A DNA stretch of 64,000 bases, taken from IMG/VR virus record IMGVR_UViG_3300042519_001676, positions 1-64,000 of that record. One strand, given 5' to 3'. This stretch comes from a virus. The notes below the pieces were generated by a model. The model saw only the letters and a list, made by a program, of their open reading frames with translations. It had not been told where the DNA came from and searched no databases. The position numbers were made by a program, and so were the translations under genes. Below, piece by piece: positions 1-64,000 of this stretch; within the stretch, counting starts at the first letter, position 1, and every line of letters begins with the position of its first letter.

Positions 1-1
1 A

Positions 2-97
2 GGTGTTAGCGATATGACACAACGGTTCCGCATTGTTGATATCAGTGTGGTGGAAGAAGAGATTACTGAACTTGGTGAGGAGAGCTACGATGCCTAA
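2..97 (+). CDS. 3' end of an ORF entering from the window edge
   Basis: Frame 2 is open from base 2 (GVSDMTQRFRIVDISVVEEEITELGEESYDA*) and overlaps the next start at 90. Confidence 0.55.
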   Translation, partial: GVSDMTQRFRIVDISVVEEEITELGEESYDA

Positions 98-665
98 TTG
101 GTGCAACAACTCGGTAGAGATCTACCACGAAGACCCAGCGATGATTGAACGAGTGCGTGAAGCATTCAACAAGGGTGCCCTGCTACAAGAGTTCATCCCA
201 GTGCCAGAGAGTCTGCAGATTGTAGCAGGCTCAGTAGGCGATCCTGTAGAGCAGGCCAAGTTGATAGAGGATACCAATCGTAACCTAGAGGTCCACGGCT
301 ACGGCAACTGGTATGACTACTGCGTAAACGAATGGGGAACTAAGTGGGACATCGGTGCTGATGGCAACCCTGCACAGGACATCCCAGGTGGATTGATGTT
401 GGGCTTTGACTCAGCATGGGCCCCTCCTTGTGCAGCCTATGAGAAGTTGACCGAGCAGGGCTTCCGTATCCGTGCCATGTATTACGAAGGTGGCATGGCC
501 TTTGCCGGCATTTGGGAAGAAGGCAATGATGACTATTACGAGTATGGTGGCTTAGACAGTAAGGGCATTGCTGACACACTGCCTGCAGAACTAGACGAAG
601 CGTTTGGCATCTCTGAGAGTGCGGCAGAATGGGAAGCAGAGAACGCTGAAGAGGATCAAGAATAA
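90..665 (+). CDS. DUF1281/YubB (Api92-like) ferredoxin-like domain protein
   Basis: MPNWCNN start, WYDYCVNEWGTKWD and FDSAWAPP motifs typical of this phage family; GAGGAG upstream of ATG 90 (ORF track start 33 is unlikely). Confidence 0.75.
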   Translation: MPNWCNNSVEIYHEDPAMIERVREAFNKGALLQEFIPVPESLQIVAGSVGDPVEQAKLIEDTNRNLEVHGYGNWYDYCVNEWGTKWDIGADGNPAQDIPGGLMLGFDSAWAPPCAAYEKLTEQGFRIRAMYYEGGMAFAGIWEEGNDDYYEYGGLDSKGIADTLPAELDEAFGISESAAEWEAENAEEDQE

Positions 666-689
666 CCCTACAGCCCCCAGGGGCTTTGG

Positions 690-718
690 TTGACAACTGT
701 GCGTTTTACTGTTATAAT
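690..718 (+). promoter_or_regulatory. early sigma70-type promoter P1
   Basis: TTGACA 690-695, 17 bp, TATAAT 713-718. Confidence 0.9.
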
Positions 719-748
719 ACACTTACACTAAACAGCAAAGGAAGCGAC

Positions 749-1096
749 ATGCAAGCAGTTACATTTAACACAAACGGTCTGGGCTATTGGAGCCGCACTG
801 CTAAGGCAGTAGAGATTGTTGACATGCGTATTAATTACATTAACGACGAAAAGAGCTTCGGCGAGTTGTGTGTTTACTTTAACACAGACACATGGGACGT
901 AAACACAATGGGTCTCATTTATACAGACAAACAGTTTAAGCGAGAGCTTAACGAGTTTCTCGTAGCACAGGGTCTTGCAACTGCGGAGTATAGCGAGCAG
1001 GGTATGCAGGGAGAGGACTATGTTAGTTTAGACGTAGAGGGCAAGTTCCTGCAACTGTGGGAAGCTAAGTTTGGGACAGTACTAGTAGTCGAGTAA
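749..1096 (+). CDS. hypothetical early protein
   Basis: Start moved to ATG 749, downstream of P1 and an AAGGAAG RBS. Confidence 0.8.
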   Translation: MQAVTFNTNGLGYWSRTAKAVEIVDMRINYINDEKSFGELCVYFNTDTWDVNTMGLIYTDKQFKRELNEFLVAQGLATAEYSEQGMQGEDYVSLDVEGKFLQLWEAKFGTVLVVE

Positions 1097-1112
1097 AGTG
1101 GAAGGGCATTGC

Positions 1113-1141
1113 TTGACAGCAGTGCCTTTTTGCGTTATAAT
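1113..1141 (+). promoter_or_regulatory. early promoter P2, -35 box in a hairpin loop
   Basis: TTGACA 1113-1118, 17 bp, TATAAT 1136-1141; flanked by inverted repeat 1102-1129. Confidence 0.9.
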
Positions 1142-1166
1142 ACACTTACACTAAACAGGAGCAGAC

Positions 1167-1364
1167 ATGTTGTCAAACGCAGAAAAGAGTGCTTTACTCA
1201 ACAAAGCAGTAGACATGCTTAACGAAGCAGACGCACTAGTGCAACAGGCACTAGGGGATAGCGATGTAACTTGGGAAACCCATATTGCAATACAAAGTAT
1301 TGCTGACGACATTGTGTCAGACATTATTGAGTTTGACGACATGTCGGCAAAGGAGCAGGCATGA
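1167..1364 (+). CDS. small acidic hypothetical protein
   Basis: AGGAG RBS, follows P2, ATGA overlap with next gene. Confidence 0.8.
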   Translation: MLSNAEKSALLNKAVDMLNEADALVQQALGDSDVTWETHIAIQSIADDIVSDIIEFDDMSAKEQA

Positions 1365-1600
1365 TCACAGCAGCCAACGTTCGCTACATGATCGACATCC
1401 CTGTCGAGCATATGAAAGCCATTGCCGTTGAGAACAAGATCAGCGGCTATGCTATCACAGGGGTCAAGTTCCTGGGCATGACTAACGGCAGCGAGTTCTG
1501 CTATCACATTGTCCACGAGGTCAAAGGCGGCAGTGACAGTGCCAAAATGTTCCTGCGATATGACCCTACAGCGGATAGGGTTACTGCCAGCATCGGTTGA
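1361..1600 (+). CDS. hypothetical early protein
   Basis: AAGGAG RBS; stop TGA lies inside the next TTGACA. Confidence 0.8.
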   Translation: MITAANVRYMIDIPVEHMKAIAVENKISGYAITGVKFLGMTNGSEFCYHIVHEVKGGSDSAKMFLRYDPTADRVTASIG

Positions 1601-1625
1601 CAGTTGGACAGATCTTTGTTATAAT
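1597..1625 (+). promoter_or_regulatory. early promoter P3
   Basis: TTGACA 1597-1602, 17 bp, TATAAT 1620-1625. Confidence 0.9.
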
Positions 1626-1651
1626 ACATACATCGCAACAAGGAGCACACT

Positions 1652-1921
1652 ATGCAAGCAGTCAACATCAGCAACATCACTAAAGTTTACTCGGGCAAGG
1701 CCGGGACCTGTATGTGCGGTTGTGCAGGCAAGTACAGTTACACGGCTAAAGGGGCAGTAGAAGACAGCCCGGGCTATGACGTAAGCGACAGTGTCAACGA
1801 GCGTAGTGTCAAGATCATAGCAGGCAAAGTGTTGCGTAATAGCAACACAGATCGTAGTGATGCAGGCTATGCAGTACTTGACCAAAATGGTCGGGTATTG
1901 GTTGTGTTTTTCAAAGACTGA
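1652..1921 (+). CDS. hypothetical protein with CxCGCxG motif
   Basis: AAGGAG RBS; YSGKAGTCMCGCAGKY motif. Confidence 0.8.
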   Translation: MQAVNISNITKVYSGKAGTCMCGCAGKYSYTAKGAVEDSPGYDVSDSVNERSVKIIAGKVLRNSNTDRSDAGYAVLDQNGRVLVVFFKD

Positions 1922-1930
1922 TGTTATAAT
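1902..1930 (+). promoter_or_regulatory. early promoter P4 (degenerate -35)
   Basis: TTGTGT 1902-1907, 17 bp, TATAAT 1925-1930; leader 37/38 identical to that of P3. Confidence 0.75.
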
Positions 1931-1956
1931 ACATATATCGCAACAAGGAGCACACT

Positions 1957-2202
1957 ATGAAAGTATCACAACTCATCGAGCAACTGCAATGCATGGATGC
2001 CGAAGCAGAAGTTCACTTCAGCTACTGCTACGGTGACCACTGGCGTACTGAGGTCGCTCCTAGCGTGAGCCGTGTTGACGAAGGTGTAGTGGAGTTCAGC
2101 GACTACCACCGCATGGACAAGATGGTAGACGACGAGGACTGCTACGACGAAGAAACGGGCAACTACAAAGAGTCCGTCCGCCGCGTTGTTGTGCTAGGTT
2201 AA
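1957..2202 (+). CDS. hypothetical early protein
   Basis: AAGGAG RBS; MKVSQLIEQLQ..D.EAEV N-terminus common in small phage proteins. Confidence 0.8.
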   Translation: MKVSQLIEQLQCMDAEAEVHFSYCYGDHWRTEVAPSVSRVDEGVVEFSDYHRMDKMVDDEDCYDEETGNYKESVRRVVVLG

Positions 2203-2209
2203 GGAGAAA

Positions 2210-2398
2210 ATGATGAAGATCACGATTACTGTTCCAAAACATGCTGTCAAATCAGTCAAGGCCTACGTTAAAGAACTCAATGGCAAGACTCCTTCTACAA
2301 AAGTGCTAGAGAAGTTCTTTGAGCAGGACATCGAGGGCTTTTACGGCGATACCTTTGAAGAAGGCATTGAGGATGCCGTAGAAAATTATTTCGGTTGA
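2210..2398 (+). CDS. hypothetical early protein
   Basis: TAAGGAG RBS; stop inside the next TTGACA. Confidence 0.75.
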   Translation: MMKITITVPKHAVKSVKAYVKELNGKTPSTKVLEKFFEQDIEGFYGDTFEEGIEDAVENYFG

Positions 2399-2423
2399 CA
2401 AAGTCGGTAAAACCTGTTATAAT
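2395..2423 (+). promoter_or_regulatory. early promoter P5
   Basis: TTGACA 2395-2400, 17 bp, TATAAT 2418-2423. Confidence 0.9.
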
Positions 2424-2449
2424 ACATACTTAAACAACAAGGACTTCAA

Positions 2450-2584
2450 ATGCAAAAGACTATCGCTTCAAGCACCGGCGGCACTATTACTTTCACTAAG
2501 ACTGGCCTGATCCACACCGCAGGCAAAGCCTACAGCGGTAAGATCGCCGCTCAAGAAGCTAAACAGAAGCCCGCCAAGAAGTAA
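2450..2584 (+). CDS. 44-aa basic protein (not in ORF track)
   Basis: MQKTIASSTGGTITFTKTGLIHTAGKAYSGKIAAQEAKQKPAKK*, AAGGA RBS, fills the gap between P5 and P6. Confidence 0.75.
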   Translation: MQKTIASSTGGTITFTKTGLIHTAGKAYSGKIAAQEAKQKPAKK

Positions 2585-2593
2585 GGGCATTGA

Positions 2594-2622
2594 TTGACAG
2601 CCAATCCAAAAGACGCTATAAT
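2594..2622 (+). promoter_or_regulatory. early promoter P6
   Basis: TTGACA 2594-2599, 17 bp, TATAAT 2617-2622. Confidence 0.9.
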
Positions 2623-2654
2623 TAACACTTACACAAACACACTAGGAGCTGACA

Positions 2655-3161
2655 ATGGGAACACGAAGCACTATTGCATTGGAATTCGCAGACGGCACAG
2701 TTGAGCAGGTCTACTGCCACTGGGACGGCTACTTGGACTACAACGGCAAGACCCTGCAGGAGCACTACTCCGACCCGTTCAAACTGCGTGACTTGATTGA
2801 CATGGGCGGCATTAGTTCGCTAGGCAAGAACATTGGCAAGAAGCATCCCTTTAGCCCTGCTTACAATGAGACTGACGCTTTGAAGCGGGCCAAGATCCAA
2901 ACAGAAATTGACTTGGCTAACGAAGCAGGTTACACTACATTCTACGCACGTGACCGTGGCGAAGAGATCAGCGTCAACAAGTACAAGAACGCAGACGAAT
3001 ACTTCGACTGCTCACAGCAAGAAGAATACGACTACATCCTCCGCAACGTCGACGGCGTGGCTACGTGGTTTGTACGCTGCTATGCTACAGACGGCGTCTG
3101 GGCTACAATGGATGAGGCCCAGGGCCTTGTTGCATTGGTAGCAGAAGGCGAAAACTATTAA
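2655..3161 (+). CDS. conserved phage hypothetical protein (MGTRS...YCHWDGY family)
   Basis: AGGAG RBS; YCHWDGY and EEYDYI motifs. Confidence 0.85.
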   Translation: MGTRSTIALEFADGTVEQVYCHWDGYLDYNGKTLQEHYSDPFKLRDLIDMGGISSLGKNIGKKHPFSPAYNETDALKRAKIQTEIDLANEAGYTTFYARDRGEEISVNKYKNADEYFDCSQQEEYDYILRNVDGVATWFVRCYATDGVWATMDEAQGLVALVAEGENY

Positions 3162-3376
3162 TGACAGGCTTTAAAAGTAAAAAGGAAATGGCTATGAGTA
3201 AAATGGCAGAACTGAGCTACGACATTCAAGAGTTGTACATTGACGGCCTGAGTGCCAAACAGATTGCAGCCGAGTTAGGCTGTCCAGTCGAAATGGTTCT
3301 TGGAGAGCTAGCAGAAATGGGTGTGGCAGATAAGCCACAAGAGGAGGAGATCTATAGCCCCTACTACGGTGCCTAA
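3161..3376 (+). CDS. small HTH-like protein
   Basis: GLSAKQIAAELGCPVEMV resembles an HTH; true start may be 3188 (AAGGAA RBS). Confidence 0.7.
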   Translation: MTGFKSKKEMAMSKMAELSYDIQELYIDGLSAKQIAAELGCPVEMVLGELAEMGVADKPQEEEIYSPYYGA

Positions 3377-3388
3377 ACCAAAAAACGG

Positions 3389-3418
3389 TTGACACTGCCG
3401 TCCAATCAGTGTTATAAT
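3389..3418 (+). promoter_or_regulatory. early promoter P7
   Basis: TTGACA 3389-3394, 18 bp, TATAAT 3413-3418. Confidence 0.85.
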
Positions 3419-3474
3419 TTAATTAATGCGAAACGGTTCGCAGATGACATACACACATACACAAAGGAGTTAAC

Positions 3475-3867
3475 ATGTCTAAATCTTTTACCCACGCTGG
3501 TGTTTCTAAACTGGACGGTAAGTTCAAAGTTCGCTATTGCAATGATAGCCTTCGTACCAAGGTGCTGATCAAGAACGGTCACACTGATATTGATATCTTG
3601 GAGTTGAAGCATCCTATGATCAAAGAGGATGTGGTCACTTACCTGTTGAGCATCAACTTCGACAACGGTAACAAAGAAGTCCGAGCTGCACTAGAAGCAG
3701 AGCAGGGCAAGCGTGAGCCCAAGGCACCTAAGTCAACTGGCAAGGTTGAGAAGGTCAAGGCAGTCAAAGCCACTGCAAAGAAGGCAGTCAAGCCTACGCT
3801 GGAGTCTATCAAGGCCAAGGCCAAAGTGCCTGCAAAGGTTGTTGAGAGCGAAGACGCACCGTTCTGA
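3475..3867 (+). CDS. hypothetical protein with Lys/Ala-rich histone-H1-like tail
   Basis: AAGGAG RBS; C-terminal KAVKATAKKAVKP composition. Confidence 0.8.
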   Translation: MSKSFTHAGVSKLDGKFKVRYCNDSLRTKVLIKNGHTDIDILELKHPMIKEDVVTYLLSINFDNGNKEVRAALEAEQGKREPKAPKSTGKVEKVKAVKATAKKAVKPTLESIKAKAKVPAKVVESEDAPF

Positions 3868-3870
3868 TTT

Positions 3871-3920
3871 ACTGTGGGGTCTTAGTACTCGGTCAGAAAA
3901 CTGGATCCCACAGTCTTTTT
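3871..3920 (+). terminator. stem-loop with T-run, terminator-like, large structured loop
   Basis: ACTGTGGGGTC 3871-3881 pairs with GATCCCACAGT 3904-3914, then CTTTTT. Confidence 0.55.
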
Positions 3921-3937
3921 ACACTTAGGAGTTTGAA

Positions 3938-4168
3938 ATGAAAGCATTTTTAGCAATTGCTGGCGTGCTGGCCACGCTGTTCTTTGTAGTGATCCTGACC
4001 ACGCTGGTCGGCGGCATTGTTGGCTGGTGTGTGAACTTGTTGTTCCCTGTGGTCAATGTAACGCTGAATCAGGTTACTGGCCTGGCACTTGACGCATTTG
4101 ATATGGGTGCGGTCTTGGGCTTCGTTGGTAGTTTCTTCAAGTCTACAAACACTTCGAGCACCAAATGA
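3938..4168 (+). CDS. small membrane protein
   Basis: AGGAG RBS; two hydrophobic stretches. Confidence 0.8.
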   Translation: MKAFLAIAGVLATLFFVVILTTLVGGIVGWCVNLLFPVVNVTLNQVTGLALDAFDMGAVLGFVGSFFKSTNTSSTK

Positions 4169-4383
4169 GCCGCTTACAACTGCACGGGCGTCCCTGGGTA
4201 GTGTTTGACGCCAAAGATAAAGAACATCGCAAATGGTTTGCCGAGTTTAATCGTACAGCCAAATGGGGCCGTTGCCCTGTAAGGTTTGTGGTTAACGATG
4301 ATCACGGTGATCTCATTACCCAAATCCAACGAGAACTGATTGCACACTATGTGGGCAGAGAGTTTGGCAAAATTCGTGGTTGA
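4165..4383 (+). CDS. hypothetical protein
   Basis: ATGA overlap; stop inside the -35 box of P8. Confidence 0.8.
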   Translation: MSRLQLHGRPWVVFDAKDKEHRKWFAEFNRTAKWGRCPVRFVVNDDHGDLITQIQRELIAHYVGREFGKIRG

Positions 4384-4408
4384 TTTACCAGTCTAGGTTA
4401 TGTATACT
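4380..4408 (+). promoter_or_regulatory. early promoter P8
   Basis: TTGATT 4380-4385, 17 bp, TATACT 4403-4408. Confidence 0.7.
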
Positions 4409-4448
4409 TGTTATTAACTGCACAGCAGTCTAAAACAAGGAAACTATT

Positions 4449-4718
4449 ATGAAAACAATTAACCCAGAAACCAAAACCGGTAAGCTATTCACAGCATTGA
4501 AGTCAGGCGAAGCAGTAACTCCTGCTCAGGCTGCAAAGCGTTTCGGTATTAAGAATGTCACAGCTGAAGTCAGTCGCATTCGTCAAAGCGGTTTTGCAGT
4601 GTATGCAAACAACCGCAAAGCCGGTAACGGTGTTGCAGTCACAGAGTATGTGATGGGTCAACCAAGCCGCAAGTTGATTGCCGCAGGTTATAAGGCTATG
4701 GCTCTCGGCCTAGTTTAA
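4449..4718 (+). CDS. winged helix-turn-helix DNA-binding protein
   Basis: LKSGEAVTPAQAAKRFGIKNVTAEVSRIRQSGF is a wHTH pattern; AAGGAA RBS. Confidence 0.75.
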   Translation: MKTINPETKTGKLFTALKSGEAVTPAQAAKRFGIKNVTAEVSRIRQSGFAVYANNRKAGNGVAVTEYVMGQPSRKLIAAGYKAMALGLV

Positions 4719-4737
4719 AGAGAGCTCGCTCCTAAGT

Positions 4738-4800
4738 CCTGGGGGTAGTGTCCCAGGCAAACCCCCGAGCCCCGCCCTGCTGTGAAGCATCGCGGGGCTC
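4738..4800 (+). other. GC-rich structured intergenic element (two hairpins)
   Basis: CCTGGG/CCCAGG stem and GAGCCCCGC/GCGGGGCTC stem with inner TGCT/AGCA. Confidence 0.55.
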
Positions 4801-4805
4801 ACCTT

Positions 4806-4823
4806 TGTTGTAAAAATACAACA
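4806..4823. promoter_or_regulatory. putative operator palindrome upstream of P9
   Basis: TGTTGTA-AAAA-TACAACA, ending 10 bp before the -35; second copy at 6903-6920. Confidence 0.6.
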
Positions 4824-4833
4824 CCAAAAGAGG

Positions 4834-4862
4834 TTGACAGAGTGGTAAAACCTTGCTATAAT
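4834..4862 (+). promoter_or_regulatory. early promoter P9
   Basis: TTGACA 4834-4839, 17 bp, TATAAT 4857-4862. Confidence 0.9.
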
Positions 4863-4889
4863 ACATACATAGACAGCAAGGAGCACACA

Positions 4890-4973
4890 ATGACAGGAAC
4901 TGAAATTATCGTAACCACACTGATCGTAGCGGCAATCTTCGCTATCAAGTGCTGGATCATCACTAAACTCTAA
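4890..4973 (+). CDS. 27-aa single-TM peptide
   Basis: MTGTEIIVTTLIVAAIFAIKCWIITKL*, AAGGAG RBS after P9. Confidence 0.7.
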   Translation: MTGTEIIVTTLIVAAIFAIKCWIITKL

Positions 4974-4983
4974 GGAGCAGGAC

Positions 4984-5301
4984 ATGGCTAAACTGTTAAT
5001 CACAACCCAGGTCTACGAGAACTACGGTGCCCATGATTGGGACGGTAAGAACGAGTGCCCACAGTACTGGAAAGCCAAAGGCGGTTCGGACTACGTGGTC
5101 AAGAAGTTCAAAGGTGGCTCTACTGATGCTACCATGGCGGTCATGTGCCTGCGAGCACAGATCGAGTCAGACAACGATCACTTCCGTGAGACTGTGATCG
5201 ACTTCCGCATTGTCAAGGACGACTACCTTACAGAGTTTGAGCAGAGCCAGCTGGACTACGAAGGTAAGATCCGTTTTGCATCTAAGGAGTTGGTATGGTA
5301 A
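4984..5301 (+). CDS. conserved phage hypothetical protein (ENYGAHDW...YWKAKGG family)
   Basis: TAAGGAG RBS; motif recurrent in T4-like phages. Confidence 0.85.
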   Translation: MAKLLITTQVYENYGAHDWDGKNECPQYWKAKGGSDYVVKKFKGGSTDATMAVMCLRAQIESDNDHFRETVIDFRIVKDDYLTEFEQSQLDYEGKIRFASKELVW

Positions 5302-5519
5302 GAGAGCACATTGAGATGGACACACGACACGGTGGTCCTTATGATCGCGGTATGGCAGACAGCTACTACCGCAGGGACTACAATCCCCACTACTACCTGG
5401 GCGACACCAAAGCTTCAGGGCGTGTCATCCTCAAGGACATGACACCCGATGAGATCGTGGCCTACACCGCAGGCTTCAACGACAACGAAGAGATGGGCGA
5501 CTACAAGGAATGGCTATAA
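5295..5519 (+). CDS. conserved hypothetical protein (HGGPYDRG.ADSYY family)
   Basis: TAAGGAG RBS; overlaps previous stop. Confidence 0.8.
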   Translation: MVREHIEMDTRHGGPYDRGMADSYYRRDYNPHYYLGDTKASGRVILKDMTPDEIVAYTAGFNDNEEMGDYKEWL

Positions 5520-5528
5520 CCCTACTGG

Positions 5529-5557
5529 TTGACAGGTTATCCAAAAGGCGTTATAAT
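5529..5557 (+). promoter_or_regulatory. early promoter P10
   Basis: TTGACA 5529-5534, 17 bp, TATAAT 5552-5557. Confidence 0.9.
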
Positions 5558-5587
5558 ACATACATAGACAGCAACAAGGAGCAGAAC

Positions 5588-5800
5588 ATGGGATATCGCG
5601 TAATGGACACCGTAGACATGATGCGTGACAAGTACAGTGCCCGCAAGGGACTAGAGGGTCCGTTCAACTTCTCCGGTCGTGTTCTGTACTACGATGTCAA
5701 GGAAGGTCTGTACTACGATCCTACTACAGACTTCTATGTGTTCAAAGAAGAGATGGACATCATCAACAATCAATTTATGGAGCATTTCAAGAATGGCTGA
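5588..5800 (+). CDS. conserved hypothetical protein (GLEGPF...YYD family)
   Basis: Start moved to ATG 5588 after an AAGGAG RBS. Confidence 0.8.
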   Translation: MGYRVMDTVDMMRDKYSARKGLEGPFNFSGRVLYYDVKEGLYYDPTTDFYVFKEEMDIINNQFMEHFKNG

Positions 5801-5990
5801 CATCTCGATTCACCCTAAGCTGAACCCACTAGAAGTGATTCTAGTTGAGGAGTACATGACCAAGCACTGGCCCCGGGTCACACACTATACAATGACTCCG
5901 GGCAACGAATGCGTCTGGGTCTATTACAGCAACATGAACCTCTACTTCGTATTCCGTGACGGAAAAGTGGTTGACGTCCAGATCGATTGA
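5793..5990 (+). CDS. hypothetical protein
   Basis: Start moved to ATG 5793 (GGAG upstream); C-terminus VVDVQID* is encoded across promoter P11. Confidence 0.7.
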   Translation: MADISIHPKLNPLEVILVEEYMTKHWPRVTHYTMTPGNECVWVYYSNMNLYFVFRDGKVVDVQID

Positions 5991-5999
5991 AGTTATAAT
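5971..5999 (+). promoter_or_regulatory. early promoter P11
   Basis: TTGACG 5971-5976, 17 bp, TATAAT 5994-5999. Confidence 0.85.
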
Positions 6000-6028
6000 A
6001 CATACACACTAACACAAAAGGAGCTCAC

Positions 6029-6418
6029 ATGTATAATTGGCACGATCTTATCCGCCCTATGGAACTGCAACACGCTATCAACTTCCTAGGTGCCAGCCGC
6101 AAAGCCTATAACAAGAACTCTGGTGAGAAGGCTCTGAACTTCCAAGAGACCTTTGACATGATCGAAGAGTGTGCCCCTAATGTAGGCACTAATCAAGATC
6201 ACGCTATGATGAAGACCATCCAAGCTCACATTGATGAGAAACTGGCCAAGTTGGAAGCCCAACTGTGGAAGGACCTCGCCAAGCAGGTCGACGTCAAGGC
6301 TGTGAACCAGATGCTCAAGGACGACATGCTGTTTGAAGACAGTGACGAGTACATGATGACCGATGAAGAGTACGAAGAGTCGGAGTTCTACGACGAGGAC
6401 AACGGCTACGGCTATTAA
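6029..6418 (+). CDS. hypothetical protein with acidic C-terminus
   Basis: AAGGAG RBS; D/E-rich tail. Confidence 0.8.
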   Translation: MYNWHDLIRPMELQHAINFLGASRKAYNKNSGEKALNFQETFDMIEECAPNVGTNQDHAMMKTIQAHIDEKLAKLEAQLWKDLAKQVDVKAVNQMLKDDMLFEDSDEYMMTDEEYEESEFYDEDNGYGY

Positions 6419-6426
6419 CCCGCCAG

Positions 6427-6455
6427 TTGACAGGGTTTCCAAAAGGCGTTATAAT
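6427..6455 (+). promoter_or_regulatory. early promoter P12
   Basis: TTGACA 6427-6432, 17 bp, TATAAT 6450-6455; 36/38 identical to the P10 region. Confidence 0.9.
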
Positions 6456-6481
6456 ACATACATCGCAACAAGGAGTTGACT

Positions 6482-6595
6482 ATGTTAAAATTGATAGGTT
6501 GGTGTACAGTGATTTGGGCCATGTTCCATTTTGGTATCGCTCAACTGATTGCAATCTACACCATGCTGGCCCTTTCTTTTATCGCAGGAGTTTAA
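6482..6595 (+). CDS. 37-aa hydrophobic peptide (not in ORF track)
   Basis: MLKLIGWCTVIWAMFHFGIAQLIAIYTMLALSFIAGV*, AAGGAG RBS. Confidence 0.7.
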   Translation: MLKLIGWCTVIWAMFHFGIAQLIAIYTMLALSFIAGV

Positions 6596-6596
6596 T

Positions 6597-6680
6597 ATGC
6601 AGGCCTACATCAACCTAGCTATTGTTATGATGCCCGTCATCGTTATGGGTTTGGCAATGATCATCATGGGAGAGTTCTAA
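6597..6680 (+). CDS. 27-aa hydrophobic peptide (not in ORF track)
   Basis: MQAYINLAIVMMPVIVMGLAMIIMGEF*, AGGAG RBS, TAATG coupling to next gene. Confidence 0.7.
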   Translation: MQAYINLAIVMMPVIVMGLAMIIMGEF

Positions 6681-6934
6681 TGTCAGTTGAGTTCACAATC
6701 CAAGGGCTCAATGCCCAACAGCGAGTCCTAGCAGACATCATCTGGGCCTGCCGAGACTTTGCAGGTGTTCAGAAGTTCATCAAGGCACTGCCTACACAGG
6801 CCCTGCGTGACGAAGCTTGCTCCATCGTAGAGCTGATGAAGATGGCGGCCATCGAACAATGCTACGACGGAGTCAATCAGGAGATGGAAGAAGCTGACAG
6901 TGTGTTGCGAAAATACAACACCAAAAGAGGTTGA
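6680..6934 (+). CDS. hypothetical protein
   Basis: GGAG RBS; last codons run through the palindrome and stop in TTGACA of P13. Confidence 0.8.
   Translation: MSVEFTIQGLNAQQRVLADIIWACRDFAGVQKFIKALPTQALRDEACSIVELMKMAAIEQCYDGVNQEMEEADSVLRKYNTKRG
6903..6920. promoter_or_regulatory. second copy of putative operator
   Basis: TGTTG-CGAAAATA-CAACA, same 10-bp spacing to the -35 as 4806-4823. Confidence 0.55.
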
Positions 6935-6959
6935 CAGGTTTGTGGTTTTACCATATAAT
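6931..6959 (+). promoter_or_regulatory. early promoter P13
   Basis: TTGACA 6931-6936, 17 bp, TATAAT 6954-6959. Confidence 0.9.
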
Positions 6960-6988
6960 ACATACTTAAACAACGCAAAGGAAACACT

Positions 6989-7351
6989 ATGTTCGCAGTA
7001 GCCGCTAAAGAGACTTTCAACGCAGACGCAGTCCAAGACGCATGTAACGAAGCCGCAATCCAAGCTCGTACAGCCTGCAAGCAGACGCTGGCCCAAATGG
7101 GTGGCGACCGTGGTGCTTGTGGCTTTGCTTGGGTTAACGTGTGGGGCGTCCGTAGCAACTCCAAACTGGGCAAGGCCCTGTTGGCCGCAGGCTTCCGCAA
7201 AGACTACACCGGTTCACTGCAATTGTGGAATCCGGGCAAGGCGGCTGCACAGAGCATCGACGTTCTGGAAGCAGGTGCCTATGCATACGCAGAGGTGCTC
7301 AAAGAGAAATTGGGCTTGGAGAAGGTCTACGCTGGCTCGCGTATGGACTGA
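6989..7351 (+). CDS. conserved phage hypothetical protein (CGFAWV...SRxD family)
   Basis: AAGGAA RBS; ACGFAWVNV and YAGSRMD motifs. Confidence 0.85.
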   Translation: MFAVAAKETFNADAVQDACNEAAIQARTACKQTLAQMGGDRGACGFAWVNVWGVRSNSKLGKALLAAGFRKDYTGSLQLWNPGKAAAQSIDVLEAGAYAYAEVLKEKLGLEKVYAGSRMD

Positions 7352-7370
7352 TAAGTAAGACTGATAGGGC

Positions 7371-7399
7371 TTGACACTAGGCCCTATTGGTGTTATAAT
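7371..7399 (+). promoter_or_regulatory. early promoter P14, -35 box in a hairpin loop
   Basis: TTGACA 7371-7376, 17 bp, TATAAT 7394-7399; ATAGGGC/GCCCTAT arms. Confidence 0.9.
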
Positions 7400-7429
7400 A
7401 CTAACTTCGCAACACACTAAGGAAGCAAA

Positions 7430-8308
7430 ATGGCAACAGCAAAGAAGGCAGCACAGAAACCCAGCAAGGGCACCACCGTTCTGGAGTTTGACACACAGGC
7501 TATCAAAGCCAACGAGAACCGCGTGGCACGTGAAACAGATCAAGAGATCCTGGCCAGATTGGGCGAGCGTTTTGAGATTCTGGACGAGATGACCAAGGCT
7601 GTGAAGTCAGGTGATGTCCGTGCTATGATCGTATCGGGTCCTCCGGGCGTGGGCAAGAGCTACGGTGTTGAGGCAGTACTGCAAAAAGCAGACCTCTTCA
7701 ATACCTTAGCAGAGAAGAAGCCCAAGTTTGAGATCGTCAAAGGTGCTATGTCAGCACTGGGTCTCTACGCTAAACTCTACGAGTTCTCGGATGCAGGTAA
7801 CGTTGTAGTGTTTGACGACTGCGACTCAATCCTTATGGAAGACCTGAGCCTGAACATCCTTAAGGGTGCCTTGGACAGTTCAGAACGCCGTTTCATTGCT
7901 TGGAACACTGACAGCCGCTTGCTACGCTCAGAAGGCATTCCAGATCGCTTTGAGTTCAAAGGTGCAGCCATCTTCATCACTAATATTAAGTTCGAGCACG
8001 TAAAGTCTAAGCGACTGCGTGATCACTTGGATGCATTGGAAAGCCGTTGCCACTACATCGATCTGCAGATGGACACTGATCGTGAGAAGATACTCCGTAT
8101 CAAGCAGGTTGTAAATGAAAAGGGCATGTTGGACCGCTACGATTTCGAGCAGTGTGTGAAAGACGAGATTGTTACCTTCGTAGAGCAGAACCAGAGCAAG
8201 CTTCGTGAGCTGAGCCTGCGTATGGTACTGAAGTTGGCAGACCTGCGTAAGAGCTTTCCAAAGAGCTGGACTGCAATGGCCAAGACAACCTGTATGAAGC
8301 GAGTCTAA
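7430..8308 (+). CDS. AAA+ family ATPase
   Basis: Walker A GPPGVGKS, Walker B VVVFDDCD, sensor-1 IFITN, arginine finger ALESRC. Confidence 0.9.
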   Translation: MATAKKAAQKPSKGTTVLEFDTQAIKANENRVARETDQEILARLGERFEILDEMTKAVKSGDVRAMIVSGPPGVGKSYGVEAVLQKADLFNTLAEKKPKFEIVKGAMSALGLYAKLYEFSDAGNVVVFDDCDSILMEDLSLNILKGALDSSERRFIAWNTDSRLLRSEGIPDRFEFKGAAIFITNIKFEHVKSKRLRDHLDALESRCHYIDLQMDTDREKILRIKQVVNEKGMLDRYDFEQCVKDEIVTFVEQNQSKLRELSLRMVLKLADLRKSFPKSWTAMAKTTCMKRV

Positions 8309-8309
8309 C

Positions 8310-8510
8310 ATGTTGACTAGGCTAGCACTGTACACCGCATTGGGCCTAGTGCTCAGTGCTGTGGGTGCCACACTGGACACATGGCAGTTCTGGTCAGTGG
8401 TGGGATTGTTCTGGGCATCGGAGCACTTGACCAGACAGGAACTGTGGGATCAGATCACTGAAGAAGTAGCTCGGATGCGAGCAGACAACAACAACAAGGA
8501 CACACCATGA
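8310..8510 (+). CDS. small membrane protein
   Basis: Hydrophobic N-half; tight packing with neighbours. Confidence 0.7.
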   Translation: MLTRLALYTALGLVLSAVGATLDTWQFWSVVGLFWASEHLTRQELWDQITEEVARMRADNNNKDTP

Positions 8511-8812
8511 AGCAGCAGAGCACACAGATCACAGCATGTACCTACCTGGGTCACACCAACACTGCCTGTGGACACGCAACACTGCCCGGCAAGAGCTACT
8601 GTGCAGAGCACTACGCAATGGTCTACAAGGTAGGCTCGGGCACACGTAGACGCAAGGACGAACTGATCGCACAGAAGGTTAGGCTAGTAGAGTCACTGTT
8701 CAACGATGCTATCGAACAGCTGGAAGCAGAAGGATTTGACTGCTACGGCACATCAGAACTCAAGACTAATCAGTTCGAGGCTGATGAGGACCAGGTGGTG
8801 GTGGGGCACTGA
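8507..8812 (+). CDS. protein with GcrA C-terminal-like Cys/His motif
   Basis: CTYLG...CGHATLPGKSYCAEHYAMVY resembles GcrA C-W-P-x-G...FCG...PYCxEH...AY. Confidence 0.65.
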   Translation: MKQQSTQITACTYLGHTNTACGHATLPGKSYCAEHYAMVYKVGSGTRRRKDELIAQKVRLVESLFNDAIEQLEAEGFDCYGTSELKTNQFEADEDQVVVGH

Positions 8813-8844
8813 GGTGGGGTGGGGCACTGAGGTGGGGTGGGGGG
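8800..8844 (+). repeat. 18-bp tandem repeat with five G>=4 tracts
   Basis: GGTGGGGCACTGAGGTGG at 8800-8817 and 8818-8835, then GGTGGGGGG. Confidence 0.85.
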
Positions 8845-9093
8845 TCGCTCCCCTGCTGCCGCTTGCCCGCTAGCTTTGCTTGCTTGTCAAACTTTTTCCA
8901 AAATCCCCACCCCTGTTAGACTAGATCACCAGGACCACGGTTCTCACTCTATACTTTTAACTGCGTAGTAATTTTTTGCGGGCTATATAGACCGGGGTTG
9001 TAAAACTCTCGGCCACTACTGTTTTGCACTCTTGAAAATTTTTTTACGCAATTTTTTGTCCGCTGTATACTTCGGCCTGTATAAGTACACACT

Positions 9094-9279
9094 ATGAGCA
9101 CAAGACAATACGCTATATACACTCTAGATCCCAATTTCCGCTACTGTTTAGAATGGGTTGGTCAGCATAACCTACAGTGGGAACCGCACCTAAACCGTAC
9201 TCGCTTTTGGGTTCCCGAAGGTCCACTACTCACAGAGTTCTTACTACGTTGGGGTCAGCATTGTGAGCACATTGACTAG
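9094..9279 (+). CDS. hypothetical protein
   Basis: TAAGTA late-type box 6 nt before ATG; EPHLNRTRFWVP motif. Confidence 0.7.
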   Translation: MSTRQYAIYTLDPNFRYCLEWVGQHNLQWEPHLNRTRFWVPEGPLLTEFLLRWGQHCEHID

Positions 9280-9300
9280 TGTTGGTACTGTAAATACACT

Positions 9301-9495
9301 ATGCGTCTATTATACACTGCGTTGAGTCTTGTGCCCGCACCCTTGTTCTTTATAGGTTTCATTTGGAGCCTGTTTAATCACAGTCCCATCTGCGGCACTG
9401 ACTATAGTATGACTGCCATGTGGTTTATCATGAGTCTAGCACATGTTCTACCTTGGCTACTGTGGTGGCAACAGCGTAACTTTACCGGGCCATGA
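9301..9495 (+). CDS. small membrane protein
   Basis: TAAATA 4 nt before ATG; two hydrophobic segments. Confidence 0.7.
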   Translation: MRLLYTALSLVPAPLFFIGFIWSLFNHSPICGTDYSMTAMWFIMSLAHVLPWLLWWQQRNFTGP

Positions 9496-9681
9496 CCAAC
9501 AGCAGTGATACATGCCCTGTGTACTGGCCCATGCTGACCAATAGTAACAGTCCAATACTGCCTGTTCATCCACTATCCACAGTAGATCTTTCAACAGTAG
9601 TGTACCTTTTGGACCACTGATAACAGCGTCTAGTCTATTTGGATTCAGTGTTTGTGCAGTGACTCTCACCAATGAGATCAT
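9457..9681 (-). CDS. hypothetical protein
   Basis: ATGA overlap with 9678..10223. Confidence 0.5.
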   Translation of the reverse strand: MISLVRVTAQTLNPNRLDAVISGPKGTLLLKDLLWIVDEQAVLDCYYWSAWASTQGMYHCCWSWPGKVTLLPPQ

Positions 9682-10223
9682 TGTGCTTCAGGGTTAGTCA
9701 ACATAGAGTATGCTATTGGACCCACATCCAGCATTAGACTGATACGTCTTACATGCCGTCTTGTGACCACTGTAGCACGTGGAATTTTGGTGTTGATCAC
9801 TGTGGGCTTTCTCATAGTGACTCGTGCCATTTCTACAGCACTTTCACTGTTATATCTCCAGTAGTTGGCTGTCACAGTGGGATCATACTTGAGCATTTCA
9901 GCTGTGGGATAGTAAGCAGTGTATCCATACTCACAGCCTATAACTGGAATTTCCAATCTAGCACCCGGGCCCAATATTTCAGAGTATATAGCAGTACTGT
10001 CCAACTCTTTTAACACAGTAAGACTAGCAGTTTTCACAGTGAAATTATACAGACTCAACAGTGGACGTATAGTGGGAATTTCATTGTACAGCATGTCCAA
10101 ACTGATTTCACGCCATGGGATTGTTATGGGGTTATGAATCAGATCCAAACTCAATGCCAGCATTGCTGCCTGCTGTTGGATAGCTGAATGTTCGTAGTCT
10201 AGTTGTTTATAGTAGGGCAGCAT
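9678..10223 (-). CDS. hypothetical protein, possibly a degenerate double-stranded beta-helix (oxygenase-like) fold
   Basis: TAAATA 4 nt upstream; ARLEIPV...PTVINTKIP...RRISL layout, but no HxD...H ligands. Confidence 0.65.
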   Translation of the reverse strand: MLPYYKQLDYEHSAIQQQAAMLALSLDLIHNPITIPWREISLDMLYNEIPTIRPLLSLYNFTVKTASLTVLKELDSTAIYSEILGPGARLEIPVIGCEYGYTAYYPTAEMLKYDPTVTANYWRYNSESAVEMARVTMRKPTVINTKIPRATVVTRRHVRRISLMLDVGPIAYSMLTNPEAQ

Positions 10224-10326
10224 CCAGTATTTATTTTAATGTGGTTTAAATTATTATCTGGGTAGTTTATGTTAGAAAAATTTCTGCGTTACCGCTTCGC
10301 GGCTTCGCCGCAAGAAACAGGAATGT

Positions 10327-11268
10327 TCAGATCTGCCGGATGGGGATCAAGCGTTTGGGAGTTAATATGTCCGTGGTGCAGTGGCAGTGGTTCAGTTCAC
10401 AGATCACGGATTCTGTGGGCCATTTCAGCAGGGGATCTTTCAGCCATCCTATATATCCGCCCTGCGAGCAGTTGCCCCTACGATAGCTGCCGTCGTACTG
10501 CACAAATAGGCTGTTTAGGCCAATGTCACATTGCCAGCCGGTGAAATAGTGTTTATTCTGGCTGATCAGCTGATTTGCCCAGGGACCCGATGCATATTCA
10601 GTGTGGCCCGCTAGATAGTGTACAGTGGCAGAATATTCCAACTTGTCAGTGGCAAAAGGACGGGGCTTTTTGTTCCGGCACTGGTCCAACCATGCTAGCT
10701 GTTCCTCAGTGTACAGTACTGTTTGACTGCCACCGCCCCAATCCAATATGCGTACAGCTTCTACACCCATGGGAGTTGCCTGCAACATTTTAAACACTCT
10801 GACACATTGATCCCATCGATCGGGATCCATCATTATTCTGGCAGTGGTGTGCGGTATCAGCTGATTAGTAGCCACAGCACGAACAACCCACTCATCGTCT
10901 GCGTATTCGGCATGATAGCTGAGACAGATATAGTCCGGGCGGCAATCACTCCAGTAATGAGCAGCACGAACACCGTTTGAAGTCACTCCTACCTGATGCC
11001 CCCTGCTGAGAAATAGATTAATGAGATCTTTAAGCCAGGGACTCACAGTGGGTTCACCACCTGCTATGGCCAACTGTATATGTTCATGTCGATCCATCAG
11101 GGCCAGGGCAAAACGTTCTGCGTGTGCCCATTCATAGTGATGATTTTTTCCAGAATGCAGTGTTGAAGGGCAGTAACGGCAGTGGTTGGTGCAGATATTG
11201 TTGATACTCCAGGTCAATTGGAATACAGGGTCGTTAGCTGTGATTTCTAAAATTTCAGTGTTTACCAT
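10327..11268 (-). CDS. radical SAM protein with C-terminal Cys-rich (SPASM/twitch-like) domain
   Basis: CTNHCRYC (CxxxCxxC), GGEPT, TSNG; C-terminal CDIG...GNC...CELNHCHC. Confidence 0.9.
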   Translation of the reverse strand: MVNTEILEITANDPVFQLTWSINNICTNHCRYCPSTLHSGKNHHYEWAHAERFALALMDRHEHIQLAIAGGEPTVSPWLKDLINLFLSRGHQVGVTSNGVRAAHYWSDCRPDYICLSYHAEYADDEWVVRAVATNQLIPHTTARIMMDPDRWDQCVRVFKMLQATPMGVEAVRILDWGGGSQTVLYTEEQLAWLDQCRNKKPRPFATDKLEYSATVHYLAGHTEYASGPWANQLISQNKHYFTGWQCDIGLNSLFVQYDGSYRRGNCSQGGYIGWLKDPLLKWPTESVICELNHCHCTTDILTPKRLIPIRQI

Positions 11269-11336
11269 ACAGAGTATTTACTTGTTAATATCCTGCTAAA
11301 TATAAAAATTAGCATATCTAAACAGGATAACCTTGA

Positions 11337-16723
<5,387 letters not shown>

Positions 16724-16728
16724 AGTTT

Positions 16729-16757
16729 ATTATAAACTATTTGCAATCTAATGTCAA
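16729..16757 (-). promoter_or_regulatory. perfect sigma70 promoter 5 nt from the nucleotidase ATG
   Basis: Minus strand TTGACA (16757-16752), 17 bp, TATAAT (16734-16729); the upstream gene's TGA is inside the -35. Confidence 0.85.
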
Positions 16758-17440
16758 ATACTTAATTGTTTATCGGTTGCTTTAGTAATTGCAGACATAA
16801 GATGTCCAACTAAGCCGTCGTTGCGAAGGCTTTTGAATGCCAGATTTGCAGGACCAAATTCGCCATCTTTTGCCAGTCCCGCCTTTCTGAAATTCTTCAG
16901 CATGTCTTTTAGTTTTTCCATAAATTCTAGATCACCAGTTTTAACTGCTTTAAGAATTAAATTTTCCCACATATCAAACAATCGTCTAACTTCTTTCCGA
17001 TCATAGTCCATAATAGGAGCACCGGGTTTCTTAATCCACTCTCCTCTAAGAACTGAGTATGTAGACGAAACAGCAGGCTCTTTAGAATCTTCTGCGTACA
17101 ATTCTACAGGAACGTTACGAATGTATAGATCGTGATTTTGTTTCCATAATCTTCTTTTTGCGTCAAACAATTCTGCAACTGCAAGATCACAATCGACGCT
17201 GTCATACGGAACAATAAGATGCAGATCTAAATCTGAATGTCGAGTATAGTTATAGTTTGCCTGACTGCCTGTTACTAGTATGTCTATAATAGGAACATCT
17301 ATGTCTAAAAAATTATAGTAGGCTTTGGCTATTTTTAATAACGCAACTCTTACATCTGTTCTTAGATCACTGCCCTGCCACAATGCAGGATTGAGTTCTT
17401 TATTAAGATCAATTGGGTCAGTAAATTCAGCAATACTCAT
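16754..17440 (-). CDS. Pol-beta superfamily nucleotidyltransferase
   Basis: GS...SDLDLH signature plus downstream acidic residue (VELY). Confidence 0.8.
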   Translation of the reverse strand: MSIAEFTDPIDLNKELNPALWQGSDLRTDVRVALLKIAKAYYNFLDIDVPIIDILVTGSQANYNYTRHSDLDLHLIVPYDSVDCDLAVAELFDAKRRLWKQNHDLYIRNVPVELYAEDSKEPAVSSTYSVLRGEWIKKPGAPIMDYDRKEVRRLFDMWENLILKAVKTGDLEFMEKLKDMLKNFRKAGLAKDGEFGPANLAFKSLRNDGLVGHLMSAITKATDKQLSI

Positions 17441-17446
17441 AACTAT

Positions 17447-17464
17447 TATTTATTTTATTAAATA
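17447..17464. promoter_or_regulatory. divergent T4-type late promoters
   Basis: TAAATA on minus (17447-17452) and plus (17459-17464), 6 and 5 nt from the two ATGs. Confidence 0.65.
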
Positions 17465-17469
17465 TCTCG

Positions 17470-18030
17470 ATGAGTGAAATAAAAAGTTTAACCGGAAGTA
17501 TTATAGTATCGCAGCCTAGAAGCGAGGATCCCTATTTTACCAAGGGAGTTATATTAGTTGCAAAACACAGTCCTAGCGGGTCTTGGGGTTTAATGGTTAA
17601 CAAACCTGCCGCAAATTTAACCCTGGGTACAATTATGCAGGCAGTAGGGATTGATTCAAAAAAACGAGATAAAGTATTTGTTGGAGGACCAGTCGATACG
17701 CACAGAGTGTTTATTATTCATACTCTAGATTGGCAAAGTTCTAATACTATAAAAATTACGCCAGATATTGGAATCACTAACGAAATGGCCATACTTGCTG
17801 CAATTAGTAAAGACGAAGGCCCGGGACTTTATAGAACATGTATAGGTAGCTGTGGTTGGGCACCTAATCAATTAGACGGAGAATTTAGGGGAGATCCTCC
17901 GTGGAAACCACAAAATAGATGGCTCGATGCCCCGGCAACCATTGAGTCAATTTTCAATCTAGTCGATGACGGTCAATGGAATCGCAGTATAGAACTAGTT
18001 GCACAAAACAAAATCTCCAATTGGCTTTAA
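17470..18030 (+). CDS. yqgE: YqgE/AlgH family (DUF179) protein
   Basis: DPYF..VIL...H...GSWGLMVNKP, VFVGGPV, GWAPNQLDGE motifs. Confidence 0.85.
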   Translation: MSEIKSLTGSIIVSQPRSEDPYFTKGVILVAKHSPSGSWGLMVNKPAANLTLGTIMQAVGIDSKKRDKVFVGGPVDTHRVFIIHTLDWQSSNTIKITPDIGITNEMAILAAISKDEGPGLYRTCIGSCGWAPNQLDGEFRGDPPWKPQNRWLDAPATIESIFNLVDDGQWNRSIELVAQNKISNWL

Positions 18031-19475
18031 TCCTTTTCCGGACTAAAACTACTCAGGATATCTCTAACACTTCTTTGTTGCGGTGAGACTTTGGCCTTAG
18101 GCAACGAGCTGCCTCTAGTAGGATCGATTTCACCAGTTTCCGGATCAACGTTAGTTGCTGTAACTACACTGGTTTTCTTTAATCCGTCAATTAATGCATT
18201 GCTTGCTGCACTACGTTGTTGGCTAAAACTGCCCTCTTCTTCTTCACCTAAGTCCTTAATTCTAAGACTATCGATGTCAAATTCTAAGTCAACCTTTTGC
18301 CCTACTCCGCTCGAACTACGTGTCTTCATAAATTGAATTTGATAACGTCCACGTTCACGCATAGCCCTACTGGTAAAGATACCAATAACGTTATCTGCTG
18401 TTTGAATCTTACTTAAACCACCTGAGATGTGACTGTGATCAAATTCGATTTCTTCAACAGCACTGCGGTTCAACTGTGCGGCAGTTACTACTACACACTG
18501 AGTTTCCATTGCAAAGTTACGAAGCTCTTCTGATACGTATTTGTCTTTAACAAACAAGTCACTTGGGCTAACTTTAACACTTAGTGGCATCATAAGGTCC
18601 AAGTAGTCCACTAAAATAATGTCAGGTTTTTTGCCTGTTTTGACCTGATATTCTTTTAAATATGACCTTAAATCGTTACAGTTTTTGCCGGAAGGCATGT
18701 ATTTTATCTGCATTCCGCCAGCACGGCGACCAGTGAGTTTAACCTTCATTTCAACGTCATCTAAGTTCTTAAAGATGTCTTTGGAAGCAATACCAGTTAG
18801 CATACTGTCCACACGCATACCCACTAAACCTTCACTCAATTCAAAGGTAAAATAGATCACGTTCAACCCGGCGAGCGAAAAGTTTACACCTAAGTTGGCA
18901 AGGAATAAACTCTTACCGCCACCAGAGCCAGCACAGAAAATGTTCAATTCACCACGCTTGAAACCGCCGTACAGCTTGCGATCAATACTTGGATAACCAG
19001 TGCTGATCTGTCCATTATTGTCCTTCAACAATAACAAGCGGGCTCTTGGATCAAACCAGTAGTCAGTGCCCATGTCTTTGTTCAAACTGATCTGGATAGC
19101 GTCTTTGATCAGCTTTTCGACCGGAGTGTACTCGCCCTTTTCCAACAAGTCGGCTGATTTAAGAATTGCCCGCTCTAGCCCTTTATGTCGACTAAATGTT
19201 TCAAATTCATTCATCAACCAGTCATAGTTTTCTTTAGGTAATGTAATAGCCTGAAAGTCTGTGCTACAGCTAGCATTAACAATACTAACCTCAGGCATGA
19301 CTTTGTAGTCGTCTACATACTTGGTAACAAACGCCGCAGAATCCTGATATCGTTTGTCAAAATTTTCAGCATCAAAGATATTCTGACAGCGGATAAAAGT
19401 TTCAGCATCTGAAAGAAACATCTCCAGATACAGTTTTTGCATTTCTGCGTTATAATTAGGTTTGTTCATCGTCAT
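18027..19475 (-). CDS. 41: replicative DnaB-like helicase (gp41)
   Basis: AGSGGGKS Walker A, ILVDYLDLM, AQLNR, MKTR motifs. Confidence 0.93.
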   Translation of the reverse strand: MTMNKPNYNAEMQKLYLEMFLSDAETFIRCQNIFDAENFDKRYQDSAAFVTKYVDDYKVMPEVSIVNASCSTDFQAITLPKENYDWLMNEFETFSRHKGLERAILKSADLLEKGEYTPVEKLIKDAIQISLNKDMGTDYWFDPRARLLLLKDNNGQISTGYPSIDRKLYGGFKRGELNIFCAGSGGGKSLFLANLGVNFSLAGLNVIYFTFELSEGLVGMRVDSMLTGIASKDIFKNLDDVEMKVKLTGRRAGGMQIKYMPSGKNCNDLRSYLKEYQVKTGKKPDIILVDYLDLMMPLSVKVSPSDLFVKDKYVSEELRNFAMETQCVVVTAAQLNRSAVEEIEFDHSHISGGLSKIQTADNVIGIFTSRAMRERGRYQIQFMKTRSSSGVGQKVDLEFDIDSLRIKDLGEEEEGSFSQQRSAASNALIDGLKKTSVVTATNVDPETGEIDPTRGSSLPKAKVSPQQRSVRDILSSFSPEKD

Positions 19476-20457
19476 GCAGGTTCTCTAGTTTTTTCTTTAG
19501 TAATTGTATTTTTATCTCATTTGCTTCTACGTACTGTAGAATTGTGAACAGGGTATACAATCTACCATATCTATGCACAGCATCGGCACAGTCTTTGACG
19601 CTGTCTTGCCACTCTGGCATACTCACTGTCCAGCTATTTTCTAATGCGGCTTGTATTAATTTTGCTCCAGGCTTGTCTCGATCAGGCACCGCGATAACTC
19701 GCTTACCTAACTTATTAATTCTAGCAATTTGCGTAGCATTTGGTTCGTTAGTCATAATTGCTACACCGTCAACAGCTATCGCATCAAATTGCCCTTCAAC
19801 TACAATTACATATTCTCTATCTTCGGTCTGCCGATCGATGTTGAACACATAGCCACTTTGACTGTCTGTAAGGTATTTGGGTTTACCGGGTTTTATTTTC
19901 CGCCCAGTAAACCCCACTACCACACCGTCCTGATAGAAGGGAATAATAACTCGATCACGATATCCGTTCTCCGGACTCCACATCCAGTTGTACCATTCTA
20001 AATCCATGCTTCTACCAGCAAGGTAATCAACCACTGCTAATACTTCATCGTTTGGCTCAGCCATTAACCATTCTAATATTGACTTACAGTCTTCCGGGAG
20101 AGGTCTGGGCTCTTGATGAAAATTAATAGTAGGAGCAGCTACCGGTTGATCTTCTTTACTACGTAACGCCTCGAGGTTTAGTTTATTAATTTCCTCACTA
20201 GGCATTCCCATCCAGTTAAACAAATTTTTAGTATTCTTGCTTAATAACCTTCCGGGTGTCCAGCCTGCTTTGAATCCGCAGTTGAAACAATGATATTGGA
20301 ATCCATCGTTACTGAACAGCACACCACCACGTTTTCTTGTGTCTTGATGATCTCCATTGTGATGGCAACAGACTGCGTTGAAACCTATCCAGCCACTAGG
20401 AGTTGTCTTCCTTTTAGGAGGCAGAAAAGTTTGTACGGAAGCCTGTATGAGATTCAT
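19456..20457 (-). CDS. 61: DNA primase (gp61-like)
   Basis: Zn-binding N-terminus (YHCFNCG), KYL, Toprim VEGQFDA and PDRDKPG. Confidence 0.9.
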   Translation of the reverse strand: MNLIQASVQTFLPPKRKTTPSGWIGFNAVCCHHNGDHQDTRKRGGVLFSNDGFQYHCFNCGFKAGWTPGRLLSKNTKNLFNWMGMPSEEINKLNLEALRSKEDQPVAAPTINFHQEPRPLPEDCKSILEWLMAEPNDEVLAVVDYLAGRSMDLEWYNWMWSPENGYRDRVIIPFYQDGVVVGFTGRKIKPGKPKYLTDSQSGYVFNIDRQTEDREYVIVVEGQFDAIAVDGVAIMTNEPNATQIARINKLGKRVIAVPDRDKPGAKLIQAALENSWTVSMPEWQDSVKDCADAVHRYGRLYTLFTILQYVEANEIKIQLLKKKLENLHDDEQT

Positions 20458-20463
20458 ACATAC

Positions 20464-20492
20464 AGTTTAGCTTCTTACAAGTACTTTGTCAA
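20464..20492 (-). promoter_or_regulatory. sigma70-type promoter 6 nt from the primase ATG
   Basis: Minus strand TTGACA (20492-20487), 17 bp, TAAACT (20469-20464). Confidence 0.6.
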
Positions 20493-21585
20493 TTTTTCCG
20501 TTTGGATAATAAGCCGAACCAGGAGTAGGATTGCCTGGCATTTCAGGACTGTAGAAGTTTAACAGATTTGGTAAATTTGAATTATCAGGATACCATTTTA
20601 CTCTAACATCACTCCAAATGCCTACTGCATTTGCATAATCTACACCGGTAAAATTTGTATAGGTTTTAGTTTCTAATGTTGCATAATTAGCAAAGTTAGA
20701 AGGTGCATTGTCCAAGGTTGCTTGCACATCTACGGTGCCAGTGTAATTGGTAAAATACATAGCGATTGTAGTGGCCTGACTCATTTCAGGATTTGCACGT
20801 AAGTTTCCAGAATAGAATTCATATCTATTAGGTTCGACGTCCCTATTTGCAAAATATTTAAAGGCAGCAGTTTCTAAACTGTCTTTCAATACTGGTACAA
20901 GTTCGCTAGTTAATCTTGCAACTCCGGCAATATTATAATATGTGTTTGAATATGCAGGGATAGATGAACCATCATTGTCAGTCAATGTAACTGAAAAATT
21001 ATAGTAACCGTTATGTAGTTCTCGAGTGTCGTTTTCAGTCAACGATAATACCGCTAGTCCGCGAGTTGCAGTAGTAACACCGTTGTCAATAACTTCAAGT
21101 GTTTTCTGCACAACCATTCTATTTTGTTCTGCATCAAACATAGAAAATACAAAATTATGATTGAAAGTAACCGCGGTGCCCGATGTTATAGTTTCAGTAA
21201 TGGGTGATAGGAATTGTCCTAGATCAGCATCGTATTGTGGATCTAAGTTATCAAGTGTTAGGGTATTTGAATTAATTGCAGAAATATAAGTGCCGTTAGT
21301 TACACTATCACTGTTCACTAGCATACCTACTTGGACATTGGTAGCATCGGCTACTGTGAGTAAATTAGAAGCAGATGTTGCAGCCCCAACAGTACTAGAT
21401 GCAGCTAAAATTCTAACTAATTTTTGATCAGAGTTTTTAAACTGTAGCTGTACCTTGTTTTTAAGTCCTCTTTGTAATTTTAACTCTCGTTGGTACATAG
21501 TTTCATGTGTCCTTGTTATATCGTCGTCCAGATCTAATTGTACACTGAACAAATTGGAGTATAAATAGATTGGTAATTTCTGCAT
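20467..21585 (-). CDS. putative virion structural protein
   Basis: Start moved to ATG 21585 (MQKLPIY), 5 nt after TAAATA; beta-rich Thr/Asn composition. Confidence 0.75.
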   Translation of the reverse strand: MQKLPIYLYSNLFSVQLDLDDDITRTHETMYQRELKLQRGLKNKVQLQFKNSDQKLVRILAASSTVGAATSASNLLTVADATNVQVGMLVNSDSVTNGTYISAINSNTLTLDNLDPQYDADLGQFLSPITETITSGTAVTFNHNFVFSMFDAEQNRMVVQKTLEVIDNGVTTATRGLAVLSLTENDTRELHNGYYNFSVTLTDNDGSSIPAYSNTYYNIAGVARLTSELVPVLKDSLETAAFKYFANRDVEPNRYEFYSGNLRANPEMSQATTIAMYFTNYTGTVDVQATLDNAPSNFANYATLETKTYTNFTGVDYANAVGIWSDVRVKWYPDNSNLPNLLNFYSPEMPGNPTPGSAYYPNGKIDKVLVRS

Positions 21586-21599
21586 ACATATATTTATTA

Positions 21600-21983
21600 A
21601 TGACCAACAAGGACGAGTTTCAACAAAAGTTTCCATTCATAACCTGCATCAAAACCTCAGATAATGAGTATATAGGTATCATTGTAAATCACGATGATAA
21701 CGTTACTAGCATATACAACTATGCTGATATACGCAACGAAGAACATAAACACTTGTTCTTAGAAATGGGAGAAGTTTGGTGGTGGGAAAGTAATAGGAAA
21801 ATCCCTATCAACATTTTTCTAAAACAAGAAATGGTGGCTTTCAGGCCTTTTATAAAAACATTCAACAGCAAAGATGTTGAAATTATTTTTGGGCCAATTG
21901 TTAATCTAGGTGAGATTGCTGAAAAGCGTGTCAAACGCAAGAGCATTCAACTGGTTAGAAGTGTTAAGAAAAAGGGTAGCTAA
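21600..21983 (+). CDS. conserved hypothetical protein (WWWESNRxIPINIF family)
   Basis: TATAAATA at 21560-21567; start ATG 21600. Confidence 0.75.
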   Translation: MTNKDEFQQKFPFITCIKTSDNEYIGIIVNHDDNVTSIYNYADIRNEEHKHLFLEMGEVWWWESNRKIPINIFLKQEMVAFRPFIKTFNSKDVEIIFGPIVNLGEIAEKRVKRKSIQLVRSVKKKGS

Positions 21984-22542
21984 CCCGTTCGCAAATCAAG
22001 TTAAGTTGAACAACAATAACGTGAGCATAAGCAACAGCATGAGCCTTCTTAAAGAAATAAGCATCATCCGTTTTAGTCCATATCTCCTGTTGGATACCTT
22101 GGAAACCTTCTTTCTCGCATACTGGGATGAGATGTTTTTTACCCGGGCGGAGAAGTGCAAGGAACATGGATAATTCTTCAATGCTCTTAGGCTTTAATTT
22201 TGCAATCAATTGATGATACCCATTGATATGAAACAGCTGGTCACATACCGCCGGATCTTCTAATAAGTCCCAAAGCGGCTCAGCTGCTAATAATTCTTTA
22301 AGATGTTCTTCATTACGGACACCTTCATATGCACTAACATTTAAAAAATCAATTTTAAAGTAGCCTCGAGATTCTGCTTCTTTATAATTGATATTGGCAT
22401 TGCCGGTTAATGAGTTAACAGGAATTGCATGACAATACGCACCTGTGTTATGTTTCTTTCCGTCTTCAAGACAAGCAGGCACATGCTGAATTATATCCAA
22501 CACATTTGAACGATTTAAGAAATCTATATCAATATCAGGCAA
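21964..22542 (-). CDS. minimal DNA polymerase III alpha (DnaE)-like protein
   Basis: PDIDIDF, KHNTG, YFKIDFL, ALLRPG and FKKAHAVAYA match DnaE palm/finger motifs in 192 aa. Confidence 0.85.
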   Translation of the reverse strand: MPDIDIDFLNRSNVLDIIQHVPACLEDGKKHNTGAYCHAIPVNSLTGNANINYKEAESRGYFKIDFLNVSAYEGVRNEEHLKELLAAEPLWDLLEDPAVCDQLFHINGYHQLIAKLKPKSIEELSMFLALLRPGKKHLIPVCEKEGFQGIQQEIWTKTDDAYFFKKAHAVAYAHVIVVQLNLICERVSYPFS

Positions 22543-23227
22543 TTCCAGTCTCCCTACAAATTTCTTTTACAAACGCCACATCCGCCGGGCAGTCTCTAAA
22601 TTTCTTTGACCAAAAAGATAAATCTAATGTTTGATTAATCATATCCAATTGCTCGTCATTAAACATTCTCATTAGTTCAACTCCGCTCCCAGAATTTAGA
22701 ACTAACCAGGGACTGACTTTTCCATCTCTAATATGATGTACTGCACGATTTACATTTACGTATTTGAAGTAATGTGCAAAATTTGCATTTTGTTCTTCGC
22801 CCCATTCCATCATATATTGCAAGCTTCTTTCAATAGCACTTTCTACAGGCTCTATTTTGATCAGCTCACTTAGATATTTGTCATACAGATCATCTCTACA
22901 CCAATGATCTAATTTAATTCCGCTCTTAACTACGTAGTCGATAAATCGTTCTGGATACAAAGGATTTACATTGTTAATAAAGCTACCAAATTTTACAAAG
23001 GCATTATAGTATGCACTCTTACAAAAGTCACTATAGGGTTTTTGTTTTTTTGCAGCCTGAGTAAGTTGATAAAATCTGTTGTAGGCAAAGAATCCCATCT
23101 GGACTCTTTTTTCATCCTTTTGTAGCACTCGCCTTTTTCGTTCACACATATGAGCAACAAGAGTTTTCTCTTGCATAAAACTCTTGTTACAATGCACACA
23201 TGTAAAAGGTTGGTCAACTAACTCCAT
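22535..23227 (-). CDS. conserved hypothetical protein with N-terminal C2H2-like zinc finger
   Basis: FTCVHCNKSFMQEKTLVAHMC; overlaps neighbours. Confidence 0.8.
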   Translation of the reverse strand: MELVDQPFTCVHCNKSFMQEKTLVAHMCERKRRVLQKDEKRVQMGFFAYNRFYQLTQAAKKQKPYSDFCKSAYYNAFVKFGSFINNVNPLYPERFIDYVVKSGIKLDHWCRDDLYDKYLSELIKIEPVESAIERSLQYMMEWGEEQNANFAHYFKYVNVNRAVHHIRDGKVSPWLVLNSGSGVELMRMFNDEQLDMINQTLDLSFWSKKFRDCPADVAFVKEICRETGIA

Positions 23228-23688
23228 TACTCGTATTCTTTCCGTTGTTTCTTATCAAATCCCATTTTATCAAACAATTCTTGTTTGTCTTTATCGTCCA
23301 TCAATGATGCTAACACTTTGATATCACTTAACTTCATTGCAGGATATAATTCTTCAAGAAGCTTCTCAATCTTGTTTGCTTTGCCTTTGGCACCTGACTT
23401 CAGGTATGTGTATTTGACAGGCACACCAACTCCGCAACTGGCAAATAATTGCCAAAGAAGTTGCTTATGACCTTTACTTAAAGTCCAGTGATTGATATTG
23501 ACAAGATCATTAACTCGTTCGAGAATGAACTGATATGTTTCGGGATCAACTTGAGGATTGCTTACATATCTCATTAAAATATACGGACTAAAAACTTTCT
23601 TCTCTTCGTCAGTTAAGTTCTTATAAAAATCGTGGTCTCTACGATTTACCGCTGTTAATTCTCTGCCAATGTCTAGTTTTGCTGCCAT
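23227..23688 (-). CDS. putative clamp loader small subunit (gp62-like)
   Basis: FSPYILMRYVS...N...HKQLLWQL pattern and replication context; similarity is weak. Confidence 0.55.
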   Translation of the reverse strand: MAAKLDIGRELTAVNRRDHDFYKNLTDEEKKVFSPYILMRYVSNPQVDPETYQFILERVNDLVNINHWTLSKGHKQLLWQLFASCGVGVPVKYTYLKSGAKGKANKIEKLLEELYPAMKLSDIKVLASLMDDKDKQELFDKMGFDKKQRKEYE

Positions 23689-23690
23689 GT

Positions 23691-23978
23691 TTATACCGGA
23701 TGATGAGGAACTTTATATTCTTTGTCTTTGCTTAGATAGTACAATATTTTAACACGTTCTAAGGCGTTTTCCAATTCTTTATTGTCCAAGGCTGCTTGTC
23801 TAATATCATGCCATAACTGAGATTCGCTAGGCGTACTCATATAATTTCTGTGATCTAACGGATCCCTATGATAGTCGTATCCCACAACGGTCCTTTCAGT
23901 GCTACCTTGTTCGCGGGCATATACAGTGCCGCCTACTCGTTCGTAAATTAGCTTAACGTTCGGAGTCAGACTGCCCAT
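23691..23978 (-). CDS. hypothetical protein
   Basis: IYERVGGTVYARE motif; likely start MGSLTP at 23978. Confidence 0.75.
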   Translation of the reverse strand: MGSLTPNVKLIYERVGGTVYAREQGSTERTVVGYDYHRDPLDHRNYMSTPSESQLWHDIRQAALDNKELENALERVKILYYLSKDKEYKVPHHPV

Positions 23979-24111
23979 ACGTATATCCATATTGTGAATG
24001 TGCCCAGCGAGAAAATCGTTCTAATCCTTCTCGATCATTCGGATAACTCTCTGAATAGATTCTAATTAGTCTATTCAATGTTTCAAATATTTGCGGTTCA
24101 GTATACGGCAT
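23953..24111 (-). CDS. 52-aa hypothetical protein (not in ORF track)
   Basis: MPYTEPQIFETLNRLIRIYSESYPNDREGLERFSRWAHSQYGYTYGQSDSER*, begins 1 nt after the upstream stop. Confidence 0.65.
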   Translation of the reverse strand: MPYTEPQIFETLNRLIRIYSESYPNDREGLERFSRWAHSQYGYTYGQSDSER

Positions 24112-24112
24112 A

Positions 24113-24616
24113 TTACCAGCACCTTGAGTAATCTACTAGTTCACTTTGACGACTGACTTCTTTAACAAAGTATGCACACGGAGGTTTAGGATCGTTGTTT
24201 AACGGAGTACATAACAGTTGTCCTGGCTTCATTTTAGGAAAATACCAACGAACATCTTGATACACATCAACAATATCAATATCGTAAAACTCGGGTCTAA
24301 ATGAGCTCAATGGATTAAAAATAAATGTTCTAAAGCCGCGATCATTCAAACTAGTCAGAGGTATAATTTCCATATCGGGACCCTCTGGGTCTCCTACAAT
24401 AGTACACCAATCTAATGGCATGTTTACAGTATATGGCCCGACTTTAAGTACCGCAGCAGGTGCAGTGAACGACTCTAAGAATATTAGAGGAATATAAAAA
24501 TAGTCAGGATTTTGTGGATCGCTATTGTCCATAACACTGAATCTGAGATCTTCATCAACCTCATCTGGTAGGTCGTTTAGATGATAAATCTTATTATCAA
24601 GTGTGAGAATTTGCAT
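24113..24616 (-). CDS. conserved hypothetical protein
   Basis: TAATG coupling to UvsW; PLIFLESF and WYFPKMK motifs. Confidence 0.8.
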   Translation of the reverse strand: MQILTLDNKIYHLNDLPDEVDEDLRFSVMDNSDPQNPDYFYIPLIFLESFTAPAAVLKVGPYTVNMPLDWCTIVGDPEGPDMEIIPLTSLNDRGFRTFIFNPLSSFRPEFYDIDIVDVYQDVRWYFPKMKPGQLLCTPLNNDPKPPCAYFVKEVSRQSELVDYSRCW

Positions 24617-26073
24617 TAATATTTTACCTTTTCAATTGTGAACGGATACTTGGCGTCTTTGTAGAACTTCTTTCGTTCAGTAAGGTGTCTCTTCGCATAC
24701 TTCGTCGACGCTGTAATATCCCAGATTTGTACAAAGTCTTTGTCGTCTGCTTTTCTAATGCCTCGCCCAATGCTTTGTATAACCCTTGTAAAGCTCTTTC
24801 CGGACTCAACCATAACCAAATTAAAAATACGGGGGATATTAAGACCCACAGCGGCCACACCATAAGTCGCCACAATAATCTTTTTATCAGCAGTTCTAAC
24901 TTCGTCATACTCAGTCTTCCGGTCTTTAGTTTTTACTTCTCCCGAGATAAAGACACTATCTGGGATGTTGTCTACTATTATACGTCCTGTTTCAATCCTG
25001 TCAACCAGTACTAACGTATTTCCACTTTCTGCAATTCCTGCAACCAGTTTACTAATCCATGCAACTCGATCTTCATCGGTCACTAGATACTTTAGTTCTT
25101 CAGGATAACTGCCAAATTCTTTCCACTCAGCAGTTTGGATAACATTTACATGGCAGGTGCTTAGTACTCCTGCCTCTTGCAGAGTATGTGCCTTAACTGT
25201 GTGTACTACTTCGCCTAATGCACATTTAATATTTTGAAAATCTATATCTTCTTTAGGCACAGTTCCGGTTAGTCCCCAACGAATGGGTGCATTGGCAAGA
25301 TTGTTGGTTAACAGTTTCTTCAACACTTCTGCCTTGGCCATATGCACCTCATCAACCATTACTGTTTGAACACCTTCAAGTAATTCTGCCAGTGTTAATA
25401 ACTCTTCGTCGGTGGTATTTTTAGATCTCTTGTCAAGAATATTCAAACTTTGCCAAGTACAGATAGTATGTGTCTTATCAAGATTTTTTCTATCTCCGTA
25501 GTACACTCCGACGTCTAATCCGCAGTTAATGAAGTCTTCTTCAGTTTGTTCAACTAGACTTTTGTTAGGAACAATGGTCACAGTTCGACCATATTTTTCA
25601 CAGATTTTTGCCAACGTGGCTGTGGTAATTGTCTTACCAAAGCCCGTGGCAATTTCTTGAATGCACTGAGGATTTTCTAGAAACTTGTTAACAACTTCAA
25701 CTTGATCATCACGCAGTCTAATCTTTGATCCGGCAAACCGATGACCTTCAGGCCATGTTTGGTCACCCCAAAAATCTTCAGCAACTAGGTCAAAGCTCAA
25801 GGCCATAGGAACACGATGATCTTCTAGTACAGGATCGTAACCCTGATGTACTAATTCCTCAATAACATCAGGTAACATACTCATATAGGTAGTGCCACCA
25901 AGTCCAAAGAAGCTAGTGCAACCGTCCCAACGACCTAATTTATAAGCAGGCAAGTAGCGAGCTTTTTGATCAAAATATTTGAATTTTGTAACCAGTTTTT
26001 TTCTTGTGTCAAGGTCTAAGTTTTCAATTTTTACATTGACTTCATCCTTGATTATAATTTTACAATAGGCCAA
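24616..26073 (-). CDS. uvsW: UvsW SF2 DNA helicase
   Basis: ATGFGKT, DEVH, GLTGT, QSIGRGIR motifs. Confidence 0.93.
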   Translation of the reverse strand: MAYCKIIIKDEVNVKIENLDLDTRKKLVTKFKYFDQKARYLPAYKLGRWDGCTSFFGLGGTTYMSMLPDVIEELVHQGYDPVLEDHRVPMALSFDLVAEDFWGDQTWPEGHRFAGSKIRLRDDQVEVVNKFLENPQCIQEIATGFGKTITTATLAKICEKYGRTVTIVPNKSLVEQTEEDFINCGLDVGVYYGDRKNLDKTHTICTWQSLNILDKRSKNTTDEELLTLAELLEGVQTVMVDEVHMAKAEVLKKLLTNNLANAPIRWGLTGTVPKEDIDFQNIKCALGEVVHTVKAHTLQEAGVLSTCHVNVIQTAEWKEFGSYPEELKYLVTDEDRVAWISKLVAGIAESGNTLVLVDRIETGRIIVDNIPDSVFISGEVKTKDRKTEYDEVRTADKKIIVATYGVAAVGLNIPRIFNLVMVESGKSFTRVIQSIGRGIRKADDKDFVQIWDITASTKYAKRHLTERKKFYKDAKYPFTIEKVKY

Positions 26074-27262
26074 ACTGGTATCCTGATTTAGTTTTATCTG
26101 TATATCTAATTACGTCTGCCCTACCATCCAAGTATGTAGAAACACTATAGTGAACTCCGGACAGACTTCCTAGATTTACAATTAGTTTAAATTCTATGCC
26201 ACTTTTAATCAATGGTTTAGGAATCTTTTGGCTGACAAATACAATTTTAGTGTTATCGTTAATAGGGTTGTTTAAGTTGTTCTGTTTTACTAGTTCGTTA
26301 AACATGCCACCGGTGTCACTGTCTAGTCTAAACAATACACTAATGTCTTTTTCTTTAAATCCTTGAGATTTTAACCAGGTAGTCCATGTTTTTAAAGTGA
26401 AGAATTCGCCGTAGCCGGGAATGATGATCAATGCGGGAACATTATGCTTGAACAGCTCAGTAAACTGATCAATACTATTTTCATTGACGTCAAATTCTGG
26501 CTTATTCGATATCGATTCTTCTAAAAACGATGTCAGAACTGGTGAAAAATTTGCATTTTTTATCAGATTTTCAACAGTTTCGTCCCATGTACTAATGCCG
26601 TAGTGCTTGGCCAGTAACAGAGTCTCAATTAGATCATTAGATTCAGGTTGAGGTACTGTTCGATATACATTCTTGAACAAGTACTGGTTATTTTCGTAAG
26701 CCACTGTGGGTACATAGTTTTCCATATTTTCAAGAATTTCGGAAATTTGACCAGAAAATTCAAGAAATTCAGGATCCACTATAAAACTATCATTTAGGAT
26801 ATGTTGAGTGATCCATAGTACATTATTTTCTTCTAAGGCAAACTTCCATGCCTTAGAGTCACCGTTCCACTCCACAGTTTTAACTTTTACTTCTGATTTG
26901 AATTTTCTAATTTTTTCAACAATTTCCTCAGAAAATGGAAATTTTATCAAAATTTCCTTCCCTTCTATTTTAATGGACTTTTCTTGAAGTGCAGGTTCTA
27001 TTAAATTAAATTTAAACTCAGGAGCATCAAGGGCCACGGTAACTGCGGTGCCGAGGTCAGCGGTAAGCTGGCCTTGGTATTTTTTACAAAGACGTAAAAC
27101 CAGTGATCGTTGCTTCTCTGTGAAGCCTCGGCCAGCTGATGGATTGGCCGCAAGGCTGTGTACTACTTTTTCATCCATTGCCCATAAAGAGATTGGATTA
27201 GAAAATAGATAGCTTCCGGTGTTACCGAGCCTACAGATGAGATCTTCAATGTAGAGTTTCAT
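26060..27262 (-). CDS. hypothetical protein
   Basis: 400-aa ORF tightly packed between UvsY and UvsW. Confidence 0.8.
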   Translation of the reverse strand: MKLYIEDLICRLGNTGSYLFSNPISLWAMDEKVVHSLAANPSAGRGFTEKQRSLVLRLCKKYQGQLTADLGTAVTVALDAPEFKFNLIEPALQEKSIKIEGKEILIKFPFSEEIVEKIRKFKSEVKVKTVEWNGDSKAWKFALEENNVLWITQHILNDSFIVDPEFLEFSGQISEILENMENYVPTVAYENNQYLFKNVYRTVPQPESNDLIETLLLAKHYGISTWDETVENLIKNANFSPVLTSFLEESISNKPEFDVNENSIDQFTELFKHNVPALIIIPGYGEFFTLKTWTTWLKSQGFKEKDISVLFRLDSDTGGMFNELVKQNNLNNPINDNTKIVFVSQKIPKPLIKSGIEFKLIVNLGSLSGVHYSVSTYLDGRADVIRYTDKTKSGYQFGLL

Positions 27263-27263
27263 T

Positions 27264-27719
27264 TTATATTGACACGTCTTCCATACCGGCGGTACGGAGT
27301 TTAATGATGTTACTAACTTGCCACTGTTTTATGTCTAATCCCTTGATAATACCCAACCATTGATTACGCAAGAGTGCAAACTCATTAATGATCTTTTCCA
27401 TATCAACTACGTCTGCTTCGCCGTCGACATATTTTTCAACATCTCTAGAACTAAGAGCCCTAGCATAGTTTTCTAAATATTTTTTAAAGGTCTTTGATCT
27501 GATTCTGCGAAGTTCAATGTTCAGGTATTCGAGGATACCTTCAATTTCTTGAAGTTGATTAAATCGATGTGCTACAATTCCTGGTAAGGCGGCAGAAGTT
27601 TTTTCTATGTTGCCATAGACTTTAACCTCGCCCCTTGCCTGTTCTAATTCGGAATAGTAATGATCGATACAGCCTGGTAAGTGAGCAATATCATTGCTAA
27701 CTTTGCTGTACCAGTTCAT
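27264..27719 (-). CDS. uvsY: UvsY recombination mediator
   Basis: Helical protein with VEKYVDGEAD and WQVSNIIK motifs, between UvsX and UvsW. Confidence 0.8.
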   Translation of the reverse strand: MNWYSKVSNDIAHLPGCIDHYYSELEQARGEVKVYGNIEKTSAALPGIVAHRFNQLQEIEGILEYLNIELRRIRSKTFKKYLENYARALSSRDVEKYVDGEADVVDMEKIINEFALLRNQWLGIIKGLDIKQWQVSNIIKLRTAGMEDVSI

Positions 27720-27967
27720 TAATAGTCCTCGTCTTCTTCGGAATAACCGTCGTCTTCTTCGTCTTCGAATTCTTTTTCTTCATCAACCACTGCCTTAACA
27801 GCAATGTCTAGATGAGGATCATATCCCATAAGAGCTTCAAGTGCGGCAATTTCGACATCCTTGCCTAACAAGAAATCAACGTACTGATGAGCAGCCAATT
27901 CTTTGTTTTTGTCTGGGATATATTCTCGGAAGGTATCCCATACCTCCATAATCAATGCTTCTTCCAT
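27719..27967 (-). CDS. small acidic hypothetical protein
   Basis: TAATG coupling on both sides; D/E-rich tail. Confidence 0.75.
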   Translation of the reverse strand: MEEALIMEVWDTFREYIPDKNKELAAHQYVDFLLGKDVEIAALEALMGYDPHLDIAVKAVVDEEKEFEDEEDDGYSEEDEDY

Positions 27968-29025
27968 TATGCTTCCTCAGTATCTTCAGCAACTACTGCC
28001 GCAATATCCATTGCAGCTTCGTCCCATTCATCCATAATAATTTTTAACTTGTCTTCAGTCCAACCTTTTCGGAAAAAAGAATGAACTTCGCCAGTTTCTT
28101 TACTTATATATTGTAGCTTATTTCCGCTCTTTGTCAAAACGTTTTTAGCTTCAAATAAGTCCACTAATCCGGACGTCGGTGCCATACCTGTTGCATACGG
28201 GATCTCAACTTGTACTGACTCAAATGGTTTTGCATAACGAGTTTTCATAATCTTACAAGCAGAACGGATACCGTTAACTGTTGTAGTCTTATTACCATCT
28301 GCGTCTGTTTTCAATTTCAATTTACGCATAGCAACTACAATAGAGCTAGCATAAATGAAGCCTTGGCCTCCACTGATCTTGTCATCAGGGTCAAACATAT
28401 CCTGGCTAGCATAGGTGTGGTTAGTACAAACTAACCCAACGTTATAGCTACCAAACATGTTGACACAATTACGAACAAGAGATGTAAGTGCTTTGGGTTT
28501 ACGGCCCATGTCACCTTTCATTTCGCCTGCTTCAAACTGATTTACGTCAGTAGGAGTCAACAACATGCCTAAAGAATCAATTACAAACAAAATTTTTGGA
28601 CGTTCTTCCAACGGCATTGTTTTATATTCTTTCATGAATTCACTAATGGTTTTTGCCACGTCGTCAATCATAGCCATGTTAAGTTTTAGAAGTTTTTTCT
28701 CTGAAGTATCAACACCAAGTGCGTGTAGCCATGCTTCGTCAAGTGCATTTTCGCTATCAACTAGGATAACATACATGTCTTGCTCTTGTGCATGTTTAAT
28801 AATGTTGCCTGAACAAATATAACTCTTACCTGCACCGCTTTCGCCTGCGAAAACAGTAACTTTACCAAGGGGGACCCCTTTATTAAAGTCCCCCGAGATC
28901 AAGTAGTTAAGAGCAAAGTTGCCAGTTGAAATCCAGTCAGTAGGATCGTTGAAGCCAATACCTAAGCCTTCAATAGACTTAGTGATGGACTTGCGAAACT
29001 TAGAAATATCAAATGATTTTGCCAT
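27967..29025 (-). CDS. uvsX: UvsX/RecA recombinase
   Basis: GESGAGKS, DSENA, VIDSLG, ISGG motifs. Confidence 0.95.
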   Translation of the reverse strand: MAKSFDISKFRKSITKSIEGLGIGFNDPTDWISTGNFALNYLISGDFNKGVPLGKVTVFAGESGAGKSYICSGNIIKHAQEQDMYVILVDSENALDEAWLHALGVDTSEKKLLKLNMAMIDDVAKTISEFMKEYKTMPLEERPKILFVIDSLGMLLTPTDVNQFEAGEMKGDMGRKPKALTSLVRNCVNMFGSYNVGLVCTNHTYASQDMFDPDDKISGGQGFIYASSIVVAMRKLKLKTDADGNKTTTVNGIRSACKIMKTRYAKPFESVQVEIPYATGMAPTSGLVDLFEAKNVLTKSGNKLQYISKETGEVHSFFRKGWTEDKLKIIMDEWDEAAMDIAAVVAEDTEEA

Positions 29026-29039
29026 TATGATCTCCTAAA

Positions 29040-30059
29040 TTAAGCGGTTGCGTTACGTGCTTTAATCTTAGCTAAGATATCTTGAGCTCGTGAACTTGCT
29101 TCGCTTCCACCTGCTGGTGCAGTCGGTGCAGGAGTGAATGACTTTTCAGCTACTTGAACTTCTTCTTCCCACGGTGCCGCTTCTGCTACCGGAGTAGCAG
29201 CCATTGGAGCCGCCGGTGCTGGACGAGCAGCTGGGGCAGCAGATGCTGTACCCGAGGCGTTGTCACGACCACCATAACCTGCTGGCTTGAAGTATTGACC
29301 CCAACGTTCCATGTCAAATGCTTCACCGTCTACTGACGCTTCAAACATTTCTTTCATGACTTTGAGTTCAACATCGCCGGGCTTTTTAGGCAAGAATGAC
29401 TTTAAGTCAAACGCACCGTATTGTGTCAAAGCTGCCTGTTCAGCATCACCTAGAGCACGTTCACGACGAGCCCATTGTGATGTAGAGTAGTCTGCATATC
29501 CGCCCTTGCTAGTTTTAACAATGCGGAAGTCCACACCGCGAAGTGTGTCAGTTGGCAATTCTTCCATATCAGGATCTAGCAAAGCTGCCTTGATAATGTT
29601 AAAGATTTGACTGCCGATAATGAATCGACGAATTGGATTTTCAGGAGTTTTGCCATCTTCTTTGTACTGGCTATCTACTACATAACCTTGGAACAGGTAT
29701 GACTTCTTTTTCCAGTACTTACGACCCATGTCTTCCAAAGACTTGTCTTTAAACCAAGGGCGAACCTCAGTAAGAATTGGACATGTCTCGCCCCACATTT
29801 CCATACAAGGAACTTGCACAGTCACGGGCTTGGAATTTGCTTCACCTTTGACACCGGCGAAAGGCAATTTGATCATTGCACGTTCGATCCAGAAGAAGGT
29901 GTTGTTTGGATCAGCGTCAGGCAAGAAACGAACCGTTGCGGTTTGTCCTTCTGCGATGTTCCAATGGGGGTAAATTGCGTTGTCTCCACCGGATGAGCCA
30001 CCAGTGTTTTGTTGAGATGATGCTTGAAGTTTTGCTCTAATTTCTGCTAACGTTGCCAT
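29040..30059 (-). CDS. 32: single-stranded DNA-binding protein (gp32)
   Basis: ATVRFLPD, C..CP, DFRIVKTSKGGYADYSTS; adjacent to UvsX. Confidence 0.9.
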   Translation of the reverse strand: MATLAEIRAKLQASSQQNTGGSSGGDNAIYPHWNIAEGQTATVRFLPDADPNNTFFWIERAMIKLPFAGVKGEANSKPVTVQVPCMEMWGETCPILTEVRPWFKDKSLEDMGRKYWKKKSYLFQGYVVDSQYKEDGKTPENPIRRFIIGSQIFNIIKAALLDPDMEELPTDTLRGVDFRIVKTSKGGYADYSTSQWARRERALGDAEQAALTQYGAFDLKSFLPKKPGDVELKVMKEMFEASVDGEAFDMERWGQYFKPAGYGGRDNASGTASAAPAARPAPAAPMAATPVAEAAPWEEEVQVAEKSFTPAPTAPAGGSEASSRAQDILAKIKARNATA

Positions 30060-30139
30060 AATGTTTTTCCTTAATGTTGATTTATTATGCCTCTTCTTTA
30101 AAGCCCACTGACTAAAAAGAAAAACTGTGCATACGGTTA

Positions 30140-30168
30140 AGTATACACAGCTTTATTTATCACTGCAA
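30140..30168 (-). promoter_or_regulatory. composite promoter for gp32
   Basis: Minus strand TTGCAG, 17 bp, TATACT with ATAAATA inside the spacer; hairpin 30125-30150. Confidence 0.6.
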
Positions 30169-30183
30169 CCTATTTGGTTGAAA

Positions 30184-30846
30184 TTATTGAGCGAGTTCTG
30201 CCAACATGTGATAATGTAGATCGTACATTTCTAGGCCGTTGTGCTTGCCGTCAAAAATTCTATAGGGCTCGCCGCGGTACCCTGAAAACTTGTGTTCAGT
30301 TACTACATAGCCTTGTTCATTTAAGAAATTTACCACTTCTTCATATTTGACTTCATCAAAATACATGTGAAAATGGAACTCAATTGCTAGTGTAGGTTTA
30401 AACTTTTGAATAAATTCTTTGCCGCCTAGTATGACATCTAAGTCACTGCCTTCGGTGTCAATTTTTACAAGAATATTGTCACCAACTTTTGCTTCGTCAG
30501 ATAGACTATCAAGAGTTATTGTCCTGATTCCTTCTTCTGTGCGGTCAATATTTTCGTATAAGTCTTTACCAAATACCGTAAATTGTCCCGAATCTGCAGA
30601 AGGGGTAGAAATTGATTTTACCTGATCTAACTCATTTGAACAGATATTTTTTAAGAATTTTACCTTGTTCTGTTGATCATTTATTTTGATTTTTGCAGCA
30701 TCCAGTGCTTCAGTTGATGGCTCAACAAAGATAATTTTAGAATAGTCGTTGTATAACTGCGACGACCACATACCTACGTTCCCACCAATATCGATGAATA
30801 AATCACCTTGGAAATCGTATTCAAATGATTCAATTTTTTTTAACAT
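30184..30846 (-). CDS. FkbM family methyltransferase
   Basis: FIDIGGNVG, VEP, TLDSL, KIDTEGSDLDVILG, IEFH. Confidence 0.9.
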   Translation of the reverse strand: MLKKIESFEYDFQGDLFIDIGGNVGMWSSQLYNDYSKIIFVEPSTEALDAAKIKINDQQNKVKFLKNICSNELDQVKSISTPSADSGQFTVFGKDLYENIDRTEEGIRTITLDSLSDEAKVGDNILVKIDTEGSDLDVILGGKEFIQKFKPTLAIEFHFHMYFDEVKYEEVVNFLNEQGYVVTEHKFSGYRGEPYRIFDGKHNGLEMYDLHYHMLAELAQ

Positions 30847-30895
30847 TGCAACCTCATTAGCTAATCAATTAATTATCTATTAAGGTTGCTGTGAC

Positions 30896-32836
30896 TTAAA
30901 TTCTTGAAAGACCTGCTAGTTTTTTAATAGCTTCGAACTGCATTGTGGCTTCTTGTTGACTACGCATTGCTTCAGTTTTGGCCTGCATTTCTTCAACATA
31001 CTTCTCTACAAGTTTGCCAACATGATCGCCAAATTGCTTGCCAGCCATAATGCCTAACTCAGTAGGACCTTTACGCCACTCGCCTAAACCCTGTTCTTGG
31101 GCGTGTTTATTATAGAAAGGTTTGATAAATTCTACAATTTCTTTCATTGACGGGCTACGACCTTCTGGCTTGCTTTCTTGATTTTCCATGTCTTCACCTT
31201 CTTCAGGCGTGTTATCCATGTTTCTCAATTCTGATAATGTATCACCTACAAAGTCTTCGTCATAGCTGATCATGTGACGTGCATGTTTTGGACTCATGTC
31301 AAGATGTTTAACTAATATCATGCCAATAGCACTGATCAATTCGTTTTCTTTTGCAGAATCGTATTTGATACCTTTATCAAAAAGAATTTTAGCAACCTGA
31401 TAGCTTGTGCGATCTTCTGGGGCTTCCGCAACAGGTTGATCGACTGGCATTTCTGCAGGAGGTGCGGCTGGAGGCATTTCTGCAGGTGCAGGTGCAGGTT
31501 CAGCCGGCTGCTCTCCGCTTAGTTCTTGTGCAGCTTCTGGATCATCTTTCATCAGCCAAGATAAAATTGTGCCTTTAGGATCACCCTCTGGGTTTAATTG
31601 TGCGGCTGCTGTTAGTGCATTCTCTAGTGCATCATTAAACACTCCAATACCTTGCAGTGCTTCAATAGCACCGGTTGCATCTGGGCCGCCAAATGTTAAA
31701 CCGTTGTCTAATAGATCTTTCAATGCCATAATAGTGTCAGGCTCTAGTGTACCTTCAGATACAGAGGTTGCCCAAGACTCAAATGCAGCAAAGTCATCAA
31801 CTGGCATTGTTTCTTCACTAATATCTTCTTCAACTTCACCAAAACTTTCAAGATCAATTTCACTTGTTTCTTGCATAATTTTGTGGATCAGTGGAAAGTA
31901 TTGTGCCAAGTCTTCTTTGAAATTCTTAACTGTAAACTTACTCTTGTAGTCTTCCATAGTGGCTTGATCTAACACAAAGCCGTCATCTTCATTAGATGGT
32001 TGAAGAGATTCTACCCATGATTCATAAAATTTCTGTCCGCCAAGTCCTTCGATTACTTTACGAATTTGTTCAAGTTTTACTTGACTGCGTTCAAGAATTT
32101 CATTTACTTCTTGATTCATGCCGTCGTGGTGTCCTACATGTCTTTTAAATGCAACTAGCTGACTTACTTTTTCGCTTAGAGAAATAATTTCTTTGCCTGC
32201 ATCGTCGTACGGTCTGCCACCATTTGATACATGACGTTGCATTGCTTTAGCACCAGCCAAGTGGATGAAAGGATACTTAAAACGTTCACCGTCGGAGTTT
32301 TCAATATATAAGGAATTAATATTTCTACTTCTTGCACCCTTCTGTGTTTCGTCAACTACTTTAGAGTGACGTACAATCAGTCTAGTGTTTTCTAGTTTTC
32401 TCATGCTGGTCTTTGGACCTCTACCAATCATTGCAGACTCGTTCATATTGTTTTCCTTCGTTCCTGTTTGTGCAAGATATTGAAAATCATTCTTGTTTAA
32501 ATTGCTTTTTGTAATGTCTCTAGTGTCAAATCGTAGCATTCTACGTTTGGCAAAATAACGCATTTCTCTTAAAAATTCATACCACTCATTAAGAGTAATA
32601 GTGTCTACGTCCTCAGTAATACCTTGACTATAGAAAACTTTTAAGCTGCCTAAATCGTTAATTGAAACACTAACACGACCTAAATTGTTGCCTTCAATGA
32701 CAAAATCAAAGTCAAAAAATCGTGCATCTTTCGGTGCGGTGGTTATTGTGCCCTCGGCGTCACCCATCTCAACATTAGTGAAACGGCCGCGTACTTTGTC
32801 AAAGACGTCTTGTGCAATAAATTCGATGATATTCAT
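30896..32836 (-). CDS. conserved hypothetical (probable head/internal) protein
   Basis: Start moved to ATG 32836, 7 nt after TAAATA; ends IKKLAGL, acidic, follows terminase. Confidence 0.75.
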   Translation of the reverse strand: MNIIEFIAQDVFDKVRGRFTNVEMGDAEGTITTAPKDARFFDFDFVIEGNNLGRVSVSINDLGSLKVFYSQGITEDVDTITLNEWYEFLREMRYFAKRRMLRFDTRDITKSNLNKNDFQYLAQTGTKENNMNESAMIGRGPKTSMRKLENTRLIVRHSKVVDETQKGARSRNINSLYIENSDGERFKYPFIHLAGAKAMQRHVSNGGRPYDDAGKEIISLSEKVSQLVAFKRHVGHHDGMNQEVNEILERSQVKLEQIRKVIEGLGGQKFYESWVESLQPSNEDDGFVLDQATMEDYKSKFTVKNFKEDLAQYFPLIHKIMQETSEIDLESFGEVEEDISEETMPVDDFAAFESWATSVSEGTLEPDTIMALKDLLDNGLTFGGPDATGAIEALQGIGVFNDALENALTAAAQLNPEGDPKGTILSWLMKDDPEAAQELSGEQPAEPAPAPAEMPPAAPPAEMPVDQPVAEAPEDRTSYQVAKILFDKGIKYDSAKENELISAIGMILVKHLDMSPKHARHMISYDEDFVGDTLSELRNMDNTPEEGEDMENQESKPEGRSPSMKEIVEFIKPFYNKHAQEQGLGEWRKGPTELGIMAGKQFGDHVGKLVEKYVEEMQAKTEAMRSQQEATMQFEAIKKLAGLSRI

Positions 32837-32849
32837 ATTAGCGTATTTA

Positions 32850-34436
32850 TTAATAATGTGATACAAATATCGGCATGGGCAGATCAATATCGTCCATTGC
32901 CCTATCTTCTACCATTCGATCGTACACTGTAGGATCCCAATCACCTAACTGGCTGATCATCCGTACTGCTAGTAGCGTAGAAGATACTAGATCGTCGTGT
33001 TCATTGGTTTTTGCTTCAAAACTAATGCCTTTTGCAATATAAGTTTTAAGCTCACTGATTAGGGCTTTACTTTTAATTTTTAAACGTTTTTGTTCAATTA
33101 ACTGCTTGAGCTTTGCACACGCGGATATTTTGCTTACATTTGTAGTGTTAAAACCTCTGCGGAATCGTCTCACGTGCCCTTTCTTAATGGGCTCGCTCAT
33201 AAACATTCCGGGTATAGTTTCTTCGCCCATTTCGTTAATTGCAACTAGAGCAGCTTCTCCAACAGTATTGTTTTCTACTGAGTAATAGATCTGGCCTCTA
33301 TTTTCGCTCTTTGAGCATTCATTATCGATGTGCTTGCAAATATCTCGCATGATTCTAACCTGCTGTTGAACTGGAGTAGTATTGTGATTCCACTCGCCTA
33401 CTTGTTCAAAGCTAGGTACTTCAAATATCTGAAGTGCTGCATAATCCCCGCCCGTGCCCAGGCTTGGATCAAGAGACACAACATATATACTGTTAGGATC
33501 TATCTTCTTGTACCACCTTACCTGACCCATTTTCATGATCGGGTCAACACCTTCTAGATCAGATAATGTAATACTATTAATCAGAGTTTCGTCAAAAATC
33601 AAGAATTCGCAATCGTGTTCTCGACGGAATCTCTCCTCACCAATACGGGATTTTTCAGTGTCAGCCCACTCTTGGTCTCTGTCTGGATGCTCTCTCCAAA
33701 ATGCTCTAAAGGGGAAGAATCCGTTACGACCAACTTCTTGTTCGTTCCCGTATTCGTCAAATTTCTTGTTTGCTTCTTTCCAGATCTGTGCAAACTGATC
33801 TTCGTCACTGTTTGGCGTAGAAGTAATAATCGCCTTACCACCAGTAGCTAGTGTAGGGCTAATAGACGTCCAGAATTCTGTAGCAATGTTAGGTTCAACG
33901 AATGCAAACTCATCAGCGTATAGTAAGGACAAAGATAAACCTCGACCAGTAGTCGGAGTAGTTGTCTGTGCAATAATACGTGAACCGTTGTCAAATTCAA
34001 TGCTCTGTTTATTGTAACTCTTTACACCGCAACGAATATGATCGGGACATAATTCGTATGCATAACGAATACGCGACATAATTTCCTGGGCACCTGTATA
34101 CTTGTGAGCTGCAACTAAGATAGTTGAATCAGGAATAAACATAGCGTACCATAACAGGTAGCCCGCCGCGGTAGTAGTTTTACCTGTTTGACGTGGTAGT
34201 AAATTTACATTAAATCGATGATCGTGATAACTGTCGATTAATCTTATCTGATATTCGAACGGTACATACTTCATCTTACCCTTAACTGGATGTTGGATGT
34301 AGAAGAAATTATCAAGAAAATAATGAGGGCCAATTACTGAATCAGTACATTTCATTAAATCTTCGATGTCCTGTTCTGTCCATTTCTGTGTAGAATAGGG
34401 CTTCTTGATTAAGTTATCGTATTTGTTAGCTGACAT
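32850..34436 (-). CDS. 17: terminase large subunit (gp17)
   Basis: PRQTGKTT, LLYADEFAF, ITSTPN, LDPSLGTGGDY, HDDLV. Confidence 0.96.
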   Translation of the reverse strand: MSANKYDNLIKKPYSTQKWTEQDIEDLMKCTDSVIGPHYFLDNFFYIQHPVKGKMKYVPFEYQIRLIDSYHDHRFNVNLLPRQTGKTTTAAGYLLWYAMFIPDSTILVAAHKYTGAQEIMSRIRYAYELCPDHIRCGVKSYNKQSIEFDNGSRIIAQTTTPTTGRGLSLSLLYADEFAFVEPNIATEFWTSISPTLATGGKAIITSTPNSDEDQFAQIWKEANKKFDEYGNEQEVGRNGFFPFRAFWREHPDRDQEWADTEKSRIGEERFRREHDCEFLIFDETLINSITLSDLEGVDPIMKMGQVRWYKKIDPNSIYVVSLDPSLGTGGDYAALQIFEVPSFEQVGEWNHNTTPVQQQVRIMRDICKHIDNECSKSENRGQIYYSVENNTVGEAALVAINEMGEETIPGMFMSEPIKKGHVRRFRRGFNTTNVSKISACAKLKQLIEQKRLKIKSKALISELKTYIAKGISFEAKTNEHDDLVSSTLLAVRMISQLGDWDPTVYDRMVEDRAMDDIDLPMPIFVSHY

Positions 34437-34450
34437 GTGAATATTTACCG

Positions 34451-34478
34451 AAAAAAATAGCCTCCTAAGAGGCTATTT
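34451..34478 (-). terminator. rho-independent terminator
   Basis: AATAGCCTC/GAGGCTATT stem followed by a T-run on the minus strand. Confidence 0.8.
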
Positions 34479-34494
34479 GGTTAATCCAAATGGA

Positions 34495-35484
34495 TTACTT
34501 TCTTGGGCTAGAGAAAACTTTAGCACCAACCCTTTCGTTTCGTTTGTCGTTAGCTTCTTTATTAGCGGCCTTGCCGGGCTCTTTTGACTTACGGATAAAC
34601 GCAGGAACGTCTTCAGGTTTCGGACCTTCTGCAACAAACTTTCTATAATCATCCATTAGCTTAGATTCAAATGCAGCCACCGGGCTAGCAGTCTCTTCCT
34701 TCTTTTTTGCGTTCGGATCGGGCATTGGATTAGAACCACTGTTCGGCGGAGTATAATCAAAATCACGAACTTTGTTTACTACATGTGCAAAGTCGTTAGG
34801 GTTATAATCGCGTGTCTTTGGATCAGGTGTATTATCATACCCTTCGTCTTCTGGCTTTCCGTTATCACGTGCATTTAACTTGTCAGTTGTGCTGCCTTTA
34901 ATAGGTTCGTCGCTAGTAACCTTAACTGGCATATCTGTGGAGATTTTTACTGGTTGCCCTGTGCGAATCTTTTTAATAATGTCAGCTAATTCGTCTGCAC
35001 CGCTATCGTCTATGTTTGCAGGAGGCTCAGCAGTTAATGGGCCATCATCTGGTTGCTCAAGATCGTGATCCGTCATATCATGATCACCATCCATGTCAAC
35101 ATCGCCCAATGCTTTCATCATAGGATCCATTCCTGGCATACCCATTGTAGCACTAGGAGTATCAGTTTTAGCCAGATCCATAATGCCACGCATCATAGAA
35201 ACAATTTCTTGTGCATTGCCAGCACTCATGTTAATACTAGCTGGCATCTGAGGTGCCATATTCATTGGAGACCCCATGCCCATCATACCGCATTCTGCAA
35301 GTGCAGACTCATTAAGTTGTTTCTTAAAACCGCTTAATGCTCTTAGCTCGGACATATCTGGCTCAGGTAGATTCAATTCTACTTCTTTGCTTTCTGTTAA
35401 GACTGCTGGCTTTTCAACTAGTGCAGGCTGTGCGTTGCTGCCGTTTAGGCTAGACAATTTTTTAAGTATGTTTAACATTTCCAT
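34495..35484 (-). CDS. acidic low-complexity protein, probable head internal/scaffold-type
   Basis: Start 35484 with AAGGAA RBS; LTES/LNES/FES motifs resemble T4 gp21 cleavage contexts. Confidence 0.7.
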   Translation of the reverse strand: MEMLNILKKLSSLNGSNAQPALVEKPAVLTESKEVELNLPEPDMSELRALSGFKKQLNESALAECGMMGMGSPMNMAPQMPASINMSAGNAQEIVSMMRGIMDLAKTDTPSATMGMPGMDPMMKALGDVDMDGDHDMTDHDLEQPDDGPLTAEPPANIDDSGADELADIIKKIRTGQPVKISTDMPVKVTSDEPIKGSTTDKLNARDNGKPEDEGYDNTPDPKTRDYNPNDFAHVVNKVRDFDYTPPNSGSNPMPDPNAKKKEETASPVAAFESKLMDDYRKFVAEGPKPEDVPAFIRKSKEPGKAANKEANDKRNERVGAKVFSSPRK

Positions 35485-35497
35485 ATTCGTATTTCCT

Positions 35498-36016
35498 TTA
35501 TTGACCCGAAGTAGGGATCTGTTCCCCACGCTCTTTGCGTCTAGCTGCGGCATCTGCATTTAACTGTTTCAAAAATGATGTATTATATTTTTCACCGTAG
35601 TAATCATCAAACTTTGCATTAGGCAATTCTTTGTACTCACTATCTGTTAGTAACGCACCTTCTCTCTTTTCTACGGGTTCTTGATATTCTTCCGACGGCT
35701 CTAATGGGCTACGTACTACCATGTAGTTTTCGTTAATGCCTAATTCTGCTGTCAGATATTTGTGTAATTCATTTGCAGTAGTTGGGTAATTAAGAGAGAT
35801 TTCGTAGATACTAACTTCTGCATTTTTAATTTTTGGAAAGTCTAGTGGTAATTGCTGGATAGGAGTTTTGCCTTTTTTGCTAAACTCAGCTACGCTGAAA
35901 CGTTCTAATAAACCCTTCATCTTTGCTTCTGATTCAGAGGTGCATTCTTGTGCGACTTTAATTTTAAAATCGTATTTTTTTACAGACTCTGTAAGATATT
36001 CTTTAAATGATCTCAT
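35498..36016 (-). CDS. conserved hypothetical virion protein
   Basis: MRSFKEYLTES N-terminus, typical of T4-like capsid-targeted proteins. Confidence 0.8.
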   Translation of the reverse strand: MRSFKEYLTESVKKYDFKIKVAQECTSESEAKMKGLLERFSVAEFSKKGKTPIQQLPLDFPKIKNAEVSIYEISLNYPTTANELHKYLTAELGINENYMVVRSPLEPSEEYQEPVEKREGALLTDSEYKELPNAKFDDYYGEKYNTSFLKQLNADAAARRKERGEQIPTSGQ

Positions 36017-36032
36017 GGTGATTTCCTATGCT

Positions 36033-36500
36033 TTATTTATCCAGATTTTTAAGTTTTGCAATGAGGCTGTTACGGTCTGTAATCAGCACTCCTTCAGCTT
36101 GTACTGACTCAGGATTTGCATTACCTTCTTTTTTATCTACAGCATATTTTTTTAGCTGTAATTCTACCATTTTTAACTTTTTATCAATTTTTGCACTTTT
36201 GGCAGTGATTGCGGCATTTAGCATATTGCCTGCAACTTCAAACATGCGGGCACCGTAACGTGCTTCGACGTTCATACCTAGATCCATTAGATCGTCGTAG
36301 GCTTTTTCAGCTTTGTTTGCTAGTGCATCTAATTCACTATCGCTAATGTCGCCAAGTCCTTTAACACGAGGTAAGGCTGCTGAAATTTTGTCAAATTCTT
36401 CTAGTTTTTCTTGTAAGGAAATTGTTATAGGTTCGGCAGGAATAACTACTTCCTCGTTATCTTGCGGCAAATTAAAAAGTTCTTCAAGTTTCTTTGTCAT
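36033..36500 (-). CDS. 16: terminase small subunit (gp16-like)
   Basis: ARMFEVAGNML...LKMVELQLKK resembles gp16 PRAYEVAGQL...; position upstream of gp17. Confidence 0.65.
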   Translation of the reverse strand: MTKKLEELFNLPQDNEEVVIPAEPITISLQEKLEEFDKISAALPRVKGLGDISDSELDALANKAEKAYDDLMDLGMNVEARYGARMFEVAGNMLNAAITAKSAKIDKKLKMVELQLKKYAVDKKEGNANPESVQAEGVLITDRNSLIAKLKNLDK

Positions 36501-36508
36501 AATATTAC

Positions 36509-36949
36509 TTATCGCTTTTTACTGCCATTATGGAAAATATCACGCTCGCTTACTACTCTAAACTGTATTCCACGGGCTTTACACCATGCACTGGCTGCTT
36601 CCCATTTTGCCATATTTTTTACATAAGCTGCTTGATTATGGGGGTTCTTGCCCACAGATTCTTTTACTGCTTGATTGTTGGGTTTAATTTCTATCATTTC
36701 CGCATGACGTTTTTGATTCTTATCCGAATAGACGATTAAAAAATCCGGAACGTATACTGTATTCTTTCCGGTGAGCGGATCTCTATAAGGAATCTTAACA
36801 GCTTCACTAGCCCACTGCTCTATTGCAGGGTTGTTGTCGCAGAACAGCATAAACGTATGTTCCCAACTTGATCTATAAACAGGATCATGTTGCCCCACAA
36901 ATTTTTCAGGATTTTTGGGAATGTATCGACCTTTAGCTGTGTTTCTCAT
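36509..36949 (-). CDS. 4: head completion nuclease (gp4, TnsA-like)
   Basis: YRSSWE, WASE, YVPDF, IEIKP, KWEAA motifs. Confidence 0.9.
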   Translation of the reverse strand: MRNTAKGRYIPKNPEKFVGQHDPVYRSSWEHTFMLFCDNNPAIEQWASEAVKIPYRDPLTGKNTVYVPDFLIVYSDKNQKRHAEMIEIKPNNQAVKESVGKNPHNQAAYVKNMAKWEAASAWCKARGIQFRVVSERDIFHNGSKKR

Positions 36950-37320
36950 TAGGGTAAAATGTTACGTTTAACCACTTCAACGGGTGTAATGTTTTGTGTT
37001 GTGCCCAATACACTGGTCTTAAATCTATTGAAATTTAATATTTCCGATACTAACTGGCTCAGCTCAACATTTCCTAAATTTTTCATAGAATCGAGAACGT
37101 TCATCGGATTAAAGCTGTCACGCTTGGCCTGCATCATAATTGTTATGGCAATATTTTCTGCAGATTCGTCGCTGAATCCTTTGTTAGACAATAGCCCTTT
37201 CATTGCGGTCAACGTGTCGTTATGTAATTGAACAGGTAAATCATTATATTGATTTAAGTTCTTGTTTGATAAATCACTTGCAGACCTTGCTGCTTGTTTA
37301 GGTGGTATATTGGTATACAT
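36949..37320 (-). CDS. hypothetical protein
   Basis: TAATG coupling on both sides. Confidence 0.75.
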   Translation of the reverse strand: MYTNIPPKQAARSASDLSNKNLNQYNDLPVQLHNDTLTAMKGLLSNKGFSDESAENIAITIMMQAKRDSFNPMNVLDSMKNLGNVELSQLVSEILNFNRFKTSVLGTTQNITPVEVVKRNILP

Positions 37321-38936
37321 TATGCAAAATATGTAGTTGTTGAATCGTCGTCATCTTCTTGGACTTCGTATACTTCTGCTTCTGAAACATCTATGTCTTC
37401 TGTGTCTGAGAATCGAGTTTCGGCATTTAGCCTTTCAGTTTCGAACGGATCGTCGGCACCTATTGTTTCATCTGAATTTTCAGAAGCTTCTGCCTCTGCT
37501 AGTAATGTTTCTAATTCTGCATCTTCTAAAGCAATAGTGTTTAAACTTGATGTTAATTTATCAGGATCTGTGTAGCCAAGCTCATCAAATTCTGCATAGA
37601 TTGCTTCTACTGCTTCAGGGTCCCCGTCTGCTGCTGCAATCCTTGCATCTAGTTCGCCTTTTAAACTGCGACTTTGTGCAATCTGTGCGGAAATATCTGA
37701 GGCCAATGCTGCTTTTTCTGCACGAGCAGTTGCAATTGCGGCAGATGTGCCGGCAGCACTAGACGGCAACAATCCTTTGATTGCGTTTCCGATCTTATCA
37801 GTTAATCCGCCAACTGCTCCGCCGATGCCTGCCGCTAATCCGCCTAAATTAAAGCCACCGCCACCGGCCTGCTGCGACCTAGGTACTGCGGTAGTAGGCA
37901 TCTCTCCTGGTAATGTTGCTAGAGAAAGTCCAGCAGGACTTTTTCCAGTTAACACATCAGGTAACTTTCCAGTTCTTGCAACTTTGTCTAAAATTCCGTA
38001 ACCTTCTGATAAGATACTTGCCTTGGAGATATTCTTAGCATTGTTAAAAATTGCAGCGGCACCTCTTGCAGTTTTGAATAATCCTAACGGACTTGCATCA
38101 CCTGCACCGCCAAATATTTCTCCAATTCCGGGGATAATGCCGCCTGGCCCTAATATACTATTGTTGCCGCCGCCAAAAATACTCAATGGGCCGGGAGTTG
38201 TATCGTAATGTATAGTAGCAAACCCAGTAGGGCTATCTCTTTTAATTTGCCCAGTTCCGTACAGTACTGTTTCAAATTGCACAGTCATATTATTTTCTAA
38301 CAATTTACTCTGTGTTTGATCTAGTTTATCGTGACTGAAATCTGTAATAATAGGATTGACTAGTACAAACGCTGTAAACTGTTTTCTATTGAGCTGATAA
38401 ATTTCAATAGATCTAAAGAAAGGATCTGTTTGCCCATTGTTTAGACCAAACGCTGTGCTTTCGTTAACATTGGTTCCTATCTTTTTATATTTTGTATCTG
38501 CAAATCCTGGGGCAATGGTCAATGCAGAAGTGTTCTTTCCGTCAACAAAATAATAGTTGTAATAGGCTTTCCACATACCAGTAGTGGTGTTATTGTGATC
38601 ATCATGAAACGCCATAGCCACTGGTTGATATTCAATTTTACTCTGTACAATAGCTTTTCTATTGTACTGATTAATTGTTTCTGTAGCAATTCTGTATTTA
38701 GGTAGGTCGATATTTTTTACCAGCAAACCTAACTCAGCACCGTTCTTTGTTAAAAACTGTTCAGTGATAGGATTGTTATTTCTGTTGATGTTAAACACAA
38801 CATAATACATGAACCCAGACTTGGGTGCTAGTCTAAAATAGTCATCAACATACAATCTACTCGCATGTTGGTAGTCTTTAACCTGCGTAGTGGTCGTAAG
38901 TGCTTGACCTAGAAAATTAGTGAATGCATTTGCCAT
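37320..38936 (-). CDS. tail-tube-fold baseplate protein (gp54/gp48-like) with acidic extension
   Basis: VKNIDLP...YQPVAMAFHDD tube-fold pattern; next to tail tube. Confidence 0.65.
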   Translation of the reverse strand: MANAFTNFLGQALTTTTQVKDYQHASRLYVDDYFRLAPKSGFMYYVVFNINRNNNPITEQFLTKNGAELGLLVKNIDLPKYRIATETINQYNRKAIVQSKIEYQPVAMAFHDDHNNTTTGMWKAYYNYYFVDGKNTSALTIAPGFADTKYKKIGTNVNESTAFGLNNGQTDPFFRSIEIYQLNRKQFTAFVLVNPIITDFSHDKLDQTQSKLLENNMTVQFETVLYGTGQIKRDSPTGFATIHYDTTPGPLSIFGGGNNSILGPGGIIPGIGEIFGGAGDASPLGLFKTARGAAAIFNNAKNISKASILSEGYGILDKVARTGKLPDVLTGKSPAGLSLATLPGEMPTTAVPRSQQAGGGGFNLGGLAAGIGGAVGGLTDKIGNAIKGLLPSSAAGTSAAIATARAEKAALASDISAQIAQSRSLKGELDARIAAADGDPEAVEAIYAEFDELGYTDPDKLTSSLNTIALEDAELETLLAEAEASENSDETIGADDPFETERLNAETRFSDTEDIDVSEAEVYEVQEDDDDSTTTYFA

Positions 38937-38952
38937 AGTAATATTTAGCCGT

Positions 38953-38975
38953 AAAAAAAGGCCCCCTAAAGGGCC
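38953..38975 (-). terminator. rho-independent terminator after tail tube
   Basis: GGCCC/GGGCC stem then T7 on the minus strand. Confidence 0.75.
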
Positions 38976-38993
38976 AATCTTTGAACAGGTTAA

Positions 38994-39632
38994 TTAACCT
39001 GTTGCTAAGGAAGATAATGTTCTTCCTACAGTAGCTCCTAAGCCAACTGGTTGACCTGAAGGTCCGATCTGTAGTGCGTTATCGTATTGGATTGTAAGTG
39101 CAATCTCCATCGGAGCACTCTCAGCATATGCCAATTCGTTATAGTTTACTGACTGCAAATAGCAACCATAAACTTCCCATGTTTCTAATACGTTAGCTGC
39201 CCAATTTGCATTGTCGCCATTGCCGCCGTCAAGCATCTCAATACGAGTTAAGAACTTGTATTCAGCACCTGCTGCTGCACTTGCTTGTTCAAAGAAATCA
39301 AACTGCTTCTGTAGTTGTTCGCCAACTAACTTAGTAACGTTGCCTTGAGCATCGTCGCGAAGAGTCAAGTTCATTGGTTGCCATGTGTGCTTACCGGCAT
39401 AGTTAATCTGGCTGTTATACACGTGAATTGTTTGATTTTCAAACTGAACTTGCGGTCTAGCTGCCGTTACAACTTGCTTGGTTAGCTCAGTGGTAGGTTT
39501 TGTAACACCAAAATTTTCTAGTGATACACGGAAGCGATACTTCAACTTCGGCATCAATAGACCTTGAACGGTACTACTTTGTCCACCACCTGCTAGTGGA
39601 ACTGTGAATCTGCTTAAACTTGCGATTGCCAT
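38994..39632 (-). CDS. 19: tail tube protein (gp19-like)
   Basis: YAGKHTWQPMNLTLRDD; directly downstream of sheath; AGGAG RBS. Confidence 0.88.
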   Translation of the reverse strand: MAIASLSRFTVPLAGGGQSSTVQGLLMPKLKYRFRVSLENFGVTKPTTELTKQVVTAARPQVQFENQTIHVYNSQINYAGKHTWQPMNLTLRDDAQGNVTKLVGEQLQKQFDFFEQASAAAGAEYKFLTRIEMLDGGNGDNANWAANVLETWEVYGCYLQSVNYNELAYAESAPMEIALTIQYDNALQIGPSGQPVGLGATVGRTLSSLATG

Positions 39633-39664
39633 CTTATGTGCTCCTTGTCCTTAATATTTACCAA

Positions 39665-42600
39665 TTATAGTCCAGCTTGAATATCGCCAGTGTTTTTCAA
39701 GCGTAGTGGAATATAGATAAATTCAACTGCTTTTACTGGTTCAATAGCAATGTCTAACCATAGTTCTGAACGGTCTACTCTTGTAGGTGTGTTGTTTGTT
39801 TCATCACACACTACTAAGAAGTCGTACAGTGCTCGCTGTCCTACTAACTCTAGTAAGAAGCTTTCTGTTGCTTGTTTGATCTCGTTACGAGTAATTCTAT
39901 CGTTAGGTTCAAACAAGAACGGCTTAACTAATAGACTTAACTGTCTACGTAAGTATGCAACTAAACGTGCAACGTTAATTCTGTCTAATGCACTGGCGTT
40001 TCTTGCACGAGTGTATTGACCAAAGTTAACAATGCCAGCACCTGGAATTGTAGCGATTGGGTTAACTTTAACTCCTGCTAGTACATCACGTAAGCTCTGT
40101 GGCAAGCTAGTTGTTTTAAACTCGCCTTCACTAGTAATGTAACCAACACTGGTAGCATTGTCAACACCGCCGCGACGTGTGCCAGCCGGAGCAAACCACT
40201 GGAAGCTCTTAGCATCGCTGTTAACGATAGTACGTAGCATCATGTGGCTTGGTGGAACAACAATAGCATTTCCTAAGTTGTCATTTGTATAACCGCTTGG
40301 ATAGAACATAGCCATATATTCGTCATAGCTAACTGCACCTTCTTCACTGTTGTCAAATGCCAACGCTGTGTTGAAGCCCCAGTTGTTTAGTTCTGTTCCG
40401 TTAGGTTGTAATCTAAACGGTGTATCACCAACAACAAATGCTGTTAATCCGCGATCTGTGTTGAATGCAATCATATTTTGAATTGCTTCTGGATATCCAG
40501 GAGCTGCAATCAAATTAAAGATTACAGTGTCAGTGTCACGAATACTTTGGTTAGTGTCAATTAGGGCTTTGAATGCTTCTACAACAAAACCTCGTTGAGC
40601 CCAACGACCAAAGCTGCCCTGGCCGGTTGGTTGGTTAGGACTTACTGTGATCCAACGGTTAGCAACATAAGGAGTAGAGCTGTTAGATCCGTCCATTTGC
40701 TCGTCGTTGTAACGTGGGTTCTTACCGTCGTTTGCATCAATGTTGATGTGTGTTGTAACATACTTCTTAACGTTGAATCCTGAACGGCGTAGGTTCCACA
40801 AATGCATACCACGTGGGTATAATGCTGGATCTGGTGCGTCTGGGTCTAAGTAGTCACTGGCTAGTAGATCAACAATGTCTGCCATCTCTTCGCTTGTTCC
40901 TGCTGTGCTCCAACGTGCATCTGCAAACAACCATCCGTCTGGAGTTGTTTGATCTGTAGTGTCTTGTAAAATCCATTTTCCGCCTGTACGGATATAAACT
41001 ACTCTGCCATAGTTACTGACGTCAGCTGTGCTGATCCAAATGTCGTTATCAACTAATGGATCACCGTTGCTCTGTGTAGTAGGTGCTACACTGGCAACAA
41101 TTGGACCTGCAGGATCAGTTAAAGGATATACATTCTTATAACCTTTCCATGTTGTTCCGTTGTGAACCATAATATCTACTTCGTCAACAACACTGCTATA
41201 CCATAATTGACCATCAATTGGGTCTGTAAATGGTGTTTGTGCTGCTGCTTCGTATACTAAAGGCTTCCAGTTACTTGCATAGAACGTGATGTCTCTGCTG
41301 TCGTATGTAGCTTTTGCGTATAAATTCTTTGTTCCAGTTTCAATACCGGTAGTGCTGTTTCTGCTCCAACCGGAGAATCCTAACACACTAGTCAATGGTG
41401 AACCTGTACCATTCTTAAGATTGATCTGGCCGCCTATTGCGTGTTGAATTGTTAAACTTGTAGCTGCTCCGCTAGCGTTTGAACTAGCAACACTAGCAGT
41501 TACATGCGTCATATTCAGTGCGTTAATCTTGCTGATAATATCATCAACATCGTCGCCTGCTACTAAGTTAACAGTGTATGCAGTGCTATAATTAGCAACG
41601 CCAGCAGTGGATGTGTCTAAACCTTCGTAAATTACAAAGTTAGATGTTGTAGAAACTGTTCCAGTTGTAGCAACGCTGGTAATCTTTGTTGCACCGCTGG
41701 CGTTTCTTCTGTAGGCTTTGAATGCAGCAACCTGCGGACTAGATGTAGAAGTTGTTGCACTTCCTGCACCCATTGTAAAGTTCTGCTGAATATAGACTCT
41801 GCCAACTGGAATATCACCAGTAGCATCGATAGTATTAATAGCTGTTTGATGCTCATCAAAAATACTAGCAGATTGCAAGCTAAATGCACCTTGTGCTTCG
41901 CTGTACAACTTAACATACCAATCTGCACCGCTGTTAGGCACAGTTGTTTTAACATATACAGAACCTGTTGGCTTATCGCCAAAATCTGGATACTTAGTGT
42001 GAGGTGCTTGATATAGAGTTACTGCATCATAAGTAGCTGCTGGTAAACCAATAGCAGTTAACATTAATGCTAATCCAGTACCTTCTACAATTCTAATCTT
42101 TCCGTCAGATACAGAACCGTCACTCTTTGCACGAGCATCTGCATATAGCTCTAAGAACCCGCCGGCATTTACTCTAGAACCAACTCCATGCACTCTCATA
42201 GCAGTGTTAATGCTAGTTGCTAGTGCAGTTAGTGTAGTTCCGCTTAGGGTAACAGTTTGACCGTTGATGATCAATGTGTTGCCATTATAAGCAGTTAATG
42301 CAGGGTTAGATGCAGTAGATACCACAACAGGGTGGCTTGTCTGCCAGCATGTGCTAGAGAATGTTGCAGCAGAAGCAAAACCTGCTTCAAAGTTTGTACC
42401 GACTACTACCCAATTTCCGCTGCTGTTTTTGTACCATACAGTGTTGGCATTATCGCTAGTTACTACTATTGCATACTGACCGTTAGAGCCAAAACTTGCT
42501 TTTGGAGTAACGCCAGTACCGCCATCAGTTACTGTGGCATAGTTATCGTTATCAATTACTAGAGGAACTTTGTTAGTAAAGCTGTCTGTAGAAGTGTTCC

Positions 42601-43045
42601 ACTCAAAAATACCCCAACGTGTGTTAGATGTATCAAGCCAGTATGTTCCGTCTACTGGTTCGCCCACTGGCATAGAACTTGCTGCACTAATTTGACTTAG
42701 ATCTAAATCTGCACGAACAACATATGCACGTGAACTTACACCTAATACAGAATATGCTGCTTGTAAGCCGTATTCGTTTTGTTCACCACCGTGTACTGGA
42801 TTTCCGCTTGCATCTTGATAGAATTGCGGAGTTCCGAATGTATCAGTTAGATCACGTTGGCTAGTAATTAAATAAACTCGACCAGCATTTGCTGATAGTG
42901 TTCCGGGTGCCGTACCTGTACCGCTAGCATTCTGCTTGTTGGATGCGGTTGCCACAAAAATCAAAGGTACAGTCGACGGTGCTGCCGGTAAGTAAAAACT
43001 CTCGTCAATTACGCTAACTTGTACGCCTGGTGAATTTAAAGCCAT
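39665..43045 (-). CDS. 18: tail sheath protein (gp18)
   Basis: SPGVQVSVIDES start, WFAPAGTRRG, RINVARL, FEPND, PVKAVEFIYI. Confidence 0.95.
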   Translation of the reverse strand: MALNSPGVQVSVIDESFYLPAAPSTVPLIFVATASNKQNASGTGTAPGTLSANAGRVYLITSQRDLTDTFGTPQFYQDASGNPVHGGEQNEYGLQAAYSVLGVSSRAYVVRADLDLSQISAASSMPVGEPVDGTYWLDTSNTRWGIFEWNTSTDSFTNKVPLVIDNDNYATVTDGGTGVTPKASFGSNGQYAIVVTSDNANTVWYKNSSGNWVVVGTNFEAGFASAATFSSTCWQTSHPVVVSTASNPALTAYNGNTLIINGQTVTLSGTTLTALATSINTAMRVHGVGSRVNAGGFLELYADARAKSDGSVSDGKIRIVEGTGLALMLTAIGLPAATYDAVTLYQAPHTKYPDFGDKPTGSVYVKTTVPNSGADWYVKLYSEAQGAFSLQSASIFDEHQTAINTIDATGDIPVGRVYIQQNFTMGAGSATTSTSSPQVAAFKAYRRNASGATKITSVATTGTVSTTSNFVIYEGLDTSTAGVANYSTAYTVNLVAGDDVDDIISKINALNMTHVTASVASSNASGAATSLTIQHAIGGQINLKNGTGSPLTSVLGFSGWSRNSTTGIETGTKNLYAKATYDSRDITFYASNWKPLVYEAAAQTPFTDPIDGQLWYSSVVDEVDIMVHNGTTWKGYKNVYPLTDPAGPIVASVAPTTQSNGDPLVDNDIWISTADVSNYGRVVYIRTGGKWILQDTTDQTTPDGWLFADARWSTAGTSEEMADIVDLLASDYLDPDAPDPALYPRGMHLWNLRRSGFNVKKYVTTHINIDANDGKNPRYNDEQMDGSNSSTPYVANRWITVSPNQPTGQGSFGRWAQRGFVVEAFKALIDTNQSIRDTDTVIFNLIAAPGYPEAIQNMIAFNTDRGLTAFVVGDTPFRLQPNGTELNNWGFNTALAFDNSEEGAVSYDEYMAMFYPSGYTNDNLGNAIVVPPSHMMLRTIVNSDAKSFQWFAPAGTRRGGVDNATSVGYITSEGEFKTTSLPQSLRDVLAGVKVNPIATIPGAGIVNFGQYTRARNASALDRINVARLVAYLRRQLSLLVKPFLFEPNDRITRNEIKQATESFLLELVGQRALYDFLVVCDETNNTPTRVDRSELWLDIAIEPVKAVEFIYIPLRLKNTGDIQAGL

Positions 43046-43147
43046 TTGTTATCTCCCATATAATGGTTTTCTTTTGTATATTTAGTACCAATGGCTAAAA
43101 ACTACCGGGTTAAATACTGAACAAAAGGGAACTAAAAGGGCGGTCGT

Positions 43148-43483
43148 ATGCGTGATCTATGTAAAAAATGTCAAAGAAGGCCTGTTGCTATCAATTATCT
43201 TAAAGAAGGCAGGATATACTATAGGTCAATGTGCGATCATTGTTCTAAGAGTTACAAGACAGCTCGCCCTACCTGGTCAAGTAGTGGGTACAAAAAGAAA
43301 GCCGCATGTGATAGATGCGGCTTTAAAGGTGAAGACTCGGAGCAGTTCGATGTGTATCACATAGACGGTGACATCAGTAATTGCAAGTATTCAAATTTAA
43401 AAACAGTCTGTGCTAACTGTCAACGAATATTACACAAGCTCAAACAACCTTGGAGGCGTGGGGATCTAACACCAGATTTTTAA
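43148..43483 (+). CDS. HNH-endonuclease-like zinc-binding protein
   Basis: Four CxxC pairs, HIDGDISN..SNLKTVCANC. Confidence 0.75.
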   Translation: MRDLCKKCQRRPVAINYLKEGRIYYRSMCDHCSKSYKTARPTWSSSGYKKKAACDRCGFKGEDSEQFDVYHIDGDISNCKYSNLKTVCANCQRILHKLKQPWRRGDLTPDF

Positions 43484-44096
43484 TCTGTTCGAATAGTGCA
43501 TCGATGGTAGTATCATTGTAGACTGTGTGGTCAATATCTCTACCAACCCAAGCAGTTTCACTAGCGTGTATCTTAAGTTTGTCTAAATGACTCTTGCTTA
43601 GACTCCAAGTAGAGTTACCATCGGGGCCTCTATTGTAGCTAACTGCGGCGTCATACCATTCAGGATCATCTCCCCGCTTAATACGAACCACAATACCTCC
43701 AGCATTGTGAATAGCTTTAATTTCGTTAGGAAAACGTACATCTGAGATAACAATATTATCACCAGTTTTTCGCATTTTATTTTCTAATGAAGCAATCCAG
43801 ATATCGTCGTGGAAGCCAGTGCGGCAAACTTCTGTACCCCATAACTGTAGCATAAGTCTAGGAGTAAGATTAGGCATTTTTAAGCGTTCTGCCCACCAAG
43901 TATCTACTTGTTCACGCCATTCGCGGGCTTCTTTTGTGCGGCCTTCTAACAGAGTGCGATCCCATCCAAATACGCAGGCCACTGCATCTTTAAGAGTATT
44001 TGCAAATGAGTCTCGTCGATAACCGTGAAAATTTACCAAATAATCTGCGGCAGTGTCTTTGCCTGAGCCAATAAAACCAACGAAACCTACTATCAT
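43440..44096 (-). CDS. 1: deoxynucleoside monophosphate kinase (gp1)
   Basis: GFIGSGKDT, TPRLMLQLWGTE, ISDVRFPNE, HASE. Confidence 0.92.
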   Translation of the reverse strand: MIVGFVGFIGSGKDTAADYLVNFHGYRRDSFANTLKDAVACVFGWDRTLLEGRTKEAREWREQVDTWWAERLKMPNLTPRLMLQLWGTEVCRTGFHDDIWIASLENKMRKTGDNIVISDVRFPNEIKAIHNAGGIVVRIKRGDDPEWYDAAVSYNRGPDGNSTWSLSKSHLDKLKIHASETAWVGRDIDHTVYNDTTIDALFEQIKNLVLDPHASKVV

Positions 44097-44124
44097 AGTA
44101 TCTCCTGCGATACTATAATTTACA

Positions 44125-44883
44125 TTATCCTATGACAAATGTCAACGGTGTTTGGTTATCTTTGTAGTTGATTAGATCCATTTCTAAGGCTTCCATTTCG
44201 GCTTTGCCTTCTGATTTTAATGCAGTACCGTTTAGGTTGGTGCCGCCTTGCGGACTTGCAATAGTTGCAAACTTTTCACGTGCTTCACCTAGCATGACTT
44301 TACAGTTTGCCAGTGCATAGTCCTTGATCCATATGCCAGAGTAAGGGTCTTGAATGATGGTAAAATCAGGCTTCTGATTATACATCCACAATAGAACGTT
44401 TTCTTCTCCGCGAGGGCGTTGAGTAATTCTCAAACGCTTTGCAGTAGGATTCCAATCAAAGTTAATGTAGCTACCAAACATTTTACCAACTTCTTTCTGG
44501 TAGCTAGCAAACATATAATAGGTAGCAATCCCACCCATCTGTGTGCTGGCCATTAGATAAGTGTTAGTATAGGCCAAGTTAAACGGTTCAAATAGCGTAC
44601 CGCCATCGCCACCGCCTGTTCTACTGCCTACGCTTCTACGAAATACTTGACGAACTTGCATAACTTCTGGTGCAAGTATGTAATCATTAACATCTGTTTG
44701 CAAGGTTAAGAAGCCAAAACTTTCTTCAACAGCATTGCTGCTACGTTGACGATATTTTGCTAGGGCACGATCAATAGCAGTATTGTAGTGTTTAGGGTCT
44801 AATTCAACATCGACCATCCCGTCACCTAGCATGGTACGGATATATTCAACTACGTTTTGTCTTTGGGTGTCAAGTTCGTTCAT
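44125..44883 (-). CDS. 13: neck protein (gp13-like)
   Basis: LG..MVDVEL, WIKDYALA..K..LG..REKF, GGTNLNG; start 44883. Confidence 0.85.
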   Translation of the reverse strand: MNELDTQRQNVVEYIRTMLGDGMVDVELDPKHYNTAIDRALAKYRQRSSNAVEESFGFLTLQTDVNDYILAPEVMQVRQVFRRSVGSRTGGGDGGTLFEPFNLAYTNTYLMASTQMGGIATYYMFASYQKEVGKMFGSYINFDWNPTAKRLRITQRPRGEENVLLWMYNQKPDFTIIQDPYSGIWIKDYALANCKVMLGEAREKFATIASPQGGTNLNGTALKSEGKAEMEALEMDLINYKDNQTPLTFVIG

Positions 44884-44888
44884 ACCAA

Positions 44889-44904
44889 TATTTAGCAATA
44901 AATA
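44889..44904. promoter_or_regulatory. divergent late promoters for gp13 and gp14
   Basis: TATTTA-GCAA-TAAATA (44889-44894 and 44899-44904), 5 and 7 nt from the ATGs. Confidence 0.7.
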
Positions 44905-44911
44905 TATGACT

Positions 44912-46117
44912 ATGCCAAGACTATCACTTTACCGCCCTGAAAAAGGCAATGATTTCCGTATGATTGACCGTGTCATTTATGAACAGTTTCAAGTCGGCGG
45001 TACTGATATCATTATTCACAAATACCTAGGTCCTGCTGACCCTTTAGAGGGCGAGGCAACTCCTACCACTCCTGTAAACACTAACCCTATTCCTGAACTA
45101 GGAATACAAGATGTGTTGTTTATGGAAAATAGAGACAGAAAATATGAACCCGATGTGTATGTTTCTCGAGGAATCTACACAATGCAGGATATTGATTTTA
45201 ATCTTCAGCAGTTTGGTTTCTTCTTATCTAACGATAACATTATGATTACTTTCCACCTACGTGGTATTGTAGAACTGTTAGGTAGAAAATTAATGGCAGG
45301 AGATGTGTTAGAACTGCCGCACTTAAAAGACGAATATGCACTAGGCGACGATATGGTTGCACTAAAACGATTTTATGTAGTGTCGGATGTTGCTCGTCCT
45401 GCATCAGGTTATAGCCAAACATGGTATCCACATTTGCTCCGTGCAAAATGTGAGCCACTAGTTGACAGTCAAGAATACAAACAGATATTGGATCAAGACA
45501 GCGGTGATGGACAGAACAGCCTTCGAGACATCCTTTCAACATACAATCAAAACATTGCCATTAACAATCAAATTATTGCACAGGCAGAATCAGATGCTGG
45601 GTTAAGTGGATACGACACTGATCAATATTATATTTTGCCTTTACAAGAAGATGGCAAATTAGATATTCGAGACACTACTGATACAGATGTTGATGCTAGC
45701 TATGACGGTAATGCAGCAGATGCAAGTTCTGTATTTGTAACTCCTGAAAAAGACGTTTACATTAGCTATCTTCAAGGAGACGGCAAACCACCAAATGGAG
45801 CACCTTACAGTTTCGGCATTGAATACCCAGCTAACCCCGGTATAGGTGCATATCATTTACGCACAGATTACATGCCAAATAGATTGTTTAGATTTAGCGG
45901 CAACGGTTGGGTTTATGTAGAAAGCAATGTTAGAATGACTATGACTAACAAGCCAGTTGACGGAATTCCTGCACCAGATGCATTAACTAGACATACTCAA
46001 CTTGGCAGTTTTATTAACAATAACAACACTGCAACTATTGCAGGCCGAGTTATTGAAGAGAGACAGAGTCTAAGTAAGGCTTTAAAGAAACGACAGGGGC
46101 CTGAAGCAGATTTATGA
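44912..46117 (+). CDS. 14: neck protein (gp14-like)
   Basis: LFMENRDRKY, LQQFGFF, GDVLELP; lies between gp13 and gp15; start 44912 (or 44906). Confidence 0.75.
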   Translation: MPRLSLYRPEKGNDFRMIDRVIYEQFQVGGTDIIIHKYLGPADPLEGEATPTTPVNTNPIPELGIQDVLFMENRDRKYEPDVYVSRGIYTMQDIDFNLQQFGFFLSNDNIMITFHLRGIVELLGRKLMAGDVLELPHLKDEYALGDDMVALKRFYVVSDVARPASGYSQTWYPHLLRAKCEPLVDSQEYKQILDQDSGDGQNSLRDILSTYNQNIAINNQIIAQAESDAGLSGYDTDQYYILPLQEDGKLDIRDTTDTDVDASYDGNAADASSVFVTPEKDVYISYLQGDGKPPNGAPYSFGIEYPANPGIGAYHLRTDYMPNRLFRFSGNGWVYVESNVRMTMTNKPVDGIPAPDALTRHTQLGSFINNNNTATIAGRVIEERQSLSKALKKRQGPEADL

Positions 46118-46128
46118 TAGAGGTATAT

Positions 46129-46275
46129 ATGGACGATTATCAAAATTACAAAAGATTTACATCTAAATGCAAATGCGGATGTCCTGCACACTGTGATCAT
46201 AGTTGTACTGAGTGCGAATACTGTCCGGACTGCGAATGCCCTGAATGCAAAGAGCTTGACAAATCTAGAGGATAA
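46129..46275 (+). CDS. 48-aa metallothionein-like Cys-rich protein (not in ORF track)
   Basis: MDDYQNYKRFTSKCKCGCPAHCDHSCTECEYCPDCECPECKELDKSRG*, 10 Cys + 2 His, GAGG RBS, fills the gp14-gp15 gap. Confidence 0.75.
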   Translation: MDDYQNYKRFTSKCKCGCPAHCDHSCTECEYCPDCECPECKELDKSRG

Positions 46276-46280
46276 AATTA

Positions 46281-47711
46281 ATGGAACATTTTTACGACGG
46301 CCAAATACGCCGTTACTTGACACAATTTATGCGACTAATGAGTAATTTTACTTACAAAGATGGTCGTGGAAATGTGATTCAAATACCAGTTAGATATGGA
46401 GATATGTCTAGGCAAGTAGCCAGCACATTGAAAAAGAACAGTGAGAACGTGCTTAACTCTGCACCTTTCATTGCCTGCTATATTAAAAGTCTAGACATAG
46501 CCCGCGATAGGTTACAAGATCCTAGCTTTGTGGGCAAAATGCACATTAGAGAAAGGCAGTTTGGTTACGTTGATGAAAACCCAGATAGCCCTACATTTGG
46601 ACAAACTATTCAAGACTACGCAAATGTGCAAGGTGAAAATTATACAGTTGAACGATTAATGCCAACACCGTTTAATTTACAATTTGTTGCAGACGTGTGG
46701 AGTACCAACACTGAACAGAAACTACAAATTCTAGAACAAATTTTAGTATTGTTTCGTCCTGCAATGGAAATACAGACTACTAGTAACTATATTGATTGGA
46801 CCAGTCTCAGCTATGTAGAGCTTACCGGAATGAATTGGTCTAGCAGAACTATTCCGCAAGGTACTGAAAACGACATTGACATTGCCACCATGAATTTCTT
46901 AACTCCTATATGGTTAAGTCCTCCTGCTAAAGTTAAAAAGTTAGGTATCATTACTAAAATTATTGCTAACATTTTTGCAGAGGAACAAGGTACAAGTGCA
47001 ATGGGTCCTGAATTTAGTTTCTCTAATCCAGTATCTAGAGTCACGGTAACTCCGGGCAACTTTTCGATCTTGTTAACAAATAACACAGCTAAACTAATGG
47101 CAGCATCTGAAAACTTGTTAGTAAATGACTTAGAACAGATTCCAATTAAAGCTGGCACTAAAATTAACTGGAAGGCATTATTAGATCTATATCCTGGCAA
47201 GTTTAGAACAGGACTGAGCCACATCGAACTTACAAAACTTGATGGTGGGAAAATTGTAGGCTACCTAAGTATTAATCCATTTGACGAAGCAGACATGGAT
47301 GTTTTAAACATTCAGTTTGACGGAGAAACTTTGCTGAACACTGCAATTTCTGATCTTACAAATACTGTAAGTAGGGGCACAGTCAATGCTATTGTAAATC
47401 CAAAAACATTTAATCCAGGTACACCTAGTGTTGATGCACGTTATTTGATACTAGAAGATATTGTTACAACAGAAGAGGATGGACCTAATGCATGGGCCAA
47501 CAGTAATAGCACCAACTTTACTGCATCTGCAAATGATATTATTCAATGGGACGGAGTGCAGTGGAATATAATTCTCAGTTCTGCAGATACAACTGAAACA
47601 ACATATATAACTAATTCATATACAGGAATACAATACAAGTGGGATGGCACCCAGTGGTCTAAGAGTGTAGACGGTATGTATTATCCTAGTGAATGGCGTT
47701 TAGTTTTATGA
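46281..47711 (+). CDS. 15: tail terminator / sheath stabiliser (gp15-like) with C-terminal extension
   Basis: HFYDGQIRRY, IPVRYG, PTPFNL, QILEQILVLFRP. Confidence 0.85.
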   Translation: MEHFYDGQIRRYLTQFMRLMSNFTYKDGRGNVIQIPVRYGDMSRQVASTLKKNSENVLNSAPFIACYIKSLDIARDRLQDPSFVGKMHIRERQFGYVDENPDSPTFGQTIQDYANVQGENYTVERLMPTPFNLQFVADVWSTNTEQKLQILEQILVLFRPAMEIQTTSNYIDWTSLSYVELTGMNWSSRTIPQGTENDIDIATMNFLTPIWLSPPAKVKKLGIITKIIANIFAEEQGTSAMGPEFSFSNPVSRVTVTPGNFSILLTNNTAKLMAASENLLVNDLEQIPIKAGTKINWKALLDLYPGKFRTGLSHIELTKLDGGKIVGYLSINPFDEADMDVLNIQFDGETLLNTAISDLTNTVSRGTVNAIVNPKTFNPGTPSVDARYLILEDIVTTEEDGPNAWANSNSTNFTASANDIIQWDGVQWNIILSSADTTETTYITNSYTGIQYKWDGTQWSKSVDGMYYPSEWRLVL

Positions 47712-48142
47712 TACGTGAAGACATTGTATGCAGTGGAGGTTTATTCTTTGCTAAAGATACAAAAAGATTTTTATTTTTGTTAAGAAATCAAGGCAAAACT
47801 GCGGGCACATGGGGCATTGTTGGCGGCAAGAAAGAGCCTGCTGATGCTACTCCGTATGCCGCATTAGAAAGAGAAATCACAGAAGAAGTTGGATCTCTGC
47901 CTAAAATAAAGAAAGTAATTCCGCTAGAGCTGTTTACTAGTGAAGATCAACGATTTTATTTTAACACATACATGTTAATTGTTGACAAAGAGTTTATTCC
48001 TGTGCTTAATGACGAACACGTGGGATACGCATGGTGCAGTTTAAATCAGTGGCCAAAGCCTCTGCATCAAGGTGTTAAGAGAAGCCTATCTAATCGAACT
48101 AACAAAACTAAAATAGAATTGCTAATTGAAATAGTCAGCTGA
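47708..48142 (+). CDS. NUDIX hydrolase
   Basis: GGKKEPADATPYAALEREITEEVG Nudix box; ATGA overlap. Confidence 0.9.
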   Translation: MIREDIVCSGGLFFAKDTKRFLFLLRNQGKTAGTWGIVGGKKEPADATPYAALEREITEEVGSLPKIKKVIPLELFTSEDQRFYFNTYMLIVDKEFIPVLNDEHVGYAWCSLNQWPKPLHQGVKRSLSNRTNKTKIELLIEIVS

Positions 48143-48466
48143 TTACCAAGGCTTGTTTAGAGTAACAACAGCAGGTGCCTTTTGTTGCTCAATTTGATTT
48201 TCTAAATTTAGTTTATAATCTGCAAGGACTTCTTCACCCATTGCAGTTTCAACCCAGGCCTGCACAGCATCTTGAGTCAATAGATTAAATGGCTTATATG
48301 TTTCTGGATCAGGTTCCGAAAGGCCAACTGAACCAAAAATTTGAGATCCGTGCCCTTCACCGTCTGTTGCAGATAAGATAAACTCTACATTATACACGAC
48401 ATTTGTCAAGCCGTTTAATGTAGGGTGTGCAGCAAATCTAGGAAATTCCCAAGTATATGTAATCAT
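48143..48466 (-). CDS. fibre-associated TYTW family protein (paralogue 3)
   Basis: Start 48466, 5 nt after TAAATA; TYTW...NVV...LTQ..V..WV...PW. Confidence 0.8.
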   Translation of the reverse strand: MITYTWEFPRFAAHPTLNGLTNVVYNVEFILSATDGEGHGSQIFGSVGLSEPDPETYKPFNLLTQDAVQAWVETAMGEEVLADYKLNLENQIEQQKAPAVVTLNKPW

Positions 48467-48474
48467 AATAATAT

Positions 48475-49038
48475 TTATCTCCAATGCGGTCCTTCGTACC
48501 ATCCTGCTAAACTATGTCGTACACCGCTAATTAACGGTGTAACTTCATGAAAAATGATACTAGGAAATACACAAACTGTTCCTCTAGCACGAAGATTTTC
48601 CGAGTTAGGATAATGCCCAACATCTAAAAACTTTAAATCACCGCCTTCGTATGCGTCAGGATCACTAAGTTGTACAGTTACACTCAGCTTTCTTTGCGTA
48701 GGTAACGGTGCTAAAAATACATCCTGATGCCGTTTGTAAAAACTCTGTTCTTCACCAGTGTAGGTAGCAAACTGTATTGCAGGTAAAAATTTATAATCTA
48801 CCTGAAACCATTCTTTATTAATTTGATCAACTACCTTGTCTAATTCATTAAACAAGTATGACCATGTGGAGTTTCTTACTATACCGCGAATTGAGCTTCT
48901 ACGCCATTCGTTGTTAACCCTATCACTAGAAGGCCCTAATTTTGCTTCTTGTTCTGGCAAAATTAGGGCCTCTTGAATTATTCTATCACATTGTTCGGGC
49001 GTAAAATAACTTTTAATATAAGCCCACTCACCTATCAT
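48475..49038 (-). CDS. 2OG-Fe(II) oxygenase (prolyl-4-hydroxylase/PKHD-like)
   Basis: HQD, RKLSVTVQLSDP..YEGG, HEVTP...R.SL. Confidence 0.9.
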   Translation of the reverse strand: MIGEWAYIKSYFTPEQCDRIIQEALILPEQEAKLGPSSDRVNNEWRRSSIRGIVRNSTWSYLFNELDKVVDQINKEWFQVDYKFLPAIQFATYTGEEQSFYKRHQDVFLAPLPTQRKLSVTVQLSDPDAYEGGDLKFLDVGHYPNSENLRARGTVCVFPSIIFHEVTPLISGVRHSLAGWYEGPHWR

Positions 49039-49418
49039 GTATTATTTGGGTCAGGAGTTGCTGTTCGTTTTGCAATAGTGCTAGCCATTGCTTCGGCTAC
49101 TGTAGTGGCTGTTGTGGTATCTGTTCCTGAAAAAGTAATAGTAGTAACATTAGGCAGTAAGTCTCTTTCAATTACAGAAACTGCTACAGTATTTTTAACC
49201 CAGCCAATAATATCTTGTTTAGTTACGTTGTCAATTGACACAAATACTTCAGAATTCACATTAGGGTTAAGTTCTACAATTCCTACCTGATACTTAGAAT
49301 TTCCTTCACCGTCGTCTGCTGTGCATTTCCATGTGACACGAAATACTACGTTTTCATTTCCGTTGTGAGAACTTATTAAATCTACGTTCTCAATATCCCA
49401 GGTATAAGTTGTTGCCAT
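49035..49418 (-). CDS. fibre-associated TYTW family protein (paralogue 2)
   Basis: TYTW...NVV..V.W...F.....VTK..II.WV; GGAG RBS. Confidence 0.8.
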   Translation of the reverse strand: MATTYTWDIENVDLISSHNGNENVVFRVTWKCTADDGEGNSKYQVGIVELNPNVNSEVFVSIDNVTKQDIIGWVKNTVAVSVIERDLLPNVTTITFSGTDTTTATTVAEAMASTIAKRTATPDPNNT

Positions 49419-49446
49419 TGTTTTCTCCGCTGTACTAAACTAGTAT

Positions 49447-49629
49447 TTATTCTTTACCAGGTCCCATTGCACCTTGGCCGCCTGCGGCCTGTTGTTCTTG
49501 AAGTTGCGGTGCGACTTGCTGACGGATTGAGTCAACAACAGCAAAGCATTGTTCGTAAGGTAGTTTGCCTAAACCCGCCATGATGGTGTTTAGTTCGTTC
49601 ATATCTAAAGTTAAATTAATCTTGTTCAT
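49447..49629 (-). CDS. small helical protein, fibre-associated
   Basis: LNTIMAGLGKLPYE motif; GGAG RBS. Confidence 0.75.
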   Translation of the reverse strand: MNKINLTLDMNELNTIMAGLGKLPYEQCFAVVDSIRQQVAPQLQEQQAAGGQGAMGPGKE

Positions 49630-49689
49630 AAAAGCTCCGTTAAGGTATATTATTTATATACCAATATAATCTATTGGTATTTTCTGAGT

Positions 49690-50088
49690 TTAAGGTTGTA
49701 AAGACGGGTCGGCAACAGATGCTGCTCCCGGTTCAGCAATAGACGCTGTTCCTTTACCTGGTGCCCACGGCAATTCTGGTTGAGAAATTGCGGCACTGTT
49801 TATTTTATCTTGTATTCTTGCATTAACATGCTGTTCGTAATCGCCCACTACTACTGCTTTAATCCAATTTAACACAGTTTCTTCAGTCAGTTGTTCAAAA
49901 GCAATAAACTCTCCTGCTGGCACACTGGCTGCAGAAAAAGGTGTTGCACCTTCAAACGTTCCAGAATTACCGTTCTCGTCAGTGCCGGTCTTTTTCCAAT
50001 AAGTTTGCACTACTGCATTAAGATTTTCGCCTTCAGTTCTAGTTCTAAGAGAAGTAATTTGCCATGTGTAAGTAACTGCCATAATCAA
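49690..50088 (-). CDS. fibre-associated TYTW family protein (paralogue 1)
   Basis: TYTW...AVVQTYW...FIAFEQLTEETVLNWI...LPW. Confidence 0.8.
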   Translation of the reverse strand: MIMAVTYTWQITSLRTRTEGENLNAVVQTYWKKTGTDENGNSGTFEGATPFSAASVPAGEFIAFEQLTEETVLNWIKAVVVGDYEQHVNARIQDKINSAAISQPELPWAPGKGTASIAEPGAASVADPSLQP

Positions 50089-50483
50089 TCCTCTACTGCA
50101 TCGCTATAGTAATTTAGAGTTTTTAAGAAATCATATGCTTGTTCTACCACTGTTTTTGTAGATGCCATGTCAATAGACATCCAGAAATTAGTTTCTGATT
50201 TGGTTTCAACTCGCATGTCTGCAGGTACATCTGTAGGATAAACTCCAATATGTGCAATTGGTAATTTGCCTGCATCTCTTGCAGCTTTATTATAAAATAC
50301 CTGTACGCATACTCTACCGTAGTATCCTTTTTTCCACTGCCAATCAGGACAGTTAGCCGGTCTAACACCTCCCGGATCCGGAATATCTGTTGGAATCTTA
50401 TGTGTTATAACTTGACTTATTACATGGTACGCAGAGTCGGCGTCAATACCATTAGCAAGTTCATACCTTTTAATTAGTGCCAT
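50085..50483 (-). CDS. hypothetical protein, possible fibre assembly factor
   Basis: Overlaps fibre stop; AYH and QAYDFLKTL motifs. Confidence 0.75.
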
Positions 50484-53400
50484 TTTTTATTATTTCCTTG
50501 AGTTCATCAATTTCAGCTTTTAGATCTTTAATCGCCTGGATTAAGAACGGCGTAATCTTGTCGTATTTAACAGTTAGGTAACTCTCGATGTTAGAATCTT
50601 TGCCAGCACATCTACCTGCTTTGTTTTCAGCTACGGCAATTGGTAAAATTTCTTGTACTTCTTGTGCAATCAGTGCAGTTTCGACCTGCCCTTCGTAGAA
50701 ACCGTCATTGACTTTGGTTGCTAATTCGTTCCATTCGAAGCTAGACGGTACTAGACGATCAACTAATGCTAAACCGGATCCTTTTTCTAGAGGTTTGATG
50801 TTCTGCTTTAATCTACGATCGGACCAGTAGGCGGTAACTTCACCACGTGCGTACAGGTTATTTCCGCTGTGATAAATTCTCCAACCGTTGCCCGAACGAT
50901 GAATACCTCCGTCACCGTCGTTCATCATCAGTGTAGAACCAGATGCAAAATAGATACCATACCAGCCGTTACGAGTTCCGTCCATACGCCAAGAACCGTA
51001 GTCACCGTTGTTTGGATATATGTGAGCACCGTTTGTATCGGAATAAATTCCTTGATGTCCGGAAACGTTTATCCAGCGATCTATAAAGATGTAATTGCTG
51101 CTACCGTTGACCTGCATAACACGACCACTCATATCGTAGTCTGTGTAGAAACGCATACCTTCGTAGCTAAGGTTTGCACCAAACTTTAGACCAGTATGGA
51201 ATGCAATTCTTAAGTCAGGGTATGGGAATCCCCAGCCGCCGCCTTCTTGGAATATCGAGTAAGCACGAGTTCCGTTACCGCTATCCCCGCCTTCGCCTTT
51301 AAAGCTCAACCAACGAACTGTGGTACCTTCTGTGTTAAGTACGTTTACGTTACTGGTACTTGCAGGGTCAGTATAGTAACCAGTATTGTTTCTATCATAA
51401 TAGATATAGGCTCTTGCATCGTCTAAGTATGTAATACGATACAGTTCCATGTTGGCATTGCCAGCTTCCATACGCAACTGCCAGTTACCTGAACTGTTTA
51501 ATAAACCAAATTCATTACCAGTAGTACCATATAGGTAACCCATAACGGTGCCTTGATAACCGTTACGTAATCTAATACCACCAGTGCCTTGCTGGCCTGC
51601 ATCCCAATAGTTTCCGTTGATACTGTACCAATGGTTAGCCGTTGCTTGATTATATAGACCCTGGCCGGCATTATTATTACGGAACCAGCCGTTGTTATAG
51701 ATATCACTAAATGTAACACTGCCTTGGCCGTTGACCACATAACCAGGTCCGTTACTCAACTGACTTAGGTTGGATAAGTTTCCTGCATGCCATACTAAAT
51801 GTTGGCTGTCAGTTGCATAGAAATTACCATCTGCATATACGTTAACTTGGCCGCCAGTTGATGAGAATCCCCAATTAACTGTACCACCACTGTATTGATA
51901 ACCAAATGCCGCACTTGGCCATACACTAGGTCCTATAAAGTTAGCACCGTTTTGTATGCTGCTTACTGCACCGCCTGAGGTAATAAATCCAGGTCCGTTG
52001 GTTAACTGACTTAGGTTAGTTAAATTACCACTATCCCATACAGTATATTGTGTACCAGCACCGTAAGTTGAACGGTTAACGTAAATTGTTCCCTGATCCC
52101 ATCTCCACTGCCATCCGTAACTGTTGTTATGGAATCCAGTAGTATTTGAGTTTATCATTAACGATACGTTACCGCTAATATATCCTGTAAATTCAATACC
52201 ACCCCAACCGTTTTTACGTCCTTCAGAATACCATGAACCGTAGCTGTTAGGGTTTGGATAAAAATGTGGTGCATTATTAAAGCCGCCAATTGGTGCGTAC
52301 AGACCATGATTGCCTGTTAACTGCAACCAAGTGTCTACTTGATAATATGCATTACCAAACTTGCCTAAGAATCCAGGTCCGTTAGTCAACTGACTCAGAT
52401 TTGTTAAGTTGAAGTTGTTCCAAATTCTACGCCATGTACCGTAACTGCCGTTTTCAATACGTCTGTTGTAAATTTCACCGTCGTCATAGAAACTAGCAGC
52501 CCACTGATTACCAAAGTTATTACCGGTGTTGGTATGACGAGTATGTAATGCGGTATACCAAGTACCGGTCGGTGTGCCGTTGTTATAGGCGTTATAGAAT
52601 CCGGATGGTAACGCTGCTGTTAATCCTGTTTCTCTAGTCTTAGTTGAGTTATCACCGTAGACAAACCTGTCGTAATAAATTCCACCTAGGTTATCAACAC
52701 TACCGCTGCTGGTAATAAATCCGGGTCCGTTAGTTAACTGACTTAGGTTAGTTAAGTTGCCGCTATCCCAGTTGGTAAATGCACTACCTCTAGTATAGAT
52801 AGGTCGACCACTGTAATAGTTTAAGTATAGATCGTAACCGTTGGCTGCATCAATGTGCAGGTTGCCGTTAGTTGCTGCCACAGTAGCACGAGTCGCATCA
52901 GTGCGGCCGTTACCGCCAATAATTAAATCGGCACCCCAGGAACTGTTTGGTCCAAAATATGATCTACTATCGCCTTGGTGTCTAGTATCTCCGTTAATAT
53001 GTAATCTTGTTGTAGGATCAGTAACGTTAATACCCACAAATCCATCAACTGGATCGATGGTCATGCGTTCGATAGGAAGATCAGTTCCGCCACCAGTTGT
53101 ACCTGTACCTGGCTTAGTTGCAAATACCAAGAAGCTACGCTCGCTACCCGGAGTATCGTGCAGTCTTAAACCTACCCAGGCATGTGGTGAAATATTATAG
53201 CTGGTATTGTCTGCATTCAGTGTTCCGCCTGAGTAGTTTAGCAAGTGGTTAAATGCAATGCCGCCGTAGTAACTGTTTGCAGTTGTTACACGACTAGTTG
53301 CAGGGCCAACTTGCAGTGCATAAGAATCACTGTTAATAGTGCTTGCCCCAGTTCCGCTTGAATGGAACATGTGCTTACCGCCGCGGAAATCTAGCGGGCT

Positions 53401-56400
53401 AGTGTAGTACGCAGTAATGTATCCCGGACCGTTGCTTAACTGACTTAGGTTAGTTAAACTGTAATTAGTGTGTGCTCGTGCCGCAGTAACTGGGCCGGTT
53501 TCCACAGTGTCAAATGCTGTTGGGAAAGTAATTGCCCAATCATCATTCCAGTCTGTATTACCGTAGGCATTATATCCAGCTTGGAATTCAGTAATGAATA
53601 CCTGAGGATACGTCCATGCTGTGCTAGTTTCACCAATCCAAATTGCATTTCTTGTGCCGTCGTGGCCCCAACGGACATTTAAGTCTCCGCCGCCATGTGT
53701 GATCTGATGTGCAAAAACGTTGTACCAACCACCTGGTCCGTAGTTGTAACCACCTAGTTCAATTGTTCTACTTGTGCCTGCATTGCCGCCTGCGTATTCG
53801 TAGATCTTGACAGTCATTCGCATCATTGTAGATGATCTAAACTGCGGTAATCTAATCTTAATTGCACCTGTTACTGTGCTTGTGCCAGTAACATATGATC
53901 CACCACCCGGTGCGTAAACTTTTAAACCATTATTATTGTCAGTTAAACCACCGTTGGTAGTTAACACATATTGGAATGTGGCTGCACCGCCACCTGTGAC
54001 AAATCCCGGGCCGTTGCTTAACTGGTTAACGTTGGTCAGGTTACCGGCATGCCAGATAACGTTAGTACCCACATACGGATTATAACCAAATGTTGTTCTA
54101 CCAGTGGACGCACTTATATCAAACGCTGCATCGGCCCTTGCTGCAATACCTCCAGTAAATCCGTTCTTCATAATGACAAAGCCATCATTATAAACAGAAG
54201 TCGCCATCTTACCAACAAACCATGCAGTTGTACTACCTGCAACTAGTGGGAATAAAATAGCTGAGTATGTATTTGCATTAGGATTAACTCTAATACCTTC
54301 TGACCAGTTTCCGGCACCTGTTGTATTAATTGTTAGGGCAGGGACTCCAACTCCGCTGCCGTTTAATGTACTACCTGTAGGAGCCCATGTAGCAAAATCA
54401 GTAATAGTGCCGCCAGTAGTTGTCCAACTGTTTCCGTTACCAAAAGTTAAAGTACCGTTGGCTGCACGGATCACGCTAGGGTTGTTAGCACCCGAGCTGT
54501 CCTGATTACCCATCAACAGACTTTGTACTCCTGATGTTGCAGTAATTCTTACATATCCCTGGAATGCTGCTTCACCAGCAACATCTAATTCAAAAACAGG
54601 TGCCGCAGTACTACCAATTCGCATCTTGCCGCCACCACCGGCAGCATAGACATCAGCATTTACATAGTGATTTAAATATACGCCTTTGCCCGTAGTAGAG
54701 CCGTCAATAATAACTTGACCTTCTCCGTAACCTTTGATGTTAGCTGCACCGGATGCACGATCTAAGTAAAGAATGTCAGTTCGTTGATCAGTTGCATCAT
54801 ATATTGCTGCGGAGCAGATGTACCATGTTAAAGGAGCACCTGCTGTAGGTGTTGGACTACCAGTAACGTAGAAGAAGTGCGTTGAACTGAATGTTCCTGA
54901 ATCACCGCAGATTACTACATATGCGTATTCTTCCCACTTGCCTGTGCCTACATTGTTTGTTGCCCAATAGCTTTGGCCGTTTGTTCCGATAGAATTACTT
55001 GCCCAGGTTAACGTGTAGCCAGCCGGCAGTCTAGCTTTAAATCTTGCTACTAAAATTGCATTGGCTCTAGTGCCTACAGCAAAGTAGAATCCGCCGAATC
55101 CGGGACTTTGACTGCTGCCTGTATGCTGTACCTGCAACACAAATCCAGAAGTAGTAGGAGTACCCGACGGTGCTGCAATTCGAGTGATAGCAGTTTGTCC
55201 AGAACTTGCGTTATCGTAAACTGCAATACTGTTAGTTCCGTTAAAGAAATTCTCATCAAGATAGTTTGCGTGTTTCTTTCCCGGTGCACCTAGTGCATTA
55301 AATGATAAAGTTGGGCCGCCACTCAGTGTTGTTTCAACATGATCCCACGATGTCTTACCGTCAAATCTTAGGCCACCACCAATGTTTAAATTAGTACCGT
55401 CAAACGTTAAGTTTGCACTGCCTGCAAATAAGTTACCACTGTCTTTATAAACAACCTGATTAGCACTGCCTGCACCAATACCTGCACCTGCTTGACCTGT
55501 TGCACCAATTTCTCCCATTGCACCAAATGCCACATTAGTAATTGCCACCGCAGTAGTTTGTAAACTAGAGTCAAAATGTAGCGGAGAACTAGAAACAGCT
55601 CTTGCTGTTGTTTTTAACAGTGTTGCATTTTGCCAGTATCTAACATTGCCACCGTCGTATGTGATTGTAAATTTGTCAGCAGTAGTATATGCACCACCAG
55701 TTAATACTGATGCACCTGCTTCATAAATTGCCACGGTGCCGGCATTAAAATAGATTGCATAATCAAGTGTGTCAAAGCTGGCGTTGTTTGCTGGGTCAGA
55801 GTTAAGACCAAACATTGCACGACCAGTGGTGTTGTTAACACTGGCACTTGCATATGCACCGCGGACGAATCCTTCCGCTGAATAAACTTGTACATCCCAG
55901 TTTCCGTTAGTTCCACCAGTTTTAGTGAATAGAGAATAGTTAGTAGATGTAATGCCTGCACTGATAATTGGAGTCCAATATCCTGCACCAGTAATACCTG
56001 TTGATCCTGTTAGGCCGGTAGCACCTGTTGCACCTGTACTGCCTCCAGTACCTGTTGGGCCAGTAGCACCTGTTGAACCTGTTAGGCCAGTTGCACCTGT
56101 GGCACCGGTTGCACCTGTAAATCCAGTAGCACCTGTTGATCCTATTGCACCTGTTCCACCGTTTGCACCAGCACCGCCTGTAGGTCCTGTGGCACCAGTT
56201 GTACCTTGATTTCCTTGTATACCAGTTGCACCTGTAGCACCTGTACCGCCTCCGGTACCTTGTGCTCCGGTAGTTCCTGTTAAACCAGTAGAACCTACCG
56301 GTCCTGTTGCACCGGTTGAACCAAACATACCAGTAACATCGATAGTCCAGTTTGCATATGGTCCAGCACCGTTAGTCCCACCAACATAGTCTACGTTCAC

Positions 56401-57480
56401 AGTGATTGCTAAACCTACAATGCCTGTAATAGTACCTTCCATGTAGTTAACTGGAATAGCTGGATACACAATGCGAACACGCATACCCACACTGAACGCA
56501 CTGGCTTTGTTTACTGTCCAAGTCTTGCTGCCGGTTGCATTAGTGTTTGATGTTGAACTGGTAATATCATATCCTAGTCCAGTAGCACCTGTTCCACCTA
56601 TACTACCATTAGAGCCAGCTGCACCAGTTGCACCTTGCAAACCAGTGGCACCAGTTGCACCTTGCAAACCAGTGGCACCAGTTGCACCTGTAAAGCCAGT
56701 AGCACCTGTAGCACCTGTAGAGCCTGCATTACCAACGTTACCCGCAGCACCTGTTGCACCCTGGACACCCGTTGATCCACGCTGTCCTGTTGCACCTGTT
56801 GCACCAATACCACCTGTAGCACCAGCTTGACCAGTTGCACCTGTAGCACCAAGTTGTCCTGTTGCACCCGTAGCACCTGCATTACCAACACCGCCCGCAC
56901 CACCTGTGGCACCAATTGGGCCAGTGGCACCTGTTGCACCCGGATAACCAGTTGCACCCTGAGGACCTGTTGATCCTGTGCTGCCTCGTAGACCAGTAGC
57001 ACCTGTACTTCCCGGCAATCCAGTAGCACCTGTTGCACCAGTAGCACCTGTTGGACCAGTAGCACCTGTGCCGCCGCCTACACCTGCTCCACCTGCAGTA
57101 CCTGTGGCACCTTGTGGACCTGTGGCACCAGTTGTACCTTGTGGGCCTGTGGCACCAGTTGTACCTCGTAGACCTGTTGCACCGGTTGAACCAGTAGCAC
57201 CTGTTGGGCCAGTAGCACCTGTTGCTCCCTGCAGACCAGTAGCACCTGTTGCACCAGTTGCACCTGTAGAACCAACTGGTCCTGTAGCACCTGTGGCTCC
57301 AGAAACGCCGCTTGCACCGGTTCCTGGGGCAATAAATGCCAAAGTTCCCTGTGTATCGACAAGACCAATAAGCCAACCGCTGGTGTTAGCACTCTGTGGT
57401 AAGGTTAAGGTCACTGTACCTGTAGTCGGAGACTTCAGTGTTACATTACCTTGTGGACTGGTATCAAAATTAATTGCCAT
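50470..57480 (-). CDS. long tail fibre with collagen-like stalk, modular shaft and S74 chaperone
   Basis: Gly-X-Thr repeats, six [13 protein letters not shown]-type linkers, [10 protein letters not shown]...[11 protein letters not shown]...[15 protein letters not shown]. Confidence 0.9.
51736..54054 (-). repeat. six dispersed ~60-bp linker repeats in the fibre gene
   Basis: Copies near 51736, 51979, 52366, 52711, 53416, 53998; two are 55/60 identical. Confidence 0.8.
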
Positions 57481-57521
57481 AGTTACTCAATTGTTATTCA
57501 GTATTTATTAGTTCAAAACTA

Positions 57522-60500
57522 TCAGGTCGTAACCTCAACAGTTTCCACTTTTGCCACAAATCGTACACTGCCGCTTGCGACGCCTATTGCTTGAACACTT
57601 AAACCTCCGTTTACTGCATCAGCTACAACATTCACATCGTATGCCTGACTTGCCCAAATTTTTGTTTTGTTAACTGTGCGTACCACAGTTGTGTTTGCAC
57701 CTGCATATCTAGAAATAGATCCGCTAAACTCCCATGCACCTTCATCGTTACTGGTAGTAGACTTTGCAGTGGCAAATACTTTAAACATATAACTAGAATT
57801 ATCAGGAAGAATAACTTGATTGTTTGTAGTTGCAGTAGTGTTATTCACAGTCAAAGTAAATGTAGAAGTTGAAGTTGCTAATCCTCGTAAAATGTATGAC
57901 CCGGATTGTGCATCTCCTGCTGCTGCAAATGTTCCATTTGAAACTATATTTGCATCTAAAATTCCTCGAGTAGTTGCACCGTCGCCGAGAACAATGTTAT
58001 CGCCAACTGCTAGGCCGCCTGTAATAACTACCGCAGCACTTTGAGTATTAATTGCAGTTTGTGTACTTCTAAAATTAGTCAGTGTACTGCCAACAGTTAA
58101 TACACCCAACGCACCTGTTATGGTAGAACCAATATTAATGTTGGCAATAGATGTAGCAACACCAGCAGTACCAATGTTAACTGTTTTTAGTGTTGCAGCT
58201 AAAGTTGCTGCTGATGCAATGTTTGCAGTCAGTGCCGCAGTATTGTTAGAAATATTAGCAGTTGTACCGCTGTGTGTTAACGTTCCAGCTACTGTTAAAT
58301 CTTCAAAAGAGGTAACATCAGGATCGTCAATTGTTGCTGTAGCACCTAAACTTGTAACGCTTGCTGCCCAAGAGCTGTTTACAATCATAGCAGGTGTAAC
58401 TGTTTGATATGCTGTGTTTGCTGGAATTTCTTCAGTAATCAGTGTCCAAATACGGCCACCAGCAACAGTTGAACGTCTCCAGTATTCAAAATCACCAGAT
58501 ATAGGATCGTATGTTACTGTATGGTTAGTAGTGCCGACACTCAGTGCAGCCTCTCCGCTTTCTGATATCCAATATACTGTACCCAACACAGTTGATACTG
58601 CATCTTTTACATAGCTAACCCATAGAACATCGTTGTCCATGTTATCACTATAAACTACACTAGCAGTGGCTTTAACTGCACTCTTTATTTTAAAGGTAGT
58701 GCTGTCGCCTACATTAGGCAGTGACCATGTCAAGCATTTAATCCACTGGTTTGTTCCCGGACTTGCACCAGCATATTCGCTGTGTTCAATGTAGCCAGGT
58801 GCACCAAATATGCTGCCTTCGACGTATAAATTCTTTTTAATACTTACACCGCCAGCAACTTGTACTGAGCCAGTTGCAGTGTTTGTGGCCTGAGATGTAT
58901 TATTAAAATATATAATTTGATTAGTTGACGAAGTTCTGCTGGTAATAGAATCTAATGTAGCAGTGCTCCAGATTGTGATTGCACCAAAGTTAGACGATAC
59001 TGCGGTGTCAGTTCCTGCAAAGATTTGACTTACACCAATACCGCCAGAACCTAAACTAGAAGTGGTTAATACTTCTAACCCTGCTGCATAAATTCTGTTG
59101 CCAACATATAAGTCACCGCCAATACCAGCACCGCCGGCAACAGTCAACGCACCAGATACTGTATTAGTTGCACTGGTAGTATTAACTAAATTCAAGCTGC
59201 CAAACTGTGCAGCACCCCAAGTTCCTGTATTAGAAAATAGTGCTGGAAATTCTTGGAAGCCGCCTGGCCAAATATCTGTCTTATAAACCAGCTTCTTGCT
59301 GGCATTGTCCATGCCAAGGAAAGAATGGTTATCGTATGTAGATGAAGATGAAGCCGTCGTACTGTAATGCAATAGTACGCCTCGATCAAAACCGTCATTG
59401 ACATTTAAGTTAGTATTGTCAATGCCTGCACCAAGACTCAGAACCGGGTCAATTACGACTGTTTGAGTTGAATTTACATAGGTTTGTGTGCCAAAAACTT
59501 GTAAATTACCGTAAATTGCAGCGTTTCCGCCTACAATTAAATTACGGCCTATACCAACACCACCGGCAACAGTTAATGCACCTGCTGTAGAAGTATTTGA
59601 ATCTGTATTATTACTAATACTGATAGCATTGGTAGTAGTTGCACCTCTATTTGTAACAGATTGCAGGGTGGAAGTATTCCAAACAACTACCGTTCCAGTA
59701 GTTCTACTCACGCTAGTGTCTGTTCCTGCTGTTAGAGTCTGAACACCTAAATTAGTGAACGTCACAATACCAGTGGCCGAACTGACTCCAATGTAAGTTG
59801 ATCCGACTGCGGCAATAACACCAGTGTTATTGATAGTAAAGCTGGTTGCGGTTCCGACGCTGATTTCATCAGTTATAGTAATACCAGAACCGGCAGTTGG
59901 ATTTACATTGGTAACAACACGATTTCCGCTATCATATAACTCGGCTGCACGTACCTGTTTACCGACTCCCAACCCTCCGTAGATAACCACAGCACCATCA
60001 GTAGTGGTTGTACTTGCAGTTGTATTTTCAAAGACCGCAGTAGCAGCAGGAGTTCCTTTTAAAGATACTGTAATTAATGCAGTTTCAATTGTTGCTTGTC
60101 CGCCAATACCAACACCACCAGAAACAACCAGTGCACCTGTTGATGTGCTGTTTGATACAGTATTATTGTTAATAATAATTGCGTTAGTTGTAGAATTTCC
60201 TCTTTCGGTGACTAACTGTAATGTGTCAATAGACTCAATAATCACAGCACCGGTGCTGGTATTAACTGCAATACCAGAACCAGTAGTTAAACTGGTCACG
60301 CCATATGTGCCCAACGAAGCATTGGTGATTACTAAGCTGCCATTTGAATAAATGTTTGCAGCTTTGATATCCCCGCCTACTTCTAGTTGAGCAGTAGCAG
60401 TGGCAGTATTAATTCCAACAAAATTAGAACCTGATGAGCCGCCAGCAATTTTTACAACATCGTTTGCACCCAATGCCAGCGTTTGACTTCCTGCAGGTAA

Positions 60501-63500
60501 TAGTTGGAAGTATCCTGTAAGGCCTGTACCAGTCCATAGTAAATCTACAATCCCGCCGACTGGGTCGTACCATGATTGTAGCTGATTTGTTCCGTTTACA
60601 GTTAACGCACTTCTGCTGTCAATTGCTCCCACAATAGGGCTTGACATGAATGTGACAAATTCGTTAACGTAGAGTTTTTTGCCTACATATAAGCCACCAC
60701 TAATACCTACTGCTTTAGTACTTCCAGAAATTGTTGCCTGCGAAGTATTTGAGAATGTAACAGCATAAGGAGTAATGGCTCCACGCATTGTTACACTTTC
60801 TAAAGTGTCTGTTTCAGTAGTTAATACTTGAATACCATTTGAATAGATATTAGCAGCATATACATCGCCAGTAATACCTACTCCGCCGCGGACTGTTAAC
60901 GCACCGCTGGTTGTGGAAGTACTAGATGCAGTGTTTAAAATAGTGATTGCCGCAGTGGTTGTTGATCCTCTGTTGGCAACAGTGTCTAGTGTAGATGTGT
61001 TCCAAACAACTATAACACCAGTAGAAGAAGAAACTGCTGTGTCAGTACCTGCTGTTAGTGCAGTTACACCCAAATCTCCAATACTTGATTCAGTTACAAC
61101 TGGACTTCCATTGGAGTATAAGTTGCTAGCATATAAGTTTCCGCCAACTCCTACTCCGCCAGTTACTACTAATGCACCAGTTGTGGTACCGGTTGAGTTA
61201 GTTACATTGGCAAAAGTCAATGCAACAGTGGTTGTTGATCCTCGTTGTGTAACAGTTTGAAGTGTAGATGTATTACTGATTGTAATAACGCCACGGCCTG
61301 GATATGTAATGCCACTTTCAATATTAATGTCAGCACCGGCCAATGCCTGTGTTACAACATATTGGCCGATTGTTGCAGTTGAAACAATTAATCCGGTTGA
61401 ATCAAAATATCTATTAGCGTATAAATCTCCGGCAAAGCTGCCGCCGCCTGCTACTTTTAATGCACCGCTGTTTAGCAACCCGCCGGCGTCGGTCCTCATT
61501 AATTCTAATGTGCCGAACTTTGCTGCACCCCAAGTACCAGAACTTGCAAAGCTAGGAGTATATGCTCCTGCAGGACCTGTTATAACTCCAGTTTTATAGA
61601 TTAGAGTTTCACTATTATTATCCATACCCAAGAATGTTCTTGTGTATGTACTAGTTCCTGAGCCTGTGTTGTAATGTAATAATAAACCGCGATCAAAACC
61701 ATCGTCAACTGTTAAATCTGTTCCGTCGGGGTTAATACCTAAATCTAGTATAGGGTCAACAATGCTGGTCTGTGTACTGTTAACAATTGTAGTTGTTCCT
61801 CGAACAACTAGATCCCCGACTATAGTTGCCTTACCGCCAACCCATAGGTCTTTAGCAATGCCAACACCGCCCCTAACTACTAATGCACCGGTCGTTGTGG
61901 ACACTGCATTTTCAACACTTGTGGCTAAAATTTGTCCAGTAAAGTTTAATGCACCGTTAACTTGCAAATCACTTTCAATTGTGGTTAAACTACCTGCAGG
62001 ATTTAAAGTTAAGTTACCGCTAATTGTCTGTATTGTGCTTCCAGAAAGCAACAACTGCCCTACTTGAATACTTGTAGGTTGTAAAACTGATGTGTTAACA
62101 CCGTCACTGATTGTTAAGCTAGACAACGGCCCTAATCTAAAGTTAGCTGTACCAAAGTCAACGTTACCTGTACGTTGATTAATACGGAATTCAGGACCTA
62201 CTCTAAAGTCACCTAAGTGGTCAACTGTTTGGAAGTATACTTTTGCACCATTTAATCTAACAATTTCATTTGCTTGAATTGCAAGGCTTGGGTCGTTGGT
62301 AAAGTCTTTTCCGCTACCAATGTGACTCATGTTAAAGGCAATTGCTTTAAAGTCAATACCTTCGCCATCTGCATATATACCGTAATTACCGTAGACTACA
62401 GCAGATCCAATACTACGCAACTCTCCGCCAAACTGTCTGTAATCTGCAAGACTGATTTGTTGAGCACTGGCTACTACTGCCGCAGTATAAGTTCCAGTAG
62501 TGGAGTAAACGTTTTGACTGCCTAATCCGTCATCTGTAAAACTTGTACTTAAATTTGCACCGTCGCAGTGTAATAATACAGTTGTGCTATTGTCACTTGC
62601 GTAAGCACTAGTTGGAGGTGTAAAAGATCCGGTGTATCTAGGAGTAGTGCTTATTCTAAGTTCGTCTAGATAACCTCGTAAACTTAACGTTGGTACACCT
62701 GTATAGCCGCCAATTGTCAAACTATCTGCATTGGTTATATTTGCAGACGAAGTAGTAGTTGCTTCAAGGTTACCATTGATAAACAATCTATTAGTATTGC
62801 TTAAATCACGGCTCATCATTACATGATACCATGTGCCAGTGCTTAAGGTATTTGTAGAAGTAAATGCAATAGCACCGTGTTGTCCTGCAAGTTTGTTGTC
62901 TGCACCTACCCAAAGACCAAATGTTGTTGAAGGAGTAAGTCCTTTATTGACAACGTATTGCTTTCTGTTATTCTGTGTTAGGTGAATCCAAGCTTCAACG
63001 GTATAAGAACTAAACCCGTACTGTAAATCAGCATCGCTTACAATGTCTAATAAGTCGCCGTCGGTGGTAAAGTATGCTGCACCTGTTCCGAACTTGCGTT
63101 CAAAACTGCTGATTACTGTGGCATTGTAAACGTTAATTGTTTTACCAGTTCTGTCTGCTGCTTCAACAAACCCAGATGCCTTGCCGTCTAGGTAAACGTA
63201 TTCGCTAGTGACTTCGTCAATTAATCCCGAAGCTAATAATGTACCAGTTGAACCAACATAATGTAGATTATGACCAACAGTGAATGTTCCTGTACTGTTT
63301 GCTAGACGTAGTCTTGTACGGCCTTGACCACCCCAACCAACAGATCCGCTGGTACCAACAATACCCTTATCTGCAAAATAACTAAAACCGTTTAATAATT
63401 CAACTCTTGTTCCGTTAGTAATATGTACCGCTTCACTGCTAGGAACAATAAAAGTTGCTTCGTTGAATAAAAAGGCTGCTTCGAGACTGGTAGGGTCAAC

Positions 63501-63998
63501 ATTTGCACCATCTAAGTATGCACCGCCGCCTGCATCATTGCTGTCAAAACCGTAAGGGTCACCTACCGTAGGGTTTGATCCTTTTGTCAGTACTGAAAAT
63601 CGTTCTACATACGGGCTACGTGTTGTGATTTTTGCACCCGGTGCAAACTTAAATGCATATCCCGGTTTGTAAAATCCGCCAACAGTAAAGTCGCTGATTG
63701 TGGTTTCACCGTTTAATAAAAATGCACTCTGTGTATTGGTTGCAGTAGTAGGAGAAACGTATACCTGTCTAAGTCCTGCACCTTTAACTGATACTCCAGC
63801 TGGTACAGTTAGCGGGAATTCTTCAACGTATGTTCCTGCTAAAATGTTAACCGCAGCATTTGCTCCAACGGCATCTGCAAGTTCTAAACCTCGCTTTACA
63901 GTTCTAACAGCAGATTGCGGCAATTTGCCGCTTGCATTATTGTCACCGTCTTCAGAAACATAGAAATGATGATAATCACTTTTTAATAAATTAACACC
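57522..63998 (-). CDS. giant virion structural protein (pectin-lyase-like N-part, LamG/ConA domain, GALxVxGGVG repeats); 5' end outside the window
   Basis: Frame stays open to the edge (FYVSEDGDNNASG...RTVKRGL); YTVEAWI...WYHV...GYLDELRIS LamG motif. Confidence 0.85.
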   Translation of the reverse strand, partial: GVNLLKSDYHHFYVSEDGDNNASGKLPQSAVRTVKRGLELADAVGANAAVNILAGTYVEEFPLTVPAGVSVKGAGLRQVYVSPTTATNTQSAFLLNGETTISDFTVGGFYKPGYAFKFAPGAKITTRSPYVERFSVLTKGSNPTVGDPYGFDSNDAGGGAYLDGANVDPTSLEAAFLFNEATFIVPSSEAVHITNGTRVELLNGFSYFADKGIVGTSGSVGWGGQGRTRLRLANSTGTFTVGHNLHYVGSTGTLLASGLIDEVTSEYVYLDGKASGFVEAADRTGKTINVYNATVISSFERKFGTGAAYFTTDGDLLDIVSDADLQYGFSSYTVEAWIHLTQNNRKQYVVNKGLTPSTTFGLWVGADNKLAGQHGAIAFTSTNTLSTGTWYHVMMSRDLSNTNRLFINGNLEATTTSSANITNADSLTIGGYTGVPTLSLRGYLDELRISTTPRYTGSFTPPTSAYASDNSTTVLLHCDGANLSTSFTDDGLGSQNVYSTTGTYTAAVVASAQQISLADYRQFGGELRSIGSAVVYGNYGIYADGEGIDFKAIAFNMSHIGSGKDFTNDPSLAIQANEIVRLNGAKVYFQTVDHLGDFRVGPEFRINQRTGNVDFGTANFRLGPLSSLTISDGVNTSVLQPTSIQVGQLLLSGSTIQTISGNLTLNPAGSLTTIESDLQVNGALNFTGQILATSVENAVSTTTGALVVRGGVGIAKDLWVGGKATIVGDLVVRGTTTIVNSTQTSIVDPILDLGINPDGTDLTVDDGFDRGLLLHYNTGSGTSTYTRTFLGMDNNSETLIYKTGVITGPAGAYTPSFASSGTWGAAKFGTLELMRTDAGGLLNSGALKVAGGGSFAGDLYANRYFDSTGLIVSTATIGQYVVTQALAGADINIESGITYPGRGVITISNTSTLQTVTQRGSTTTVALTFANVTNSTGTTTGALVVTGGVGVGGNLYASNLYSNGSPVVTESSIGDLGVTALTAGTDTAVSSSTGVIVVWNTSTLDTVANRGSTTTAAITILNTASSTSTTSGALTVRGGVGITGDVYAANIYSNGIQVLTTETDTLESVTMRGAITPYAVTFSNTSQATISGSTKAVGISGGLYVGKKLYVNEFVTFMSSPIVGAIDSRSALTVNGTNQLQSWYDPVGGIVDLLWTGTGLTGYFQLLPAGSQTLALGANDVVKIAGGSSGSNFVGINTATATAQLEVGGDIKAANIYSNGSLVITNASLGTYGVTSLTTGSGIAVNTSTGAVIIESIDTLQLVTERGNSTTNAIIINNNTVSNSTSTGALVVSGGVGIGGQATIETALITVSLKGTPAATAVFENTTASTTTTDGAVVIYGGLGVGKQVRAAELYDSGNRVVTNVNPTAGSGITITDEISVGTATSFTINNTGVIAAVGSTYIGVSSATGIVTFTNLGVQTLTAGTDTSVSRTTGTVVVWNTSTLQSVTNRGATTTNAISISNNTDSNTSTAGALTVAGGVGIGRNLIVGGNAAIYGNLQVFGTQTYVNSTQTVVIDPVLSLGAGIDNTNLNVNDGFDRGVLLHYSTTASSSSTYDNHSFLGMDNASKKLVYKTDIWPGGFQEFPALFSNTGTWGAAQFGSLNLVNTTSATNTVSGALTVAGGAGIGGDLYVGNRIYAAGLEVLTTSSLGSGGIGVSQIFAGTDTAVSSNFGAITIWSTATLDSITSRTSSTNQIIYFNNTSQATNTATGSVQVAGGVSIKKNLYVEGSIFGAPGYIEHSEYAGASPGTNQWIKCLTWSLPNVGDSTTFKIKSAVKATASVVYSDNMDNDVLWVSYVKDAVSTVLGTVYWISESGEAALSVGTTNHTVTYDPISGDFEYWRRSTVAGGRIWTLITEEIPANTAYQTVTPAMIVNSSWAASVTSLGATATIDDPDVTSFEDLTVAGTLTHSGTTANISNNTAALTANIASAATLAATLKTVNIGTAGVATSIANINIGSTITGALGVLTVGSTLTNFRSTQTAINTQSAAVVITGGLAVGDNIVLGDGATTRGILDANIVSNGTFAAAGDAQSGSYILRGLATSTSTFTLTVNNTTATTNNQVILPDNSSYMFKVFATAKSTTSNDEGAWEFSGSISRYAGANTTVVRTVNKTKIWASQAYDVNVVADAVNGGLSVQAIGVASGSVRFVAKVETVEVTT

Positions 63999-64000
63999 CT

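Follow-up and report, generated by a model that had tools for sequence, protein, structure and literature searches.

A dense array of early promoter cassettes in a PA5oct-like jumbo phage is a probable site of PeSL-type gene exchange

The window, a 64,000-nucleotide stretch from a lake jumbo phage that has not been cultured, contains an array in which every one to three small genes are preceded by a repeated promoter-leader-RBS cassette, and comparison with relatives suggests that gene units are exchanged by recombination between these cassettes. The reading that we favour, with a probability of about 0.7, is recombination of the type described for promoter-early stem-loops (PeSLs), acting in a jumbo-phage immediate-early array without an obligatory stem-loop and alongside other routes of change.

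An earlier note on this DNA had proposed 14 such units, and pattern scans together with inspection confirmed every one of them, between positions 690 and 7432 on the + strand (Table 1). Eleven are canonical, one has an 18-nt spacer and two are degenerate. A search for TTGACA-N17-TATAATAC with at most two mismatches returned 14 matches in the 64-kb window, 11 of which lie at 690-7401, all on the + strand, compared with 0.83 expected and a maximum of three in 100 shuffles; the three units outside this set (P4, P7 and P8) are also present. The long identities between copies that the note had listed were reproduced exactly (37/38 for 1617-1654 and 1922-1959, 36/38 for 5528-5565 and 6426-6463, 28/28 for 4813-4840 and 6910-6937). 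All 14 units terminate in an SD-like sequence and ATG, and the leader measures 26-33 nt in 12 of them.

Table 1. Positions of the cassettes and of other features discussed in the text (window coordinates; negative numbers lie before the window start).
Feature	Position	Strand	Sequence elements	Genes and context
End of preceding transcription unit	1..665	+		g-115, g90
P1	690..751	+	TTGACA-17-TATAAT, leader beginning acacttacactaaacag, SD; GC hairpin (GCCCC/GGGGC) and TTTGG immediately upstream	ATG of g749 (115 aa)
P2	1113..1169	+	perfect promoter; hairpin GGCATTGC/GCAGTGCC surrounds -35, then TTTTT	g1167 (65 aa), g1361 (79 aa)
P3	1597..1654	+	perfect promoter	g1652 (89 aa); stop codon of g1361 is the TGA within -35
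P4	1902..1959	+	half cassette: degenerate -35 TTGTGT, perfect -10; -10 and leader 37/38 with P3	g1957 (81 aa), g2210 (62 aa); -35 inside g1652
P5	2395..2452	+	perfect promoter, spacer motif GGTAAAACC	g2450 (44 aa); TGA of -35 is the stop of g2210
P6	2594..2657	+	TTGACA-17-TATAAT, differing leader	g2655 (168 aa, phrog_1987), g3161 (71 aa, weak HTH)
P7	3389..3477	+	TTGACA-18-TATAAT, 57-nt leader	g3475 (130 aa), g3938, g4165
P8	4380..4451	+	weak promoter-like TTGATT-17-TATACT	ahead of g4449 (89 aa)
P9	4834..4892	+	perfect promoter, spacer GGTAAAACC; mosaic: upstream sequence 20/20 with P13, leader 16/16 with P10	g4890, g4984, g5295
P10	5529..5590	+	perfect promoter; spacer 15/17 with P12	g5588, g5793
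P11	5971..6031	+	TTGACG-17-TATAAT	g6029 (129 aa); promoter within 3' end of g5793
P12	6427..6484	+	mosaic: spacer P10-type (15/17), leader P3-type (16/16)	g6482, g6597, g6680
P13	6931..6991	+	perfect promoter, spacer GGTTTTACC; leader 15/16 with P5	g6989 (120 aa); TGA of -35 is the stop of g6680
P14	7371..7432	+	perfect promoter; -35 within hairpin ATAGGGC/GCCCTAT	g7430, g8310, g8507
Array upstream of window	to about -4970 in parent record			10 further cassettes and tRNA-Met
RecA/UvsX-type recombinase	27967..29025	-		phrog_97 (2e-70 range), Pfam RecA 55.7 bits
gp32-like SSB	29040-30059			adjoins the RecA/UvsX-type recombinase

The array is also bigger than first reported, since it extends approximately 5 kb past the window start to give 24 units in 12.4 kb. 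With at most one mismatch, 19 of the 21 matches in the parent record fall on the array strand, between window-oriented positions -4970 and 7401, and a reversed control pattern has no match; a consensus scan of 16 kb recovered 22 sites scoring 11-12 out of 12 (19 perfect and three at 11/12), all on a single strand. About 24 units make up the array, with 39 ORFs that range from 27 to 292 aa, and the conserved core (-35, -10 and first leader bases) recurs in direct orientation approximately every 480 bp. In 40 relatives, covering 356 kb, 532 cassettes are forward and two are reverse, at a median of 1.7 per kb; the two-mismatch motif gives 1058 forward and 141 reverse matches, and about 13% of such matches may be chance. 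As each set of one to three ORFan genes has its own promoter, a G-poor, A/C-rich leader of about 27-31 nt, a strong SD and an ATG, it forms a self-sufficient expression unit. From the sequence and from the closest cultured relative we infer that the cassettes are near-consensus promoters for the host sigma-70 RNA polymerase.

The same array is found in more than 70 relatives, and its gene order is very fluid: as the earlier note had anticipated, order is not fixed, and the gene maps of 45 listed relatives differ. For example, g2450 precedes g6989 in many relatives, and homologues of g6029 occur in just two relative clusters. The accompanying proposal, that breakpoints fall inside the cassettes, holds in part, because exchange points map there and chimeric joints are seen, but cassette-less junctions break nearly as often. 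When junctions were scored against the reference (17 cassette-less and 21 cassette junctions), 152/557 were kept at cassette-less and 140/593 at cassette junctions (p=0.23). A reference-free test gave 0.179 and 0.116, respectively (p=5e-4), making cassette-less junctions about 1.5-fold more stable. Promoterless genes likewise shift between operon-internal slots, g-115 being found between g2655 and g3161 in 11/34 genomes and between g-384 and g90 in 7/24.

The gene that precedes a cassette usually stops at the -35, a median of 6 nt before it, and in 132/722 cassettes the upstream ORF ends within the -35 itself. The cassette therefore takes up nearly all of the DNA between genes, where breakpoints would be expected even if selection did no more than keep genes intact. 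This fits an account in which the cassettes serve only as strong early promoters and efficient translation leaders, their similarity stems from constraints on function (extended -10, initial transcribed sequence, unstructured A/C leader, SD), and illegitimate or microhomology recombination strikes anywhere, with selection sparing the breaks that are intergenic. The frequent breakage of cassette-less junctions and the mobility of promoterless genes would follow as readily; the leaders are strongly biased, A/C-rich and G-poor at every position, which fits function, and the W-rich centre of the spacer is a general feature. Against this, cassette junctions were somewhat less conserved than cassette-less ones in the larger of the two tests, and near-identical segments of 15-20 nt occur in varied combinations across non-orthologous cassettes, which is not convergence.

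The same point can be addressed with a linkage map built from 722 cassettes at 91 loci, in which each 99% cluster is represented once. When two cassettes share the upstream gene alone, the spacer is conserved (family mean 0.448 against a background of 0.325), with 59/73 families exceeding the spacer background (p=7e-9). If only upstream genes whose stop lies at least 5 nt before the -35 are taken, 37/45 families still exceed it (p=8e-7); a little-constrained spacer that tracks the upstream gene even where that gene stops before the -35 counts against functional constraint as the explanation. Sharing of the downstream gene alone leaves a weak spacer signal (0.362, 46/78 families, p=0.044), and the two classes differ (p=9e-5). 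The RBS behaves in the opposite way, at 0.517 when the downstream gene is shared and 0.426 when the upstream gene is (p=0.002). The spacer thus travels with the gene before it and the RBS with the gene after it, which places exchange mostly in the -10/leader region.

The products of recombination are visible when relatives are compared. One relative (L147) has a single cassette where the reference has two around g-3185, and its left half matches one of these and its right half the other, with the crossover inside an 18-mer that the two have in common; the g-3185 unit itself has been relocated in L147, between two different cassettes. In two recent one-gene indels (229 bp between L084 and L085, and 191 bp between L040 and L045) the short allele combines the left -35 and spacer with the right leader. 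The crossover site varies by event, being an 18-mer at the -35, a 19-mer at the -10/leader or a 35-37-mer. In all five clean indels between close pairs, at least three of the four breakpoints lie at a cassette. Of the 'replacement' events between close pairs, 4/14 have no breakpoint near a cassette, and many such events are probably merely divergent stretches. A random break within a promoter would destroy it, and these joints are in register with the 17-nt spacing kept, so that pairing between two cassettes is needed; we therefore regard promoter function with indiscriminate breakage as an unlikely explanation of the array. Recombination between promoter repeats, as put forward in the earlier note, thus gains support from the chimeric cassettes at two one-gene indels and from one relocated gene, but it is not the whole story, because promoterless genes move too. 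In a recent indel (L021/L036) a promoterless gene was inserted, and the left breakpoint falls within the end of a gene.

All of the relatives are short-read metagenome contigs, and much of the shuffling would be spurious if assemblers fused co-occurring related phages at the repeated cassettes. In four runs, k=31 contigs break at cassettes with many short-sided joints, among them, in 2/4 runs, a candidate mini-circle joint ('goes back 287') across P(-1812) and g-1758 whose sides are at most 38 nt and which repeats or co-occurring relatives explain equally well. L117, a 100%-identical contig of another assembly, stops inside the array, but it also matches 12.8 kb of the reference arrangement exactly. 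Exact repeats between cassettes do not exceed about 38 nt, which is below read length and the usual final k-mers, and arrangements recur in independent contigs (17 loci in cluster 0 and six in cluster 1). Nor is a graded linkage, with background identity at the non-shared gene, expected from chimeric assembly. We consequently consider it very unlikely that the shuffling is largely an artefact.

The genome that carries the array is represented by a 151-kb fragment and belongs to a distant relative of Pseudomonas phage PA5oct, with amino acid identities of 51% for the helicase and 49% for the ATPase. The T4-type setting implied by the earlier note is thus replaced by a PA5oct-like jumbo phage. 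The note had also listed UvsX and UvsY; a RecA/UvsX-type recombinase is indeed encoded (Table 1), but UvsY was absent from a Pfam scan of 10 neighbouring proteins. This recombinase is the likely enzyme for short-homology recombination. Among the array ORFs scanned, a domain above cut-off was seen only in g4449, a winged HTH_39 protein (31.1 bits against a cut-off of 21.3), and in g7430, a conserved AAA ATPase of 292 aa (T4 nrdC.10-like, phrog_1250); Pfam gave no match above cut-off for 19 of 20 array ORFs, and the six PHROG matches among nine small array proteins were all to families of 'unknown function'. Promoter-proximal position is a stable trait of the downstream gene (385/456 against 63/383). 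The stretch is present in 20 runs (23 listed), 0/20 of which are recorded as RNA.

A spacer motif, GGT-W3-4-ACC, occurs at a fixed position in 149/1047 cassettes compared with 0.5 expected, and could be taken to indicate that a dedicated site-specific recombinase, integron-like or other, reads an element of the cassette such as a hairpin or the GGTAAAACC spacer. A helper protein was likewise left open for PeSLs in the part of the work of Arbiol et al. that is drawn on here (PMC2839356). No integrase or recombinase domain was found by Pfam in 20 of the 39 array ORFs or in the scanned flanking ORFs, or by PHROG in 10 array proteins (nine of those 20, plus g7430). Crossover points differ among events, and the linkage gradient is spread across the cassette. 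Clear GC hairpins are present at some cassettes (-3600, -3240, -3005, -1812, -1483, 690, 1113 and 7371), but they are not enriched when 24 cassettes are compared with 500 control windows (p=0.15). Structures of dG <=-10 lie upstream of the -35 in 18.3% of 1043 cassettes and 18.2% of controls, and in a window enclosing the -35 in 31.6% and 25.8%, respectively; terminator-like sites are not enriched either (six against 12.9 expected). A stem-loop is no general component of these cassettes, and we judge a dedicated site-specific enzyme to be extremely improbable.

In the PeSL-type reading that we prefer, the array would be the immediate-early region of the phage, and the short stretches of homology in its repeated cassette core would be available to the phage recombination machinery. 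Crossing-over in register between cassettes would then delete, insert, duplicate or relocate gene units, leaving chimeric yet functional cassettes behind, and the gain and loss of promoterless genes at tight gene junctions would provide a second route of change. Here we infer the enzymology and any circular intermediate. A more far-reaching version, which we offer only tentatively and think doubtful, is that this lake clade of jumbo phages keeps a dedicated, integrase-free exchange platform: a GC-enriched early region in which cassettes are universal linkers and co-infecting relatives could swap any small gene, possibly as mini-circles, for expression at once, the GGTAAAACC spacer sub-family perhaps adding a regulatory or recombination-targeting layer.

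These findings place PeSL logic in an unrelated-looking jumbo-phage lineage for which hundreds of natural variants are already sequenced, so that the crossover zone can be mapped statistically and not from a handful of events. They suggest that phages have repeatedly arrived at quick turnover of host-interaction genes by using the early promoter as a standard linker. Because the array is present in 20 lake metagenome runs, the gain and loss of genes could be tracked over years, and if the exchange-platform version is true, no natural system for watching PeSL-type modular evolution in a one-lake time series would be denser or more tractable. Annotators and assemblers should be aware that assemblies break up in such regions and that the ORFans there are genuine expression units that move.

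Integrons depend on the IntI tyrosine recombinase together with attC/attI sites; their cassettes lack promoters and are transcribed from a single Pc promoter. The present array resembles them as a row of small, same-strand, exchangeable units with a repeated junction sequence between, which may exit as circles. However, the repeat here is the promoter itself, no integrase was found among the scanned ORFs, and exchange resembles general homologous recombination. The term 'integron-like' used in the earlier note is therefore a mere analogy, because each cassette has its own promoter.

PA5oct, the closest cultured relative, is reported in the sections of its description used here to rely on host RNAP, with 32 putative promoters and TTGAC/TATAATA motifs at transcription starts (Lood et al. 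2020, PMC7318152). It shares host-RNAP-type promoter motifs with the present phage but has no dense array, its 22 forward matches (at most one mismatch) being scattered across 287 kb, and just four small genes lie ahead of its ATPase homologue. In the SPO1 host-takeover module, about two dozen small early genes are spread over many short operons within approximately 12 kb, and each operon has the kind of promoters and ribosome-binding sites seen in highly expressed genes (Stewart et al. 1998, via PMC6873191). Short operons of small genes with strong host-type promoters and RBS are found here as well. SPO1 differs in that it infects Bacillus, its module lies within the terminal redundancy, and several of its genes have demonstrated host-shutoff activity, a role that is conjectural for the genes here; the portion of PMC6873191 that covers the module describes no promoter role in gene shuffling.

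The closest parallel is with PeSLs, whose shuffling is documented, in the parts of the two studies drawn on, for three T4-type phage pairs, RB49/phi1, T4/PST and KVP40/nt-1 (Arbiol et al. 2010, PMC2839356; Comeau et al. 2014, PMC4122927). In RB49, mini-circle crossovers are located between the -10 and the SD/ATG (PMC2839356), and both systems have their crossover zone between -10 and SD. Both also place a near-perfect TTGACA-N17-TATAAT, an SD and an ATG right before small ORFans, are clustered in hyperplastic regions where indels, replacements and displacements at the elements leave chimeric elements, and belong to phages that encode a UvsX-type recombinase. The differences are that the lineage here is a PA5oct-like jumbo phage and not one of the Straboviridae, that the elements are far denser (24 in 12.4 kb, where the whole RB49 genome has about 51), that a stem-loop or terminator is no regular part of the cassette, and that the -35 often contains the end of the upstream ORF. 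Mini-circles and promoter and terminator activity are known for PeSLs, whereas the cassettes described here are known from sequence. The array is thus a PeSL-like variant in a new phage lineage, an instance of a concept that was already known and is well supported here.

The array of promoter-leader-RBS cassettes begins well upstream of position 686, where the earlier note had placed its start: in the parent record the run extends from window-oriented position -4970 (negative positions lie upstream of the window) to 7401. Over this length there are 22 sites with 11-12/12 matches (19 of them perfect), all on a single strand, which together with two weak sites make up 24 units in 12.4 kb. Searching the window for TTGACA-N17-TATAATAC with up to two mismatches returned 14 matches. 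Of these, 11 fall within 690-7401, where 0.83 would be expected, and every one is on the + strand. Of the 14 units (P1-P14) counted in the earlier note, the remaining three, P4, P7 and P8, are also present, and the identities it quoted between copies (37/38, 36/38 and 28/28) are all exact. Small genes are grouped one to three to a cassette, as had been stated, with approximately 39 ORFs, each 27-292 aa long. The upstream ORF usually reaches the promoter, its stop codon lying a median of 6 nt before the -35 element; the commonest arrangement across relatives is that the TGA within TTGACA is itself the stop codon of the upstream ORF (132/722 cassettes).

In the spacer, an element GGT-W3-4-ACC, mostly GGTAAAACC and at times the complement GGTTTTACC, occupies a fixed position in 149/1047 cassettes of the clade, compared with 0.5 expected after shuffling, in counts that do not factor in shared ancestry. 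The element may act as an operator, form a bend or reflect how the cassettes descended. The perfect promoters at -656 and -3005 of the parent record have no SD-bearing ORF at the usual distance; the leader of the latter is conserved in one relative (L147), and both may drive small RNAs or leaderless/unconventional ORFs. An Rfam scan of the 16-kb array identified no known leader RNA, the sole matches being a tRNA-Met and its antisense shadow.

Features of the cassette array (window-oriented positions; g followed by a number denotes an array ORF by its start; L163 coordinates are cited beside parent-record positions).
Feature	Position	Strand	Remark
P4		+	half cassette, -35 degenerate
P7		+	spacer 18 nt, leader long
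P8		+	weak unit
TGA of -35 as stop of g1361	1598-1600
TGA of -35 as stop of g2210	2396-2398
TGA of -35 as stop of g6680	6932-6934
GGT-W3-4-ACC	2405-2413, 4845-4853, 6944-6952		also in cassettes upstream of the window
tRNA-Met (CAT)	-3974 to -3900 (L163 13901-13975)	minus strand of L163	inside array, downstream of first cassette
Hairpin insertion variant	~-1504 (L163 11505/11506)		parent record; contig evidence only

A Pfam search with 20 array ORFs gave nothing above the cut-off except g4449 (winged HTH), and the PHROG matches among nine small array proteins scanned were of 'unknown function' throughout. The conserved AAA ATPase encoded by the terminal gene, g7430, is a relative of T4 nrdC.10. 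For homologues of this ATPase (window 7430-8308), several phage records give the name 'thioredoxin', apparently an annotation carry-over, and Acinetobacter phage Acj9 gives nrdC.10.

The window corresponds to nucleotides 53320-117319, read on the minus strand, of an IMG/VR virus record of 151,088 bp, whose completeness CheckV puts at 43%. Judged by its core genes, the record belongs among the jumbo myoviruses: the DnaB-type helicase shares 51.4% identity with its counterpart in Pseudomonas phage PA5oct, Agrobacterium phage Atu_ph07 coming second, and the other core genes encode a primase, a UvsX-like recombinase, a gp32-like SSB, the large terminase, tail sheath and tail tube. Contigs of relatives are up to 331-383 kb long. 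Window 1-9000 gave no megablast match in the phage collection, and at least 91% of its sampled 31-mers are present in 20 lake-water metagenome runs. Window 1-16200 and approximately 12 kb upstream of it in the parent record form an island of 46-49% GC, the remaining record having 35-42%. This island spans the early array, a radical-SAM gene and a tail-fibre-like protein of 1621 aa (11340-16205, + strand) that contains seven stretches of collagen repeats and, at its C-terminus, an endosialidase-chaperone domain (Peptidase_S74), an intramolecular chaperone. A chimeric contig as the reading of the GC jump at ~16.2 kb was ruled out because the relatives share the contrast (27 loci; median 46.5% on the array side vs 39.5% at 4-10 kb downstream). 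At its far end the window contains two very large ORFs on the - strand, one of 2336 aa (50470-57480) and one of 2133 aa (57522-63923).

Querying IMG/VR with the ATPase and with a 26-nt word from the cassette gave 154 loci, in 103 clusters at 99% identity. Forty loci include 5 kb or more of sequence upstream of the ATPase and carry 532 forward and 2 reverse cassettes in 356 kb (at most one mismatch), and the array is therefore a feature of the clade; it is real and clade-wide. No comparable array was found in the PA5oct genome, where 22 forward matches are spread across 287 kb and just four small genes lie ahead of the ATPase homologue. Gene maps bear out the earlier claim that gene order is not fixed among relatives: there is a loose backbone on which genes have often been inserted, lost, duplicated or moved. 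Thus g2450 stands ahead of g2655 in this record's own array (the reference) and some relatives and ahead of g6989 in many others, g6989 lies far upstream in other relatives, and g-2109 immediately precedes the ATPase in three. Promoterless genes also move, g-115 being found in either of two slots (g-384/g90 or g2655/g3161). Every relative is a metagenome assembly; arrangements recur across independent contigs, and one locus (L117) is an exact 12.8-kb replicate of the reference, which argues against wholesale chimerism of the assemblies.

The proposal that breakpoints fall inside the cassettes holds in part: linkage mapping and chimeric joints speak for it, but cassette-less junctions break too, and the preference is nil or modest. 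Scored against the reference, adjacency survived in 140/593 cluster observations at cassette junctions (21 junctions, mean 0.21) and in 152/557 at tight cassette-less junctions (17 junctions, mean 0.24), showing no preference (one-sided p=0.23). A reference-free test on 76 genomes gave a mean conservation of 0.116 for cassette types (n=174) vs 0.179 for tight cassette-less ones (n=75; p=5e-4), a modest preference for breakage at cassette junctions.

For linkage mapping we compared 722 cassettes with ORFs called on both sides, from 91 loci (one per cluster), pairing cassettes from different clusters. Where the upstream family alone was shared, spacer identity in three position bins was 0.38/0.43/0.44 against a background of 0.28/0.34/0.36, and the RBS and first codons of the downstream gene were at background; where the downstream gene alone was shared, the spacer was close to background (0.31/0.37/0.38), with the RBS and coding start conserved. 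Spacer identity exceeded background in 59/73 families with a shared upstream gene (p=7e-9), in 37/45 when the upstream ORF ended 5 nt or more ahead of the -35 (p=8e-7), and in 46/78 with a shared downstream gene (p=0.044). The spacer difference between the two classes is significant (p=9e-5), and the RBS behaves as its mirror image (p=0.002). The spacer follows the upstream gene and the RBS the downstream gene, and exchange therefore occurs mostly between them. Most exchange points accordingly fall in the -10/early leader, the best conserved part of the cassette; a smaller number map upstream of the -35, as does the breakpoint at g2450.

Individual joints were also inspected. L147 has one cassette where the reference carries two around g-3185; its left part is that of the first reference cassette and everything from the spacer onward that of the second, with the crossover within the shared TAGGGTCTTTGGTTGACA. 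The g-3185 unit is placed before g749 in this relative, with its own leader, trailing hairpin and -35. Five clean indels were found between pairs whose flanks are 93% identical or more, each with at least 3/4 breakpoints at a cassette. Two are one-gene indels (229 bp, L084 vs L085; 191 bp, L040 vs L045) whose short allele joins the left -35/spacer to the right leader, one swaps only the 5' half of the cassette ahead of the ATPase, one adds a promoterless gene, and one lies outside the array, immediately following a TTGACAGG. Of 19 close-pair events, the 14 called 'replacement' were for the most part uninformative, since any stretch with less than 93% identity mimics a replacement. Mosaics are found within the reference as well: P12 combines the spacer of P10 (15/17) with the leader of P3 (16/16), and P9 the upstream sequence of P13 (20/20) with the leader of P10 (16/16). 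Such in-register chimeras argue for pairing between cassettes. The cassette takes up nearly the whole intergenic space, so selection for intact genes adds to the breakpoint pattern.

Circles and deletions were sought in Logan k=31 contigs from 4/20 metagenome runs. These contigs are short and end at cassettes, with at least 15 joints whose sides are 20-44 nt. Joints with both ends in promoters (2623|-1784 and 1127|-2995) occurred in 4/4 runs and one around g-1758 that goes back 287 in 2/4, for all of which repeats or co-occurring relatives would suffice.

Some cassettes have good hairpins, two of which hold the -35 in the loop. As a class, however, hairpins at cassettes are not above nearby control windows, and neither canonical intrinsic terminators nor terminator-like sites are enriched there. 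In contigs of 4/4 runs the -1483 promoter carries a 32-nt GC-rich, hairpin-forming insertion ~21 nt upstream of its -35, which appears to be a presence/absence polymorphism of a stem-loop.

The cassettes are predicted promoters, presumably read by host RNA polymerase by analogy with PA5oct, which uses that enzyme and promoters with TTGAC/TATAATA (PMC7318152, in excerpt). Of the UvsX/UvsY machinery named in the earlier note, a RecA/UvsX-type recombinase is encoded, from which the recombination enzymology is inferred, but UvsY was not detected among ten proteins scanned. The array is best interpreted as immediate-early expression cassettes that also serve as homologous-recombination linkers.

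PeSLs (promoter early stem-loops) were defined in RB49/phi1 as a near-perfect sigma-70 promoter with adjacent stem-loop terminator, SD and ATG, at ~51 per genome, most of them ahead of ORFans in hyperplastic regions; when these elements recombine, ORFans are deleted or inserted and mini-circles arise, and sequenced crossovers lie between the -10 and SD/ATG (PMC2839356, in excerpt). They were later extended to T4/PST and KVP40/nt-1 (PMC4122927, in excerpt). The concept is already published; new here are the lineage, the density and the use of statistics to map the crossover zone. Novelty rests solely on the literature searched on PeSL/modular shuffling and on jumbo-phage hyperplastic regions, in which no such jumbo-phage array was found described. 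On the expression side, the closest analogue is the SPO1 host-takeover module, as portrayed in excerpts of PMC6873191, and the likeness to an integron is analogy only. All sequence-level features are common to PeSLs and the present array except the stem-loop, which is absent here as a regular part, the upstream ORF usually abutting the promoter in its place. The array is best read as a PeSL-like system of a new jumbo-phage lineage in which the stem-loop is not obligatory.
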